Source: Phyllosticta citribraziliensis (taxonomy: Eukaryota). Taken from it: a DNA stretch of 64,000 nucleotides. Below the pieces are notes generated by a model. It worked only from the letters and a program-made list of their open reading frames with translations. It searched no databases and had not been told where the DNA came from. The stretch is taken from the NCBI RefSeq assembly GCF_038025025.1, contig NW_027117343.1, positions 1,922,001 to 1,986,000 on the forward strand, read 5' to 3'. Shown here piece by piece: positions 1 to 64,000 of this stretch. Every line of letters begins with the position of its first letter. Position 1 is the stretch's first letter. Position numbers and translations under genes: made by a program.

Positions 1-2414
1 CCTACCTTACTCACGGACGGACGGATGGACAGAGAAGAATTAATAGACGACGCGTATCTTAGCGTGCGTTGATGATGATGATGAAGTGAGCGGTGAGGGA
101 GTGCATGTGTGGGTAGAGTAGTCGGTAAGAGGCCGGCGCCGACGCGGGGAAATACGCATATAAATATATCGATGAGCGTCAATGCGTTTGGCCGAACGAG
201 GATCTGCTCTGAGGTGGATCGCGCGGACAGAAGAGGAGAAAATAGATGCGCATATGTGTGGCAGAAAATAGATGAAGGATCAATTGACGTCTGATGTCAG
301 CGCATGTGCAGACAGATAGACAGACATGCGTACATGAAGCATACATATGTTTCGTTTCGGTGCCATCTATGCGTGAAGGGATTGGTGTCAGCCACAGAGT
401 CTCGCGGAAGAGAAGAGTAACTATAGTAGATGGTGGTCAATCGGCTGTCGTTGCGGCCGCCGGCCCCTTGCATCGACACGCGCTTGCTCCCGGGCGAGGT
501 GGGTACATCAACCAAAGTACGGTACGGATGACGGGGTCCAATCCAATCTGCGGTGGCGCGCAAGACAGGATGCGCTAGCTGCCGTGGTGGTACGTAGGTG
601 CGGTTCAGACGGGTGGGCCTTTGCGGACGGCGCCGCCGCGAATTTACATACCGCCATTCTCTCGAAGGCGAGGTGGCTATCCTTTTTGATTGTGGCATCT
701 AGACAAGGCGGACGGAGCGTTTATGAAACAGGTGCTTCAGCGGCAGCCCAGCGTGTTTGGTGTTTGATGCGTGTGTGAGTGTTTCGCGAGCTGCAGCGGT
801 GGAGGATGCCGTTTCGAGGTCACCGCAGTCAGCAGAGGTGGTCATTTTCTCGCTCGTGAATCTGGTTTGGACATGGCGATGCTGCAGGCGGTGGTTTGCG
901 AGGCCCTGAGCGTGGAGCAAACGTGCTATTTGAAGACGTCTCCCTGTCGATGCATGCGTGATGGTTGATGGGTGCGGGAGGTTGCAGGCTTGGAGATTGC
1001 GGGGTGGCACTATCACCACATTAGCTACCATGGCGTCGGGGTCGAGGTGGACACGACAGGAGTGATGTTGTTTTTGGAGCGCACGCATCATCAATCGACA
1101 TGGCCCTGACAGCATGAAGCGGGGTTATGCAGAGGGGAAATTGGTCGTCAGTCGTGTCTTCGGCCTGGCCTGAGGTGAGAGTCGAGGAGACTGCGGTCGA
1201 GGTGACGAATCGGGCGCGAGTCAGGTTAGTCTGACGGCATGTCCAAAGGGGCTATTTTTGGGCCGAGATTCGCCAAAATGAGCCCCATGGGATCAGCAAA
1301 AGGGCCAAAATGGCCGGGGCTGTGTGCAGTGCAACCGCACCGACCTGACGCAGTGCAGTGACCTAGTGTTCTGCCCGCCCCCACGGCCATCCCACCCGTC
1401 CCCCCTTCCATCAACGCTTCTTCAATTGACCGCCTTCGCCGTCCGCCATCATCGACGCCAAGAAGCCTTTGCCCCGTTGGAGGATCGATATGCCTGTCCC
1501 ACGCCCGCTCTGCTTGTTCATTTTGTTCTCTTCAGCCGTGGCTGCGCTGGAGGGAATGGCGCCGCCTCTCTGATCAAACGCATCGGGTGACCGCCAAATG
1601 TCGGCTTCGGAGCCACCCTGCGCCATTTCTACGCCTCCGAGGCATGCAAGAGCTGTGAGAGTCGTGTCCCAACCGTCGTGTACCTGGAATGTCGAGCGCG
1701 GCGGCGCCGCCTTGAGGCGTGGGTCCCAAGTTGGTCAGAGTCCGTCACCCGTCAATGACACTGACTGACTGATGACGACTCGACACTGGATCCCAGGTAG
1801 GTAACCATTACCAAAGGGCACGCGTCGGCTGCCGAACCAAGAGGCCGTTTCATCCTCCGGGATGCCCATCCTTCGCGCAACCCAACGCTCTGCAGGCCAA
1901 CTGCTCGACAGCGCCGCAACCCCAGCGTCGATCTCGAAACCCATCTCTCATTTGTTCTGCCCAGGCACGCGCGACCAGGACGTCTGTCAAGCCGTGCGTG
2001 CAATGCCCGCCATTGCGGCGCTGCAAATGGAGCCCGGGGCTCTGGGTGAGCTTCAATGCGGCGCCAGCGTTGGCGACGCAACCTTCTACAGCTCCACCAC
2101 CTTTCTAAATCGGGCCTGTGCCCTCGCCCACCCTGGTCCATCGCAGTCTGACCTCACTCTCTGTGTGTGGACATGTGCCCAAGCTTCTGCTCTCGCAAGC
2201 CCTCTTTACCCGTAGCCGCCTCTCCAATCCTTTCAAATAATTTCCTGGAGTCCCTTCAGCCTTGCTGCTCAGCCCTTTTGTCATTGCTTGCTGGACAAAC
2301 TGTCCGTGGCGCCAGCCCCGTGAGTCGCACCACATATTCTCATAACAACCTGGCTCAGCTAGCCGAATCTACATATCCGCCCCAAGGTGCCTGCATATCG
2401 GACGTGGAGATTCA

Positions 2415-3654
2415 TGTCTTCTGGAATCATGTCTCCTTCAGAGTCACCCATGCCGCTTGCCACTCCGGCCAGAGTTCGTGAGGACGAAATCAACATGTAC
2501 AACTCCATGTGGCCTTCGAGCATGCTTGTACGTCTCTCAAACGTCCATCCGTCGCAACAACTGACTCAGCTTTCAGCACAACTTTTCCTACCAAGGTTCT
2601 CTCAATAACACGGGCGCCTTTTCCTCCATGCCCAATCAATCACTACCAACGTCGATGGCCATGGACTTTGCAACCACCACTGAGGACCTGGCAGCCTTCG
2701 CAAATGTCCTCGAGACGTACACTGACTGGATCCGCCCGTCAGCGAAAGCGCCAGAGCTTTCCATTGCCACTCACGATTTGCCGAGTCTTCCAAACAGCAG
2801 CCTTCCGGTTAGACCACGGAGCAGCCCCTGTGCCTTTAGTCCCGTCAGCCAAGGTGGTTCCAAGGCGTTTGATTGTTGGCCCTCGACCTTGGTACACGGA
2901 TTCTCCAGCTCAACCCAGGGAAACCTTTGCGCCCCAAGAAATCACCAGGTGCCATTCAGCCAGCCCACTGCGACCTCTTCTCAGAGCAGTACAGTCACTG
3001 CTACGCACTTTGCTGCGCCTGTACCCCTGCGGCCATATCCCTCGTCCAACGCGAACAACAACATGCCTATCAGAGGGGCTTCGAGGAGCAACTCGAGAGG
3101 AAAGGGAGCCTCCAAGCCAAACAAACCAAAAAAGTTGGGGGCCGGCATTGGGTCCATTAAACGTCAGACGCTCAAGCGAGCCGGTTCTTTCGGTCCAGGA
3201 CATTACAGGCAACCCAAGACGGAGGACGCGATTGCAAAGGAGAAAATGGCCAAGTTCCTGCTCGAGGTCAAGGTGGAAAACGACATCCCTTGGAAAGGTG
3301 TCCGAGAGGCGTTTCTCGCCAAGAGGGAGGAAGACTGCACGGTGGAACAGTTGCAGATGCGCTTCACCAGGTTCTGCCGAGACACGGGACTTTGGACTGA
3401 AGAGGACAACGACCTGCTCAAGCAAGGAAAGTACAACATGACAAAGTTTGCTATTATCAAGGAGAGGGTAAGCTGATCCCCTGTGGTCGTTCAAAGAGTC
3501 GGAGCTGACCCGAGACCAGATGCACGACACTCAGATTCTGTCCAAATTGGGCAACCCTTACGCCCCCCTTCCCCAAGTGCTGTCGGCGCATCCTCTTGAG
3601 AGGACCCCGTCGACAGAAGAAGTGCAATCCATGGCATGGCTGCGGAGCGAGTGA
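2415..3654 (+). CDS. Hypothetical protein with C-terminal Myb/SANT-like helical domain (3 exons; start uncertain)
   Basis: Intron GTACGT(2528)..ACTGAC..TTTCAG(2576) joins MSSGIMSPSESPMPL..SSML in frame to ORF 2628-3476. A second intron GTAAGC(~3468)..CTGAC..CAG leads to MHDTQ..RSE*. Segment IPWKGVREAF..TVEQLQMRFTRF..WTEEDNDLLKQ resembles fungal Myb-like DNA-binding domains. Confidence 0.55.
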
Positions 3655-6600
3655 GCTGGAACTCCTCGTAAAGTCATGACTACAACAGGGGTGCCGGCGC
3701 ACGCCTGATTTTCTTTCGGTTTCGGCTTTCTATCTCTCTCAATTTCGGTTTCGTCGATACCCTCCGTTTCCTACAATCGCTAGATGTTCGTCTCTTGACC
3801 GCTCGCTAAAAGTCTCGCATTCTCCTTTTCTCATCAATACCCTCGTTGGATACCCTGATGATCTTTCGACTGCTTGGTCGGTCATGGTTGTGGCATTTTG
3901 CTCTTTCGTAGTAGTTCTTTTGTCGCTGAATGGAGATATGTACGCCCTGAATGGCATCTCACTCGATCAGGGTTTGGTTATGAATTGCGGCGGGCAAATT
4001 GCATCGAGCTTTTACACTGGGTCTCGCTTTTTGGGAAGGTTTGCGCATATCCGGCGTTCAGCGCGCGCTGCGTTCATCATGGTGTGCTATCTTTAGACGC
4101 GGAAAGGGGGATATTGATGGGTGCGTCCGCGGTTGCACAGAGGGGGGCCACGAACGGCCACGGCCGTCTCAGCTCTACGACCTGGCAGCAGGGCGTGCAG
4201 CCCAGCCAGCAGCTCTCAGGGAGTCAGTCAATCAGTCAGTCCAAATTTCACCGCTGTCGCGCGCCTCTCAATTTGGAGACTGGGCCGTCCAACTTCTGGA
4301 ACCTGCCGCTTGGCTCTCTTTCATTTGCTCGTCGTCCTCTTTCGTCTGTTGTCTGTCTCGTCTTGCTTATGCCGATTGTGGCACTTGCGCTTTCCTTTTC
4401 TGCGCCGCAGAGGCTGGCCTGTTGACTTCTATCTGATTGCTCCTCCGTGTCGATAGCAGAGGTCCTGGATCGAGTTGGCTTGAGTGCGGACAGTGGCGGA
4501 GTGTTGGATGCCGGGCACATGGCAAGCCCAGCGCAACAAACGAGACTCCTTTCCTGCGCCATTCACAACAGCACCAGCAGCTTTGCCGCGCGGGAGATCC
4601 AAGGCTACTTGGCTCGATGCGGTGGCAGCGGCGCATGCCCATTCTCCCGCGCCCTGCTCGACTGCGTCTCGTCTCTGCGCCATGGAGCGAGCCGCGATCG
4701 CCATCCTTCTCGGGAGGATCAAGCACAGAGACACTGTCGCTGTTGCCACCGCCATGAATCCCAGCGGTAAGGAGAGCGTCCTCATTGACACTGCGGCCGT
4801 TGGGAGAGAGCTGCCTCGTGCCGTGAGCCGTGTTGGTGGGCATGAGCAAGCTGCTTGAAAGAGCCGCAGCCGGCCAAGGCCACGAGCGGCAAAGAGGCGC
4901 AGCTTGTCCATTATGACGATGGATTGCTGGTGAGGAATTCGGTCAGGTGCTGATTGCTGCCGCTATCTGCGGGCTTCGGTTCCGGCTCGTTGGCTTGGGA
5001 GGTGCAGCATGACTGGGATTGCGGTCTTCTCAGAAGCGTAGTCAATGGTTTCAGCGGCTGCAGAAATGCCGAACACTTCCTCATTGCTCAATCAAGCTAC
5101 GGCGTCTTGAGTTGGTCTGACCGTGGGCTGCAGAATCACCGCAAGCGCCTGGAATTGAATTGGTCAGTGACTCTACAGCCAGTCCGCTTGAGCGACTCGG
5201 CCACGATTCCAACTCGAGTCACTACCTTTGTTAGGTCTCTCAACTTCAAAGATAACTGTCAAGGCTTTCGTTTATCAAACCAACGACGACCAAGAACGAG
5301 TTGGGCAGGGGGAGGGCAGGGAGCGCAACGCTCCAATACGACCCTCCATCACTTGTCAAGCAAACATCAAGCGCACCTCCCAGAACCTTGCAGACATTGC
5401 GTCAAGCGACATCAGCAGAAGATGTCACGTCACAGCCAGCTGGAGCCGCTGGCCTGGTACCAAGGCAAACAGTTGCTGCGATCATGTCTGCTGCGCCGCC
5501 AGCCGCTGCCGCAACACAGACAGACGGACAGACGGCCTAAACAGACGCAGGGACTGACTGAATGACTCCTTCATCCTCCCGGCGCGCTGAGTCTAGCATC
5601 TAGATGCTTCGCCTGGTCCTGCCTGCGGCAATCGCTTCTGCGCCCCCTCGTCGAGAGGCGTAGGGTGCAAAGCAGGTACTAGAGGCGTGCGGCAAGTCTA
5701 CGCCTCAGCCTCAGCTTCAGCCTTGGGTCTGTCTTCGTGAGGATGTCGATTGACCCAGGCGCTCCCTTCTTGTCTTCACTTTATCCGTGCCATGCGTCGC
5801 GCTCATCTCGATCCTCGCTCTCCCACGCCGCAGTCTGTCAGTCTGGTCATCTTCCGTCATTCCTTAGCTAGCCGACGCGACAACCCCCCCTCCCCCTCCA
5901 AGAATTAGCCACTGAGGTAGCAAGTTTACACGCGGGACAACCTCTATCGAAGCGGAAAGCCTGACTCAAAGCGGTGCTGCCCGAAGTCGACGGGAAAATT
6001 TGCCTCTGCCTCGCTCACCCCCTGGCCACCCTCCACTACCACACCACACGACAACACTGTCAGTCATCAACGAATCCAGTACAAGCGCCTCAAGCCACTA
6101 TCACAGCACCCGTCTCACCACCACACCATCATGATCATCACTGCCCCTGCCCAACGGGACGAAGCGCCGTGCTCGCTCGCGACGAACGAGAAGATGGGGA
6201 GAAACCTCCTGGCCAGTCAGGATCCGAAGGGTAGCGGAGGTACGGTGCGGTGCGGTACCCACCACCCTCCATCAGCACCATCATGTCATATGCGCCTCGT
6301 GCAGCCAGCGGCGTAGACGCCGCCGCCTATCCTCCTCCTCCTCCTCCTTCTCCTGCCACTGACGCTGACGCTGACGCTGTAGCCGCGCGATCGAGCCAGC
6401 CGGCAAGGCACCTAGCTAGCTAGATAGCAGTGGAGCGGCCCTTTGCGGCACCGTCTCTTGTCTGCTCTCCCAACACCACCACGCTATGGCATGTCGCTCC
6501 CCACTCTTCCCTCGGGCTGTTGCCGCTCATCTTACTGTCAGCGGGAGGATGGATGGAGGATGTGCTTGCCTGCTCGCTCGCTCCCTGGAGCGCATCATCG

Positions 6601-7530
6601 TTGATGCGAGCAGGGTGAGGGCGAGGGCGCTCCCGTTGTCTAGTTTGGCTGTGCGGCAGAGATGCTATCCATGCCGTCTTGCTCTGCTGCTTACCAGCGC
6701 CGCTTGGCTGCATGTGCAATGGCTTCCTTTCTGCTCACCCAGGGCAGGGTGGGTAAGGTAGGTACCCGCCTGCAGGTTTTCGAGTTGCATTGCACTTCTC
6801 AACGCGAGCGTGCAACGGCGCCGCGCGGTGCGGTGCGGTGCGGTCCGTCTGCGCATGCGCCTGTCTCGAGGGCCGGTTGGAATTGGAACGACTGGTGTTA
6901 AAGCAAAGAGGAGGCGTCCCACAAGCCTCAATCGAGCAAGAGGCGCGCGGAGGCGTGGTGAATCTCAGACTTTGAGAGCTACACCTCGACTCGGGATGAG
7001 CCATCGAATCTCCGACTTCTCCGCCTGCTAGCTACCAAGGTAGAGCACTGGGCGAATCTCACGCCTCAGATGCGATGTAGCAAGCGACGACAGGGCAGGG
7101 CGCGGCAGTCCAATCTCGCCCTCTGCCTTGACGATACGCGTATGACGCATGACAAACGGAGCAAGCAAAAAGTGGAGAACGCGAGCATCGCTTGAGCCTC
7201 TTCTCCTTCACCTATCCCCAAAGCTCGTCTGCAACTCCGCCGCGTCGTGGTAGCGGCGGTGGTGGTCATGGAGGTCGTCGCGAGGCGCAGTGTGGCGTAG
7301 CGAGCGTGGCGTCGGCGAACGACTGGACGACATGCAGCGAGCTGGATGGCCGGTAGATGCGGGATTGCGGCGGCATTTGAGCCTCGTTCTCCTTGTTCTT
7401 CTGCCTGGTCTCAATTTCGCTGCTGCCGCGCCACAGCTGGCGTCGACAGAGAGGAAATGTCCTGGTGACGCTGTCGCATGTTGGGAGTATTCGTCCGCTG
7501 ACTTGTCCACCGCAATCACTGTTGCGCTTT

Positions 7531-7768
7531 GGGAGCAGCCGTCCGTTGTCGCGGCCGTGCTCAGGAAGTAGTCGGAGCAGCAGTCCGTTATCGCGGGCGT
7601 GCCCAGGGAGCATTCATCCATGTTGCGGTCGTGCCCAGGAAGCAGTCGTCCATTGTTGCGGTCGTGCCCAGGGAGCAGTCATTCGTTGTCGCGGTCAAAC
7701 TCAGGGAGCAGTCGGAGTAGTCATCCATTGTCGCTGTCACGCCCAAGGAGCAGTCGTCCGTCACTGCA
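7531..7768. repeat. Degenerate ~33-bp minisatellite, about 6-7 units
   Basis: Unit close to GCCCAGGGAGCAGTCGTCCATTGTTGCGGTCGT; GCCCAGG anchors at 7601, 7633 and 7666. The minus strand reads as (ATTDDCSLGTT)-like peptide repeats. Confidence 0.85.
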
Positions 7769-10700
7769 GATCATCTAGCTCAGTTCTCTTCAATAGCAGA
7801 TATCATCATGATGGATCGGCAAAGTTTTACACTGGCAAAAGCCGGTGCTGCTCTTCATCACTGTTACCGCAATGTTGCAGGCCCCCTCCTACTGATATTG
7901 CTGACGTCGCCACTGTGTTTTCCAGCGCAGCCAGCACCAGTCATCCCTTCCTTTTCGTACTCATCAACGAAGTGCGTGTCTCCAAAGTCGAGGCCGCTCC
8001 TCTGATATCGGTAGCTCGCAACTCCTTCCATGGCGAGAGCGTCGAGGGCGAAGTGGATGGCTTATGTATGAAAGAAGTGGCGCTCGGACCACAGGTGTGC
8101 GGGCATCTTCGGTGTCGCATGGTCGGAGGAGCAGCGTGATCATGTTGACTCACCGTGCTGTAATACATCTTCTCGAGGTATAAAGCGGCGCTTCTGTTCG
8201 CTGGCTGTTTCTTATCTTGTCAGTCACTCACAGACGCCTGTCTGTCCTTTGCAGATGAATGGACAAAGTATCTCAGATACTGGTTCTTCTGGCTTTGCTT
8301 CTTCCTGAATTAGATGGGTGGTCTCATTGATCTGAGTGGATAATAGAATCTCCTATTGGACACTGTCAATGATGATTGTGAGCTTTGTGCAGCCATGGAT
8401 GTCTACACCATAGAGTTCTAACAAATCAGTGAGCAGTCTTGCAGCACGTTTTCATCCTTCCCGGCTAATGATGCTTTCCACAGTATCTCCAGATGAAGAT
8501 GATCCTCGCTGCGTCATAGGTTTGAACGATGAAAACATTGTCCGCCCTCATCAATCATTGCTATCTCGTTGTTGGAACGCGTCGACGTCATAGATCGGGA
8601 TTGAGGGAAAGTCTCTTTTGGCGTGGGTCGTTGGCCGCCCTTGACTTTGTTTTGTTTGTGGTACTCTGCCTGCGTGTTCGAATGTATCGTGTCTGGGATC
8701 GCGAGAGGTTTCTTGGATATACTCGGAACTCCCTGTGCACTCAATTAGCGGTTTCAACTGCCGTGATTCAAGTCAGAGCGCTGCCCTTTTCTCTGACCCG
8801 GCGGCGGCGGGAGCCACTTGCTCAAATGAGACGACCCATGAAATGGAGAGCATGTTTGAGGTGACTGGCGAGGACACACGTGGCGGATTCGAGAAGTGTA
8901 TCAGCTCGACAAGAACACGGGCGAGCATCGACACCGCCCGCACCGCCGACATCACCACACGCGCCTACGCGCACCTTCCCATGCCTTCCACGCCTAACCA
9001 CTTCCACCGCGGGCGCAACAGGCGCTCGCTTATTCCGCTGCGCCAACGCAGATACACGTATAAAAGCCTCCCCGCCGCCCCCAAGACCTTTTCTCTCCAG
9101 TATTGTGTCCTCCCCTCCCCTCCCCTGCGTTGCTTTTTTGCCCCAGTTCTTGCGTTGCACCTTCCCACTCCCCCCTCCGAGTCAAGGATGCTCGTCAAAA
9201 TCCTGGGCGGGCGGGTACCCAGCGGTCGGCCTGCCTTCGGGCAGTGTTCCGAGCCTGGGGGTTCTTCAAAACAATTCTCATTGTTTTCTTTTGTTTGGTA
9301 TTGCGTGCTGTGAAGTTCTTCCGCGGCTTTTCCTGGTGATTGTGACCAGATGATGCATGGCTTGAGTGCACATGCCTGATGTGATGCCATCCGGGTACTT
9401 CGGTGTTGCAACAGTGAGAAGTGAAGCTAGGGCTTGCTGTACAGTATGTATCGGTATGCTCCAGGCCTTGGTGGCAGTTCTGGCGACATGTCCCAAAAAA
9501 TAGATGGACATGCAGCGGAAGACCTCCAAAGATTCAGCCGGCTTTCACGTCATCGAGATTTGGCATACCGCATCACTGCTCCGCCAGCACCAGATCATGG
9601 ACACTCTTTGAAGACGCGGCATAGTTCAGGTAGCCAGCTTCCCAGCTTTACGCCACAGCTGGCTTTTGTTTCTCCTCCGGCGTTGTCCTGGCATGAGACC
9701 CGGTGCCGAGCTTTTCGAACCCGCTTTTAGTAAAGAAGACAAACGGTCATCCCTAAATCCTTGTCTTTCTGGGCAGCTTCGTTGAGCTTCCTCCTCCACA
9801 CTGAGTTTACTGAATTCGTGGAAAAAAGCACCGTCGATGTCTCGCTGCTAGTCTACCTGTTGGACGACAACCATCTGTGCAGAGAGCACTTTCTGTGTCT
9901 GATCTCTGCCTTCGGAATCTTTCTTCGAAGCGACAAATACAGGAGTACTGTTTCCTCTCGAAAACATCGTTTCCGACGAGCAGCAACCCCCTATCATGAA
10001 AGGAATACAGATCAAAGATCAAAATTGATAAGCCCAGGCCAGTCGAGCACCATAATCTTGGTAGCAGGCGAGAAAATACCGGTGCAAAATGCGGAGAGGA
10101 TAGGAGCCGCACAAGAGCCAGGAAAAGTCGAATGGACCCAAAGATGAAGATCAAACCGATACGACCGAAGCCAAGTGACGAGGTCTTGAAAAGAAAAGAG
10201 ACGTGACACCCACAAAATTAGCATAAAATGTGATCCGAAAGACTGAACACCCTCAACGCGAAAGTGGCAAGAAGTGGCGTCAAATGGAGCCGCACAGCAC
10301 CGTCCCGACCTTTACAAGAGGTGACTACGGCCGAGTAAAACAAATCCGCATGGTAAAGCTGTCATCGCTCCAGGTAGGATGGTCTGCGTAGTGTTCCAAC
10401 GTTGGGCTAGTCAGCTGCTTTCGCCCACGTTGACCATGTGCGCATGCCGACCGACGGCCAGCCAACTGGACGAGCAGGCTGCTGTTTTGCTGCCACTCCT
10501 ACGGCCGCAGCCGTCGCCATGCTGCGGAGACTTGTGGTCTCAGGCAAAAACGAATCCGTGGCTGGTGGGGCAGTTGGTGGAATGCAAGAGTCGGTCGGGT
10601 TAGTTCCGCAGCGCTGGAATCGATCGAGCCGACGCACCAAGTGTCAGTAACGAGCACTTTAAATACTGCCGTCGACGAGTAACCTCATCTCCCTCTCCTA

Positions 10701-11320
10701 TCGCGCAACATCTGAATGGCCTCCAGCTTCGTCTCTTCGCGGGCGCGAATACTCCTATTTCTCTCCGCGCTCTTGGAACCATCGTTGCCCCGTCCGTCCA
10801 ATTTCCACCAAGGAACAGGAAGTAGGGTCCTCATTCCGTTGCTGGTTCCCACTCATGATTGGCACCCACGCCGCTACCGCGCAACATTGCCCCCCCCCCG
10901 AAAGCGCAAAATGTGGCGGCGAGCTGGGCTACGCCGGCTCCTTAGCCTACCGGAAAACCATCCCGTCACCATCCCCACGTCCTTGCCAGACGGCGCTCCT
11001 GATTGGACCCGTGGCGTGACATACTGGTCGAGATTGCGTTCCTGTTTCCTGGGAGGAGCTGTCGTCCTGTTCGCTGCCCCGGCCGGCCAGAAAGGGGATG
11101 CGGGTTTCTTTTCGATCGCCGGAGGCGCTGCAGATTCGTCTAGCGGGAACAACCAGCCGGCCGGCTGCCCGTAAACACGGGCGCTCGCTCGTCTTGCCGT
11201 CCTTTAAACTTGGTGTTTCCCTGAGCACAGCCTTGGAATCAACTTTTTTGCCCCTCCCCCTCGCACGCGCAACCCCTCATCCCCCATCCCGCGAGCTCTC
11301 TGCTACACTGCTGCAGCAAA

Positions 11321-13472
11321 ATGAAGCGCTTGATCGTGTGCTGCGATGGCACGTGGATCAGTTCCGACCACGGCGACGACAGCCTGCCGTCCAACGTGGC
11401 TCGCCTCGCGCGCATGATAGCACACGAGGGCGACGACGGCAACCGGAGACCCGTACAGCAAATCGTGCATTACCAAGCCGGCAACGCGACGAGCGCGAGC
11501 GAGCTGCTGACCCTGCCCGTCTTTTACATCTTGCCAGGTACCGACAGACCGAGAGGAAAAACTGCTTACCCTTGAAGATTGCGGCGCTGATGTCGCGAGT
11601 CCGCAGGCGTGACGAGTGCAACGCTGGAACCAAACGTCGCTGCTGCGTACCAGTTTATTGCCGCGAACTACTCCCCTGGCGACCCCCTTGCGAAGCCCCC
11701 TGTTCCGCCGGACGAGATCTTCATCTTTGGCTTCAGCCGTGGCGCGTACACTGCACGAACAGTCGCCGGGCTAATCACGAAGATGGGCCTCCTGCGCGGC
11801 GAGGAGCTGTCCCTATTTCCGCGAGCGTACGAGATTTATCGGAAAAAGGACACGACGGCCGTGAGCGTCGAGAACCATGGGTACGACAAGAGCAGACACG
11901 TATTGAAGAAACTTTGGACATGGGCGGGAGGGGTCAAGAATGTTGAGAGTGGACCGGAAGAAATTTGGCAGTTGCGCAACGCGATGCACGACGGCCCCGT
12001 CAAGGTGAAAGTGGTCGGAGTGTGGGATACCGTTGGCTCGAGAGGCCTTCCCGAGAGCTCCTTGACCAAGGTTGCGCCGTGCGTGAATGAAGAGTTCAAG
12101 TTTCACGACACGGCGTTGAATGAGAGTAAGTCGGACTCTTGGTTGATCAGTCGGACGGCTGAGGCGCGTTCAATCATCTGGACGGATTTGCTTGAGACAA
12201 GACTGACGAGTCCAAAACACAGACATTGAGCACGCTTTCCATGCTCTTGCACTGGACGAACACCGTGGATCTTTGCCGCCGACGCTTTGGCATTTGCCCA
12301 CTTCAAACGTTACCACTGACTTGAAACAATGCTGGTTCCCCGGATATCATAACAACGTTGGCGGCGGTACCAGTAAAGTCGACACTTGGACAGAGGATTC
12401 GACCGATATTGACGAGCTGAGCCTGGCGTGGATGTGCGATCAAGTGGATGGGATGCTTGCATTCAATGACCGCGCCGTTAAAAGATTCCTAGGGCGCAAA
12501 TGCGAGGCGAAGAGCAGCTGGGCAACTGGAAAAATTGTCGACACCACAACCATGGCGTCTCGTTGGCCCATGTCCGGAGGAGATGCTGTAAGGACACCAG
12601 GTGGCTACCATTACGAAAAGACGGAGGGGAGACTGATCCGTCGGCCTCGATTCCCTGTACCGTATGAGAAAGTCTCCAGCCCAAGCCACGACGACGTCAA
12701 CTTCCTCATCCAAGAGGCCACGGGGATGCCGGTGCTCTACAAGGGACAAAGCTTTCGCACAAACGAATCGATACATCCGTCTGTCATACATCGGACCACT
12801 GAAATGGACCATCCGCAGTTCGGGTACCGCTCAATCGCCTTTGGCGAAAGGATAGACTGGCCATATCTACGCCAATCGGCGCCAGAGTGGGAATGGAACG
12901 ATACCAAGACTGGAGATGGGGCGTTCTGGATGAGACCCACGGTTCCAAAGCTCAGTGGGTGGCTATGGACATATCCCATGGAAAAGGAAGTGAGAATCGA
13001 AGAGTGGGCGATTAAAGAGGTCAAAGGCCGAAACAACTTTGAAGCCAGGTTGCTTCCAAATGAAGCGATGCTTGATCAGTACACACGCAACAAGACCCGC
13101 TTGGAAACTTCAGAAGAAGACATAGAAGGGCTTTCGCAAGTGTATTGGACACGAGCAGGCCCACACGATCCCCAGATTTACAAGAGGAGGATAGCAGGTA
13201 CGGAGAAGCCCCCAAGACCTCTGAGCATGGGTGCAGCGTCGCCTGGAATCGAAAAGTACCTGGAGAGCAGGCCCAGGTCAAACACCATAGGAACTGGAAC
13301 GGAATCTGGCACGGTTGCTCGAGGACTCAACCGCACAAACAGTGCTCGGGAAAGAAGTACGCCGAGTCCGCTTCAGAAGAGACCCATGCATTCCAGGAAA
13401 CCGTCGATTCCGCTTGAGAAAGGCAAGTCTATGAATTCAACCGAGTCGAGTCGTGCCCGATCAGCTTCATGA
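11321..13472 (+). CDS. DUF2235 (Tle1-like alpha/beta hydrolase) family protein, 3 exons
   Basis: Motifs KRLIVCCDGTW, SNV, IFIFGFSRGAYTAR, VGVWDTVGS, HALALDEHR and QCWFPGYHNNVGGG. Introns ~11538-11606 and ~12126-12223 join the three ORF pieces in frame. Confidence 0.92.
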
Positions 13473-14933
13473 GTGATGTTTGTGTTGGGGTATCTGTCGT
13501 CGTATTCGGCGTCGCATCCCGAGGAAGCGAGCAAATGGACCAAACTCGTGGGAGACTTTTGGCTTTGAATTTGCAGCAGTGTTTCCCGCGGAAACAATTG
13601 CCTGACTGGACGTTGTGTTGAGGCATGCCAGGATGTTTCTCTTCCCTCCTCTTTCTTGTCCGTTTACGCTGAATGTAGTCGTACATACCCTTCAAATCAT
13701 TTCAGGTTGCGACAAGTCTGCCGAGAAAGCCTGCTAACAAGTGGGCAGACCATTTGACACTACTGCGATACCTGCATGCAACGATGCAAATTCTTGGGAC
13801 TCAACCCGAAGAAGTGCCCAAGAACGGCAACTGGCACTGACGGGAAGACTAGCGGGTACGTGCATCTGCACGGATGCTCTTGTACGTGTGGCTTGGATGG
13901 TGTGGTAACTCTCAAACGAGGGAGAAAATCTCCGACTGGGTGTAGATTGGAGGGCAGATATATTCGACGAAATTCAATCTGAAACTAAGAGACGTTTCCT
14001 GGGGAGTGGTTCGGAGTCCGGTGTCAGTCTTTTGTTTGTTCATCCGTTTGATGTCCGGGTTTGACGGACGTGTTGTTGCGGAGATGGCTGTCACCAAGGC
14101 ATTTTCTTATGCTGTGGCTTAGCTCTTGGCTGTGAGAAATCAACCAGAGGTTTGCGGAAGAAGTCCTTGACACAGGAGTCGAATTTTCCAAGTTTTTGTC
14201 GACGATACTGCAGAAACCGAAACAAAAGAGCTCAGGCGCGCGAGAGATCCAGAGATCCATAGACCGAAAGGATTTGGGTGGCTTGTACCCAGCCTCAGTT
14301 TGGAAAGGCGCGACGCACCAGATCGCCATGTGTAGCAGTTGCGCTTGGTGAGTGAAGAAGAGCTCTGTCGACACCCCAATGGAGGTCGAGAGGTCTCTTT
14401 GGAGGAGAATTAGGCGCCTGAGGATTTTCTGGGTTTACCCTGCGGAACCGACGTTCCTCTTCATTGTCACCATATCGACCAGTCGAGACTTCGCGTCAAG
14501 CCTTCTTCAAAGTCGCGTCAAAAGGTCGTAAGATACAGCGTGGCGGAGCATGTCGTCGGAGGAAAACGCTGCCAGATTGGATTCCCGAGTGACAGCTGAC
14601 GTCCATTGAGAAGCGAGTGCTCCAAATCGAAGGCAGAAACCATGCAAATGCAAGTCAGCAGTGTGAAATCCAAAGGAATCTGAGCCGTCAATGGCTTGTC
14701 AATGGAATCGTGATGAAGACCAATGACGGTGATGAAGATTCGACGAGGTTCTGTAAGCTGGACTTAGGCGCCTAACCCCGGCCCTTGGCCCAAGCTCTCT
14801 GCACGTGTTTTTCTCGACGTCACCCACTCGACTGCTTCCTTAGCTTCACTTCCTCCATCTTCCGACATCCATCTCCATTCAACACCACTACCACACCTCG
14901 ACCCGCCTCTCCGTTTCCTAGGAATCGTCCACA

Positions 14934-16105
14934 ATGGCGTTCATCCTAAGGCGACCGTTCGCCATCGCCTCCGCTCTGAAGCAGGCTCCGACCGCTTCAT
15001 CGACCACGATCCGCGCATTCCACCACACGCCACTCAAGTCGGCGCCATCCAACTTCTTCACCTCGCGCACCACGGCCGCTTCCACCTTTGCTCAATCACG
15101 AAATGTCTTCCGCAACACCTTCCGTCGTACCTACATGCAGGGCACTCCGACTGTCCAGACTGGCAACTTCAAGCAGCGTCTCTTGTACGGAGCGGGCATC
15201 TTCGGAGGTGCCATTTTGGCCACCAACCTGTAAGAGTCACAGCGACAAGGACAAAGGCAAGGACGATGGCACTGACAACACACCCAGGATCTTTAACCGT
15301 GAGACCCGCGAGGATGGCGGCATGCCTATCTTCGAACGCGCATACCTCAACGAGACTTTCCTTCACACGGGCCTTGGTATTGGAATTATCGGCGTCGCTG
15401 CTAGCGCTCTTCACCGCAGTGGCTGGAGCTACAGGCTCATGGCCACCAACCCGTGGCTCGTCGCTGGTCTTGGTCTCGTTGGCTCCATTGGCTCCATGTA
15501 CGGCTGCATGGCCATCCACCCGGACAAGTAAGTTAGGCTCCATGAGATGCCATGATGAAAGCTAACGGCAACCAGCTACATCCCCAAGTACGCTCTCTGG
15601 ACTGCCTTCAACTTGACCCAGGCTGCTCTGCTCTCTCCGCTCTTCTTCATGCAGCCTGCCCTGCTCGCTCGCGCCGGTCTCTACACTGTTGGCATGATGG
15701 TAAGCAAGGGCGCCTCGAAGCATGTCTTCACACACTAACGCATACCAGGGCTCTATCGCCTTTGTCGGTGCCACGGCCAAGCAAGAAAAGTACCTCTACC
15801 TCGGCGGCCCCCTCCTCGCTGGTGTCGCCATCGTCGCGCTCTCTGGCCTCGCTCCTTTGGTTCTGCCCGCCACCGCGACGCGCACCCTGATGTGGACTGA
15901 GAACCTGTGGCTGTACGGTGGCCTTGCCGTCTTTGGCGGCTTCACCCTGTACGACATTCAGAAGATTCTGCACCACGCGCGCCTTTCCGAGCGCGGCCTG
16001 CTCCCCCGCGACCCCGTCAAGGAGAGCATCAGCCTCGAACTCGACTTTATCAACATCTTCATCCGTCTGGTGCAGATTTTGGGCATGCAGCAGCGGAGGA
16101 AGTAA
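14934..16105 (+). CDS. Mitochondrial Bax inhibitor-1 family protein (GHITM/MICS1-like), 4 exons
   Basis: Arg/Ser/Thr-rich presequence, NRETREDGGMP, hydrophobic helices, YGGLAVFGGFTLYDIQK and SISLELDFINIFIR. Introns at ~15229-15287, ~15527-15575 and ~15699-15748. Confidence 0.92.
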
Positions 16106-16757
16106 AGAAATCAAGAATGGAAGGACATGAAGCGGAATGGCCGTGAGGCTTGATTGAATGGCGAGAGAAGGGGAAGAAGTCACCATCACCGGCGTTTTCC
16201 ATAATTGGACTGGGTTTTTCTCTTTTTGGCGATGTGACTTGGTCAAGTCGCACGCATGTTCTTCTCTCCCCGCTCCTATAGCGATTGATCGATGGCAGAT
16301 GAACTGAAATCGTCACCCAGTATTTCGGGCAACGAATACGATTCAAGTAATGCAAGTGGGGGCATTGAATCTGCCCTGCTACATGTGTAGAATGGTCTCT
16401 CGTGGATCCCGCAAGCAGCGTGCGTATGAAATACATACATATATGTATGCCGCCCAAAGACCGCTCTGCGCTTACAATGCGCCTTGATGTAACCTGCTAT
16501 CCACAAGCTACAGTATAAACAGGACGGGGCCGCCTTATCTACATCGTCTACCTGCGCGTCTGATCAGACAACCGACTACAGCCACGCTCGCCCTACCGTC
16601 GCCTCCTCCGCATCCCCTTTCCCGTTCAAACCTAACTCGCTCCTGCAGCAACATCAACCTCCCATCTTTCCCATCTTCATCAGTTCACTTCAATCCACCC
16701 AAGTCAACCACCATACCAACTCGGCAACCCACCAGCCCACCAACGCGACCCGCCCAC

Positions 16758-17087
16758 TCACCCACCCCCACTACTCCGGCAAAGACCCCCCGGACCTGCC
16801 GGCGGGCTCGCTGGCGGCACGCAATTCGCGACCTCGGTCCTGTAATGGTCGGCGTACACGCAGTTGCGGCAGGCGCTGGCGAAAGCGCCGGTCGGGTCGT
16901 TGTTGCTGCTGTGCCGCAGAGCTCTAGGACGACGGCGGTTTTGCCGAGGATGGTGCATTGTTCGGCGGCGACGAGGCTGCGAGAGGGAAAGAAAGGGGTG
17001 GTCAGTCAGGCAGTCATTCGCGGCGGCGGCGGCGGTGGTGTTGATCGAGGTAACGAACCTGATCAAAGCGACAGCAACGCCCAGCAT
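16758..17087 (-). pseudogene. Frameshifted, internally deleted paralog of the neighbouring small secreted Cys-rich protein
   Basis: ATG 17087 with intron 17058-16977 gives MLGVAVALISLVAAEQCTILGK. The homologous C-terminus FASACRNCVYADHYRTEVANCVPP..GLC lies in a different frame ending at 16758. Confidence 0.65.
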
Positions 17088-17805
17088 CGCTGAGAAGGCT
17101 TCCTTCGTGACGAGTGTCTTCAAAAGGAAAAGGTAAAATTCTGCGTAGTTCGTTTGTATCGTCGAATGCTATGTGTACATGTACCTGTACGGTACCTACG
17201 TATACCTGGGTTATGCAAGTATGTAAGTCCCGCGTGCCACGGCCTACCAAGACCTGAACCACACTCCCCCATTGTCTCCGCGTTTCGTTTTGTATCGAGC
17301 ATGAGTTTACCGTCTGTCCAAGGGGGATATGAGAACAACAGAAGCAAAGCTTGGGAACCCACAGCGCATACAATGAGTACCAATCCTGCGCCGAACAGGG
17401 AGGGCGTAGACACATCAGACTATTGGCCCCCGACTGTTCATCAAATAGACCGACAAGGCCTCGTCATTGGGTTTCATCAGTCTGAATAATAGATGGCTTT
17501 TTCTTATCAGGCCAAGCTTTCTATTTAACGGTTTACCTCGAAGCGCACTGTATTGGGAAAGTTTGCAGCGACGCACCCTCCTTGTGACGGATGTGGCAGT
17601 TGGAGCACGTTGGCTGCTGCGGCTCGTCGCTCCATAACCTCAATTAACCAACCCTAGATGTTGGGGAAGTAGGTAGGTAGGGAGGTAGGTACAAACCACA
17701 CAAAGGATGTGTGGGACACGGAAAAAAAAAAAAAAGAAAAAGAAAAGAAAAAGAGAAATACTTTACATCCGCCATCCATAAACCCCTTTCCCCACGACGC
17801 CCCTC

Positions 17806-18284
17806 TTACGCACAAACATTGGCCGCACACCCCGGGAGCGGGTCACCCGGCTCACAACTCGCGAGCCGGGGCCCATACAGCGTCTTCTGGTCGCACGTGT
17901 TGCACGAAACCTCAAAAACCTTGTCCCGATTGCGGTACTTGCTGTCGCGCAGGTCGCAGCAGACGGTGCCCATGACTTTGGGGCAGAAAGGACGGCCGCC
18001 CGCGTTGTGGCACGCGGTGCAGGTGCATTTGCGTGTTGCTTCGCCGTCGACTTTGTGGCCAGGGCCGAGGAGGACGCATTGCGTGGCGCTTGTGAAGCTA
18101 TGGGGAGTGTTAGCGGAGTCTGGTGTGGTAAGGGGTGAGGATGGGGGGTGTTAGGGGGGGGTAAGGGGTAAGGAAGAGAAGGAGAAGGAGAAAGGGAAAG
18201 AGAGAGGGAAGGGGAAATGTGTTGGGCTGACCTCGTGAGGAGAGCTAGACACGTCAGGAGGATGGTGAAGGAGGGGTGTTTCAT
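17806..18284 (-). CDS. Small secreted cysteine-rich protein (114 aa, effector-like), 2 exons
   Basis: Exon 18284-18232, intron 18231-18098 (GTCAGC..GCTAAC..TAG), exon 18097-17806. Product: MKHPSFTILLTCLALLTSFTSATQCVLLGPGHKVDGEATRKCTCTACHNAGGRPFCPKVMGTVCCDLRDSKYRNRDKVFEVSCNTCDQKTLYGPRLASCEPGDPLPGCAANVCA. Signal-peptide-like N-terminus and 12 Cys in the mature part. Confidence 0.85.
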
Positions 18285-19158
18285 GGTGTTGTCGTTGCTG
18301 TTGTTGTTGTTGTTGCTCAAGAGACGTGTGGTGTGAGATAGCCAAACAGGTACGCATGGTGCAATGACGCAGTCTCCTTTCCTTTTATGTCTTGCAGACA
18401 GAACGAATGAATGGATGGTTGGCTGACAGACAGAAGTACTTATGCGTAGATAAGAGTATCTTAGCCAGAGCGAAGCAAATCAACAGAAACCTCTGCCAAC
18501 CTACCTGCCGGTCCGCCTGTACGCCTATCCGCCTGTACGCCTGTCCGGCTGTCCGCCACCAGTTCGCTTCCGTCCACTTCGCCCAGAGCGGAGAGCGGAG
18601 TGCGGACAGCGCGACGACAAGACTAAAGGACCGGCCATCATGAACTGCCTTTCCTTTACCTTCCGGCCACACCAGACAGACAGACGTACGAACGCAAACT
18701 CGTCGTGCTGCGTTTCACTTGGCGAGCCAGCGAGCCATGCAGCCGGCGAGCCATGATGACATACCATTCGTACTCGCTCGCTCCCTCGGAACCGCTACGG
18801 TGCCTAGCTCAATATACTGTAGAGATATGAGGTGCGCCAGGGCGGACGGACGGGCGGGAATAATTGCCATTTGCGACTGCCAACGGGAAAGCGAACGGTG
18901 TGCCGAGACGAGACGAGACGAGACGAGACGAGACGGCGGAACAGAAGACTGAGGGGATGTAAATAGGTTGATGAGATATCTGGCACCAAGATAGCTTTGC
19001 TTGGGTTAGTTGGTTGCATGTAGGTAAGGAAGATGGACGACTTGAGTTATCTTTCTCCAGACAAAGCGTGGGAAACTTGATATTACAGCATACTCACACT
19101 TCTCACGCTGCTTGCTCACACTCTTTCCTCGCTCGTACCCTTACTCTCAGACCCACTC

Positions 19159-21273
19159 TTACTCTTCCTCGCGCTTATACATATCCACAAACTCCCACAT
19201 AGCCCTCACAACCGCAACACCACCGCCCTGCGTCTCAACCGTGCGCCCACGCCCGCGATCATTAGCGTCTCGCACGCCAGCCGACGGCCACCCGTCCTCT
19301 TCTCCGGTCTGGCCCCTTTTCCTTCCATGTCTCTCATCCTGCATCCGCTGCTGCTCGCGCTCTCGGACCACAGACTGCGTCGCGCCGAGACGCCTGCGCA
19401 TGGCGCCAGCCGACAAGGCACGCGACGCGTCGGCGATGGAGCCGCGGACGTCGGCCGCGCTGCTGCCAGTGCCGGAATGCAGCAGGGAGAGCAGCGAGGG
19501 CGGGTGCAGGAGGGGAGACGTGGAAGAGGGGGACGAGGGCGCGTCGCGGGGCGGGATCCATATGCTTCCGGGTTCGCCCTCGCCTTCGCCCTCGGCGTCC
19601 TCTGGCTGCGGTTGCAGGAGGAGCGTCTTGTTGTTTCTATAATCGACGGCGCCGACAGGGAAATGGACGTCAAACATGTCTTCCCATTTGGAAAACGGGT
19701 GGTTGTCGGTGGCTGCGCTGCCGCTTGGTGCGCCCCACCACGCGCCAAAGCGGCCCTCGTCGTCACGCGTCTTGAGTGCGTGTCTGGCGTTGTGCGCGAC
19801 CCACGGCGCGTACAGCTTGCAACTCTGCCGGTGAAGGCTAGCCACGGCCGGCGAGGCGCGGTGCGTCAGGCCTGTGACGAGCGGCTCCAGGGGCAGCGGC
19901 GTGCAAAAGGAGGTGAGGTGGTGGAAGAAGATGCCCTTGAAGGTCTGGCCATCTTGCGAGCAATTCCCGCGAGAGTCACAAAGATCTTCCAGGACGCCGC
20001 CGCGGCCGAGGCCAGCCCATCGCGGTGGAGGATGGGAGGACCCTGGGTCGCTTGGGTCGTGACGAGGCGGAGGTGTCCCGCGCCAGCCTGTCGCGTTCAT
20101 GACGTTGCGGATCAACTTGTGCGCGTCTTCGAGGTACTCCAGACTGCCGGTGCCCTCCCACAGGCCGCGGAGACCAGAGAGTATGACGCCTTGGTTGTAC
20201 GTGTAGACCATTTCGTTGCGCGTGTCGCATTTGCCGGTGCCAATCGTCCCATTCTTACCCCAGTTGTGGATGTGAAAGCCGTCGACGTACAGACCGAGCG
20301 CGTTGGTCATGTTGGAGGACTGCAGCCAAGCATAACCGTCGACGGCAGCTTGCAAGTATTTCGGGTCGTGAGGGCGCGCAAACGGGATATCCCCATTCGC
20401 CATGAACGGCGAAGTATTGGAGTCCCCGGTAAAATAGAGATACATGCCAACCGACGCCGAGATCCAGAGCTGGTTGGTAATGGCGTTCTTGTACGGCGTC
20501 AGGCGCGGATTCCACGTCATGCCGCCATCGCAGAGCTCCGTGTCCCAGCCCTCGCCCGCGAGGTCGTAAAAGATGTGCGCGCGGTGCGCAAACGCGTCGA
20601 CAAACTGGCGCCCGTACCAGTTGGTCTCGGGCCCAAACGACGTGTAGTGGCGACTGGCGTGCAGGGTGACGAACTTGGTGGCTTCCAGCCAGCCGAGCAC
20701 CACCCACAGCATGTCGTCGTAGGCCTCCATGCGCAAGCTAAACGCGTCCTCGCCGAAATAATATGCCACCACCTGCGAAAAGTACAGACTGATTTCGTTT
20801 TCAATGCGCTGCCCCTCCTTCACCCACTGCTCACTGCCTGCAATGATGTATTCCAACGACCGCGTGAGCGAATGGAGCGTGGCCGAGACGAAAGTGGCCA
20901 GGACGGCGGCTGTCCAGTCGATGGCTGTGGGCCATTGCCCGAGCCAGAGCTCAAAGTAGCGCGATTGCATTGTTTCGAGCGCATAGTGCAGCTGTTCGAG
21001 CGGGTTGAGAGGCCATTCGGCCTGTTCGGGGTCGTCCTGTCCTGTCGAGGCGTCTCGTTGGGCACCACCATGCGAGACGTGAGGTGTGACGTCGTCCAAG
21101 GACACGAACGGGGTTTGAGCTCCAGAATGCGCATGTTTTTGAATCTCTGGCGATTGAGAGTCGGCGGAAGAAGCATCAACGCCTGTCGAAAGCAACAAAA
21201 GGGAAACGAGAGCGAAAAGAAGCCAAACGGTGGGAGCGGGAGAGAGCACGAGACGTCTTCGAGTTGGGGCCAT
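19159..21273 (-). CDS. Glycoside hydrolase family 76 protein (secreted)
   Basis: 704-aa single ORF with a signal peptide and motifs AYDDMLWVVLGW, WDTELCDGGMTW, YKNAITNQL, YTYNQGVIL and QTFKGIFFHHL. Confidence 0.92.
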   Translation of the reverse strand: MAPTRRRLVLSPAPTVWLLFALVSLLLLSTGVDASSADSQSPEIQKHAHSGAQTPFVSLDDVTPHVSHGGAQRDASTGQDDPEQAEWPLNPLEQLHYALETMQSRYFELWLGQWPTAIDWTAAVLATFVSATLHSLTRSLEYIIAGSEQWVKEGQRIENEISLYFSQVVAYYFGEDAFSLRMEAYDDMLWVVLGWLEATKFVTLHASRHYTSFGPETNWYGRQFVDAFAHRAHIFYDLAGEGWDTELCDGGMTWNPRLTPYKNAITNQLWISASVGMYLYFTGDSNTSPFMANGDIPFARPHDPKYLQAAVDGYAWLQSSNMTNALGLYVDGFHIHNWGKNGTIGTGKCDTRNEMVYTYNQGVILSGLRGLWEGTGSLEYLEDAHKLIRNVMNATGWRGTPPPRHDPSDPGSSHPPPRWAGLGRGGVLEDLCDSRGNCSQDGQTFKGIFFHHLTSFCTPLPLEPLVTGLTHRASPAVASLHRQSCKLYAPWVAHNARHALKTRDDEGRFGAWWGAPSGSAATDNHPFSKWEDMFDVHFPVGAVDYRNNKTLLLQPQPEDAEGEGEGEPGSIWIPPRDAPSSPSSTSPLLHPPSLLSLLHSGTGSSAADVRGSIADASRALSAGAMRRRLGATQSVVREREQQRMQDERHGRKRGQTGEEDGWPSAGVRDANDRGRGRTVETQGGGVAVVRAMWEFVDMYKREEE

Positions 21274-21798
21274 GATGCTGACGACTAGGCTTGGCGGAGG
21301 TGGCGATGGAAAGAATCAAACCACATGGGAGCGGCGCAGAGGAGGAGCATCAACGAGAGGGCATTGGGCAGGCAGGAAAGAGAGAGGATGTCTGAGCGAT
21401 TTCGAGGCGGACATCCAGGCTGGAACAGGTCCAGTGTCGAGGGTTCCTGTTCCTGGTCGATGGAGGTTCCCCGTGGTCGGGATCAGCTGCCCCGCCATCT
21501 TCTCGGCGGCGCTTTGGCCTCAGATGATACCCACCCTCTCCTCCTCTTCTCCACAGTTGTGCTGGGGGCTGATTGTGATCTTTTTGTTGGACATGTCACA
21601 AAACAAAGCTGGACTTTCACGGGTACGTAGACGAGTTGCTGAATTTCCAAGTCCACCATTTTCTAACTAAAGGTATCTACTCCTCGCTCGATCTAGCCCG
21701 CGACAACATCTATCCATTTTGGTCGCGTGCCACCATTTTCCTTCCCATGCAGCGCCTGAGCGGCAAATCTACCCGTCCGTGGACCATCGACGTCGAAT

Positions 21799-24066
21799 CT
21801 AGCAAAATATGCTCGAGCGAGTCCTCTCCGTCTCCATGTTTGCGTTGTGCAGGTGCTGCGTGACCTCCAACACTTGCATCACGTGGCTGTAGCTAAGATC
21901 GGTCTCCTTGCGGCTTGCCAGAAGCTGCGCCGTCTTGAGCACGTTCTTGATCTGTCTGCCATTCATGTTCATCAAGGACAGCGAGTGGAGCTGCCTGTCC
22001 GTGATGTCGTGGGGCCGACTCGACTGCGCCAGAAAGTTGTCCCAGACCTTGCGGCGCGACTCCATCGAAAGCTCGGGGTACTCGATCGAGATGTGGATGC
22101 GCGACTGGAATGCCGGGTCGAACGTCTTGACGCGATTGGTGGTCAAGAACATGATGCCTTCCTGCGGGTTGTATTAGCAAATGCATCTGCCCCCTGTTGC
22201 CAAGATGAGACTTACATAGTACTCCAAGAGGCGCAGGAAGATGGTGACGAGCTTGTTCCTCTCGAGTTCGTGCAGGGAGCGCTCTTCGAGGAAGATGTCG
22301 GCCTCGTCGATCAAGAGCACCGCGTCCCACCTGGTGCACATTTCAAGAATGCGCTGCAGCTTGGCCTCCGTTGACATGCGATCCATGCTCAAGTCGCCAG
22401 CGCTCATCATGAACAGAGGAGCCCGCATCTCCTCGGCCACGCTCTCTGCAGTCAGCGTCTTCCCCACGCCCGGGGGTCCGCACAGCAGCAGGATGATGCC
22501 ACGTCCCTTGCCCTCAATGACGTCGTCAAACGCATCAACATGCTTGCGCTGGGCTTCGGTGAAGCCAAGGATGAGCTCTTTTTGGTTGGAGGGAAGCACG
22601 AGCGACTCAAAGGCATCCACCTGCCATTCAATCTCCTTGACCGAGTTGACAAAAAACTTGAGCCACTGCTTGGTCTGCAAAGAGTAGCCGCGGACAATGG
22701 GACTGGCAATCAGCTTTTGCTCCTCGGTCAGCGAAGCACGCTTTGCGTCCCGGGACTCTTCTTCGGCGAAATCACCTCCATCCGGCATGCCATCATCCGT
22801 GCCTAGATCCTCCTCGGTAACGTGCTCAACACCAGTGGAGCGCATCGACAGCCATTTCACAAGGTCCGTTCCAGCCCGGGGCGCGAGGGAGCCTTCGGCA
22901 GTCGAGGACAAGGGCGTTGTGAAGACGGCTTCTTCTGGGACAAACCGGTTCCAGCCATGTGTGTCAATCATGACACGGCCCTTGATGCTGTACTTGTCCT
23001 TTTTCCTCTCGACGTGATTCTCCTTCCAGGCCATTCCCTGGTAGGCCTTGTAGTGGCAACCAGCAAGCGTCTCGAACTTGGCACCACGATCCAGCAGCTT
23101 GGAGCACAATCCCTCTGGATCATGATGGAAGCCGACCGGATAGCATGGAAGGTCGGTGATTGGGCGCGTTCCGCTGAAGACGGGGATTCTCATGTTCTTG
23201 GGAGACGAACCGAATCGATTGCCGTCCCATTCCACATTGCTGCAATACATGCGCAAGTACGGATTGCCGTTTTCGTCCTTGGCGTAGAGGCAGCTGCCCA
23301 TTTTCATGGCTGCATCTTGGCCATGGAGGCGGCAGTAGATGAGATCGCCCGGTTGAAAGAGAGTCCAAAGATGCTCGAACGTTGTGACGTTGTTCAGCCT
23401 CATGTCCGCGGTAGCCTCGATGATTTCTTTGAATTCGGACTCCAAGAGTTCCTTGAGCAACTGCGAATGCTCCCTGGTAGTGCGTTCATTTTCGTCTTCT
23501 GACTCGGGATCCAGCTCGTCGATGGCAGACATGAGCTCCGACCAACGGTGGATAAATGGCTTGAAGAGACCGTCAAACTCCGGACGCTTCAAGGTGAGAG
23601 TGACGCCCGGATAGCCGTGGAGAACCTTTTGAAGGAGCTTTTTGAGAAGTGGAGACTGGATGACGACGGAGTGAAGCTTGAGAACTCTGCGAGGGTCGTT
23701 GTAGACGCGAACTTTGCGGGCGACGATGGCCCACTTGGCCGTCTCTGCATTTTCGACGGGCTCTCCAATATCTTCGGGAAGCGTGTCCTGCCAGTCAAAT
23801 TTGCCCCGCTTATCTTCCTTGCCGCTGTAGAGGTTTTTGATGCCAGATTCCTTGCCGATGAGCGAGGATTCGAGGGTTTCTGTCTTGTTGTTGGCGCGAT
23901 CGCCGTTGGACGTGGACGGAAACGGCATCGAGTCCGGCATTGTCGTGGTGCTCAAGGTAGACAACTGACGCGCCAGGGCTATGCGCGCATCCAATTCCAC
24001 TGAAGCAGGGAGATTGCGGCCCTCTCCTCTGCCAAAATAGCTTGGTCGTTCAAGGTGGTCGTCCAT
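21799..24066 (-). CDS. Fungal AAA+ ATPase (DUF7025-associated type), 2 exons; start may be 23940
   Basis: Walker A GPPGVGKT, Walker B LLIDEAD, FLRLLEYY, FLTTNR and FDPAFQSRIH. Intron ~22214-22163. Confidence 0.9.
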
Positions 24067-25617
24067 TCCCCAGGGATGTTGTAAGCGTTGGGGTGGGCAA
24101 AGGATGGAGGTGGAAGGGAATGGGATTCAGTTAGCGGTCCAGTGAGCGGTGATGCATCCAAAAGACGCGCCGCTGCCTGTTTGCCTGCCTGCCTGCCTGC
24201 GCTGGCAGTCTACCGGCGCGCGTCCCACATGGGCAAGGCTGTGTGGACCCAAGGAGACGGTGGGGCGTTGTTGGACGGCGCTCAAGGGCGTGCCGCGCTC
24301 TACCCTTTGGTCTTAATGGTGTGAATTTCGCCCTGGTTCAGATGGAAGGAGAGAGGTGACGCCAGGGCGAGATGGGGGACATGGTGGCCACAAGGCTCGC
24401 GTAACGACATGGGTTGGACTGTTCCCTTGACCGGGTGACCGGGTGGGCGCAGGAGGGACGATAACGGCGCTCCCGGAAAGGCCAAGCCGCCCAAAGTTGG
24501 ATCAGTTGGAGTTGGACACAATAGGAGTTGATGTTGAGAGAGTCATGGATACACATCCAGGAACAGGAACAGGCCAGAGTCTGGCTGGGATGGGAGCTTC
24601 GGTTGGGATGCCGAGGGCACCGCCACAGTACTGCACAGTACAGTAGGTAGCTGAGCCACCAGCCCGAGGTGCGGGCCAACGGCTACGGTACGGCCTGGGC
24701 GCTGAGAATAAGGTGTGAGGCGCGAGTTTGTTTCTACCTCTATTTCTACAACAGACTCCGCCCGAATTTGCACGGAGAGGTCACCATCAGTCTGCGTGTC
24801 GCTCTCCGACCTGACGCCTCTCTCGCCACTCTCCCCGTGTCGGCCTTGCTGTCCGCCTCCGCCGCCTGAGCCTCCGGTCTGCTCGTCTCGTCTCGTCTCG
24901 TCGCGCCGTCACTGCGACATTCACCGGCACGGCCAACTGAACCCCTCTCGACTTCGGCCCGTCACAGGTCCACCTGAAGCTATACATACATGGCTTGCAT
25001 TGCTCTGGCCGTGTCTCAAGCCGCGAACGTGCCTGTGTGATGGTGGGGCGTCTGGGGCTCCATGTCAGCCAACTGCCTCGACGACACGACACGACACGAC
25101 ACGACACGGCGCCGGCTGTCCTTCTCCTTGGGCCATGTCGTGAAGACAATCCCTGACTCCCGACTCGCCGCGGATCGTGCAGCGCATGCAGCCTGCAGCA
25201 TGGCGTGCTAATGGACCGGTCCGCGGCTGTCGAGGTGCAAAGGGCGGCCATCACAATCACAGCCGCCCGTCACCGTCACCGTCTCCGTCTCCGTCACCCG
25301 AGACCTGGCCAGGCAAGGCGTTGACGCTCCCTACTGCATCACGGCCGTGGCTTATCGCATTGCGTGTCCCGTTTATTATTGTATTTCAAGACGGCCTGGT
25401 GCACTAGCAAAGGGGCGCCCGTGGGTTCCACAAATAATGCACTTTGACTCTGTCTGCGCTGGTCGGCCCGCCCAAGCTGCCATCCCCGGCTTAGCGAATG
25501 GAACATCCACCATCCCACAGGCTCTGCGCTGCGCATACCGCTTCCACCACCTCCCTCTCCGCCGACCGACGTGCAGATAACACGCCGCATAAAGCCCCCT
25601 CCTCTCCTCTCTCCGCC

Positions 25618-26389
25618 ATGTCTTCACTCACCTCCACCGCTGCCACTCGGCTCCAGGCTGATAAACCCTCGACCTCGTCTCACCCGCCCGCCAGCGCCCC
25701 CGACCCGACCTCGACCTCGACCTCCAATGCCTCCCAAAGAGGATTCGCCGCCTCCGCTGCCGCCGGCCCCTCCGAACTCGCCAGTCTTAAAGTAAACCTC
25801 AAGGCCGCCCTGCGCCAGTTTCCCGACTTCCCCGAGCCCGGCATCCTCTTCGAAGACATTCTCCCCATCTTTGCCAACGCCGACCTCCACAAGCAATTCC
25901 TGCGCGCCCTCGAGCTGCACGTCTCGACCAACTACGCCCAAAAACCCGACGTCATCATCGGCCTCGAGGCCCGAGGCTTCCTCTTTGGCCCCAGCCTGGC
26001 CCTCGCCCTGGGCGCGTCCTTTGTCCCCGTCAGGAAAAAGGGCAAGCTCCCGGGCCCCACCCAGACGGCCAGCTACAAGAAGGAATATGGCGAGGACTTT
26101 TTCCAGATGCAGGCCGACGCCATCAAGCCGGGACAAAAGGCCCTGATTGTCGACGACATCATCGCCACTGGTGAGTAATGATAATGCGGCTCGACGTGAC
26201 GCAGGCAGGGGTGGCTAACGGCGTGCAACAGGCGGTTCTGCAGCAGCTGCAGGCCAGCTCGTCAAGCAGCTGGGTGGCTCGCTGCTCGGCTACATTTTCA
26301 TCCTCGAGCTCGAGTTCCTCAAGGGCCGCGACAAGCTCGACGCACCCGTGTACACGCTGCTATCGGGCCAGGAGGAGAGCTCGGCGTAA
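25618..26389 (+). CDS. apt1: Adenine phosphoribosyltransferase, 2 exons
   Basis: [29 protein letters not shown] and [10 protein letters not shown]. Intron 26171-26231; TAA at 26387-26389. Confidence 0.96.
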
Positions 26390-26955
26390 ATGAGCCAGTC
26401 TGACTACCAACCGGCAGGACGGCGCCCAACGGTCGCTGCATGGAATCCGGACCGCGTCATCACAGTGCGTCGAAGCGAGCAGTGGAGTTCGGACCGTGGG
26501 AATCTCTGCGTAGACGGTGTGAAAATCTCGATTGCGGTGCAGGGCTGAAGGGGGTGCTCGATTGGGTGGGAAACTTTGCCGGACCTTGACATTTCACATG
26601 GATGATGCTGCTTATCTGCATGGCATGGCATGGCATGGATGGAGCGATGGACCTTTTGACCTTTTTTTTTTTTTTTTTTTTTTTTTTCCTCTCCACTGGA
26701 CGAGAGGCCTGGATCTTTCTACCATAGATTTCGGAGACTTGTGTTGCTTGCCACTGCATACAGCATCATGGGCGTAAATATACATACAGACCAGGAGAAA
26801 CACGTTGGCTTGTCAAAGGGTCCATGGCTGGTCGTGGTGCTACCCCGCCGTGGCAGCCCCACCATTGGCCCTCTGCAAAGAATTGGCCGGCTCAGGTCGT
26901 GACTGGACCGACACCTGGACTGCATTCCACCGCTACCACCAACCTGCACTGTACC

Positions 26956-27791
26956 ATGCTCGCCCGCGCTCCCGTCCGCCAGCTTACCACGTCGCTCACT
27001 CGCATCGCCCGTCCGCGATTGATCCTCACTCCCCTCCGCCAATTTACCACCACCAGAAACATGTCTGACATGCAGAAGGTCTTCACCAACAAAGCCACCG
27101 CCCGTAAGCACCCCTCGGCTTTGTCAACCGCGTCTAGCTCCCGTTGACTAACAATCTACCTCTAGCCGTCGGCCCCTATGTACGTTTGGCCTACATTTCC
27201 CACCCCAGCAGCGGCCATCGTCGCCGCACTAATCCACTGCCCAATCTCCTCCTACATCACCCCACCCGGTGAGGCCGTCGAGCTCCGGAGCTCGGTGTCG
27301 CCAGAGTCATCAACATCAGTCAACCATGCCGACGCGCCATGCCGCTCAATTGGGCATTCCTCGATGCGATTGGAGCTGACACACAACAGTCGCAGGCCGT
27401 CGTTGCTGGCGGGCAGGTGTACGTCTCGGGCCAGATGCCCGCCGACGCGCAGGGCAACCTGGTCGAGGGCACCATTGCGCAGAAGACGGAGGCCGCGTGC
27501 AAGAACATTGTTGCCATTCTGGAGGAGGCCGGCAGCGACATTTCGCGCGTCGTCAAGGTGCGCAACCCGCTCTCACATCTTTCCTTCGATTGTTGGCAGA
27601 TAAGTGGCTGACTCTCGATTGTGACCCAGGTCAACATCTTCCTCGACGACATGGCCCACTTTGGCGAGATGAACAGCGTCTACGAGAAGTTCTTTGCCCA
27701 CAAGCCCGCGCGCAGCTGCATCGCCGCCAAGGCGCTGCCCAAGGGCATCCCCCTTGAGATTGAGTGCATTGCCCTTGCGGGCAAGGCTTAA
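26956..27791 (+). CDS. RidA/YjgF/UK114 family enamine-imine deaminase (Mmf1/Hmf1-like), 4 exons
   Basis: Exons 26956-27103, 27166-27179, 27390-27557 and 27630-27791 give PVGPYSQAV, VSGQMP, VVKVNIFL, MNSVY, KPARSC and LEIECIA. Confidence 0.93.
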
Positions 27792-28385
27792 GGTTGTAAA
27801 CGCCAATCGGAGTCTTCTAGCAGCCACGTAGTCTTGCAGTCATCAATGACACTTGAAATGAATCATGTTCGAGCAATTGGTCCCATTGCAAACACCCATA
27901 ATTGAATCAAAGTGCCAATGCAGCGAAGTGAGCGTCTTGTTGTCTCGTCATCTCTCGCCGGGTAACTTTTTTCGGAAAGGGTCCCCGCGCTTCGGCGCCG
28001 ACCCACGCCAAGCCCATTTTCCGCTGACCGCCCGACCGCTGCTTGCGCGTGTTTAGACCACCACAGCTTTTGGAGCTTCGTCCAGCATCCCAACTCACAC
28101 GCTCCCTCCCCACCTGCGTCATTGACACAGCAAATCCACCGCGAAGCGCGTTTCGAGCACGTATCGACCTCGTCCGCCCACTACACGGCCGACTCTACTG
28201 CTGCGCTCACGACACCGACTTCCGTTCTTCGCACCGCAAACCCGCGAGCAAACAGCAGCCTCCTGCACAACCCACGACGACGACGACGACGACGACAACC
28301 GCTGCCGCCGCCGCCGCCGCCGCATAGCAAACGCTTACGCCTCTGCGCCACCCCTCTCATCTCCTCAACACACCGCCTGCCTAGC

Positions 28386-29048
28386 ATGGCCGCCGCCGAC
28401 GACACACAAATGGAGCTGGACCCAGCACCAGCATCGCCGTCGTCACCCTCGCGCAACAACGCCAAACACACAACACAACAACAAGGCGTGGTGGTGGAGG
28501 CGCGCACCAAGGACGGCAGCGCGGTCGCGGTGCGGTCGATCGAGGGCTGGATCATCATCGCGACCAATGTGCACGAGGAGGCCACCGAGGAGGACGTCAC
28601 GGACCTGTTTGGCGAGTTTGGCGAGATCAAGAACTTGCATTTGAATCTGGATCGTAGGACGGGCTATGTTAAGGTGGGTTCGGCCGCTTCCTCCCCACTT
28701 CCTGCTCCCTCCTCCTCCACCACCTACACCTCCCCCTCCATCATCTCATTTTGACTGGCTGTTTGCTCTTCACTCCCCACTGACCTCACTCCCCAGGGCT
28801 ACGTGCTAATCGAATACCCGACCGTCTCCGAAGCCCGCGCCGCCATCGAGGGCGCCGACGGCAAGAAGCTGCTCGACCAGACCATCGCCGTCGACTACGC
28901 GTTCGTGCGGCCGCCACCCAAGCAGGGCGGCGCCAGGGGCGGCCCGCGACGAGGCGGTGGCGGTGCAGGTGGAAGGGGCCGCAGTCGCAGTCCGGAGGAT
29001 AGGGCTAGGAGTCGTAGTCCCGAGGGTAGGGGTAGTGATGTGGAGTAG
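28386..29048 (+). CDS. RBM8A: Exon junction complex subunit Y14 / RNA-binding protein 8A, 2 exons
   Basis: [32 protein letters not shown], and an RG/RS tail. Intron 28674-28796. Confidence 0.96.
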
Positions 29049-29271
29049 TGTCGCGATGAATGGGGATGGGGGAGTGGGAGGGGGATGGAGGGGTTGGACT
29101 GCTGCGCTGAAATGGGCTTGGACGGATGAAGACAGGCATCCTACGATGCTGACTGTCTACAGCCAGTTTGTCAGGCAAGGCAGGGCAGGCGAGGCGAGAC
29201 AATGAACGAGATGACGGAGCCAGGCGCAAAAGACACAGACCGACCAAGGAGGCGCTTTCTGGATAGCTGAG

Positions 29272-29311
29272 GTACCTACGTACCTACCTACCTACCTACC
29301 TACCTACCTAT
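29272..29311. repeat. (TACC)n microsatellite
   Basis: Run of TACC units downstream of RBM8A. Confidence 0.9.
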
Positions 29312-29559
29312 ATGCGTAGGTACATGCATACACATACGTCACTGAATCACCGAACCAACACATCAACCTCCATGTCCTGCACTCCTGTCCATCCTATCAA
29401 CAGCCGACCAGCCAGCCGGCCAGAACACGGTGCCTCAATCGCTCGATGGCGATGCTGATGCTGTCGTTTGTGCAATGATGCTGACGATGAGGTTCATGGT
29501 GCCATGATACCATGGTGCTGAGTCTCCTGCCCAGTTCTTCGCGGCTTGTGTGTGGCGAG

Positions 29560-32500
29560 GAGAGACGGACGGAGGAAAAAGTGACAAAGGCGGTCAACCA
29601 TGCAGGCGGACGGACGGACAGACAGTAGATATTGACTGACTGTGTGGCACGAATGTCGACGCTGCCATCGCTGTGATGCTGGGTTTTCTGTGGGGGAGAG
29701 AAGGGGGGTTTTTATACCCGCGTCTGCAGCGGCTGAGCTAGGGGGTCAGGAGCTCAGATGTCAGAAGCAGATATCAGGAGGTCAGATTTCAGCGGTCGGA
29801 CAGCCATCAGTCCCGCTGTCTGCCTGCGCGTGTCCCGGTCAGTGCATATAAAACCTCACTCGTCCTCCACCGACAACCTTCCATCAACAACACTGGCGGC
29901 TTGCGTGCCATCCAGCTGCGACCCGGTGGTAAACTAAGCTTCGACTGTGTCGCTCCGTCGGCTTCGCGCCTGCGGGCACCGTCACTGTTCTTGTTCTTGT
30001 TGTTGTTTCTTTCTTTCTTTTCATTTCCTGCGGAGTCAGTCAGTCAGTCTGACATTCCCCGAAGAACTTCATCACGCCACGCTGCTCCTCCTCAGCAGCG
30101 TCGCGGGACGGTGGTGCTGTGTGTCGATACTTAATGGTGCAGCTCGTTGTCGTTGCTTTGCTGAGATTTGAGTTGGCCTCAGGGGGCGGAAATGGCGGAG
30201 CAAAACAAAACAAAACTGCCTCCAAAAGTACTTCATGCAGGCGTGGTTCTGCCAACACGGGCAGATAGACAGTCAAACACTCTGACTGGGTAAGCTGTCG
30301 AACTGTCGCTGGGTGCGTTGGTTGTTGAGCGGTGAAGTAGGGGGGGAGAGGGAGGGGTTTTTATACCCCAAGTCCCAGCCACAGGTTCCGATAGACCGGG
30401 CAGCGCAGCATGTGACAGATGCGATGCGGCGAGTGCTGTGTCGGCACCTGACTGCGGTGACTGTTTGACAGGTATAAAGATCGCCACCCTCCCCTGACGG
30501 TCTTGCAATGCCAGCGCTGGAGTCGACATACATGACGACCACCCCAGAGGACTGTACTTTGTGACGAGGAAGAGAACGCCACTGTGTCTGTTGTCTTTCC
30601 GTTCCTGCTCCGCCGCCGCTCGCCATGGACTCTAGAACTCTTTCTTCTAAGTCTCAGGCTCTCTGTGGCGTTTGCACGTCGTCCATCACGTCCGCTCGTT
30701 GCTGATTGCCGCCGTTTTGCTCCGATGACGCTGTGTAGCATCTTAATCTACTGCTTCTGCCTTACTCGCAAAAAGCGCGCTCAGACTCAAAGAGGAGTCT
30801 GCTCAAGCCAGACACACCACCTCCCCAGTCCGTCTTCTGGTTGAACTTTCTTCCGCCAGCTCCCAGTGTGCTTCTGCCCACCGTCGTTTTGAGAAGTAGA
30901 GTCGGCCACGATGTCGATGCGTTCCCGTCGAGTGGGAAGAGAGAGGCTTTTATAGCAGGAAGTCGAGTTTGGAGCGCGGACGGGCCAGCCCGCTTCTAGG
31001 ATGGAGGTGTGCAATTGGCTGCAGTGTTGAGCTTGTGCTGTCAGCACTTTGACTGCGGTGCGGGTATATAAGACCACCTCCTCTCCCTCTCAAAGTGCCA
31101 GGATAGCGGCGGTCGTCTTCCAGTGGCAAGGCGAGTTCTAAGACATACTGAAACTGCTTTTTTGCTCCTCTGGAGGCTCAACCTTCTCGCGACACTCTCT
31201 GTTTTGTTGTTCTTCTGTTCCGCTTCTTTGAGATAATGTTTTGGATTTAGGGGTTCTTCATCATCTTTGCACCTCACGCTCGTCATTGTTGTGCAGTGAT
31301 GTTGCTGTGCATCCACACCACAAACTACTCTTCTGCGCGCGACTCTTTGCCTCCACTTCCCAAACACCAGAAGTACATAGGGTTTGGTCTCTTGAGCGCA
31401 CCAAACAAGTCGGGTCCCAGTGTTTCAGGTGTCCACCACAGTTACAACCCGGTGGGCCGTACAGTGCTGCGCGTCGAAGCTGGAGCCGATGAGTCTTCGA
31501 AGCGAGGAATCGACGCCCCTTTTATACAGTCTACCTCTTGTGGGCTTCACATGTAGCAAGCCTAGTATACTATCCATGTGACAGCGGTGTCACAAGTGAC
31601 GGTGGCGACGCATGTGCCGCCGCCTCTTCGACCGCGGGTATAAAAGAAGCTGTTCTGCTCTCTTTGAGGAGCAGTGTCCATGAAGTCGAAGTCCTGGCGT
31701 GGGGATGGCAAGGTGACGACGGTGGGGAGTTTGACTCTTTTCGTTCGTCGTTCGTCGCTCCGCGGCCTGTGGGTTTTGATGTCACTTCAACGCCAAAGAT
31801 TCATACTTGTCTTGTGATGATTTTGAGCATCGCCATAGCATAATGCTCCGTCGTATCTTTGGTCTCAGATATCGTTCATCGCTGTATTGCTGAAGTTAGA
31901 AGAGTGTCGGGGAAGTGAGGACGCCTCGGCGAACCCGCCCAGTGAGAGAAGTCCCGAATTTTGCGCAGAGCCGGCGCAGCGACACAGTTGATGATTCCAG
32001 GATCTTCATAGTTGAACTGGAGGTGCATCGGTGATGAGCTGATAAGGAGGTGCTCCAGTGGTCTATTTACACTCGTTGTCCAGCTGGATTCAGGATCAAG
32101 TCTGCGGCGCGTGCGAGGGCAGTCAGATGCCAGCGATGCGTCAGTCACAAGGATCTCGGACTAAACTTAGGCAGCAGGGCCAGCGCTTAGCGGTCTGGCA
32201 TGTGCTAAACGTGATTCTGCGGTCTTTGTAGGTATAAAAAGGGATGTCTTCATTCTTCCCTCTTCTCCTCCACAGCGCAGCGGTCTTCTCTCCTCCATGC
32301 GACTTGGAGTGAAGTAGAGATCACAATGCCGTTCCCTCACTGTTTTTCTGTTTGTCTTTCTTTGCTTTGTCTCTTCTAATTTGTGTTGGGAGCTTTGAGG
32401 GTTTCCATTGATCAAACGGCGCGGAAGATGTTGCGCGTCATTGTCAAGTCCTCGTAAGGTCTTTCGCCGCTTTTGGGGGCTGTTGATGCGATGAACGCAG

Positions 32501-35500
32501 ATTCCGATGTCCGGAAACTCTCGATCCCTCCCGAAAAAAAAGAAAGTCGAGGAAACGCAAGAAACACGGCCGACAAAGTCAACGAAATCTGTCATCTTTG
32601 TTCAGTTTAACCTGTGTTCCCATCAGGATTGTGTCGATAGAGCTCAAACTCTGGGCAGAGCCGGTCGCGTTTTATAGAACAGCGAACATGGGGGCGAAGT
32701 AGGTGAGAGTCAGGGGTTCAGGGGTCAGGCGACAATTTCGTCACCTGTCTTTCACAAGCCGCTGGGCTGTTCGAGTAGCTGAAGGCATGTGTTAAACCTA
32801 GCTTTCATGTGCTTGTTGGGTATATAAACACTCAATCTGTCCGCTTGCTTGTTTGCTTCTTCAACACTGTCGTCGCTAAGCTGGATGAGCAATGAGCACG
32901 CAAAGATGATACTGCGACCATATTATCCCCTTATGGCCACTCTTTCTTCTCTTTGTCCCTTCTTGGAATTCCCGCCCGCTGGTTAGCGCAGACCTCCTTC
33001 GGATCAGATCAGGGCTCTATCTCGCCGCTCGGCACGATCAAGAGATTACGACTTCCACCACTCCTAATGAATATTGCTGCTTTCCATCCCTCGAGTATAA
33101 TGAGACTCTGGAGCTTTCCGCTTAATCCAAAGGCTGAAAATTCCAGGGCACGGCCACCGCGAACACAGTGTTCATTTTGCCGAAGTCCTCCAACCAAATG
33201 CAACTCTTCACTGTCAACTTCCTGCGTAGACATGGTTGCGCAATTGGCAGTTTGCAGTGGAGATACACTTACTTTTATAGACGAAACACCGACGAGCGAC
33301 TTCTGGAAGCGCGTCACGAGTTCACGTTCCGAACTGCCCCAGTGCGCGGTCAGGGGTTCAGGATTTAGGAGTCAGCTGACGGAATCAACCGCGCCGCGCC
33401 AGATGATTCCCTTTTTTTTTTTTTTTTAAGTATAAAAGCACATTGTCCTCCCTGCCACTGTATAGAGCCTTGGAAACGCCAGGCAGAGGATTTACGTATA
33501 CTGGTCCGGCTTTGCGTTGCTTTTCGGCCAACGAGTCAGTCTCTTCATGTTCGGTACTTGTGTTTTGCTCTTGGTGTCCATCTGCTCAACTGTTCATGGC
33601 TTTCAGTCTTGTTGTCAATTCTTGTTGGTGGTGGTCGTCATCGACAACTCCAACTGCTCAACATCGCCCCCACAAAATGTCGCTGCAGATTCCATATTTT
33701 GCGGGGGAAGGCCAAATAGGCAAAACATTGATAAGCCTCCAAGACGCAAGACCAAGTAGCAGCTAGAGGTGGATTGAACAATTATACATCCGAAAAGTGA
33801 CGCATGGGCTGGGGTTTCCGCAACGCGACACAGGCCAGGAGCTGCGGCGGATGTTGGACAGATCAGGAATAACTGACAAGGCTTTATATCCAGGACGGCT
33901 GGAGCCACATGCAAAATGTAGCCCCGTCACAAGCGCTGAACTGATCAAGGGCGATTTGTGGCGGAGTCAGGGGTCAGGGGGAACATGTCATGCGGCAAGC
34001 AAACCCCATCGGCGACTCCGCGGCTACATTTCAGCAGTCTTCGTCAGCTCTGCTCAACAATACATTTTCTCTCTTGCTTCTTTGCGGGGAGACAGGACAA
34101 GCGAAAATTTTGTCCAGTTACTTTTGTCGTTTCTCGGGGCGGCGAAGGCATCGCAATCGCCTTGCTTTTTCTCAGCGGTCATTTCCATCACTTCAAACTC
34201 ATCATGAGTACATCGACTCATATGTCTTCATCTTGGCGCCATGCCGAAGTTCTGCGCTGTCTCCGAGTCGTGCACAGCCAGTGTTGAGAATTTCGCCTCC
34301 TACCCCTAAAAAGCGCAAGCAAGCCAAAGAGAAGGAAAGGTGCGTATCGATGTAACCGGAATTTACTCCCACAGTTTCCCACATGCTGTTGAGTATTCCT
34401 TCGCTGAGGGAGGCGGGTGAGTAGAGGAGGTTGAAGTGATGCAGCAAAGCCAGCGAAGCGGAGTTTTTATACCTGCGCGAAACGCTCAGGGCAAGGCGAA
34501 TCACATGCGGCGATTGATCATGATAGCGATGCCGCTGAATGGCCGTCAGGCGGCGGGAGCCGTGCTTACGCCTCTTTCTGCGAGTATAAAATGCCCCAAT
34601 CGCTCGATTTCCACTCAGTCTTCAACCAGGCATTCCGGTCTCACAAAGTCGCAACAACATAGCGTCACGGCTTGTCGCTCTGTGCCCTTTTATTTGGTCA
34701 CCTGAAACTTCAAGAACACAAGACTTTTGTTTCTCATTCCCCTACCTCCTACCCTTATGCAGCTCACACTCTTCTCGATCCCGCCATCCGCTTCTTACTC
34801 ATTCACCATTAACACTTAACGTTTGTCGACGACATTCCATCCTGGCGCTGCCATTCACCGGGAGCATTCAAACACCAACCCCAGAGAATCCCTGGAAACA
34901 TGCAAAATCAACTCCGCAGGAAACAAAAAGAACAAAGTCAGATCGTTGTAGGCGGTTTGCCGCAAAGACACAGGCGGCGCCAGTGGGTCGTCGAAGTTTG
35001 TGCTCCGCAACTTGCTCGTTGAAGTGACTTGGTGTTCAGAATGCGGCGGAAGTAGAGCGCTTTTATAGCTGCCGGCAGAGCATCCTCGCGCATGCAGTCA
35101 CAGGCAGCAGGCTGCAGCCTGTGGTGACGCATCACGAGCATTCGATCGAGGTCAGGCGCGAGGAAATGCGGCGCTCGTGCCCTCCGCCGCGAGTATTTCA
35201 GCATTGCTTTTCACCTCTCGAATCAATCCATTCCAAGCCGCGTTCCGGACTTCGAGGGATACACCACTCAACGACCGTAACACTGGCTTGCGGCTCCAGA
35301 ACACACATGTAGCAGACTTGGCTTTTCTTTTGTCTTTTCTGTTCAGTTTTCCACTCCCCATGTCTATCCAAGCTCCTGTTCCGTTTCTATTGTTGATGAG
35401 GTGCGTCAACATCGCCACATCTCGTCGAAAATCATTCTGAGCGAATCATGCCGAGATTCTGTCGACGTGGACGTTTTGACATCTACCCGCTCACCCACCG

Positions 35501-36450
35501 CGCAAAAGGCAAGTCATTAGCCATGGTGGCGGATGCTCCCACACAACCCGTCCTTCTTTCGGCATGCATCTGCAGAGCTCTGGGAGCGATGCGGATTGAC
35601 CTGGTTCATCGGCTGCAAACAGCAGGTCTCTTATACCACCCCAGCAGCGGCGATAGCATGTGCCAGCCACGAGTAACATGCTGCCAGCAGTTGCTGCACG
35701 TCAGGGGCACATGTCCTTCGCCTCCTCTCAGCATGTGGCTTTCGAATCCACGGCAGTATAAAAGCCGCATCCTCCTCTTGCTTGGATGACTACAACAAAC
35801 CGCGCAAAGGGCGCTGAGGAAGGTACTCTACGAAGATAGACACTTTGGCAAGCGGCTGCGAATGAGAACTACACTTTTCTGTCCTGTCATGTCCGCGGCA
35901 CGCACCTCATCCTTCCGCAACCCAGCCACCAGCGCAAAACCAGCGACTCGCCATTGCTCTCCCATGCCGTCAAGCACCACTCTTCCATCTTCTTTGTTGA
36001 ACGCGGTCACCACGCGCAACCCCACCCTACCATGTCTGCCATCCGCCATCCACCAAGCGCAAAAACAAGTGGATATTCAGCGATCAAACCTGCGCGGCAA
36101 ACAGTGCACTCTCCTCAGTCCTGACCTCTCCAGCTCCGGATCCAGCACAGTCAAAGCTTGATCCGCGCGAGTTCTTCAAGCGCCGGGAGAAAAGCTTGTG
36201 GAAAGAAGATGGACAACGGGGTCTTAAGGGCGTCTTAAATACTACTGTTCATCGGTGCGGTGAGCCGCGCGGCACATGCTTATCACAAACAAGACTAGAT
36301 TACCCATGCGCAATTGGCACGGGGACGCGAATCCAGACATTGGTGATTTGCATGTGGGACCGCTGGCTGGCTGCGTATATAAGCTCCCTGCTCTCCTCCT
36401 CGCTACGAAGGCAGACAGCAGAACGCAACAGAGCCGACGCAAAAGATGGC
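29560..36450. promoter_or_regulatory. Phased array of 12 divergent TATA-box pairs with ~595-bp period, probably non-coding
   Basis: Minus-strand TATA boxes start at 29716, 30365, 30954, 31526, (32071), 32676, 33279, 33888, 34471, 35067, 35635 and 36241. Plus-strand boxes start at 29847, 30473, 31065, 31639, 32233, 32821, 33431, (34025), 34585, (35194), 35757 and 36376. Brackets mark degenerate sites. No credible protein gene in the interval. Confidence 0.8.
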
Positions 36451-36782
36451 AACGAGAAAAAGGGAACTTTGGCGTGGGCGGAAAATGACGCGATCGATTA
36501 CTTCCCGGTTTGCTTGGGAGGTGAAGACCTTTACTGCGGTGCTCGTGTCGTGTGGCAGTCCTCAGGTAGAGAAATTCAGCGGATGCTGCTTAGCAGCATC
36601 GTCATCAAAACAATCTGAGCACCACCATTTTGGACTGGCAGTGCACCACATCATCGTCGCTGATAGCGTGGAGTAAGGGGGCGGGCTTGACGTACACGAG
36701 GTGCCTGCTCTGGAACAGGGAATTGAGGGGAAAGAAAAGACAAGACAATGGTCCGAGTTTGTTTGAATCCACACAGACAGCT

Positions 36783-36826
36783 TCCGTCCAACGCCATGCT
36801 GTTATCCGTCCAACGCCATGCTGTTA
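36783..36826. repeat. Perfect 22-bp tandem duplication
   Basis: TCCGTCCAACGCCATGCTGTTA at 36783-36804 and 36805-36826. Confidence 0.95.
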
Positions 36827-37213
36827 TTCTTTCCCTGGTTTCAGGGCTGGAGGAATGCCACGAGAGGCTCCACCATCGAAGACAGAAGCGGAGGCGCCTC
36901 GTATGCAACCCAAACTCAACAGGCTTTGTCCGGCCCCGAAAATGGAGTAAGTGACGTCCAGTCTGTTCGGATAAGCCTCTCCCGTCTCTCAGCCAAGTTT
37001 TGAACGTCCAGCTAGGACCGATACATTTGCCGTTGTCTGACAGAACACGATTCGTCCATTCTCGGTGCCCTCACGAATCCATTCGAAGCCCACCTCAAGA
37101 TCTTAAATCCGTCCAAAACATAAACCGGTTCCCCTTTGATCAATTTATGACCCAAAAAGCGAAAGGAAACAGACTGTATGCATAAAGAGAGCCAAATCAA
37201 TTGTTTCGAAGCA

Positions 37214-40200
37214 TCAGGCATCCGTGACGACCCGACTGCTCCCCTGAGATGCCGACGCCTCTTCGTGCTCTGTGGGTTTGTCTTCCAGCATTCGCTGTTG
37301 TGTCGGTGCAGTCGGCCAGAGGTTGAAAGGGTTCCAGGCGCTAAGCATCTTCGCCAGAGGGCTCTGTTGCGGAGTCGTGGGTGCCGGGGAGTCAGTGGTG
37401 GCCCGTGGGGTTGGTCTAGATTCTTCGCCCGGGTCTGAGAGGGTTCTGGAACTCAGGCTGGCTCGCTCTCTTCTTTTTTGTTCCAGCACGGGGAGAATTT
37501 TGGTCGTTTGAGATGGGAGCGTACTCCGAACTACTTCGTCGATCGTCTTCGGGTCTCCTGGCAGGTGAAAAGAGAAGCCAGGATCTTGTCGCTGTAAGAC
37601 AAGATACGGATCTGCGCCAGCAATGAGCAGCATAGTAGTAATGTCTCCAATGACGACGCTGTCTATCCAAACGTACGGACTGGCTGAGTGGCATCGGAGC
37701 TAGCAGTATTGATCAGGATCACCGATTTGGGGGATGAAAGGCTAGGAGTCTGACGAGAAAAACTTACTTCGTTGAGGAACATCTCCCACAATGTCAACGC
37801 CATACCAGGCACAGTTTCGTTGACGTCTGCTTGATGTCTCAGAACCTCAACTACTAACATGCGGTAGTCTATTCTTGTCTCAGGGCCAAAGCAATGTAGC
37901 AAAGTACACATTAAGACGCTGAAACTGGCCTTACTCTGGACGTGGCGACCTTGGAGCTTTTCCAAGACGTACCAATCCAAAGCGAATAGGGAGGCCACGT
38001 CAAGGATATCAGCTGCTTTGAAAAGGCGACAGGGAATCGATACTAAGTTACTCCAGTGTTGATCCTGTTGAACTCGCTGAGTCAGTACTCAACTGGTCTG
38101 GTCTGTTTTACACAAGGGTTTGCATCTCACCTGGGCTGAAATATGCGACGACATGGAACTTGAGAATAGATGGTCAACCTCGTCGATTAGCCGCGTCAAT
38201 GGCCGAGCCCATTGTTCCTCATAGCTCCGAGCAGGACGAAGTACTGAGTCCAATGATCCATCAAGATACTTCATCGTGTTCTTATCCTCGCTCCTCAACA
38301 GCCTTGGGAGGTCCAAGCACTTTAATACCATCAAAGAACCTTTGGCATTGACCAAGTTGGCATCAAATATGCCGCCGAGCTCTTTTTCGAGATACTCAGG
38401 CATTACTTCGTCCAAAAGGTAATCTCTGACTGTGCGGTGCAAGAATTCCACCCGATATACTGATACTTCAGCGCCTTCGATGAGGTCTTTCTCAGTAACG
38501 TGGAGAAAATCTTTGCATCGTGCGTTGATGCGCTTTTCCAGGCTGTTCTTCCAATCATCTATCTCAGATCTTGAGACTTGATGGAAGGTATTTCTGAAGA
38601 CGTACTCTGGATCATCCTCTTTGTCCAATACTTGAAAAGTCGCAAGTGTAGGGGGAGTTTCCGACTTTAAGCATATTTTCAGCATCCGCGCCGTATCCCT
38701 GCGATGTTCGCGCCTGATGGATTTGTAAATGCGATCAAAGAGTGCTTCCAGCTCAGTCGGGTAACTGTTGACCTTCGTCCACAGATCTTTGAAATTCGCC
38801 CCTTCAGCTGGCGCGCTCAGGAGCATTCGGACTACGAGGAACACCCATAGAAATACCCCTGAAGAGTTCTGTACAATATGATCTGTCATTTCATCGAACA
38901 TGGTACCCATTAAGGCCATGAGATCCGGGCTTTCGGCGATTGTGTCCCTGGTAAACTTTCGAATGTCGTCTTCGGTTAGCTCGTGGACTCGGCATTTGGT
39001 GCTGGTGTGAAAAGCGTGCTCGAATTTTTCCCACGGCCGGCTTGACACGCAAAGCTTGACTGAGGGCACATCCTCAAATCTCTTGAGAAGCCCGGTGATT
39101 TCATCCTGAGTACAGTCGTACTCGTCGAGCCCGTCGATGAAAAGACATATTTTCGGTCTTTCAGTTTCATCCACGATTTTACACAATGCGGCTTCCAGCA
39201 TTTTGGGTGAAATATTTCCTAGTTCCCGCTCGTCGCGATCCAGCCAAAGTCGTGGGAAAATTTTGGGAATCAGGACTGGGTGTTGCCGTAAGATCTGAAA
39301 GACAGTGGAGCGGAGAAATCCTTCACGAGAGCGCTGCATGCTGGACCCAGATGTCCAAAAGTAGTGGCTCGCGACGGCGATCTTCTGGTCTCCAGCCCAC
39401 GATTCCAAAAGTCGAATGGTCTCGTTATGGTCCATGATGAATTTCATCAGTGTGGACTTGCCGCTCCCGGGCTTTCCACTTATCCAGTAAATGCCGCTAT
39501 GATGCTCAAGCCAGTCAGGGAATCCACGCTTTTCATTGTCGAATATCCATTGGAAAGTGCATTTGTGAGCTACGCTGACGTTGTTGTATCGATCCATGTG
39601 TTCCAAATACTGTAAGCGTTTCAGGATTTGCAACGCCTTGTCCGCCTCCTGCTCTTCCTTCGTAAACTTGATAAACAAGTCTGCGATCCTACTATAGTCA
39701 ATGGATTTTGCGTTGATACTTTCGATAATTCGGTCTCCTGTTGACGACAGCTGCTTGGAAGTGTCTGCTTGCAGGGTTCTGTCCATTTGCGCGACTTCAT
39801 CGAGCTTCGTCATCAAATACGAATTGTCGCCCCTGTTTTGTATTAGTTGTGTCTCCAATAGGGCGATCGAGGAGCCACGTACTTGACCATTGATATCAGT
39901 CTCGAGTCGAGTGCTTTTTGCAACCTCTGGAGTCTTTCATGAATCTCGAGTATCGCTCTCTTTCTTCGTCTTGCGCGGAAGGTCGACCTGACAACTTGCC
40001 TTCTTCGATGTGTCGTATCTTCGGGGAGAACTAGAGCTCGTAGCTCCGTTTCCAGGCTCTCCGCAACTTCGTCGTAAAGGTTGGAGATTTGCAATACGTC
40101 TTCCTCTTCCTCGGTGTGACTTGTTTTCGACGACAGCCTCGTTTTGAGCAACGTTTGCTGTTTGCGCATATCGTGGACAATCTGGCCGATGTCAGATATG

Positions 40201-40396
40201 CCGTCTCCGATAGGTCTTCCTTCGTGGGCTGAAGTGGAAACGTGGCTCTGGTACTGACCTTTAGCGTCTCACTGTTCTCTTTCACCATTCCATCCGCAGA
40301 TCGGTACTGCTCTTTAAGCTGCTTGGACACTCGTAGAGCAAAATCCACGACCTGGATGATGTTGGCCGTAAGGCTGAGGACATCGATCGGGATCAT
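37214..40396 (-). CDS. NACHT-domain STAND NTPase (fungal NLR-like) with N-terminal SesA/HeLo-like helical domain, about 5 exons
   Basis: N-terminus LSLTANIIQVVDF; AHKCTFQWIF; Walker A YWISGKPGSGKSTLMK; Walker B CLFIDGLDE; CVSSRPW; GVFLWVFLV; FLHRTVRDYL. Introns ~40258-40182, ~39882-39834, ~38130-38065 and ~37768-37700 splice in frame to a C-terminus with LLIAGADP. Confidence 0.88.
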
Positions 40397-41075
40397 GTTG
40401 AAATGACATTCGGGACCGGGATCAAGACAAGCAAAGGCAAATTTAGGGCGTCTTGGCTGGAGGTTGAAGGTCGGTGTCAGTTGATGAGGAGAGAGACAGA
40501 ATCGTTTAATGGGACAGCGAGTGTGTGTTGAGGCACGAAAGCAGAAGGTGTAGACTCTCGAGGCAACAGCACACTGCCTCCTCCCTCGTCAGCCCCCAAC
40601 CACAACCCCACCCCCGGTTGGCAGGACCCAGTGGCTGGCTGCATGCACCTCAGCCTCATCACCGCAACTGGATGGCTTAGATATGCAGCCAGATAAGTAA
40701 CGCCACGAATCAGCGAAATCAGCCTCGTTCATCTTTGAGGCTGAATGGGGAGTCGTGATGATGATTTTGGAGATGAAGACTTGCATTTCGTAGCCGTGAG
40801 CTTCGTGATCGACCCGCAAGCAAGTCTCGCAGTCGCCTTCCATGGCAAACTGCGTTGCGCCACCTGAAGAACGCAGGCAAAAGCGTCAAGTCAAGCCAGT
40901 ACCAATTTTCATCGGCCGTCCCCTCGAATCGAGAAGAAGAAAAAGACCGGAACCATCAAGTCAGAAGGATACGTGCAGACCAAACGACGTAAATATTCAA
41001 GGGGGTATCCCAAACAAAACGCCAGAGCAAAGGCGCGCAGCGCAGAACCAGCACATCATCGACGAAGGAATAATA

Positions 41076-42712
41076 TCAATCATCGTAGCCCATATCCTCC
41101 TCTTCTTCGTCCAACTCTTCGCTCTGCTCGTCCTCGTCGGAGCTGTCTCGCCCGGCTCCGCCAGCCATGTAGCGACTAGCCCGCGTCCACTCCTCGCTTT
41201 CTCCTAGCCCAACGCGCCTGCTGTCTTCCATGAAGCTGCTACGTGATTCGCCGTCCACCGACTCGAGCGTCTCGATTGTCGCGCTGATGTCGATGTCGCG
41301 CTCGTCTTCTACTGGCGCTGGGTCCATCTGCAGCAGGCTCGCCTTCTCGTCGGCGTCGAGGTCAGCGTCAGCCGCAAATCCGACGCTCTTGCCGCCGCTG
41401 CCAGATGACGAGGTAGGTCGGCCGTGGTCAACGAGCACGTCGCCATCCCACGGCCGACACGACTTGACAAGTTCGCCGCAGCGCAGACACGTCCAGCCCT
41501 CGCCCTCCTCGGCCTCAATCTTTTGCGCCAGACACACAAAGCAGTATACGCAGCCACACGGAATGGCCTGGTACGGGTTGGTAACATCGGTAGCCGTGGA
41601 CCCCACGACGCCGCCGGTCCCCGCCGACTGCGCCATCATTTGAGACTCGGAGGCGGTGCCACCGGTGGGGTTTTGGTCGTTGTAGCAGATGGCACAGGTG
41701 CGCTCAGGGAGGAAGCCGAGCTCACCCGCTTTGCCTGCGTCGGAGTCGTCATCGGCGCCGGCAGAGGAGCGCGAGAAGAAGGTCTTGAGTTTGCGCCAGG
41801 AGCGGGCGAGGATGCGGCGCCATCGCGAGATACCGACCAGAGGAAGGAGAAAGAGGAGAAATTCGGTAAAGGCGTGCCAGACGAGCTGGCGGTTGAGGTA
41901 TTCAAACGAGACTTCACGGGAGATGGAGGATGAGGCGGGGGTCAGGCGCAGGCCGAGCAGACGGTCGACCAGAGTTCGGTATCGGCCGTTGGTCAGGAAG
42001 ACGAGGAACGAGATGAAGGCGGCAAAGGAGTGCGTCGTGCTGAGATAGTCCGTCAAGCGTTCGGCTAGGCGGACGCGTGCAGATGGCAGCTCGTAGTCGG
42101 ACGTCCGCGCCGAAAGCCATTCCTCCCACTTTGTCCACGCATATCTCCCACCCACGGTCAACAGGCCATATGCACTCTTTTGCCATCTCCTCGGGGGCGG
42201 GCGTGCGGGATCGTCGGAACGCGTGTCAGTGTAGCGGAGACCTTGCAGCGCGGCGCCGTACGAGGCGTTGTGGTCCCAGATGCTGAGCTTGAACAAGATG
42301 GCGCGTAGAGCGAGTAGAATCTCGGGCGAGTAATCGCTGGCAAGGTGATTCTGAAGACCAGTCAGTTATCAAAAGATCCCAAGACTTCCGAATCTGCGGA
42401 GGTACGTACACCAAAGTACTTGAGCCCCTCGCCGACCTGGCCCTTGAGCAGCTCCAAGAGCTCTTCATCCAAAAGCTCCGCATCGACCTGGCCGACGCGA
42501 AACGCCGGCCGCGTGCCTTCTCTCCCTCTGATACCCTCCCATATAGACAGGCCCGCAGTGCCGACTCGATTCAGAGGATAAGGGAGCCGCGAGAGGTTGG
42601 CGGTGTTGAGAGCTTCGCGTTGGGCTTCGATTCGGGCGCGGTATTCGGCTTCGCGCTGCTGTCGCCGAGCATGCAGGCGGGCTTGCGCGGCAGCAAAGTC
42701 GGCGGAGGACAT
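41076..42712 (-). CDS. pex2: Peroxisomal biogenesis RING-finger peroxin Pex2, 2 exons
   Basis: RVGQVDAELLDEEL, ASYGAALQGLRY, VSFEYLNRQLVWHAFTEFL and RING CAIC..CGCVYCFVC..WTCLRC. Intron ~42409-42353. Confidence 0.95.
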
Positions 42713-43079
42713 GTCAAGGCGGATGTGGCTGAACCATTGATGTCTCGTCCTATGGATCTGGGGGCATTCTTCAAGGTTTGGACACGCGACGGAAAAGAGG
42801 TGGAGTGGTGGTCGCGCGATAAGCTAAGGCGAGTGACGTTGCCGCGGGTTTCGTTTTGCGCGCCGGAGCCGAGGCTCCCATTTCGTGCCACATGAATCGA
42901 CAGCAATAGAAGCACAACAAAACTTTCATCTGTCTATCCAATCGTCTATGTTCCATGCGCCAAAGATCCAAATTCTCTTACTCCAAACGACTCGCTGCAT
43001 TAGACATTGTGTTGCTCAAAGAAACCCATGGTCCCTCGGCGCCCGAATTCCGCATCAAACAAAAGATTCAACCGCTGAC

Positions 43080-44698
43080 CTACTCCTTGGAGCTTCTCGC
43101 CGGCTTCCACTCGTAGTGATACTTGCCTTCGGTCGGCAAGTCGGTTCCCTTTTCGCCCTTGCGATCATACATGTGCGCACCAAAGTAGTCCAACTGGGCC
43201 TCGTAGAAGCTGGTCGGCAAATGCGTGCCAGTCTGGTATTTGACATACTCCAAACTCGCGCTAATGGCCGGAATCACGAAATCATTCTCTACGCCCTTGG
43301 CCACGACGGTCCGCAGCGCCTTGAGCTTCGAGCTGATTTCCGACATTATGGAGCCTTGGTAGAGCAGGTTGATCGAGTCGAGCTTGCGGTACTCGTTGAA
43401 GATGGGCTGCAGGAGCTCAGCGATGTAGTCGGCCTGGATGATACATCCCGCCCGCCAAATCTGGAGAACTGCTGGGTAGTCGATGTTCCAGTGGTTCTTT
43501 CGGTCCGCGCGCTCGATGACGTTGAGGCCTTGGATGTAGCTGGCGAGACAGCTGACGAACACCGCTTGACGCAGCGCCTCGATGAAATCCTTCTTCTCCT
43601 GACCACTAAGTTTGAGGGGATGGGGCTGAATTTCCCCTCCGAATTTCTCCTGGGCGCGGATGCGCTGTCCACGGTCCGCAGAGGCAAGACGGAAGTAGTG
43701 GGCTGCCGTCAGGGTGGGAGCTGGAATATGGTGGAACACGGCCTGCTCGTTGCTCCACACGCCAGTACCTTCTTCGCCAGTGATATCCTGGACGACCTTG
43801 TCTTCGACGGTGTCGAGGATATGTTCATTGTTGCGCTTGTCAATTGCGCGGCAAATGTCGGCACCAATCCAGATCAGGAACGTCCCGCGCTGCGCTGGTC
43901 AGCATGGCTGTCGATCCAGTGAATGGGAAGTCTCACCAGTTCTCCTTCTTTGTTCCATGCCTCGAAGACGTCTCCAATCTCTTCGTCGCTCATTTCCAGT
44001 CCCTTTTGCATAATGGCAAAGGCCTCGCTTATGGCACTCATCATGCCATGCTCGATCCCGTTGTGAATCATCTTGACGTAGTGTCCCGCACCGCCAGTTC
44101 CAGCCTTGCCCACGCATGGGTTTCCATTCTTGTCCTTTGCCGCCACCTTTCTCAGCAACGGCATCACCAGATCCAAACTCTCGTCATCGGCGCCGGGACA
44201 CATGCTGGGCCCTGCCCGCGCCGCCTGGTACCCACCGCTGACGCCCATGCCAATGTATCGCACACCGCGGGTCACACACTTGCCCTGCCGCCTCTGCGTG
44301 TTCTCCCAATGCTCGTTTCCGGCGTCGATGATGATATCGCCCTTTTCCAGGTACGGCAGCAAGTCTCCGAGGACCGTGTCGCCCACATTGCCGTGCGGAA
44401 GGGAGAAGACGAAGACTTTGGGGCTGCCCAGCGAGGCGCAAAGATCTTTGTAGCTTGTATACTTCTTGACAGCTCCTTGAGGAATGGCAGGCGCCTTTTT
44501 TGCGGTTTCGACAACGCGGTCCATGGTTTCTTCGGATGGATCTTTCAGCGAGACTTCGACGCCGTTTTCGGCAAACAGCAGGGCCATGCCGCCGCCCATG
44601 CTGCCACAGCCGATCATGGCGAGCTACAAGCTGTAAGTCTCCGTCCAACGAGCATTGTAGGGTTGTCTTACCTTCTTGATCTCCAGAGGTTGCACCAT
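43080..44698 (-). CDS. 6-phosphogluconate dehydrogenase (decarboxylating)-like protein, 3 exons
   Basis: IGCGSMG, IIIDAGNE, GMGVSGG, GAGHYVKMIHNGIEHGMM, IWRAGCII and AQLDYFGAHMY. Introns near 44671-44625 and 43937-43890. Confidence 0.92.
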
Positions 44699-47600
44699 GG
44701 TGTCTAGCAATAGAATAAAACCAACGTAGAGAAAGGACAAAGCTGAATTGGGAGAGTAGCCAAGGTAAGAGAAGAGTGAAGCGACGGTAGGTACAGCGCA
44801 AGAGGAGCGGGGTAGCAAGATTTATTCGCCATGATGCCCAAGTGACGACGGTCGGGTGGTCTTGCTAGCGTGACGTAACCGGCCGTAGGGCTGACTGCAT
44901 GGGTGCGGTGGTCAAGCTCACGCCTCCCGCTCGACCCGCGACCGCGCTAACTGCTTTCGGCTATGCGATCTCCACTTGGGGGCGACACAACGTTAGCAGC
45001 GTTCCCGCGGTAAACTCTGAAGAGAAATGTCAGCTGAGATGATCCCGGTTGAAGTCGACGAAGCGAAAGTGCTTCATTTTTGAAGAGGAAGTGGAGTGAA
45101 GTAGCCAAGAAGATTTGACACGGTCTTCTCAGAGGACCAAGTGACGGGAAGTGATCATCTCCTGAACAACACCATTCGCATGAGCAGCTCCTCGCACTTC
45201 ATGGCGCCTTGCACCGAACACCCAGAATCAGAACCAGCGCATCGCACGGAACAGCGGGTGCAACCCAAACCGCAAATGGTCGCCGAGTCATCAACAGCAC
45301 GGCGCAGCAGACCGATATAAAACCCCCCAGACTCTCCTCCGCCAACTCTTTCTTCTTCATTCCCGGTTTTAGCGCATCACGGAAGGGGTCCCTGATGATG
45401 CCCTCCCCCATTCACCGCCCCCGCCCCAGCGTCCCTGCGCCTCGTTTTGTTTTCCAATCCACCGGCCCTTTTTATGCACCTGCACCTTTTTCCGGGGACC
45501 CGATATAATGCGTACCCTTTTCTGCTTACTCTTCTTTGCTTCGGCTTCCATTGGCTGGCTGCTTTTGGTGGCCTTGTCTGCGCTTTTTTGATCTCAATGG
45601 TGTCGCCCGCGTAGCACTACTGCGGGATGGCGCATCCTACTTTTTTTTCTCACTGTGGCTTTCGCCTTGTGCGGGTCCTCGGAGAGAATTGATGACGGGC
45701 TGCCCATTGAAGTTTGAGCGAAGCCCGCATGCACGTTAGATGCGTAGCTGAGCCTGACAATTTCTGACCGCGAGGTTCCGTCAACCCATTCGACGCAGCT
45801 GGCTCTGAACACGGCGGTCAGAACTTGCCTGATGCGTCAAAACATGGAAAGGCCGGCACAGCTGGGATATTGGGCGGCGTCTTGGAGTCTTTGACGAGCA
45901 AGGCATCACTGGCCAGCTTTCACGGGCGCGAGGTTCCAAAGATCGTACAGTGAGGTAGCTGGTTGCGCTCACGACAGGCTTCGAAAACCCGGTCTATGGA
46001 GACACACCGAGATTCCAAAGACGCTGAGATGCCTGCCGACTTGCCCTTCTCGGAGCGGAGCAGGATAGAGTAGTGCAAATGCCGGACCCTTCGCTGCAGC
46101 TCACAGCAAAAGCGTCCTCGCCCATCTCCACACCCACCGCGCCTCCTACAGCCTTGATTCAAACCTCTCACTCTCACTGCTGGCCATCCAGGTCTTTCCC
46201 CAAGCGCCCGCATCAAGCGAACGACTCAATGAAAGAAAAAAGGCAATGTTCGCGTCAGCCCCCAGTAGTGCTACGGGAGCGACACAGTGACGGCCACGCA
46301 TGGGCAAGCCCAGTGGCGCAGCGCGTCGCGCGGCAAAAAGTGGGTTAACCAAGAAGAAGGCCGTAGCCTTGGTTCAGTGGTTAAACTGAACAGAACAGGT
46401 ACTACACATGATCTGGCCGAGCACGTTAGCAAGCGGAGGGAGGTAGGGTGGAGGAGGAGGGCGTCGTACCTAAGCCAAAAGGCAGAGAGCTGGAGAGGAA
46501 AAGAAGAGGAGAGGAGTTGGGCGGGCTGGCAGGAGGTTTTTATAGAGGCGTTGGTGGGTGTGGTCTGTGCGGCGGGCGCTGGTAGACTGCGAAGGCGGTT
46601 AGTCGATGCCGCTGGGCAGCGCCTGTTGGCGGGCTTGCGGCAGGCAAGCACCCGTACGGTACGGAGGCGTTGTAGCAGAATCGCTTCGACGTGGCGGGAA
46701 ACCGATGGGCGGATTCAAAGCGTCGCCTCATGCTATCATGAAGCTCAACCACAGCACCCAAACGAAGCGAAAACAGCGAATGTCAAGGAAACAGCAGGTC
46801 GTATCTTCCCTCTACGCTGAGCAAGCACAGATCAATGGCTCCAGCCTGAAGTGGTGAATGAAAGGTCCCCTTGTCCAGCAGCGGCGTCAGAGCTTGCTCT
46901 TTGTTTCGACACGCACCGCACGAGTAGCTTCGAGAGAGCACAGGGCAAAAACAATCGACCAGCAAGCAGAGATATACGTCGAAGAAGAAAGAGAAGAAAG
47001 GCAAAGACAACTGGTCAAACAAACCCTCGGAAAGAAACATACCCATCCAAGTTTGGAGACTTGTTGTTGACGCTCAGACCAGGAATCCTCTGCATGCAGC
47101 CTCCAGCAAGATGCCGGTATGCCACTGGCATTCTACGGGCGCAGACAGCCAGCCTCCTCGTCCAAGCTCACTTACAGATTCCTACAACAAGCAACATCAT
47201 GGTGCTCAGTAGTCCCGCACAGTAGCTAGGTAAGCAGCCGCCATCTTCGACGAACCCGTGGACCCTCCTCAGACCTGCTCCGCGACCCATCTCGAGCCGA
47301 CCTGCCAGTCCTGATGCGCAGGCTGTACAGCTGTCAATCTCCGCGCCATCCAATGAAACAGAACGGTAGACGTCGAAGAAGAGCAGAGAGGAAGGAAGGT
47401 CGAAAGGGGAAAGAAGAAAAAAATTGTCGTCCGTGGAATGAAATGATCCCCTCTTGCACATCAAACGCGCGCAACGCACGACTCATGCCCAGACCCTCTC
47501 GTCAGGGATCGAAGATCGCACACCAGAAGCCTTCCTCCAGTCGTTCGCCGAGCGGGCGCGGTACCTGCGCTGGTGGTCGTGGTGGTGTCTCGGAAAATCA

Positions 47601-48419
47601 GAAAAACCATGATCCCTGGCGGGCCTGCCGTCTCGGGGATGGCGTCGGGTTGGCGGCCGAGGGAGCGGATTGCGGACAGGCCCGCGCGCCTGACCGAGAA
47701 TTATCTGATTCGGCTTGTCTGGAGAATCACTGTCCATCTTTGCCGAAAATGTTGGGCGACACGGAGAGGAGTGACGGTTGACGGACGGACGGCCGTGATG
47801 ATGATGATGATGGCGCGTGTGGTGCTTGTCCGGGACCCTGCAGCGAGCCAGCGCTCGACGATGCCCGTTTGCTTGCTCCACCTCCATCCACCACGACCGT
47901 CGACATGACTTTGTTGACCATCAAACACGCAAGCGAGTGATGAGCGGCGCCAACCGAAATGCTGGAGCCGCCATGGCCGTCCATGCCGTTTTCTGATTGC
48001 TTGCTTGCTGGTCTACCTACGTACGCATGCCAGACCGCCATCCTACGTGCGGTAGCAAGCAGCAGACAGACAGACAACACGGTGCCAGGCCAACAACGTC
48101 AACAACGTCGATAGCCGAGCCGCAGTCTGCCCCAAGCCGGCCCAAGCCAACCGCGCCATCGCGGCCCCGTTTTGTCGTCTTGGCCTCTCCACCATCACCA
48201 CGCAGGTAGCCAGCCAGCCAGCCAGCTCGTCCAATACGCGACGACACACCCGCACGCGCCTGGGACAGCAGCAGCACCACCACCACCACCACCACCACCA
48301 CCGGCGCGACCTGCTTGCTTCGGCAGCCCGCCGGTCGACTGACACAGCTACTCGCCAACCACCATCTGCCAGCTGCAAGTGCACAATATGTGCACACTGA
48401 GGTCCGGCCAGGCACATGT

Positions 48420-48450
<31 letters not shown>

Positions 48451-49194
48451 CGTCTGTCTGTCGGACCCTCTCGTCTCGTCGCTCGTATCCGTTTGCACGT
48501 CGGTCGGCCCGCTCCACACACACCACGGGCACACGTCCACCACACACACCCTCCCAGGCTCCCGGACCAGTAGTCGCATGCGTTCGGCGCCCGGCCGCGC
48601 GGGCGAGTAAGGAAGCCCGCGCGGGTGCTATGTACCTAGGTGGTTGACCGATTGGCTGGCCGGCCGGTTCGCTTGTACTGTACATGCTGCGCGGCATAGC
48701 GGATGCGGATTTAATTCGTTCTTTTATTCCGTCTCTCACGTCCGCCTCTAGCTATCTATTCCATGGGAAACATGGCGGAATGAGAGTAGAGAGGAATGCC
48801 AGAGAGGCTTTGCGTCACTGCAGTGTCTCGCACCGAGCCGAGGCGCGGCCCGAGACCGAGGTGCTGAGGTGGCTGGCTGGCGGAAGAGGGATGAACTCGG
48901 GGATCCGTCCTTTGCGCCTTTCTTTTTCTTCTCCTCCGTCGTGGCCGGTTTTCTGCGTCGGGACCTAGATCTGGTTCCGTCCTCTTGGTCTCCGCCACCT
49001 GCGAAAAAGGACGCAGGAAGCTTGGAGGTGGGTAGGTCACTGATCGGGGGACGCTTCTAAAGACACCATGCCGCTGAAAGCGTAAGCACAGCTACCTGCG
49101 TCGAGGTCGGCACCTCTTCTCCCTTGACTGACACCGCCGTCTCCTCTACCCAAAGCAAAACCACAGGAATCCCCACTCAGCTCCCCAGCCCATC

Positions 49195-50890
49195 CTAACC
49201 CCTCCACCTCACCATCTCCCCAACCCTCCTCACAATCTCCCTGCCCATCGCCCTCCTCGTCCCCTCCGTCCGGCCCACCGCATCGCGATTCTCCTGCGCG
49301 CGCCGCAGCAAAAACTGCAAGCACTCGCCCGGCGTGCCCCACACGATGTTCTTGTAGGCGCGCGGCACGTCGACCAGCGGCCGATTGGGCGGCTCGTCGA
49401 CGGGGAAGCAGAGGGAGGGAGCGGCGTTGGCGGCGCGAGCGGCGGCGGCCGTGGCGATGATTTCGCAGCCCACTTCGTCGGCCATGCCTTGCAGCTGAGC
49501 GAAGGCGACGGGGACGGGGTCGAGTTCAGGAGACGGGGAAGGCCGGCTGGAGGCGAGCAGGCGGTTGCGCAGTGCTTGTGCCCGCCGCACTGAAGTGATG
49601 TTGTGCGTGGCGAGCATGACGGCGAGCTGCGGCCACTCCTGCTCGCCGTCTTTTGCAGCAGCCGCGCCATCGCCATCCGTCGACATCTCCAGCCACTTTC
49701 CCCATCTGCGCTCCAGCATCTCGGCCGCCAGCCCGTCGTATGCCGCGTCCGTCTGCTCCTTGGTTGCCCAGATGGCGCCCCGTGGCTCCTTTGCCAGATA
49801 CGCGCCGCGCACGAGCTTGACGCCAATCACGAAGCCTCCCTCGCGCGCCAGACGCAGGTGCTGCGCTAGCTTGGCCGGCGTGCTGCGCAGGTACGCCTGG
49901 TACGTGTTGTACATGACGGGATGGGCGGGCGACGAGTACGGCGGGCGGTTGTACTTGGCCATGAGCGCGAGCGTCCAGGCGTCGATGCCGGGGTTTGTGA
50001 TTTCTTCCTCGGCGCCCGGGAGGAGGGAGACGCGGCGCTGCGAGGCGAGCGCGCATACGGCGTCGAGGGCGGACGCCATGGCCGGCGTTGGCGGCTGGTT
50101 TTGCTTGAGGAGGTGGAGCGCGTGGTGACCTAGGCCAGACCATCTGTGCGGTATCAGTTGGGCTCGAGGCATTGGACGGGAACAGACGATGCACTCACTT
50201 GAGCGCGGCAAACTCTCCCTCGCGCACCATCTCGACCGTCTGCAGCGCCCCGTCCCGCCACGTCTCTATCTGGCGCGCCGTCTCTTTGCTGTCTGCGGCG
50301 GGAGTCTTGTCCGCGCTGCTGCCCTCAATGTCGTCGAGCAGCACTTCGAGCGCAAACTCCAACGAAAGGCCATCGTATCCGACGCTTCTGACCTTGGCAG
50401 CCGTCCGCTCGACCTCAGCCTTGCTCTGGCCGGCGCAGAACTGCGAGTAAAACGTCTTTTTCAAAATGTAGCCGAGCGCGCGGTTCTTGTCAGGATCAAG
50501 GACAGGGAGCGGCGGATAGGCCAGCAAATGGAGCGCAGAGAAGCAGAGACGATAGAGAAAGGGATTTGCGAGGGCGAGCGTTATGAGATAAGTTTTCACT
50601 ATTTGAGAAAAGGGAAGATAGGAGAGCACGTGTTGCGGGAGACTGGGAGAGGGAGGCTCCACGGCGGGTGGATGGTTAAGAAAGGGATCATGTTCGGGAG
50701 ACGTCGCGACAGTGGCCGACTTGGATTCGCTGGGCTTGACGTATAGTCTGCGGCCGTGATGTACCAGTCGATGGAGCGTCAGAGGCGCTGTGTAGACCCT
50801 GATGCGGCTCCTCCGTTCCGGGCCGCCATGGAGCAGCGATTGCCGGGGTGCAGGGCAGAAGCGGTAGGCTTGGACAGTGCGAGACAACAT
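49195..50890 (-). CDS. prnD: Mitochondrial proline dehydrogenase, 2 exons
   Basis: Presequence; FYSQFCAG; ALK|WSGL; AEE; YNTYQAYL; GVKLVRGAYL; ATHN; FAQLQGMADE; LLRRAQEN. Intron ~50198-50145. Confidence 0.92.
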
Positions 50891-52242
50891 TTATGGCTTT
50901 TTGAACTCTGACAAAAACAATTCCACGCCGTTTTCTGGCAGTTGCTGGCTCGTCGTAGCTCTGTATCCTGGGACGAGGTTCTTAAGCCTAGCTGGCGTGA
51001 GGGTAAAGATAACCTATCTCGAGCTACCCCTCACGCGGCTAAAGCATACCAGGGCGTGACGACATTATGGTTGGCGACTGGGCTAGCAAGCTCCAAGTCA
51101 TGCCAGGCTGCCGTAGCGAGGTTCGATAGGGCTCGCGAACCATGGAATGGACATGAGACGGCGACTGGCGGCGGGTGGAAGCAAACCAAGGGTCTGGAAA
51201 TCGTTGCTGGATCGGTCGGATCTCGTCGGTCGACGATGCAGGAGTCAGTTGGACGCCTGGCGTCTTCTACAAGACATTCTGGAATGGGTGATCATCGCAG
51301 GAAGGGCACCAATGGAGTGGTGTATACAGATGAGACCAATGTTGTAGAGTCGTGGTGTTGAGAAGCGTGGCAGGGAGAATGGGCCGGCGGACGGAATGGA
51401 TGGCGTCCGAATCTCCGCTCGATCTCCGAGACGTTGCAGTAACGCCGTTTCATTCAAACAGGCGGGCGAGACCTCATTGTCCACTTTTTGAAAGTCTCGG
51501 ATGGCAGCTCTTCGTCGAGGTCCACCTGGACGGACGGCATGTTCCTCTCGCGTAGGGATACCAAAGCAGGGCCGTAGGGGTGTGGAATTGAGCAGAAGCG
51601 ATGGGGCAGGTCGGGACAGTCAATCTGATACGTAAAGCGAAGGCGAAGGGCGGGCAGAGTAACTGGGTTAGGAAGTGAGGTGACGTAGGGAGGCCATTTT
51701 GTCGCAAAACGTGCTCTGGATGGGGTCGGCGGCCCAAGCGTAAAAAAAGTTATCTGATCCGTGTCGATCAAATATCAGGGAGTCTGATGGCTGCCATCGG
51801 CCGCCGTAAATGCGGTGTGGCGAGGCAGCGCGGTGCGGTGCGGTGCGGTGCGGTGCGGCGCGAGTTGGGGGCGAAGGGGACGAGGATGAGGACGAGGACG
51901 AGGACGAGGACAAGAGGTGCTGTGAATGATGAGAGCATGAGGCACATTGTTCCTGTAGTATCTGATGGACTCAACCCTCCCTGCATGCGTCGGTGCAGTA
52001 GAGTCATGGCGTCTTCGCGACGAGTTACGAAGCCCGGGCAGCTTGAGCTAGGACCCGGGCTGGCAATCCACCAGGGCGCCGGACGCTCAAGTCTGCTGGG
52101 AATTTCTTCACCTCGAGCCCCTCTGCCCTGCCGCGTTAGGTTGAACAACCACCTTGTTGCATGAGCTTCAGCCGCCAAAACCTCGACTTCCCTCACCCCG
52201 CGCTCCCCAACGCGAGCCACAGCGACATCGGCTGCCCCGGCC

Positions 52243-54877
52243 ATGGCTCACAGCACCTCTCCCACCAACGGCACCCACTTCGCCGCCTTCCACTCGCACT
52301 CAAACAACAGCCCGCCCACCCCGCGCCATGGCCTCAAGCGTTCCCAGTCGACCGCCGGCTTCGAGAGCTCGCCCGGCAGCCTGCACGACGACGACGACGG
52401 CCAGTCGAGCGTCAAGAAGCAGGCCCAGAAGCGCGCCTGCAACGAGTGCCGCCAGCAAAAGGTCAATTCCCTCCGTCTCTGCCTACATGTACTTTTGCCC
52501 TGCTAACACCCCGCAGCTGAAATGCGACGTCGTCCAAGACCCCTTCACGCCCTGCTCGCGATGCAGGAAGCAGAGCCTCACATGTCAAGTCTCGGCCAAT
52601 TTCAAGCGCATTGGCAAGCGCAGCCGTCACGCAGAGATGGAGCGTGAAGCCATAGACCTCAAGGCTAGAGTCAAGGAGCTGGAGGACCGGGAGATGCAAC
52701 TGCGCCAGCAGCTCGCGTCGCTGGGTGTGAGTCTGACTCCGTCGTCCGGTTTTTCCGCCGCACCACCACAGGCCATGCCCGCTCACGACAACACCCAGCC
52801 GTCAATGTTTCAGAGCTTCCTCGGCGCACAGCAGCAGCAACAACCGCAATACACCGGAGGATCACACGACGAGGCCGTCTCTTCGCTCGTCAGCCTCAAG
52901 CACGGCTTTGGCGGCGGCACCTATGAGTCGGCCGGTCGAAACCACGCGTACAACTTGGGGCCCGTGTACGTCACCGAGCAACAGGCCGAGGACCTCTTCG
53001 CCGAGTACTTTGCCAACTACCACCCGTTCCTGCCCCTGCTCGATCCGAACCAGAGCGTCGACACGTACATGATCCAGTCCAAGCTCTTGTTTTGGACCAT
53101 TCTCGTCGTTGCTGCGCGGCACTACCCCAAAGACCGCAACTTCCAGGACGACCAGAGACTGATCCACAAGTTGACCCCCGCCTACCGTGCGCTCGTTTGG
53201 ACCAACATTTCCGAGGTGCCACAAAACTACCATGTTGTCAAAGCGCTATGTCTCTTGTGCACGTGGCCGCTGCCAGCGAGCAACACGACCGTTGACGAGA
53301 CATTTATGCTCTCGGGCGTCATGATGCATGTTGCGATGCACCACGGCCTGCATCAGCCTTCGCACGCCCAAGACTTTTCGAGGACCCACGTCCAGTTGAG
53401 GGACGAAGAAATCAAAGACCGCCTATCCACGTGGGCCGTGTGCAACACCGTCGCTCACTGGTAAGTCGTTATTCCCCTTCTGCAGCCACTGGTGCCAACG
53501 TGAAACAGTGTCTCGGTAGCCAGTGGGCAACCGTCGACCACCCTCTTCGACTCGGCACTGTCCTTTGAGCACGACCACATGGATAGACTGCCCGAAAGCC
53601 TCGTCAATCACGTCATGCTCGAGCGCTCGGCCGCCAGAATCACCAAAGCTCTGTACAGCGATTCAGGGAGCCGATCTTTCTACGACGACAAGTCCATCCT
53701 CATCAGCTACGAGACGACCAACCTCAACGACCTCGAAGCTCGGCTGAGACATGTCAATTTCACTGGTAGGTATTCAGAGTATTTTGCAAACCCTGCCAGA
53801 CAAAATACCAATCTATTCATTTCCCCGAGTCTTCTCTACGTCATGCCGCGCAGCATCACCTCCATGTCCAAAGCTAGATATTCGACTGACCATTTAGAAT
53901 TCGACCTGCTCCATCTCCGAGCCGTACGGCTCAACCTGCAGCTCTACGCATTCTTCAACAAGCAAGAGCACGGCTGGCACCAGGATTTGCTCAATCTCCT
54001 CCTGGCCACCAACGTATTCCTCGAGTCCATCTTCAGCCTCGATGAAGCCGGCACCCTGCCTTATACCACCAACTACATCACGCAAATGATGGTGGCATCC
54101 GGCTTTACGCTGCACCGACTTCTCAACTCCAACTTTGCCAACACGATCCCTCACCCTCAGCTCTCCGCCTCCCGATCCAACTTTACGCGGCTCATCAATT
54201 GCATCCGCAACACCTCTGTGCGAGGCAACGACCTCCCGCAACGTCTCGCCGAAGTCCTGGCCCAGCTGTGGAAGGCCAGCGGCTCGGGAAACCCCAAGCA
54301 TGCCGATGTCGAAGCCTTCCGCTCCGCCCACGGCGGCAACAATGGCGCAGGCGACATTCAGCTCAAGGTACGGTGCCGGATGAGCATGTCTGTCGTCTTC
54401 GACTCGCTATGGCACTGGCGCGAAAAGTTCCGAGGCAAGGTCAGCAACCTGGACGCCGCAGTCGCCAATCCCACCGACCCGGACACCTCATCCTCAACGA
54501 CGCCCGCTCCTCCAGGCCGCGGATCCAATGCATCCGTGTCGGGCAGCGAGCAGCACCAACCACAAACATCGGCACATGTACATCAACCGACGCCTCTCGG
54601 CGGGCCGTCATCGCTCCTCAGCGCCGTCTCCTCCGCCGCACCCACCTCGTCCATCGTCGTGCCCACCTCCTTGCCAACGTCGCTGGATCCAAACCTGCCA
54701 ACCCTGTCACTGCCGACCATGAACAACAGTCTGAGCATGGGCAGCGCGGACCTGTCGAGCAGCAACGGACCGGCTGGTCCCGGCCCTTTTGCAGACTACA
54801 CGACCGACTTCTTCGACCCCATGAGCAGCATCCTGAACGACCCCATCTTCTTTTCGGACTCGGGATACCGCTTCTGA
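52243..54877 (+). CDS. leuB: Zn(II)2Cys6 transcription factor, LeuB/Leu3-like, multi-exon
   Basis: KRACNECRQQK|LKCDVVQDPFTPCSRCRKQSLTC..NFKRIGKRSRHAEMERE; fungal TF middle region YHPFLPLLDP; C-terminal LKVRCRMSMSVVFDSLWHWRE. Introns near 52462-52516, 53461-53508 and possibly 53766-53898. Confidence 0.85.
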
Positions 54878-56376
54878 TCTGATGGGCGCGGGCCGTAGAT
54901 GGCGGGGTATTGTAATTGGGCGCGAAAATAATTAGATATGAGGCGACGTGGGCAGTCGAATGGCTTGGGCTGGAATGGATTTGATTGGCATATACGGAAA
55001 AGGCACGGATGCACGGATGGAATGGTCGGTCGGTTGGTTGGTCGGTTGATTGTTTTGGAGCTTTGATGATACCACGATTTTTGTTTTTCGCCCTTCTCTC
55101 TTCTCTTCTCTTCTCTTCTACATATTCTCCGTCTTCCGCGTTGTTGTCGCTTGGCGCGAAGCGATTTGACTGCGTACCTGTTTGTTGTACATCCATCCAT
55201 CCATCCATGGACGGCGCGCGGCGCATTTACGTTTTTTTTTTTTTTTTTTTTTCCCTGGCGGCGTTTGCTGCTTGTTCAGTTCAGTTCAGTTCAGTTCAGC
55301 TCGCACTTTTTACATATATCACTCACGGCCTCGTCTTCTCTGCGCGCGCGCCGCATACGGTATCTTGCAGTTCGTTACCTCTCTACTCTACTCCACCACA
55401 GTTCACTTCACGTCTTCATTCATCAGATGTTTTCCTTTTGAGCGGCGCGGCGAGACGCGGTGGGTGCGTTTCACGATGCGATGCGGATGCGGTCATGTCC
55501 CCCGCCCGCACTTCCACACCTGCAGGGCATTGTGGCATCGGACGCACCTACGCACACCACCCATGCAATTCAATCTTCGCTTTGGACTCGTCTCCTCTGA
55601 GCGTTTGACCCGTTGTATTTGCGTTGGTAGCATTTCTTTGGCATTTTTTCCTGCCTAGGTTCGATGATGGGCTTGCGTGCGTGGGGGGCCGACGGACAGA
55701 CGGACGGACGGGATAGGTAGTAGCCAGTTAGCTAGCTATGCATGCATGCACTGTCGTGTCGGGTCGGCTGCTAGTTACTTTAGTTACTCCATACCTACTT
55801 ATGTAGCTGAGCTGGAAAACGGTCCGCTGACTGCACTGTGATCACTGCAAACACGTGCATAAGAATATGGGTTCATCAATTCATGCCGTTCGTGCCCTTG
55901 CCACCCACCACCACTGCAAAAGGAACCGAAAAAATAGGACCAAGGAAATTCGCCACGTTGGCTATGTACGTGTCTGCCATGTCTGCCTCCCAGCCCTTGC
56001 GGGATTCCCAATCTGGTGAAAATGAAAGGAAGAGGAAGAGCAAAGCCAAAGAGAGATGGATGAGTGATGGATGTGTGTGTCGCCAGGACAGCACCGTGGG
56101 TAAAAGACGCGAGGCAGGGGAGGGAGGGAGGGGGAAGGGGTAAATATACAAAGACCAACGAATGAGCGAACGGACGAACGCCAGGAAATGCCACGACGAA
56201 CGAGACGACGCGCCGGCGCCAAACGACTAGAAGCCAAACAGCCCAAGCGAAGACGCGCGCGCTATGCAATGCCAATGCGAAAAAAAAAAGAGGGAGACGG
56301 TATCCAGCCCACGCAGTCCAAATCCAAGCCAAGCCAAGCCAGCCCAATGCTACGGCCGGCGAGCCAGTCGCTCAGC

Positions 56377-57933
56377 TCACACCAAGACGGCAGCGGCAGC
56401 CACAACGGCCAGCACGACGAGCGTCGACGGGAAAGCGGCGCGCGCCGCAGCCGCGCTGCTCTTCTTCTGCTCTTCGCCGTCGTGGTCCACGTAAGGAGTC
56501 ATGGAAGCCTTGGCCTTTTGCGATGCGTCAACGCAGGCCGCCGCGTCGCAGGCGCCGGTCGACGACGAGGCAGCGGGCGGCGCGACGGGGTGGAGGTAGC
56601 TCATGCCGGCGCCGTCGGGCGAGGACGAGGACGACGAGCTGGCCTGCATTTCGGCGCCGATGAAGGGGACGCCGGGCAGCGGTTGCGGGCGGCGGCCGAC
56701 GATGCGTGACTTGAGGGTGGGCGCGGCGACAGTCGTGTTGCTGGAGGCGGGTGTAGCTGCTGCGGCGGCGGCGGTCGCCTCCGCGCCGGCCGTGACGGTC
56801 AGGATTTGCGTGATGTACTCTGTGGCGGCGGGGGCGGGGCTGCCGGTCATGGTGACGGTGACGGTGGCCGGGCCAGCGTTGTCACCACCTGCTTCGCCGT
56901 TGCCAGCAGCCGGAGTGCTCTTCAAAGGCGCTGACGAGGCGACGGAGCTGGGGGTCGAGGCGTCAGAGGTGCTGGGAGTCGTGGCGGCCGGGGCAGGCGA
57001 AGAGCCAGATGATGTCGAGACAACCATGCCCTTCCATACGTCGGTGGTGAGGGCGGTGCGCTCCTTGAACCAGCCCGGAGCCGTGGATTGCGGGTCCTGC
57101 TGCTCGAGCTTGTACTGCTGCTGCTCGCTATTGGCCGCAAACGTCTTCACCTTGGCTGCGTTCGACACGACGTTGACATCGGAGCACGTCGTGTACCACT
57201 CATCCTTGCCGTCAGGGAGGCCGGGGTCCATGTTGGGAGCCGTCGGCCACTGCCAAACCCAGTAGAGAGCATACTTGCCGTTGGTGAGGTCCTTGGGGAT
57301 CTGGACGTCCGTCTCGCAGTACTGCTCGTTGTTGGTGCCGGGCTGACCGGGAATCGGGTCCGGAAACTCCTTTTGGCGCTTCGTCGAAATGGGGCTGCTG
57401 TTGATCTGGTAGCAGCGGTTGTCGTCGTAGTTTTGCGAAGTGAGGAGCTTCCCGCGCTTGTCGCCGCCGCTGCCGTCAGTGGTCCACTTGAGGACGTCCA
57501 TGATCTTCTCGTCGTCCTTGGGCTCCAGAGTGCCGTAAATGAAGACGGTGCCACCCTTTTCAGGCTTGCCGATTTGGTTGTCAGGCAACGAGACATGGCC
57601 GTTTTCGGCATACTTCATGGCGACGTAACCTCCAGGAGCGACGTTCAAACGGGGCCACTTTTCCGACTGGGTTTGCTTGCGTTGCGAGTCCCGGCAGAGC
57701 AAGTCTTGTGAGTTGATGCGAGTTCTACCGGATTCCGCCGTGGGGAGGAGGTACTGTGCCTTGTCGCCACTAAAGCCAGGGTCGGTGCGCGCCAAGTAGT
57801 TTCGAGGGTATCCATAGTTGCCGACGTAGCTGCCGTTGGTGCTGATGACGGCCAGTTGCTCAATCCAGGTGTGTGCGCATGCTTGGGCGACGAAGAGAGA
57901 GGTTGCAATGGCGCTGAGAGAGAGAGTTTGCAT
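56377..57933 (-). CDS. Secreted, probably GPI-anchored protein with predicted mature N-terminal His (DUF7492-like / LPMO-like)
   Basis: Signal peptide ending AQACA followed by HTWIEQL; ENGHV; YWVWQWP; EWYTTCSDV; Ser/Thr/Ala-rich stalk; hydrophobic C-terminal tail. Confidence 0.85.
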   Translation of the reverse strand: MQTLSLSAIATSLFVAQACAHTWIEQLAVISTNGSYVGNYGYPRNYLARTDPGFSGDKAQYLLPTAESGRTRINSQDLLCRDSQRKQTQSEKWPRLNVAPGGYVAMKYAENGHVSLPDNQIGKPEKGGTVFIYGTLEPKDDEKIMDVLKWTTDGSGGDKRGKLLTSQNYDDNRCYQINSSPISTKRQKEFPDPIPGQPGTNNEQYCETDVQIPKDLTNGKYALYWVWQWPTAPNMDPGLPDGKDEWYTTCSDVNVVSNAAKVKTFAANSEQQQYKLEQQDPQSTAPGWFKERTALTTDVWKGMVVSTSSGSSPAPAATTPSTSDASTPSSVASSAPLKSTPAAGNGEAGGDNAGPATVTVTMTGSPAPAATEYITQILTVTAGAEATAAAAAATPASSNTTVAAPTLKSRIVGRRPQPLPGVPFIGAEMQASSSSSSSPDGAGMSYLHPVAPPAASSSTGACDAAACVDASQKAKASMTPYVDHDGEEQKKSSAAAARAAFPSTLVVLAVVAAAAVLV

Positions 57934-60501
57934 GATGGCGGGTTTTAAGGAAGCGAAGGTAGGTGGAGGGTCGGTTTGAAGAAGTAGTTTGGTGGAGGAG
58001 AGCCAGCTCGTTCCAAATTCTAGAATGTCGTGAAGAGACTGTTCTTGATATACTGTGAATGTTCGAAAGTGAAAAGTGAAACAGTAAAAGTGAAAATCAG
58101 GTTCACGTCAATATATGCGTCGAGGGCCAGCACGACAAGAAAAGTAGAACAATGCCAACAAGGAGAAAGAAACAAAGCGTATTAGGTGGTAAATGGCATT
58201 GTTTGACACTGACGAAACAGGGCCGAGGGAGACAAACGGCGGAGGACAAAGGGCGGTTGCGCCTCATGGGGCGGATGTATGAGGCTTAAGAATGGACAAA
58301 GGCCGCCCGTCGAATCACGTCTGTCGGAGAGACAGTCATGGGGGCCAATGGAAGCCGAGCATGCGGTGCGACTGTCGACCGATGTGAAGTGCTCCTTTGA
58401 CCACAAGACAGCCCGACGACCGCCGCCAGGGAGATTGCCCCGGCCTCGGAGCGGTTGCCCAAAGACCATGCAGCTTCTCTTCTCTCGTCGGAAAAACTGC
58501 ACATGGACCCTGGTCCGTACAGAAACATTGAAACGGCGCTCCAGATCGGCTGATGTTGGAGGTTCAAGACCAGGAATAGGCGGCCCGGCGGACTCGGCCA
58601 TGTCTGCACTTGACCATTGTAAGATGAGCTCACGGCTAGACTCGACCAAAATGAGGCTCTCCGGACGAAGCGAATGGCCTGAGCAGCATCATCCTGGGAG
58701 AGGCCGTGAAGGGCAGCGGGACCAGTGGCTGTCAGTGTTTGTCAAGGACGTCGTGGCAGGAAGCTGGCGCGGTTCTCAAGACACAGCAGGCTGCAGGGTG
58801 CGTGCGGATCATCTTTCATGTATCAGAAGTGTATGAAAAGCGGCAGACGGGCAGAAATTGCAGCGACGAGCAGTGGACTTGGTGGATGCAGGTGGTGTTG
58901 AGGGAGCGAGGTTGGCCGTGGCACCAGCGCGTAGCCGCCGCCGTGGTTTCAAGCGGGTAATTTTCGCTTGCACTGATTGGCCACGGGAGCACCAGTCGCT
59001 CGTGGCAGCCACGCCGCCTCCTCTGAACTTGTCATCGGCGGCGACTCAACCTCCAGGCTTCCTGGACTTGTTCAAACCAGCAAAGCTCCACCATCAGAGA
59101 CGATTCTGGATCGTCTGGCACCTTTGTTGGGCGAAGGAAACCAAGGACTTGGCTCCAAGAGGATCAAGACGTGCAGAACGCTGACCGAATAGACATGCAC
59201 CATTATCGACCAAGACAGTCTCGAACGCCAACATCTTCACCGCCCAAGCTCAGCGTCCAAAATAGCAGCATGCTTTGTTTTGGTGCGCGTCGGGGGCTGC
59301 CGTTGCCGCCAAGGCGTCCACTCTTTGTCCTACGTTCTCCAAGCGGGGGGCAGATAGGCGCCGGCCTGCCATGTCCATCATCTGCGAGATACACGAGACG
59401 GCTCGGGTGCCTCTTCTTGAATTCGGGATGCGCGTATACATAGCAGGCACGGGAAACAGTCAAGCTTTTCCTGCAGGACAGGCACCCTGGAGATTTTCAG
59501 CGCTTAAACAGATTAAGCCCCACAGCATTTCCCACGCCCTTTGTGTTTCCCGCGCTGCTTGTTATGACGTTTGCGAGCCGGCCAAAGAGAGGTGGTATAT
59601 ATTCCTGAGGCAACATCCGTCTGAGAGCAAGACACGGCTCTGCGAGTGTTCTCGCTGACAGCGCTTAGCTACGTTCACGTTTCTGTCGGAGCAGGACAGC
59701 TTTCGCGTTCGGGGCAGTCAACTGTGCTTCACGACGCTTTCCGTGGAGCCTCGGTTGATGTTGAATGAGTCGTTCCCGAGATGGATCGACAAAGAGCTGT
59801 CATGATTGATGAAGATTCTGCCATGTGCTCATCGTGAAGCGTCTTTCCAGTCTTCGCTTTGGACTTTGCATGATTTCGACACGTCCGATGGCATGTTTCC
59901 GTGGTCGATGTGTCGCGGATGGAGAGTCGTCGGGTCCCTCATGCTTCTGATGACGTCGGCTTGGCCCAAGGTCGTCGTCGAAGAGGTGGCCAAGATGTTC
60001 CTTGCATGTCCAACGCGTGATGGCAGTCAGGCGGAGGGCGAGGGCGGTGATGACGATTCTCTCCAGCAACCCGACGTGTCTCAGGGTCTGAGCGCGCTAA
60101 CGCAGGTCCCCCGCGCTAGGCCCAAAGGGGAAGCGTGCTTGTTCACTTCCCCGGAGAATTCCTCGGTCGCTACGATGCGGCAGGCTGCCTCGAGACCGAG
60201 AGACACTGGCAAAAGGGGCCAAAGAATCTGGTATGAGACATGGACTCGACTTCAAGGAACTGAGTAGAGAAAGGCCGCCGGGTTGGACCGAGGTGGGTGG
60301 GTGACGAGGTGTGGATGCGGTGGTGGGCGTGGGTGTGGGTGGGTGGGTGGATGCCGGGGCAACGGCCGGCCAAGGACAGGGGTCCCACTGCGCGCTGGCC
60401 GATGTTGGTTCTCTTCAACAGCGACGACCGACGGCTCTCTTGAAGCTGCACACGACGACAGCTGCCTCATTTTGTCCTCCCACCTCCCACCCACCGACAA
60501 A

Positions 60502-63500
60502 ATGCTAGACGGGGCCTCATCCATATCCGTTTGCGTCCGCGTCCGCCCATTCACCATCAGAGAGGCCGCCCAGCTCGTCAAGACCGACGATGGTCCGCTG
60601 TTCCTCGGCGACGGCAGTCTTGCAGCGGCGCCCCCCAAGCTCCATTCCAAAGGCTTGCGATCCGTTGTCCGGGTCGTCGATGATAGATGTCTGTACGTAC
60701 TTTCCGTACATCATCTTGGCCCTCTCCGTCCTTCACGACACAAACACTTGGGTGCTGACTGCTGTGTTTACTTTCAGAGTTTTCGATCCCCCAGAAGACA
60801 ACCCCGTCCACCGCTTTTCCCGCTCCGTCGTACCACAAGGCAAAAAGGTCAAAGATCAGACCTTTGCCTTCGACAAGGTCTTTGACCAAAATACCACCCA
60901 AGGCGACGTCTACGAGGCTACCACGAAACCACTGCTCGACAATGTGCTGGACGGATACAACGCGACAGTCTTTGCCTATGGCGCGACTGGATGCGGAAAG
61001 ACCCACACAATCACGTAGGTGACTGACAAACCACGACTCTTTGGGCCGTCTAACAAGGGCAGTGGCACACCTCAACAGCCGGGAATTATTTTCCTCACCA
61101 TGCAAGAGCTTTTTGAAAGGATAAACGACTTGCAGGAGACGAAAAAGACTGAGATTTCACTTTCCTACCTGGAGATTTACAACGAGACAATTAGAGATCT
61201 GCTGGTGCCAGGTGGCAGCAAAGCAGGGCTGACACTGCGAGAGGATGCAAACTCGACCGTGTCAGTTGGAGGACTCTCGAGCCACCACCCCAACAATGTG
61301 GGTAGCTCCCGAGACATACTCGCCTCATCGCTAACTGTGACGTAGGTCAACGAAGTCATGGAAATGATAATGAGGGGCAATCAATGGCGCACAATGTCTC
61401 CTACCGAAGCAAACGCAACATCTTCTCGTTCGCATGCCGTTCTCCAGATCAACGTGTCAACAAAAGATCGCAACGCCGCAGTAAACGAACCTCACACCAT
61501 GGCCACTCTCAGCATCATCGATTTGGCCGGCAGTGAGCGTGCTAGTGCCACGAAGAACCGCGGCGAGCGTCTTGTCGAAGGCGCCAACATCAACAAATCG
61601 CTTCTGGCCCTCGGAAGCTGCATCAATGCGCTCTGCGATGTCCGCAAACACAGCCACGTCCCCTACAGGAATTCAAAACTCACTCGCCTCTTGAAGTTCT
61701 CGCTCGGTGGTAACTGCAAGACTGTCATGATTGTTTGCGTTAGTCCTTCGAGCGCACATTTTGACGAGAGCCAAAATACCTTACGCTACGCCAACCGGGC
61801 CAAGAACATTCAGACAAAGGTCACCAAGAATGTGTTTAACGTCAACCGCCACGTCAAGGATTACCTCAAGAAGATTGACGAGCAGAGACAACTGATTGAG
61901 GAGATGCAACAAAAGATGAAGGACTTTGAAGGCGCCTCTTTCGTCAAGTTCAAGAAACAGAGTGAGAAGAGGGAGGGAATCGCAAAGGACGGCATTGCCA
62001 GGATTCGCACGGCATTCGAAAACTGCGCTGCCGAGAAGCAAGAACGCGCCAACACCATGAGAAAATTACGGCAAGTTGAGCGCCGCATCTCGATGATTTC
62101 GGCCTGGATTGCTGGATTCGACGCAGTCTGCGAACAAAGAGAGGACGAGGAGCCTCCACGAAGCCTCATCGCCATGAGAAAGACAGCCCTGGGGATTCAG
62201 GCAGAGTTGGAGGCGAGCAGACAACATTACCACCAAAAACTCGCAAGAAGCGCATGGGATCGTGCTCTCGATACTGCTCTTCAGACTGGCATCCGTCAAC
62301 TTAGGGAGATTGACAGTGCCAACTGCGGCAGTGATGTTGCCAGCTTGATGAGGGAGGCAGAATTACTTAGGTCGTGTGCCGAAAGAGAGGCTTTCATGGC
62401 TGTTTTGGAGCAAGAGAGAGGAGGCGATGCGGCCGTCGTCCAGGTGTTGCTCCAAGCGCATTTTGAGACTGTCGCGATTCTCGGCCAAATCATGGTCATG
62501 AGCGAGGAAGATGCTGTCAGGGCAGCCAAGGAGATGTTGGGCAAGCTAATCTCTTCTTGCTCTGATGCGGCATCACAGGTAATCAAGCCGGAGGGTGGTC
62601 TCCCCGTTATAGAGGCTTTCCCGCCAACCAGCAAGGGCACACCAAAGAGGAGGAATCCAACCAAGTTGATGGGCCCATCACCGATGAAGCTTCCCGTTCC
62701 CGTTTGGAGCGAAAATCAGTCACCCTCCAAGGCCATGTCTTCTCCTCGCCGGAAAAAGTATGGTGCCCCAAGGAAAGGCGTCAAGGTAACGCCGAAGAAA
62801 TCTCCAACCAAGGTCGCAAAGCGTGGGGTGCGCTGGCGGGACGACGTTGAAGACGGCGCTCTTGCAGACTTTCAGGCCACGCCGCAAGCCCTTGATTACA
62901 CCCCGTCCAGCACTTCATCGCGCGCCGGCACTCCTCCGCTCTCAAGCATCCCAGTCCGCACGAGTCTCGATTCTTCTCCCATTCCAGCACCTCCTGACCT
63001 TGGCTCCCTCGACATTAAGCCCAGCCGCAACAGCCGCTTCCAAACCGGCTTCCTTTCCAAGGCGCGCTCCGGATCACCTCAATCTCTCCTCCCAGCCTTT
63101 TCGTCCGACTCGGACATATCACCACTCCGCGACGCAGAGGGCAGCAGGACCCACGGCCGCTCACCGTTGCACAACGTCGCCCTACCAACCACCTCGTCCG
63201 CCGATAACACGCCAAATGACTCGGACAAGGGCTCCGCGCCCAGCTCAGAGGACGAAAAGTCGTGGCTTGATTCCGTCTCGAAAGACCAGAACGCTGCTCG
63301 CAGTATTCGATCGGCCATGACGTCGATGCGTCGTAGCTCTAATGGCGGGCTGCCTGGCGGTCCCAGCCACCACAACCACCACCACAAGACTGCCTCAACA
63401 GGCAATATTCGCACGCGGAACGTCAAGTCGCCCCCACAGACGCGCCGCAGTAGTATTAGCAAAAACGGCGCGCCGGGCCAGGCGCCGCGGCGCGTCACGC

Positions 63501-63610
63501 TGAGCGAGGACCGCGGCCGTCCTGGCTTGGATGCGCGGGCGCTGCGGATTGGCGGGGCGAGAGCAGCTGGTGGTGGGAGCGTGAGGGCGGAGAAGGGCGT
63601 GTGGAAGTGA
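60502..63610 (+). CDS. kipB: Kinesin-8 family motor (KipB/Kip3-like), 4 exons
   Basis: SISVCVRVRPF, FAYGATGCGKTHT, SYLEIYNE, NATSSRSH, IDLAGSER, HVPYRNSKLTRLL and TLRYANRAK. Introns near 60693-60778, 61015-61062 and 61298-61345. Confidence 0.95.
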
Positions 63611-64000
63611 GATGAGGCGAGGCGAGGTAGATATTTGGTAGGAGGATGAAGTTCCCGCCGGTCTGTCGTCAACTCCTCTTTTTTTCCTCTTCTGCTTGCC
63701 TTTTCCTTGCCTTGCCCTCGTGGGCGTCGCTTCTTTTTATTCTTCGCGCCATGTCTTCTTTTGCCTGTCATCGTTCTCCCTTTCTTGCCTCTATTTGCTC
63801 TGGCACGAGCATGCGGGCGTGGCTGTCTGTCCATCCGTATGCTTGCTTACCTGCGGCTTGGCTTACCCTTGCTCTTGAACCCTTTCTTTCTTTTCATTAT
63901 CTCTCTTTCCTTCTACGCGTGCTTGCCAGACGTCCTCATTCCTCGCTCTGCAACGAGCGGGCGGCATTTCCAAACACATGTACGCAACACCATCCCATGC

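Follow-up and report, generated by a model that had tools for sequence, protein, structure and literature searches.

The 7-kb gap between two genes of Phyllosticta citribraziliensis contains 12 evenly spaced back-to-back promoter pairs, and this 12-fold regular array of divergent promoter pairs was confirmed as real and beyond chance. It occupies positions 29710–36382 of the window, the 64-kb stretch of DNA that was analysed as a whole, and, taken without strand, comprises 12 back-to-back promoter modules set at a 590-bp period and separated by 11 bodies of 432–518 bp.

Geometry and setting of the array

An earlier note on this DNA had placed 12 minus-strand and 12 plus-strand TATA sites in the gap, and all 24 were recovered at those positions, which are given module by module below. 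Steps between successive minus-strand boxes measured 545–649 bp, exactly as had been claimed, and those between plus-strand boxes 560–626 bp. The distance within a pair, previously put at 107–161 bp, came to 108–162 bp (mean 129.8 bp, SD 17), and body length averaged 464 bp (SD 25). The periodicity also held against a random background, as both strands fitted a 590-bp lattice: Rayleigh periodograms gave R 0.990 for the 10 strict plus-strand TATA sites and R 0.980 for the 9 strict minus-strand sites at that period, and the value of neither strand was reached by any of 20000 random sets. Residuals from a straight lattice had an SD of 15 and 21 bp over 11 periods. The boxes are concentrated in the array region: of the TATAAA words in the 64-kb window, 8 of 13 plus-strand and 9 of 10 minus-strand copies lie there. 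TATAAA and TTTATA together number 17 in the region, whereas 1000 shuffles averaged 2.3 and never exceeded 9.

To the left lies an RBM8A/Y14-like RRM gene (28386–29045, plus strand, intron at ~28672–28794), which converges on the first minus promoter of the array. The array had been located between RBM8A and PEX2, but its right neighbour is a NACHT-NTPase gene (36343–40512, minus strand, four CT..AC introns), and PEX2 lies past it. The last coding exon of the NACHT gene ends near 37214, and the RNA contigs extend to 36343 in run X2 and to 35128 in run X1.

Module 1 (29710–29853) pairs a minus TATA at 29716 with a plus TATA at 29847, 131 bp apart, and its spacer holds a run of GTCAG-type words, with a 15-nt period reported by TRF at 29745–29792. 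In module 2 (30359–30479; minus TATA 30365, plus TATA 30473), GCATGTG stands at 30408, 65 nt upstream of the plus TATA, and module 3 (30948–31071) combines a minus TATA at 30954 with a plus TATATAA at 31065. Module 4 (31520–31645) carries CATGTG at −27 of its minus TATA (31526) and GCATGTG at −29 of its plus TATA (31639). A degenerate minus box, TGTAAAT at 32071, is found in module 5 (32065–32239), opposite a plus TATA at 32233 with GCATGTG at −35, while module 6 (32670–32827) has a minus TATA at 32676, the plus box TATATAAA at 32821 with GCATGTG at −36, and TCAGGGG at 32710 and 32718. In module 7 (33273–33437; minus TATA 33279, plus TATA 33431), TCAGGGG lies at 33350 and a T16 run (33412–33427) directly adjoins the plus TATA. 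Module 8 (33882–34031) is built from a minus TATAAAG at 33888 with GCATGTG at −24, a degenerate plus TACATTT at 34025, and TCAGGGG at 33967 and 33974. The minus TATA of module 9 (34465–34591) is at 34471 with GCATGTG at −37 and its plus TATA at 34585; that of module 10 (35061–35200) is at 35067 with GCATG at −28, facing away from a degenerate plus TATTTCA at 35194. Module 11 (35629–35763) contains a minus TATAAGA at 35635, a plus TATA at 35757 with GCATGTG at −26, and TCAGGGG at 35701. Finally, module 12 (36235–36382) joins a degenerate minus TATTTAA (36241, GCATGTG at −38) to a plus TATATAA (36376, GCATGTG at −26), and this last plus promoter is directed at the 3' end of the NACHT gene.

Promoter elements and the relationship between units

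Nineteen of the 24 boxes read TATA[AT]A, one is the TATAAGA at 35635, and the remaining four are the degenerate boxes at 32071, 34025, 35194 and 36241. The boxes have a context in common, gcggGTATAAAAGc, with a C/T-rich tract downstream, and the pyrimidine-rich tracts previously remarked on 3' of the boxes are reflected in pyrimidine fractions at +20 to +40 of 0.64 on the plus and 0.60 on the minus strand. The sequence features of a TATA-type Pol II core promoter, TATAWAW and a downstream start region on the same strand, are present, the start sites being predicted ones. GCATGTG lies at −24 to −38 of 8 of the 24 TATAs in the TATA's own orientation, and (G)CATG(TG) is absent from that interval at 14. 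Within 75 nt upstream, GCATGTG was seen in the TATA's orientation at 9 of 24 boxes and twice on the opposite strand of these pieces, compared with a frequency of 0.003 in random 75-mers taken from outside the array. The composite GCATGTG-N15-35-TATAWA matched seven times in the 64-kb window, in every case inside the array, where 0.01 matches were expected, and TCAGGGG occurs seven times in the array versus none on that strand in the remaining 57 kb. Composition 3' of the TATAs is mirror-like between strands: an excess of pyrimidines at +20 to +40 is followed by one of T near +100 to +180 and one of A near +300 to +340. At like offsets, the plus T-tract of unit 1 and the minus T-tract of unit 10 form a 22-nt complementary match (91%). 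This sequence evidence supports a reading of the TATA boxes as one family of related promoters in alternating orientation.

The segments between pairs had been described as not recognisable repeats, within an architecture that was conserved while the sequence was not; the first description stood and the second nearly did. TRF found no array with a ~590-bp period; a MAFFT alignment of the 12 units had a mean column identity of 39%, with the TATAs alone near-invariant; and the array lacks the head-to-tail alignable copies, at roughly 70% identity or more, by which a tandem repeat or satellite is defined. A blastn comparison of the array with the remainder of the window returned poly-T matches only. 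What qualifies both descriptions is a weak in-register similarity among a few neighbouring units. The mean pair z of the bodies was 0.9, and z exceeded 4 in just a few neighbouring pairs (bodies 5–6, z 6.0; 3–4, z 4.3); neighbouring spacers reached z 5.7 (6–7) and 5.5 (2–3), and the next-but-one spacers 6–8 reached z 7.1. The homology signal is to be regarded as faint because reverse-complement controls yielded numbers of pairs with z>3 similar to those of the direct comparisons. As far as it goes, this homology of some neighbours points to an origin by tandem duplication, in which the array would have arisen from an old tandem amplification.

A MITE-like reading, in which the spacers are bounded by inverted CTTTTATAC and GTATAAAAG, was rejected, since the spacers do not form a repeat family and a lattice would not result from insertion. 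RIP is marked by a TpA/ApT above ~0.89, a (CpA+TpG)/(ApC+GpT) below ~1.03 and low GC. The array has values of 0.59 and 1.30 and a GC of 0.53, and the flanks are alike; with such flank-like indices, RIP was ruled out as the reason why A/T words survive while the rest is lost.

A metagenome scan with the RBM8A exon covered 80 fungal loci from distant fungi, the best of which had 65% identity across most of the exon query, rising to as much as 88% in the conserved second half of that query. At least two divergent TATA pairs downstream of RBM8A were found in none of the 80. The 26 distant loci with at least 5 kb downstream of RBM8A had 0–1 divergent TATA pairs each, versus 7 in the window, and therefore the array may be lineage-specific and evolutionarily young. 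Two metagenome loci with 2–3 TATA pairs overall are AT-richer contigs (GC 0.43–0.48).

These results bear on the suggestion, which we judge improbable, that the array is a neutral relic, either a decaying tandem array of a former small gene pair or a pseudogene array, and is now functionless. Such a relic would account for the faint in-register homology of some neighbours, the want of ORFs and low expression described below, the 5 non-canonical boxes among 24 (4 degenerate and one TATAAGA) and the lack of a like array downstream of RBM8A in the 26 distant loci. The bodies, however, are at background identity (39%; mean z 0.9), yet 19 of 24 TATAs, the strict alternation, the lattice and the oriented GCATGTG survive, and neutral decay should remove 6–7-nt motifs and spacing along with the rest. 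RIP, which would spare A/T-only words, is excluded as an explanation, and GCATGTG contains C and G besides.

Coding potential, RNA structure and transcription

The bodies of the array are non-coding. No ORF is common to the 12 units, in keeping with the earlier claim that the segments between pairs share none: the first ATG ORFs past the 24 TATAs are 1 to 85 aa long with no motif in common. None of the 57 array ORFs of at least 70 aa reached the Pfam cut-off, none of ten ATG ORFs (98–142 aa, the array's longest included) was present in the protein collection, a homologue search with a 177-aa ORF found none, and a 144-aa ORF gave a single marginal match (E 9e-4). Three-base periodicity was 1.03 in the array versus 2.9–5.5 in the neighbouring exons, and neither RNA run had a splice joint within the array. 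A decayed protein-gene or transposon array had been named as one finding that would undo the promoter reading; the marks of a protein-gene family or transposon relic, namely a shared ORF, a domain match or codon periodicity, were absent from the array.

On the same data we rate as very improbable a tandem family of tiny, rapidly evolving genes for proteins or peptides, such as secreted peptides, whose frames escape detection. An excess of stop-to-stop ORFs of at least 110 aa (20 versus 9.6 +/- 2.8 in dinucleotide shuffles) and a shortage of stop trinucleotides (414 observed, 481 expected) would fit such a family, but the short first ORFs have no common motif, codon periodicity is missing, Pfam, exact and remote matches were not obtained, and introns left no splice joints in either run. 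Pheromone or peptide genes were likewise discarded as candidates, a short ORF or C-terminal motif recurring across units being absent.

Nor was excess RNA structure seen downstream of the 24 TATAs, either at +30 to +150 (mean z −0.21, 0 of 24 segments below −2) or at +30 to +330 (mean z 0.06, 1 of 24 below −2), and the 24 segments lack the stable stem-loops of milRNA or hairpin genes. Rfam at the gathering threshold gave U2 alone (46244–46437) in the whole window; by an E-value threshold, four matches with E 2.9–9.8 were listed in 29000–37000. The array holds no tRNA and, by eye, no A or B boxes. A snoRNA reading, for which GATGA-like words on the minus strand of some bodies had been noticed by eye, was dropped in the face of no Rfam support and no structure signal.

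The array region is transcribed, weakly. Two runs, X1 and X2, served as sources, and both are RNA because the introns of the neighbouring genes are spliced in them; their assembled contigs are unstranded and give no start sites, strand or level. Cover of the array in the two runs was roughly 1–25% of the neighbours' depth. X1 depth in the array was 21–124, but 609 at 34412–35045, and about 2500 in the flanks; this bin was the deepest among those not merged with the NACHT contig (X1 609, X2 13.7). X2 cover was discrete in some bins, and its zero values at 29974–32509 and 33778–34411 were not counted as silence.

In run X2 a loose TTTTTTTT precedes 34709, where the genome is not T-rich, which indicates a non-templated poly(A) tail. 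A polyadenylated minus-strand RNA (34709–35040) is thereby delimited downstream of the minus TATA at 35067, its 3' end at 34709 observed and its 5' end predicted. The poly(A) end lies ~358 nt past that TATA, 15 nt past an A-rich tract and 220 nt beyond a T5 run, and a polyadenylated end beyond a T5 run fits Pol II rather than Pol III. It is the one RNA end that supports a promoter, at 1 of the 24. Of the proposed ~24 units in alternating orientation, what the boxes bear out is that they behave as ~24 related promoters with a shared context, C/T tract and GCATGTG, while transcript evidence reaches one of them. The convergent geometry proposed for the units agrees with the facing promoters, and minus-strand polarity was seen for one body.

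Two longer X1 contigs cross whole promoter modules, so that much of the cover could stem from read-through or pervasive transcription. One (1485 nt, 32284–33747) spans bodies 5–7 and two modules, and its left end falls 51 nt past the plus TATA at 32233, the contig being unstranded; the other (1034 nt, 29319–30290) spans module 1 and most of body 1. X1 also has a loose end at 29607, probably a join at a (GGAC)n run; an 18-letter piece of its foreign part does not occur in the window.

The position of the poly(A) end weighs against the array being a set of TATA-led Pol III genes for ~60–130-nt RNAs ending at the first T run, whether milRNA-type precursors or another small-RNA class, and we consider such genes quite improbable. 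The T runs are what would commend them: a first T4 run lies 85–185 nt past 17 of 24 TATAs, versus 18% at random outside the array and 30% inside (the interval was picked post hoc), on the minus strand the first T4+ run falls 128–180 nt past 8 of 12 TATAs, and such runs often stand in a G/C context, for example GCTTTTTG. TATA-like elements can, moreover, drive Pol III at Neurospora milR-1 (PMC3547838). Against this, the sole observed RNA end is polyadenylated well beyond a T run, most runs are just T4, and A/B boxes, tRNAs and Rfam matches at the gathering score are lacking as described above. The +30 to +150 segments show no excess structure, while milRNA precursors are described there as stem-loops at scattered single loci (PMC3547838), and the T runs are equally readable as the A-rich poly(A) tract of an RNA from the opposite strand.

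Low RNA levels and transcripts with neither coding nor structural signal would also suit an array that acts at the level of DNA or chromatin, as 12 nucleosome-free regulatory modules, made up of binding sites for TBP and other factors and each followed by about three nucleosomes, that might serve the neighbouring genes as enhancer, insulator, boundary or factor sink with the weak transcripts as by-products. Spacing is held far tighter than sequence (residual SD 15–21 bp; spacers 130 +/- 17; bodies 464 +/- 25), and the conserved elements all lie within the spacers. Outward canonical TATAs with C/T-rich start regions, however, are what core promoters need, not enhancers or boundaries, a discrete polyadenylated RNA is present, and the three-nucleosome arithmetic is an inference rather than a result. 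We regard this chromatin-level role as unlikely.

Proposed convergent units, comparable systems and meaning

The explanation that we favour, at about an even chance of being right, is that the array comprises 24 short Pol II non-coding units under common regulation, grouped in overlapping convergent pairs and derived from old tandem amplification. The starting point would have been two short Pol II transcription units in head-to-head orientation, amplified in tandem long ago to give the present 12 pairs and 24 promoters. The presumed promoter design is a GCATGTG box ~24–38 nt upstream of a GGTATAAAAG-type TATA, followed by a C/T-rich start region, with TCAGGGG in many spacers as well; since GCATGTG, TATA and TCAGGGG are held in common, the promoters are probably controlled by common regulators. 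Each of them would read into a ~464-bp non-coding body unrelated to the other bodies, and the promoter at the far end would read back. With facing promoters at both ends, two convergent polyadenylated RNAs are therefore possible per body; they would be a few hundred nt long (one has a predicted length of ~330 nt) and would overlap mid-body, and transcription from the two outermost promoters would enter the neighbouring genes at their 3' ends, in antisense. Selection would have kept promoters, spacing and orientation but not transcript sequence, and the function would therefore most likely lie in regulated convergent transcription itself, with sense-antisense RNA, small RNA or a transcription-dependent chromatin state as possible outputs. 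We infer the activity of all 24 promoters, the transcript lengths, their overlap and any double-stranded or small-RNA product.

A more specific proposal, rather improbable in our estimate, is that the array serves specifically to generate double-stranded RNA: twelve unique-sequence cassettes with facing promoters under GCATGTG/TCAGGGG control would fire convergently on a shared signal, their output entering an RNAi, small-RNA or transcription-coupled chromatin pathway. If so, the targets could be endogenous, could include the adjacent NLR-like NACHT gene, or could lie in the host plant, as for small-RNA effectors, and the array would represent a 'conserved promoter, variable insert' system in a eukaryote, of a kind not described elsewhere.

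Several known systems are partly alike. Yeast CUTs, SUTs and XUTs are divergent non-coding transcripts from bidirectional promoters at nucleosome-free regions, short and unstable by-products of ordinary gene promoters scattered genome-wide. Initiation sites on opposite strands ~110–160 bp apart are a likeness, those of the array being predicted; in the array, however, canonical TATAs stand on both sides, neither side serves a gene, and the arrangement is repeated 12 times on a lattice. The 21U-RNA piRNA clusters of C. elegans consist of mini-units, each with a unique transcribed sequence preceded by its own copy of a conserved motif. They resemble the array in their common upstream motif and unrelated bodies, but are far smaller, form no regular alternating lattice and belong to an animal. 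rDNA intergenic spacers carry tandem spacer-promoter/enhancer sub-repeats that serve Pol I, are mutually alignable and share one orientation. There, too, promoter copies are tandemly amplified in an intergenic region, whereas the array has Pol II-type TATAs, alternating orientation and bodies that cannot be aligned.

The disiRNA loci of Neurospora crassa, as described (PMC3764098), lie in gene-rich regions, extend from a few hundred bp to >10 kb and are transcribed in sense and antisense. Their transcripts arise at promoters; the loci are not repeat- or RIP-derived, are linked to DNA methylation induced by convergent transcription, are defined by small RNAs symmetric on both strands and mostly overlap ordinary genes (PMC3764098). 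Gene-rich setting, size range, convergent layout, transcripts that in the array are putatively promoter-borne, and the lack of a repeat or RIP origin are shared with the array, but that text, in its available part, describes no regular lattice of dedicated TATA promoter pairs (PMC3764098), and the array's host is a Dothideomycete. Pol III milRNA genes likewise have TATA-like elements upstream of short non-coding units and poly-T downstream (PMC3547838); the array differs in its missing structure signal, in poly(A) RNA that reads through a T5 run and in its order of 24 members. Titles and abstracts of the literature on Phyllosticta non-coding RNA and on fungal convergent transcription and small RNA mention no such array, and a 12-pair regular promoter array, as predicted here, appears not to have been described.

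Fungal intergenic DNA is usually compact, and here 24 promoters of a single type, placed on a lattice held to ~20 bp, take up a 7-kb gap around sequences with nothing in common. Such a lattice around unrelated sequences suggests that selection acts on the site and direction of transcription initiation, not on transcript content. The promoter grammar of GCATGTG, ~30 nt and GGTATAAAAG may be used to seek the same regulon elsewhere in the genome. Were the array a lineage-specific relic, it would show that promoter elements can outlive the genes that they once served. If instead the units fire as convergent pairs, this plant-associated Dothideomycete would offer, adjoining an NLR-like gene, a compact natural setting in which to study polymerase collision, antisense RNA and the triggering of small-RNA or chromatin responses.

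The TATA lattice and its genomic setting

All 24 TATA boxes listed in an earlier note, which had proposed a small-RNA locus from the sequence alone, were recovered at their positions within the array (29560..36450), where they form twelve modules of one minus-strand and one plus-strand box placed back to back. Nineteen of the sites were of the form TATA[AT]A and one was TATAAGA, and the four that had been flagged as degenerate were indeed so. Plus-strand TATAAA occurred 13 times in the window, 8 of these within the array, and minus-strand TATAAA 10 times, 9 of them within it; the array thus holds 17 (TATAAA/TTTATA), whereas 1000 shuffles averaged 2.3 and never exceeded 9. The regular periodicity also held against background, as strict sites on both strands fell on a 590-bp period (Rayleigh R 0.990 and 0.980), with none of 20,000 random sets matching either value. 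Deviation from a straight lattice had an SD of 15-21 bp across 11 periods, the spacers within TATA pairs measuring 130 ± 17 bp and the bodies between neighbouring pairs 464 ± 25 bp. It was thus confirmed that the phased TATA array is real and far above chance. The sole long homopolymer of the array, a T16 run at 33412-33427, touches the plus TATA of module 7.

Two convergent genes flank the array, and the gap between them measures about 7.3 kb from the stop codon of the left one to the RNA 3' end of the right one. To the left of the array lies an RBM8A/Y14-like gene (28386 to ~29045, plus strand), the intron of which is confirmed by RNA joints, and to its right a minus-strand NACHT-NTPase gene with four CT..AC introns, whose last coding exon ends at ~37214 and whose RNA contigs reach 36343. 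Beyond the NACHT gene, as seen from the array, is a PEX2 exon (41076-42365, minus strand); it shares 97% identity with a protein attributed to Phyllosticta citrichinensis, followed by matches of about 70% from other Botryosphaeriales. The fungus is accordingly related to Phyllosticta (Dothideomycetes) and is not Neurospora-like. When divergent TATA pairs were counted by the same measure at 26 distant fungal loci with 5 kb or more of sequence past RBM8A, 0-1 were found at each, against 7 here. All that the comparison with the 26 distant loci shows is that fungi do not in general carry such an array at the RBM8A locus.

Several features of the flanks were also recorded. The stretch from RBM8A to module 1 includes a (TACC)n microsatellite (29273-29310) and, nearer the array, a (GGAC)n-like run (29596-29620). 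The NACHT gene appears to have a 3' untranslated region some 870 nt long (36343-37214, minus strand), which spans the twelfth lattice body; within it, at 36783-36827, a 22-nt sequence (TCCGTCCAACGCCATGCTGTTA) is exactly duplicated in tandem. In the gene left of RBM8A, a joint skipping 286 nt (27103-27390) carried 14 extra letters between its sides in both RNA runs, an indication of either a micro-exon or the use of another junction.

Promoter grammar and the DNA between promoters

Alignment of all 24 sites, each oriented along its own strand, gave gcggGTATAAAAGc followed by a C/T-rich stretch, bearing out the pyrimidine-rich tract that had been described after the boxes. A second promoter element, absent from the earlier description, is the box GCATGTG, which was present on the same strand within 75 nt upstream of the TATA at 9 of 24 sites (0.003 in random 75-mers outside the array), and at -24 to -38 in 8 of those 9 (five plus strand, three minus strand). 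Two further TATAs had partial boxes (CATGTG or GCATG at -27 and -28), and the opposite strand of the same 75-nt pieces held GCATGTG itself in 2 cases. All seven matches of the composite GCATGTG-N15-35-TATAWA in the 64-kb window fell in the array, with 0.01 expected. TCAGGGG likewise had seven occurrences in the array, six of them within spacers, and none on the same strand of the remaining 57 kb. As motifs, we take CATGTG to be a candidate bHLH-type core and AGGGG a candidate stress-element core. Separately, CGCAAAA, which we take to resemble the core of Ndt80-type middle-sporulation elements, was found 16 times in the window (both strands), 8 of them within the array or at its margins (29225-36444), at irregular positions relative to the TATAs.

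As the GCATGTG/TATA grammar is shared by both strands, the plus and minus halves represent one promoter type, mirrored. Composition past the TATA was also mirror-like on the two strands, being pyrimidine-rich from +20 to +40, T-rich from about +100 to +180 and A-rich from about +300 to +340. The first T4 run lay 85-185 nt past the TATA, an interval picked after the data had been seen, at 17 of the 24 sites, whereas for randomly chosen positions the figure was 18% outside the array and 30% within it. A 22-nt match, 91% complementary, links the T-tract of the unit 1 plus promoter to that of the unit 10 minus promoter at like offsets. With 24 like promoters on a lattice, in a common GCATGTG and C/T-rich context, the earlier interpretation is supported in part: the proposed battery of promoters in alternating orientation stands, as does its convergent geometry.

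The DNA between the promoters is non-coding. No ORF common to the array was found, and the initial ATG ORF downstream of each of the 24 TATAs encoded 1-85 aa, with no motif in common. None of 57 stop-to-stop ORFs (at least 70 aa) reached the Pfam cut-off, none of 10 ATG ORFs (98-142 aa, including the longest of the array) was present in a collection of 15 billion proteins, and a homologue search with a 177-aa ORF found none; a 144-aa ORF had one marginal match (E 9e-4, 27% identity). Three-base periodicity was 1.03 in the array versus 2.9-5.5 in three neighbouring exons. That the bodies conceal peptide genes is accordingly a very improbable explanation. There were 20 stop-to-stop ORFs of 110 aa or longer, about twice the 9.6 ± 2.8 of dinucleotide shuffles, and stop trinucleotides in the six frames of 29560-36450 were mildly depleted (414 versus 481 in dinucleotide shuffles); this depletion coexists with the lack of codon periodicity.

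A known structured RNA was not detected in the array either: at gathering score, Rfam matched only a U2 gene outside it in the whole window, four matches at E 2.9-9.8 appeared when E was allowed up to 10, and a tRNA search returned none. Folding gave no excess of structure from +30 to +150 (mean z -0.21, 0 of 24 segments below -2) or from +30 to +330 (mean z 0.06, 1 of 24 below -2).

The U2 snRNA gene itself (46244-46492, minus strand; RF00004, 90.4 bits) has an apparent mRNA-type intron of 57 nt (46469-46413, GTACGA...GCTAAC...CAG) separating ...GCCTTTTGGCTTAG and ATCATGTGTAGTA..., with a TATAAAAA box near 46543. Among fungi, U2 introns are known in a few yeasts.

RNA evidence and proposed transcription

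RNA data comprised two small runs, X1 and X2, from one organism and two studies, used as assembled, unstranded contigs mapped onto 23000-42000; both were accepted as RNA because introns of the neighbouring genes were spliced at GT..AG or CT..AC. The array was weakly transcribed, with low coverage in both runs. X1 had a depth of 21-124 between 29.3 and 34.4 kb, rising to 609 at 34412-35045, with flanks at about 2500; X2 had 0-13.7 in the array, some of its bins being covered and others empty, versus about 140-530 in the flanks. Some read-through occurs, as X1 contigs 29319-30290 and 32284-33747 each cross whole promoter modules; the left end of the latter lies 51 nt past plus TATA 32233. The NACHT transcript contig of X1 continued through units 12-10 to 35128, and that of X2 stopped at 36343, 33 nt beyond the palindrome TATATA in the final plus promoter. 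One X1 contig was fused at 29607 to foreign sequence, an 18-letter piece of which is not in the window. A rather unlikely alternative is that the array functions at the level of DNA or chromatin, with its transcripts as by-products.

In X2, eight non-templated T preceding 34709 show a minus-strand RNA to be polyadenylated; it ends about 358 nt past minus TATA 35067 (module 10) and 15 nt past an A-rich tract that is the plus-strand T-rich tract in reverse. Small-RNA genes transcribed by Pol III were considered as well, and the milRNA genes of that class resemble the array in their TATA-like elements and poly-T, but differ from it in having stem-loop precursors at single loci (PMC3547838). The polyadenylated RNA ending at 34709, however, reads through a T5 run 138 nt past its TATA, a behaviour consistent with Pol II but not with Pol III. 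The Pol III alternative is regarded as quite improbable.

Our preferred reading, held at about even confidence, is that 24 alternating promoters on a lattice each give a short Pol II RNA, with convergent pairs overlapping in each body. Each RNA would be a few hundred nucleotides long, and the T-rich tract about 100-180 nt past a TATA would correspond to the A-rich poly(A) tract of the oncoming RNA, so that the two RNAs of one body would overlap by roughly 200-250 nt. Such units may yield double-stranded or small RNA, set up a chromatin state, or simply be co-regulated long non-coding RNAs.

Origin, selection and known systems

The units could not be aligned as a repeat, so that, together with the lack of a common ORF, the earlier statement that the segments are not recognisable repeats was largely upheld; it needs amending in that some neighbours are faintly similar in register. 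This was seen for bodies 5-6 (z 6.0) and 3-4 (z 4.3), for neighbouring spacers 6-7 (z 5.7) and 2-3 (z 5.5), and for the next-but-one spacers 6-8 (z 7.1). The signal is weak, as the mean z of all pairs was about 0.9-1.0 and reverse-complement controls were almost equal. Judged from sequence, the array is consistent with a head-to-head pair that was amplified in tandem long ago. RIP was rejected as the cause of the preserved A/T-only words, since TpA/ApT (0.59), (CpA+TpG)/(ApC+GpT) (1.30) and GC (0.53) were flank-like; RIP spares A/T-only words, yet GCATGTG, which contains C and G, is conserved too. That the array is a neutral relic appears improbable: the bodies are at background identity, yet the lattice has persisted together with the 6-7-nt boxes and the way these face, which argues for selection that would act on the promoters and their spacing.

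Divergent non-coding transcription in yeast, the 21U-RNA clusters of C. elegans and rDNA spacer promoters are each similar to the array in one aspect. Neurospora disiRNA loci resemble it in convergent transcription within gene-rich DNA, but what defines them is small RNAs arising from both strands, and a regular promoter lattice such as that found here is not described for them in the available part of the source (PMC3764098). No description of such an array was found in the literature, as judged by title and abstract. Bidirectional promoters, convergent non-coding pairs and tandem gene arrays are kinds already known, and what distinguishes the array from them is an architecture that is unusually regular and well preserved.

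Follow-up and report, generated by a model that had tools for sequence, protein, structure and literature searches.

Silkmoth chorion genes and the histone H3-H4 and H2A-H2B repeats are arranged as divergent gene pairs with short shared 5' regions that carry common motifs, and the nematode 21U-RNA loci are motif-driven small-RNA clusters. E-boxes of the general form CANNTG are bound by bHLH factors, CACGTG being the commonest bHLH-ZIP site, and the cis-elements of filamentous fungi are poorly catalogued. CATGTG is read by bHLH-ZIP proteins (PMC8173187, PMC10516642), and the consensus of the Cbf1 site is given as RTCACRTG (PMC10516642). The yeast UAS-INO or ICRE element, a 10-bp sequence (CATGTGAAAT) bound by Ino2/Ino4, has a CATGTG core and is described in several copies ahead of co-regulated units (PMC3852131). 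The disiRNA loci of Neurospora are characterized by convergent transcription with dynamic DNA methylation and are located within gene-rich genomic regions (PMC3764098).

The locus described here is a row of back-to-back promoter pairs carrying common short motifs, as are the chorion and histone arrays; theirs serve conserved protein-coding genes in alignable repeat units, whereas the transcribed segments of the present array are unique, carry no coding signal and face each other. Its likeness to the UAS-INO or ICRE element lies in the repeated CATGTG core, and the difference is that the array units are apparently non-coding and without a link to lipid genes. Its likeness to the disiRNA loci, which also belong to a filamentous ascomycete, would lie in the predicted convergence of Pol II transcripts on short stretches of DNA without repeats, while the abstract of that study mentions no periodic array of TATA cassettes with shared motifs (PMC3764098). 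Neither such arrays nor GCATGTG as a fungal element was found described in a search of the freely accessible literature.

Array layout and enrichment of GCATGTG

The array extends over 6.7 kb of the window (the whole 64-kb stretch of DNA that was analysed), with an ordinary gene on either side whose tail points at it, and contains 12 bidirectional TATA cassettes with a period of 593 bp (range 543-649 bp) (Table 1). Each cassette consists of 107-163 bp of unique sequence flanked by two outward-facing TATA boxes (113-169 bp from start to start), in agreement with the definition of a bidirectional TATA promoter cassette as two outward-facing boxes 100-170 bp apart, and only short words are common to the cassette interiors. 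Canonical TATAWA was found in 19 of the 24 boxes. The segments between cassettes are also unique and roughly 470 bp long, and promoters face each other across them. Strict TTTATA...TATAAA pairs occur six times in the array, nowhere else in the window and in none of 80 other ascomycete loci (616 kb); these metagenome loci were obtained by a related-locus search with Y14 exon 1, and their full-length matches show at most 65% identity. The TATA pair of cassette 1 is absent from the list in the earlier note. The right flanking gene has introns near 37700-37767 and 38064-38130 and a stop at about 37214, and its N-terminal part extends beyond 39813.

Table 1. Coordinates of the cassettes, motif-TATA modules, RNA-derived contigs and flanking genes in the window.
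Feature	Positions	Strand	TATA boxes	CATGTG or CACATG	Other words and remarks
Left flanking gene	28386-29048	+			RRM protein, Y14/RBM8 type; exons 28386-28673 and 28797-29048 (spliced joint); tail toward array
Cassette 1	29711-29852		TTTATA 29711; TATAAA 29847	none	GTCAGG 29745
Cassette 2	30360-30478		TTTATA 30360; TATAAA 30473	30409	copy 64 bp upstream of right TATA
Cassette 3	30949-31071		TTTATA 30949; TATATAA 31065	no exact copy	one-mismatch GCTTGTG 31031, 34 bp upstream of right TATA; GCAATTGG 31011 (CCAAT on opposite strand)
Cassette 4	31521-31644		TTTATA 31521; TATAAA 31639	31548 (-), 31575 (+), 31611 (+)	GTCACAAG 31589
Cassette 5	32064-32238		TATTTA 32064 (degenerate); TATAAA 32233	32199	GTCACAAG 32144
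Cassette 6	32671-32828		TTTATA 32671; TATATAAA 32821	32786, 32806	GTCAGGGGTTCAGGGGTCAGG 32709; TCACAAG 32752
Cassette 7	33274-33436		TTTATA 33274; TATAAA 33431	none	TCACGAG 33314; GTCAGGGG 33349; T16 run ahead of right TATA
Cassette 8	33883-34023		TTTATA 33883; right box unrecognisable near 34018	33906 (CACATG)	GTCACAAG 33926; GTCAGGGG 33966, 33973
Cassette 9	34466-34590		TTTATA 34466; TATAAA 34585	34502 (CACATG)	GTCAGG 34545
Cassette 10	35062-35198		TTTATA 35062; GTATTT 35193 (degenerate)	none	GCATGC 35090, 28 bp from left TATA; TCACGAG 35132; GTCAGG 35151
Cassette 11	35631-35762		CTTATAC 35631 (degenerate); TATAAA 35757	35657 (+), 35708 (-), 35732 (+)	GTCAGGGG 35700
Cassette 12	36237-36382		TTAAATAC 36237 (degenerate); TATATAA 36376	36273 (CACATG), 36351 (CATGTG)	TCACAAA 36283; ATTGG (CCAAT) 36313, 36339
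Module, example	31611-31644	+			CATGTG, 22 bp, TATAAA
Modules, further	starts 32199, 32786, 32806, 35732, 36351	+			
Module, example	33883-33911	-			CATGTG, 17 bp, TATAAA, read leftwards
Modules, further	begin 31553, 34507, 36278	-			TATA degenerate at 36278
X1 RNA-derived contig	29319-30290				ends 75 nt downstream (leftwards) of cassette 2 left TATA; bridges cassette 1
X1 RNA-derived contig	31683-32221				begins 44 nt downstream of cassette 4 right TATA
X1 RNA-derived contig	32284-33747				begins 51 nt downstream of cassette 5 right TATA; bridges cassettes 6 and 7
Polyadenylated short RNA	34709-35002	-			X3 contig; 8 non-templated T before 34709
Right flanking gene	37214-39813	-			NACHT NLR-type (NPHP3_N, NACHT, DUF7791); tail toward array

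An earlier note had reported CATGTG or its complement at 14 spacer positions and at two positions between pairs (34380 and 35304), and all of these were found, together with GTCACAAG and TCACAAG at the sites that it named (Table 1) and the CATGTGACAG common to 30409 and 31575. Its figure of 8 of 12 spacers is right only if the motif-free pair 29711/29847, which lies beyond its coordinates, is counted as the twelfth. The word occurs 42 times in the window, with 16 copies inside 30366-36375. The spacers (1,537 bp) hold 14 copies and the inter-pair segments (4,990 bp) hold 2; the DNA beyond the array (57,301 bp) holds 26, or 0.45 per kb. The number expected in the spacers was 0.70 at the window rate, 0.89-1.67 by first-order Markov models (1.67 by the one from the spacers themselves) and 1.80 +/- 1.32 by dinucleotide shuffles of the spacers (maximum 8), 14 copies being reached in none of 5,000 shuffles. 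Background counts came from this one 64-kb window and from foreign ascomycete loci totalling 616 kb.

CATGTG was not cherry-picked, because it ranked first of 891 words in an unbiased 6-mer scan of the spacers (P 2.9e-14) and GCATGTG ranked first of 1,199 in the 7-mer scan, with 10 copies in 8 spacers vs 5 in 57 kb. The word that is actually enriched is the 7-mer GCATGTG. The number of CATGTG copies varies from 0 to 3 per cassette, at differing places; several cassettes hold two or three, and four of the 12 (cassettes 1, 3, 7 and 10) hold no exact copy. All 14 copies have the E-box form CANNTG. Among the E-box classes in the spacers, CATGTG (14 vs 0.70 expected) is the only one strongly enriched; the other nine classes, of similar composition, show no comparable enrichment, the highest of them being CAGATG (4 vs 0.83), and CACGTG is absent from the spacers.

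Further enriched words accompany it. GTCAGGGG was found in 5 copies in 4 spacers and not in the background, and TCAC[AG]AG in 6 copies in the spacers vs 7 in 57 kb outside the array. TCACRAG and GTCAGG(GG) lie in the middle of the cassettes, almost always in one orientation (TCACRAR on the plus strand in 7/7 and GTCAGG in 9/10), and between them they account for three of the CATGTG-less cassettes (1, 7 and 10).

In a relative (organism B, run X6, whose contigs of up to 51.5 kb point to DNA), the array is alignable at roughly 89-93% identity. Among the 40 of 1,020 differences listed, the copy at 36351 becomes CACGTG, which is still an E-box, TCACAAA at 36283 becomes the consensus TCACAAG, and spacer 12 carries at least 8 changes.

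Placement at TATA boxes and transcription

Ten of the 14 copies stand in sense orientation 15-36 bp upstream of the TATA box that they point at, vs 2.6 such copies under random placement (P 5e-6, for a 15-36 bp window chosen post hoc). The untuned statistic, the mean distance from a copy to the TATA box pointed at, was 42 bp vs 66 +/- 9 bp (P 0.005), and orientation toward the nearest TATA box alone was not significant (10/14, P 0.09). The module CATGTG-N9-34-TATAWA was found 9 times in the array, not at all in the rest of the window (57,350 bp) and only 2 times in the 80 other ascomycete loci (615,872 bp). GCATGTG is supported as a true, specific, promoter-linked element common to the array. 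The earlier note had proposed that one factor co-activates the whole array; this proposal is not supported, four of 12 cassettes being without a copy and a proximal sense copy being found in 10 of 24 core promoters, with 14 lacking one.

The array is covered by contigs of runs X1 and X3, including the segments between cassettes. These contigs are RNA-derived, since the introns of both flanking genes are missing from them, and they are without strand and cannot map starts. Of the 16 contig ends listed in the array, four (30290, 31683, 32284 and 35002) fall 44-75 nt beyond a TATA box in the direction in which it faces, the contigs being unstranded. The RNA at 34709-35002 (about 294 nt) has its other end 65 nt downstream of the left TATA box of cassette 10, and its 8 T residues are taken as a minus-strand poly(A) tail because the genome letters there are not a T run. 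Running from 35002 to 34709, this RNA would overlap the transcript facing it. Some contigs bridge whole cassettes, and therefore read-through transcription exists.

The segments were also examined for coding potential, RNA structure and repeats. No ORF of at least 150 aa was found between 26178 and 38089. When the 11 inter-pair and 2 outer segments were read on both strands (26 strands in all), the longest ORF averaged 60 aa vs 45.6 +/- 22.6 aa in shuffles, first-ATG ORFs were likewise random-looking, and no peptide features common to the segment ORFs were found; the coding reading was rejected. A structured RNA was rejected in the same way, with a mean fold z-score of +0.23 (range -2.45 to +2.46) for 22 strands. 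The Rfam search left the array empty even at E up to 10, save three chance-level rows, and its only gene in the window was U2 (46244-46437); no tRNA was found. A repeat or transposon was rejected by the lack of alignable similarity among the units, with the rest of the window and with the 80 loci. As for MITEs, the TATA ends mimic short inverted repeats, and the regular period and unique interiors argue against them.

Candidate readers and alternative explanations

A bHLH or bHLH-ZIP dimer that accepts a CATGTG-class E-box appears to be the most plausible reader of the element, judged by its CANNTG form. The M-box of MITF/TFE and Cbf1 offer the same hexamer, CATGTG, as a promoter element near the core promoter. 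The M-box has T at -1 (TCATGTG) and the Cbf1 site has RTCAC, whereas the array copies have G at -1, the only conserved flank (10/14); RTCACRTG is fitted by 3 of the 14 copies (30409, 31575 and 34502), so that the set as a whole does not qualify as Cbf1 sites. The known readers of CATGTG also read CACGTG, which is missing from the spacers here, although one copy changes to CACGTG in the relative. The comparison with the Ino2/Ino4 core, drawn in the earlier note, proved weak, as the 10-bp CATGTGAAAT was found in none of the 14 copies, CATGTGAA was found in one and the conserved G is on the other side.

GCATGTG may instead be a true protein-binding promoter element whose reader is a non-bHLH protein recognising a GCATG core, the CANNTG form being coincidental. 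The informative flank, G at -1, yields exactly such a core, GCATG occurs 15 times in 9 spacers vs 4.5 expected, and spacer variants are found that have GCATG without TG (GCATGC at 35090, GCATGTT, GCATGCG and GCATGGG); the lack of CACGTG in the spacers and of any bHLH gene among the 26 window ORFs scanned points the same way. However, GCATG is part of a complete GCATGTG in 10 of its 15 occurrences, GCATCTG, another E-box, is found twice among the one-mismatch variants, and the change of CATGTG to CACGTG in the relative retains the E-box and breaks GCATG. We know of no documented fungal reader of GCATG, the literature search listed none, and this explanation is possible but on balance unlikely.

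The copies could also be functionless remnants of the tandem duplication of one word-bearing 590-bp unit. The regular period (543-649 bp) and the nearly uniform orientation of TCACRAR and GTCAGG, as in head-to-tail duplicates, would fit such a descent, as would small residual identities such as GGGGTTTTTATACCC, common to cassettes 1 and 2, and the GTCAGGGGTTCAGG family of cassettes 6-8. Nevertheless, nothing else in the units can still be aligned (alignment scores of spacers and of inter-pair segments do not exceed those of shuffles, with a spacer mean score of 17.4 vs 15.2 +/- 2.5, and blastn gave matches of 29 nt or less only), and after so much divergence neutral 7-mers would not persist in 8 of 12 units. 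The cassettes differ in the number and place of their copies, the TATA boxes are likewise retained and the array is transcribed, which makes this explanation very unlikely.

An action of the word in RNA, in which GCAUGUG or the complementary word in read-through transcripts would signal processing or termination or bind a protein, is highly improbable. Cassette sequence is indeed present in RNA, since cassettes 1, 6 and 7 are bridged and spacer 5 is covered by contigs, and the ends of two X1 contigs (32221 and 34572) fall 12-13 nt short of a right TATA box. But the copies are mirrored around the cassette and point at the nearer TATA box, so that one read-through RNA carries both senses; the sole mapped poly(A) site (34709) falls between two pairs, with about 120 nt still to go to the cassette; and the fixed place upstream of TATA boxes fits a DNA element. 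An artefact of composition, in which GC-rich or dinucleotide-skewed spacers (59% GC vs 52% in the inter-pair segments) inflate the count, is rejected at the scale of the 64-kb window by the shuffles, the spacer-derived Markov model and the nine unenriched E-box classes of similar composition and has a negligible probability, although the fold enrichment could come out lower against the genome as a whole.

Proposed role of the element and the array

GCATGTG probably serves a family of bidirectional TATA cassettes as their promoter-proximal cis-element, predicted to be read by a protein, most plausibly of the bHLH class, with many promoters sharing one input. A sequence-specific DNA-binding protein would read GCATGTG and help to set initiation at the adjacent TATA box; many of the 24 small promoters would then share this input, and they would drive short, apparently non-coding RNAs that converge over the unique segments of roughly 470 bp. 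Most likely, the element is a shared candidate site at which a regulator would bind to control these unusual, apparently non-coding units.

A further-reaching proposal is that the array is a dedicated generator of overlapping sense and antisense RNAs, in which autonomous mini-promoters under a common GCATGTG factor, firing at each other across the unique segments, would yield double-stranded or small RNAs when called for. The unique segments would then be guides or decoys, and antisense RNA from the promoters at either end would reach the tails of the NLR-type and Y14 genes. We regard this proposal as quite unlikely; the array would then be a conceptual fungal counterpart of the nematode 21U-RNA loci.

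One 7-mer marks a compact and self-contained group of core promoters, up to 24 in number, at a fixed TATA geometry, and the array is thus a clean natural test bed for the cooperation of an upstream factor with TATA in both directions. GCATGTG, 9-34 bp and TATAWA, plus GTCAGGGG and TCACRAG, make up a searchable signature for such promoter arrays in this genome. The element also gives an experimental handle, by which the factor could be identified and all units then switched together. Should such arrays prove to be sources of double-stranded or small RNA, this element would represent the input that controls an RNA-generating locus of a new type.

The array and its flanking genes

The array consisted of 12 outward-facing TATA pairs within 29711-36382, lying in an ORF-free gap (no ORF of at least 150 aa was found in 26178-38089). 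Each pair with the spacer between its boxes was treated as one cassette with a left (L) and a right (R) promoter. The distance between the boxes inside a pair was 113-169 bp, and 19 of the 24 boxes were canonical TATAWA, chiefly as GGTATAAAAG followed by a CT-rich stretch. Strict TTTATA...TATAAA pairs were confined to the array, which contained 6; neither the rest of the window nor 616 kb from 80 other ascomycete loci had any. The range given in an earlier note began at the second pair, omitting the first pair (29711/29847) that completes the twelve.

The window has the look of filamentous ascomycete DNA, with short GT..AG introns that were confirmed by spliced RNA contigs and with genes for a Fungal_trans regulator, GH76, kinesin, APRT, 6PGD and proline dehydrogenase, among others. 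The U2 snRNA copy is without an intron, since the Rfam model was matched over its full length. The two genes flanking the array are convergent, and the outermost promoters, 1L and 12R, therefore aim into their 3' ends. X1 and X3 in the table are RNA-derived sequencing runs, and X8 is a run labelled organism C.

Coordinates of features in and around the array (window positions)
Feature	Position	Strand	Remark
RRM gene, Y14 type	ends 29048	+	left flank, tail toward array
NACHT NLR-type gene	stop near 37214	-	right flank, tail toward array
U2 snRNA gene	46244-46437	-	matched by Rfam over the full model (1-192) in 194 bases
X1 contigs	29319-30290, 31683-32221, 32284-33747, 34125-34572, 35128 onward	no strand	last one joined to NLR-type mRNA
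X3 contigs	33438-33702, 34709-35002, 34993-35258, 36343 onward	no strand
X8 pieces	28000-28106, 34131-34345, 35963-36195		three, short, window-identical, very low depth
Outer stretches	29048-29711, 36382-37214		between array and flanking genes
Tandem duplication, 22 bp	36783-36826		perfect, two copies, between promoter 12R and NLR-type stop codon
(TACC)n microsatellite	29273-29316		shortly before array
Long T run	26655-26690		after APRT gene

CATGTG and its partner words in the cassettes

The earlier note had reported CATGTG/CACATG as enriched in the spacers; all of its listed positions were correct and the enrichment was confirmed. The 12 spacers (1,537 bp) contained 14 copies (0, 1, 0, 3, 1, 2, 0, 1, 1, 0, 3 and 2 in cassettes 1-12, respectively) versus 0.70 expected from the window rate, 0.89-1.67 from Markov-1 models and 1.80 +/- 1.32 from dinucleotide shuffles of the spacers, of which the maximum was 8 and 0 of 5,000 reached 14. 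Two copies were present in the 11 inter-pair segments, the stretches of about 470 bp between neighbouring cassettes (4,990 bp), and 26 in the 57.3 kb outside the array. As a control for a hand-picked word, all k-mers present in the spacers were ranked against the rest of the window, and CATGTG came first of 891 6-mers (P 2.9e-14) and GCATGTG first of 1,199 7-mers. GCATGTG was found 10 times in 8 spacers, once in the inter-pair segments and 5 times in the 57 kb on either side of the array; in the aligned copies, G at -1 (10/14) was the only informative flanking position. Among ten E-box classes strong enrichment was limited to CATGTG, with CAGATG at 4 versus 0.83 expected and CACGTG at 0 copies in the spacers. 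One-mismatch variants of GCATGTG were also over-represented (14 versus 4.6 expected), one of them, GCTTGTG, occupying the usual site ahead of the right-hand TATA in cassette 3. At the window edge, GCATGTG at 103 and 302 flanks a TATAAA at 159, and 103-308 may mark the margin of a further promoter region that uses GCATGTG.

Ten of the 14 copies pointed at a TATA box lying 15-36 bp downstream of them, at distances of 28, 34, 35, 15, 25 and 25 bp on the right side and, read on the minus strand, 27, 23, 36 and 36 bp on the left; random placement in the same spacers gave 2.6 such copies (P 5e-6), the 15-36 bp window having been picked post hoc. An untuned measure, how far on average a copy lay from the TATA that it pointed at, came to 42 versus 66 +/- 9 (P 0.005), and orientation toward the nearest box alone was not significant (P 0.09). 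For the module CATGTG-N9-34-TATAWA, 9 occurrences were counted in the array and none in the 57,350 bp making up the rest of the window; 615,872 bp from other ascomycetes yielded 2. From this geometry and these counts, CATGTG is more than a word of the spacers: as a TATA-proximal element it serves both sides of a cassette symmetrically, at 10 of 24 promoters. Counting the GCATGC that lies 28 bp from the left TATA of cassette 10 would bring the number to eleven.

Two partner words were likewise concentrated in the spacers, GTCAGG with 10 copies in 8 spacers (its longer form GTCAGGGG with 5 copies in 4 spacers and 0 in the background) and TCAC[AG]AG with 6 spacer copies versus 7 in the 57 kb beyond the array. 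In contrast to the E-box word, both had nearly all of their copies in one orientation (GTCAGG 9/10, TCACRAR 7/7), and the usual order was left TATA, CACATG, TCACRAG, GTCAGG, CATGTG, right TATA. Of the 12 cassettes, 11 carried one or more of the three words. GCAATTGG, which reads CCAAT on the opposite strand and also fits the E-box form as CAATTG, was observed in or beside cassettes at 31011, 33240 and 36310 and at just one other window position (27873); it is a possible fourth shared word.

Transcription of the array

The X1 and X3 contigs are RNA-derived, because the introns of both flanking genes were skipped (28671>28795, 37699>37768, 38063>38130), and much of the array lies under them. Of the 16 contig ends listed in the array, 4 (30290, 31683, 32284 and 35002) lay on the correct side of a TATA box, 44-75 nt downstream of it. 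In one X3 contig, position 34709 is preceded by 8 non-templated T, as left by the poly(A) tail of a minus-strand RNA; this RNA is about 294 nt long and apparently starts from the left promoter of cassette 10. Read-through occurs as well, since some contigs span entire cassettes, and the NLR-type transcript, which promoter 12R faces, enters the array, its joined contigs extending back well within it in both X3 (36343) and X1 (35128). These contigs carry no strand and give no ranking of expression. The window's organism is probably present in run X8 in trace amounts.

The inter-pair segments showed no coding signal, no excess of RNA structure (mean z +0.23, n = 22) and no hits in Rfam and tRNA scans. 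With promoters that face each other across unique, non-coding segments of 470 bp, the array is reminiscent of the convergent transcription described in PMC3764098 for Neurospora disiRNA loci.

Descent of the words and their candidate reader

The regular period and shared polarity speak for an old tandem duplication. Apart from short words, spacers and inter-pair segments aligned no better than shuffled sequence, and blastn within the array and against the rest of the window gave no match longer than 29 nt. Words of 7-8 nt are nevertheless kept in most units, with varying places and copy numbers and in unalignable surroundings, from which we infer maintenance by selection. The unit length, tight despite unalignable units (left-box starts 543-649 bp apart, mean 593, over the 12 pairs), suggests that spacing or transcript length is constrained.

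Contigs of run X6, from a relative (organism B), reach 51.5 kb and are thus DNA; they align over most of the array with about 7-11% differences per piece. Among 40 listed of 1,020 differences, 36353 T>C converts a CATGTG to CACGTG, 36289 A>G gives TCACAAG in place of TCACAAA, 8 changes fall in spacer 12 and none alters the copies at 32786, 32806 and 36273. These changes are compatible with the E-box reading, if thinly so.

The word is best read as a shared promoter-proximal putative protein-binding site. CATGTG is documented as a bHLH-ZIP target in PMC8173187 and PMC10516642, which makes a bHLH protein a reasonable candidate for its reader. The likeness to Ino2/Ino4 sites drawn earlier proved weak, the element as given in PMC3852131 (CATGTGAAAT) being matched by 0 of 14 copies; the Cbf1 8-mer fits only 3 of 14. 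The idea that one factor serves the whole array goes further than the data: 4 cassettes lack CATGTG and at least two other enriched words occur in the cassettes. An E-box-like promoter element is an already known kind of thing; for its fixed, mirror-image placement before both TATA boxes in a periodic non-coding array no published description was found in a search of the non-subscription literature. What is new here is the GCATGTG module and its geometry.

Follow-up and report, generated by a model that had tools for sequence, protein, structure and literature searches.

Strand-specific T-rich tracts in a gene-less array of back-to-back TATA modules and their possible role in ending convergent transcripts

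The array and its tracts

The window, that is, the whole stretch of Phyllosticta citribraziliensis DNA analyzed here (64,000 nucleotides), contains an array of 12 back-to-back TATA modules with boxes on both strands (Table 1), in which the facing promoters of one pair are 465 bp apart. When 21 arms were compared, no consistent ORF, start position, or peptide was detected. The similarities common to the arms are the TATA box, a motif near -30, and a T-rich tract on the sense strand; nothing else is shared, and within the transcribed parts the tract is the sole common element. Therefore, the tract is the best handle on the function of the array. No tRNA was found in the window, and an Rfam search, a check suggested by the sequence-only reading (an earlier inspection of the bare sequence), matched no family in 29300-36700 at E up to 1. 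At the gathering score, the single Rfam match in the window was U2, outside the array. Directly 3' of the U2 snRNA gene lies a T-rich stretch, on the same strand as the gene.

Literature searches produced no paper on gene-less rows of facing TATA promoters, which seem not to have been described previously. We also analyzed 80 metagenome loci encoding relatives of the neighboring RRM protein, and at most one distinct back-to-back TATA pair per locus was found; one of these loci has three overlapping TATA pairs around a single plus box. The gene order at these loci differs from that of the array neighborhood. None of these RRM relatives is close, since identity across the entire exon does not exceed 66%, and the metagenome comparison is therefore silent on conservation in close relatives.

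To describe the tract as an aggregate signal, a sense-strand metaplot was anchored on 21 TATA boxes (11 plus and 10 minus); the addition of three arms with degenerate boxes (32069-, 34027+, and 36241-) gave the 24-arm set used below. For the 21 anchors, the T fraction in the 10-nt bins from +110 to +169 was 0.33, 0.32, 0.43, 0.41, 0.33, and 0.35, with a sense-strand peak of 0.41-0.43 at +130..+150, where A was down to 0.10. The bins flanking +110..+169 had T of about 0.14-0.30, and a mirror A-rich zone appeared at +300..+320. Over +110..+170, T was 0.363 versus 0.215 +/- 0.016 at random anchors outside the array, and none of 5000 random anchor sets reached 0.363; the window background is 0.22. 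A phase scan had its maximum at an offset of 0..+10, and for 19 of the 21 arms, the 30-nt window richest in T within +40..+420 began between +84 and +155 (binomial P about 1e-11). Thus, the T/A skew that the sequence-only reading had expected around the TATA boxes is present. The nine plus-strand tracts named in that reading are T-rich (T 0.44-0.72 and A 0.00-0.11, at +108..+179 from the nearest plus TATA), and its five mirror tracts are A-rich (A 0.53-0.71, at +111..+165 from the nearest minus TATA).

With regard to single arms, the tract score reaches the 90th percentile of random 170-nt windows in 14 of the 24, the 95th percentile in 9, and the median in 23, and the sense-strand score exceeds the antisense score in 19 of 24. 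The signal is thus strong when the arms are pooled, while several units carry it weakly or not at all, as had been remarked from the sequence.

The tract is opened sharply by an AC/T boundary (the slash marks the boundary) in 15 of 24 arms, compared with 4.3% elsewhere, at a distance of 95-173 bp from the TATA box. A content is 0.01 in the first 10 nt of the tract and 0.05 in the following 10. No T-containing 3- to 5-mer, including TTTGT, CTTTG, UCUUG, and UUUGU, was found above mononucleotide shuffles of the tracts. TTTGT, which the sequence-only reading had described as frequent, does occur in five of the nine T tracts, and its complement in three of the five A tracts, but without enrichment beyond composition. 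The longest T run per tract is 2-8 nt; of 22 tracts, 17 hold a run of four or more T, 7 a run of five or more, and 1 a run of six or more. The gap between the two tracts of a facing pair is 207 +/- 18 bp, a spacing tighter than that of randomly dealt offsets (mean SD 35.9; 156 of 20,000 deals as tight), in a test that may be flattered because some boundary positions were picked among candidates.

Table 1. Coordinates of the array, its TATA boxes, the mapped RNA, and the tract of each arm
Feature	Position	Strand	Score	Remarks
Array of 12 back-to-back TATA modules	29716..36382	both		spacing ~590 bp
Minus boxes	29716, 30365, 30954, 31526, 32069 (degenerate), 32676, 33279, 33888, 34471, 35067, 35635, 36241 (degenerate)	-
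Plus boxes	29847, 30475, 31065, 31639, 32233, 32821, 33431, 34027 (degenerate), 34585, 35194 (degenerate), 35757, 36376	+
Polyadenylated non-coding RNA, 294 nt	34709..35002	-		5' end 35002; poly(A) addition 34709-34711 (X2 record 9)
Weak tract, TATA 29716	29576..29588	-	5.2	AC/T at 29581/29580
Tract, TATA 29847	29986..30026	+	20.4	>99th percentile of random windows; CAC/T
Tract, TATA 30365	30202..30227	-	10.8	core 30202-30215; AC/T at 30228/30227
Tract, TATA 30475	30583..30603	+	6.6	CAC/T
Weak tract, TATA 30954	30770..30796	-	5.0
Tract, TATA 31065	31196..31229	+	13.2	CAC/T
Weak tract, TATA 31526	31362..31372	-	4.6	TAC/T
Tract, TATA 31639	31736..31752	+	5.8	GAC/T
Almost absent tract, degenerate box 32069	31945..31950	-	2.8
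Tract, TATA 32233	32341..32387	+	18.6	CAC/T; RNA 5' end 32284, 57 nt upstream
Tract, TATA 32676	32534..32587	-	12.8	contains run of 8 T
Tract, TATA 32821	32941..32964	+	9.6	CAC/T
Nearly absent tract, TATA 33279	33137..33140	-	4.0
Tract, TATA 33431	33558..33577	+	7.2	TAC/T
Weak tract, TATA 33888	33714..33755	-	4.6	AC/T at 33756/33755
Tract, degenerate box (anchor 34027)	34108..34134	+	6.6	internal TAC/T; absent from the sequence-only reading
Tract, TATA 34471	34308..34338	-	10.2	without AC boundary
Tract, TATA 34585	34725..34734	+	6.8	GAC/T
Tract, TATA 35067	34921..34936	-	11.2	GAC/T; crossed by mapped RNA
Tract, degenerate box 35194	35318..35350	+	14.0	GAC/T
Weak tract, TATA 35635	35504..35512	-	4.2	GAC/T
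Tract, TATA 35757	35875..35887	+	5.0	CAC/T
Tract, degenerate box 36241	36061..36068	-	6.4	CAC/T; absent from the sequence-only reading
Weak tract, last arm (TATA 36376)	36509..36515	+	3.8

RNA contigs across the array

Contigs of two public runs, X1 and X2, were aligned to the array. Both runs are taken as RNA because their contigs are spliced (the genes on either side of the array show five joints of the GT..AG or CT..AC type), none of the listed runs being recorded as RNA. X1 covers 30 of 30 bins of 26500-38499, parts of the array outside X2 cover were left uninterpreted, and contig word depths were not used for expression ranking. No splice joint was detected inside the array in either run. 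Contigs span the pair centers, and 5' ends of both strands were observed, in different units.

A single RNA has both ends mapped. X2 record 9 carries eight non-templated T before 34709 and adapter after 35002, and thus delimits the 294-nt RNA of Table 1, which starts 65 nt downstream of the minus TATA box 35067, crosses its own tract, and ends 13-15 nt past the boundary of the partner tract (34724/34725). On the minus strand, this partner tract forms an A-rich element: the RNA bears AAUGAGAAACAAAAG at -29..-13 of the mapped poly(A) site, followed by a U-rich stretch just before the cut. This site, the sole one mapped, comes from an assembled contig and not from reads. An alternative 3' end of the same RNA was detected in X1 at 34577, 132 nt further on; therefore, the 3'-end signal is not fully efficient. 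The word depth of the 294-nt contig, which is not an expression measure, is of the same order as that of the neighboring RRM gene. A plus-strand X1 contig of 539 nt (31683-32221) also crosses its own tract, and it belongs to the unit with the weakest partner tract (31945..31950).

Two further 5' ends are marked by adapter: 30290 on the minus strand, 75 nt past the matching-strand TATA box, and 32284 on the plus strand, 51 nt past it. The three mapped ends precede the tract boundary by 63, 57, and 66 nt (30290, 32284, and 35002, respectively; 19 replaces 63 if the other boundary candidate is chosen). Since the 5' ends lie upstream of the tract, the tract is internal to the RNAs. Overall, the distance from the TATA box to the RNA 5' end is 44-75 nt.

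Folding of the predicted transcripts, another check put forward from the sequence, gave no signal: z was +1.24 versus shuffles for the 294-nt RNA, and z averaged close to zero across 22 arms (5' domain, 0.03; 3' domain, 0.13; entire arm, 0.08).

Candidate functions of the tract

The sequence-only reading regarded the tract as a terminator or 3'-processing signal of its own arm. A tie to RNA 3'-end formation is supported at 34709, but at the tract of the partner instead of the RNA's own. Because the 294-nt RNA reads through its own tract and ends after that of its partner, service to the opposite transcript appears the likeliest role, and we tentatively propose, with somewhat less than even confidence, that each tract gives a strand-specific poly(A) signal to the transcript converging from the other strand and is not a terminator of its own arm.

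According to this proposal, each TATA box would start an RNA about 45-75 nt downstream, which would then pass through its own U-rich, almost A-free tract. Being of this composition, the tract is unlike a fungal poly(A) signal, and its low A content would let its own RNA pass, while the other strand would read pure A/C/G. The RNA would next traverse the ~200-bp center and reach the partner tract as a 20-40-nt A-rich element, with cleavage and polyadenylation ~15 nt further, about 45-50 nt short of the start site of the partner. Polyadenylation just past each partner tract would thus let the two tracts set the ends of two ~290-nt RNAs, which would be complementary over most of their length, and would keep each RNA out of the facing promoter. 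The A-rich reading would be what causes the cleavage, and the remaining units would presumably behave alike.

In favor of this proposal, the transcript of 14 of 24 arms meets its first A-rich window (20 nt holding 10 or more A) at +196..+342, where the partner tract lies; windows of this type make up 1.8% of the rest of the 64,000 nucleotides. Against it, in five arms such a window occurs already at +51..+100, and in another five there is none at all. Ten of the 24 tracts fail to exceed the 90th percentile of random windows. The U-rich element at -10..0, with cleavage at a C/A step, is present at 34709 and is not general, as sense-strand A, which the other strand reads as U, is 0.27 in the 10 nt that precede the boundary.

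If the tract is a poly(A) signal that works in one direction, it accounts for two promoters being able to face each other over 465 bp and both fire while neither invades the other. Moreover, the overlap length of the RNAs would be fixed, and the idea of dsRNA or small RNA would become directly testable. A further step, which we consider rather unlikely, is that the facing pairs are dsRNA cassettes in which the tracts act as one-way gates and two ~290-nt poly(A)+ RNAs are complementary over a fixed ~210-235 nt of unique sequence, forming an undescribed fungal system that makes defined dsRNAs or small RNAs or exploits convergent transcription. If true, such a system would use a type of terminator that passes one strand and stops the other.

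The tract could instead act early on its own strand, with Pol II or an Nrd1-Nab3-like factor reading a U/G-rich, A-free stretch ~60 nt into the RNA; the products would be 60-110 nt long, with read-through giving rise to the long poly(A)+ RNAs. The strand-specific tract lies at a near-constant distance from the three mapped 5' ends (57, 63 or 19, and 66 nt), its sharp AC/T boundary suggests recognition of one strand, and the T-rich stretch right after the U2 snRNA 3' end makes an own-strand role conceivable. RNAs of 60-110 nt would also escape standard RNA libraries. The sequence-only reading had likewise expected RNAs of ~80-120 nt ending at the tract; the mapped RNA is 294 nt long and crosses it, in libraries that are blind under about 120 nt. 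Within the same limit (RNAs under ~120 nt are invisible), each of the two traceable RNAs passes through its own tract, which in one case is strong (score 11.2). Furthermore, UCUUG and UUUGU are not above composition, and an A-rich element is missing upstream of the boundary, so that the tract does not qualify as a Neurospora-type poly(A) site on the sense strand. Taken with these points, an own-strand terminator appears doubtful.

It is similarly doubtful that the tracts act at the DNA level, as nucleosome-disfavoring linkers or sites for a DNA-binding factor that fix a particle on the ~207-bp center and phase the 590-bp unit. The inter-tract spacing is indeed more constant than the TATA-to-tract offsets predict, the order on one strand is T tract, center, and A tract, and termination zones in yeast are described as nucleosome-depleted in the accessible part of 10.1101/2022.11.02.514956. 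However, the tracts are mixed T/G/C and not homopolymers, with few long T runs (see above), and a property of the duplex needs neither strict exclusion of A from one strand nor a one-sided AC boundary. A poly(dA:dT) nucleosome-excluding tract in the strict sense was rejected, as it needs a long, near-pure homopolymer and the longest T run here is only 2-8.

We consider it very improbable that the tract is a site for an Sm/Lsm-type protein on the sense RNA, each arm being a small snRNA-like gene. The U2 snRNA has ACUUUUUG at its Sm-site position, which resembles the AC/U-rich-G opening of several tracts, and the TATA box with a CT-rich block resembles the U2 promoter; nevertheless, an Sm site is a single-stranded A-U(4-6)-G between stable stem-loops, whereas AC-U(3-5)-G fits just 4-5 of 22 tracts by eye and the flanks (n=22) have no fold signal; the arms also have no Rfam match at E up to 1 and no other shared sequence.

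The boundary could also mark a second start site, of the initiator type, from which a pyrimidine-rich leader would follow. According to the accessible part of PMC4046813, tight starts in Aspergillus nidulans have C at -1 and A at +1, then C, and remain pyrimidine-rich to at least +25, and the boundary ([C/G/T]AC and then T-rich) is of this kind. However, G precedes AC in 8 of 21 arms, as against G at -1 in 0.8% of the A. nidulans tight starts; TATA is 30-45 bp upstream of the starts in that species (PMC4046813, same part), versus 95-173 bp before the boundary here; and the boundary comes 57-66 nt after the mapped 5' ends (19 nt in the one arm with an alternative candidate). Such a start site is therefore highly improbable.

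Pol III termination needs a run of at least 5-6 T, and a Pol III TATA box lies about 30 bp ahead of the start. It is exceedingly improbable that the tract is an oligo-T terminator of this kind, since runs of at least 5 occur in just 7 of 22 tracts (at least 4 in 17) and the mapped RNA is a polyadenylated one of 294 nt, with RNA starts located 44-75 nt from TATA, or that the U and A tracts of read-through RNA pair, an idea of the sequence-only reading whose 9-nt complement (34725-34733 with 34920-34928) is real, but cognate pairs (-13.0 kcal/mol) are no better than non-cognate ones (-12.4 kcal/mol, P 0.44) and the tracts are unpaired in the predicted fold of the 294-nt RNA.

Comparison with known systems

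The early termination of short non-coding Pol II transcripts by Nrd1-Nab3-Sen1 in budding yeast (accessible part of PMC3875857) resembles the array in that an element of the sense-strand RNA lies near the start of short non-coding transcripts. The array differs from it in having no motif beyond composition and in that the RNAs followed here read through. Outside budding yeasts, this pathway is not known to operate in such a manner.

For the proposed convergent poly(A) signal, the closest likeness is to the poly(A) sites of Neurospora 3'UTRs, which, in the part of PMC5869017 available to us, have an A-rich region at -30..-10, a U-rich region at -10..0, and degenerate hexamers, AAUGAA being the commonest. 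The mapped site at 34709 shares the A-rich region and the U before the cut, and the setting is also alike, namely a GC-rich genome in which AT-rich patches are rare (PMC5869017, same part). In contrast, the array element extends over 20-45 nt, has almost none of the complementary base, is bounded by the conserved AC/T, and sits at a fixed distance from the facing promoter; it recurs in up to 24 arms, to which no gene belongs. U is found in the most frequent Neurospora hexamers (PMC5869017, same part), whereas the antisense reading of the array tract is nearly U-free. The published poly(A) model assigns no function to the conserved AC/T boundary.

In convergent yeast genes, transcripts end in a shared short zone with overlapping 3' ends, and termination protects the neighbors (accessible parts of 10.1101/2022.11.02.514956 and PMC3875857); bidirectional terminators of yeast are also treated in PMC5499651. 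Termination in the array would likewise protect neighboring units. The yeast zone is ~120 bp long, centered on a palindrome-like UAUAUA, and works both ways (same parts of 10.1101/2022.11.02.514956 and PMC3875857), whereas the array has a pair of distinct tracts, separated by 207 bp and working in one direction, each of which apparently lets one strand through and stops the other. A yeast-type bidirectional zone was rejected on account of these two one-sided tracts, which are 207 +/- 18 bp apart and A-free on one strand. If the tract is a one-directional poly(A) signal, it would offer a natural case of strand-selective termination, unlike the yeast terminators, which are bidirectional.

Finally, the disiRNA loci of Neurospora, as described in the accessible part of PMC3764098, also have overlapping sense and antisense transcription in a filamentous ascomycete; those loci are ordinary genes with antisense transcripts, whereas the array consists of gene-less TATA pairs with punctuation elements.

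Position and composition of the T tract

The window is eukaryotic and looks filamentous-ascomycete-like, with a GC content of 50-66%, a U2 snRNA gene and, in the genes flanking the TATA array, short GT..AG introns of 66-286 nt (from RNA contigs). Among the strict-TATA-pattern matches in the 64 kb, 9 of 13 on the plus strand and 8 of 9 on the minus strand fall in 29.7-36.4 kb, where the crowded boxes form 12 back-to-back modules at a spacing of ~590 bp. Each module has a minus-strand box and then, 110-164 bp on, a plus-strand box, so that neighbouring modules face each other with ~465 bp between them. The array is bordered on the left by a plus-strand RRM-protein gene with its 3' end towards the array, and on the right by a minus-strand gene whose 3' side is also towards it.

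An earlier sequence-only reading had described T-rich and mirror A-rich intervals at a set distance from these boxes. All 14 intervals are as claimed on re-checking, and a T/A metaplot over 21 TATA anchors bears out a positional skew: on the sense strand, a pyrimidine block at +10..+30 is followed by a T maximum (0.43 and 0.41) at +130..+150, where A is as low as 0.10, and by a mirror A-rich zone at +300..+320. Over +110..+170, T is 0.363, compared with 0.215 (SD 0.016) for random anchors outside the array, and none of 5000 random sets reached the observed value. The signal is maximal at the true phase in a phase scan, and the most T-rich 30-nt window begins at +84..+155 in 19 of the 21 arms (an arm being the stretch downstream of one TATA box). 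Three arms with degenerate boxes bring the set to 24; of their tracts, 14 lie above the 90th percentile of random windows and nine above the 95th, and the sense strand beats the antisense strand in 19 arms. The tract signal is real, strand-specific and positional, and is clear singly in only ~60% of arms.

Under an unbiased tract definition, AC directly precedes the first tract T in 15 of 24 arms, versus 19 of 440 T-rich segments elsewhere in the window (P ~3e-15); this AC follows a C or a G in 16 of 21 arms. A strict version of the boundary motif has 14 occurrences within the array (7.2 kb) and 12 in the remaining 56.8 kb. Counted from the boundary, T is 0.64 and A 0.01 over nt 1-10, and T is 0.41, G 0.33 and A 0.05 over nt 11-20. 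The composition profile of the arms contains no A-rich zone upstream of the boundary, and TTTGT-like words are no more frequent than in shuffled tracts. The tract is a composition rather than a word. All-versus-all comparison of the 24 arms reveals similarity only at the TATA box, at a spot near -30 and at +120..+150, and the tract is the sole element common to the transcribed parts of the arms. In facing pairs, the boundaries lie 207 +/- 18 bp apart (n = 10), which is tighter than independent placement from the own TATA box (mean SD 35.9; matched by 156 of 20000 random deals), some boundaries in this test being picked by the analyst among candidates.

Ends of RNAs from the array

The region is present in two coded public sequencing runs, X1 and X2, which were used as assembled contigs. 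In each of them, contigs from the flanking genes are spliced, at five GT..AG or CT..AC joints, which identifies both runs as RNA. X1 covers 30 of 30 bins of 26500-38499, and X2 covers the array in part. A contig end running into the sequencing adapter marks a place where many fragments end. The strand reading rests on the usual adapter sequences and stranded-library orientation, and is internally consistent, since it fits the poly(A) contig as well as the plus-strand RRM gene at its 3' end.

Mapped ends in the array, with the U2 snRNA gene for comparison
Feature	Position	Strand	Remark
RNA 5' end	35002	minus	65 nt downstream of same-strand TATA
RNA 5' end	30290	minus	75 nt downstream of same-strand TATA
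RNA 5' end	32284	plus	51 nt downstream of same-strand TATA
Plain contig end	31683		44 nt downstream of plus box 31639
U2 snRNA gene	46244-46544	minus	TATA at 46544, start near 46492

The U2 start, ~50 nt downstream of its TATA box and preceded by a CT-rich block, is at a distance comparable to those of the array 5' ends. In Aspergillus nidulans, start sites lie 30-45 bp downstream of TATA, according to PMC4046813. The tract boundary follows the 5' ends at 35002, 30290 and 32284 by 66, 63 and 57 nt, respectively (an alternative boundary candidate in the 30365 arm would make the second distance 19 nt), and the tract is therefore internal to these RNAs.

Record 9 of X2 consists of eight non-templated T, 34709-35002 and adapter, and represents a 294-nt polyadenylated minus-strand RNA. 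It traverses its own strong tract and has its 3' end 13-15 nt past the boundary of the partner tract, i.e. that of the facing arm. On this RNA, the partner tract reads as an A-rich element at -29..-13, then U-rich to the cut, a layout described for Neurospora 3'UTR sites in PMC5869017. X1 provides a second, adapter-marked 3' end for the same RNA at 34577, 8 nt beyond a plus-strand TATA. One unit has almost no partner tract, and there the plus-strand contig is 539 nt long and extends to 32221.

The end at 32221 is 12 nt upstream of the next plus TATA (32233), and a comparable end near 29838, estimated from bin depths only, is ~9 nt upstream of box 29847; polymerase halting at an occupied promoter could account for both. 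A plain contig end of X2 at 36343 is 33 nt beyond a plus-strand TATA box entered from its downstream side. Ahead of both ends (34577, 36343), a minus-strand RNA reads the plus TATA as UUUUAUAC or UUAUAUAC, resembling the yeast efficiency element, and a TATA box met in reverse may serve as a fallback terminator.

Candidate roles of the tract

Our preferred explanation, held tentatively, is that the tract may be a strand-selective 3'-end signal serving the opposite, convergent RNA. Read from the other strand, it would form the A-rich part of the convergent transcript's poly(A) signal, and the near-absence of A on its own strand would allow its own transcript through. Such a signal would explain why the tract is asymmetric between strands, why RNAs run through their own tract, where the mapped poly(A) site lies, why the spacing within facing pairs is so even, and why the RNA is longer in the unit that lacks a partner tract; this explanation is based on a single mapped poly(A) site and leaves the conserved AC-then-T boundary unexplained. 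The sequence-only reading had proposed the tracts as a possible terminator or 3'-processing signal at which RNAs of ~80-120 nt may end; it is supported in part, in its link to RNA 3' ends, but the mapped RNA reads through its own tract and stops past the partner's.

An early terminator acting on the tract's own strand is conceivable given the T-rich stretch immediately 3' of the U2 gene and would yield short RNAs, of a size such libraries would not show, yet we consider it unlikely. The pair spacing suggests a chromatin or DNA-factor role, which also seems rather doubtful. That the tract is an Sm-like protein site, as the U2 Sm position in this organism (ACUUUUUG) might encourage one to think, is very improbable, since the fold signal is absent and the tracts fit poorly. 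An initiator-type start at the boundary is scarcely credible because G precedes AC in 8 of 21 arms and the mapped 5' ends disagree. Pairing of U and A tracts, as the earlier reading also proposed, or a Pol III terminator has next to no probability.

As a 3'-end signal for the convergent RNA, the tract would act similarly to a fungal poly(A) signal set between units that converge, a situation known from the bidirectional terminators of yeast. It differs from the latter in being apparently one-directional, present in two mirrored copies with 207 bp between them, sharply bounded, and attached to gene-less promoters in arrays. No published account of such arrays or such a tract was found in the literature searched. 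The 3'-end-signal reading lends these puzzling arrays a testable logic.

Module polarity and minor features

The motif TCAC[AG]AG occurs in six of the 12 modules (31590-35132), each time on the plus strand (6 of 14 matches window-wide), and the mean T-tract score is ~9.8 in plus arms versus ~6.8 in minus arms; the back-to-back modules are therefore polar rather than symmetric. Both TATA-less plus boxes have the identical nine letters ATTTCAGCA (34028-34036 and 35195-35203), which points to mutual copies or an alternative element rather than two independent decays. Left of the array, 29431-29447, with no TATA box, matches 34592-34608, directly downstream of plus TATA 34585, at 16 of 17 nt, and, judging from this similarity, is possibly a decayed extra promoter arm at the array edge. 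A (TACC)n microsatellite (29273-29312) adjoins the array on the left, and a 16-T run (33413-33428) lies immediately upstream of plus TATA 33431.

The U2 gene has an apparent 57-nt GT..AG intron (46469-46413) with a CTAAC branch site, placed directly after the branch-point-binding sequence, and its Rfam alignment begins only within this intron. Beside the gene, 45316-45540 on the plus strand carries a strong TATA with a CT-rich block, CTGATGATG at ~+75 and then several T-rich patches, and could represent a short gene or a small RNA that lacks annotation.
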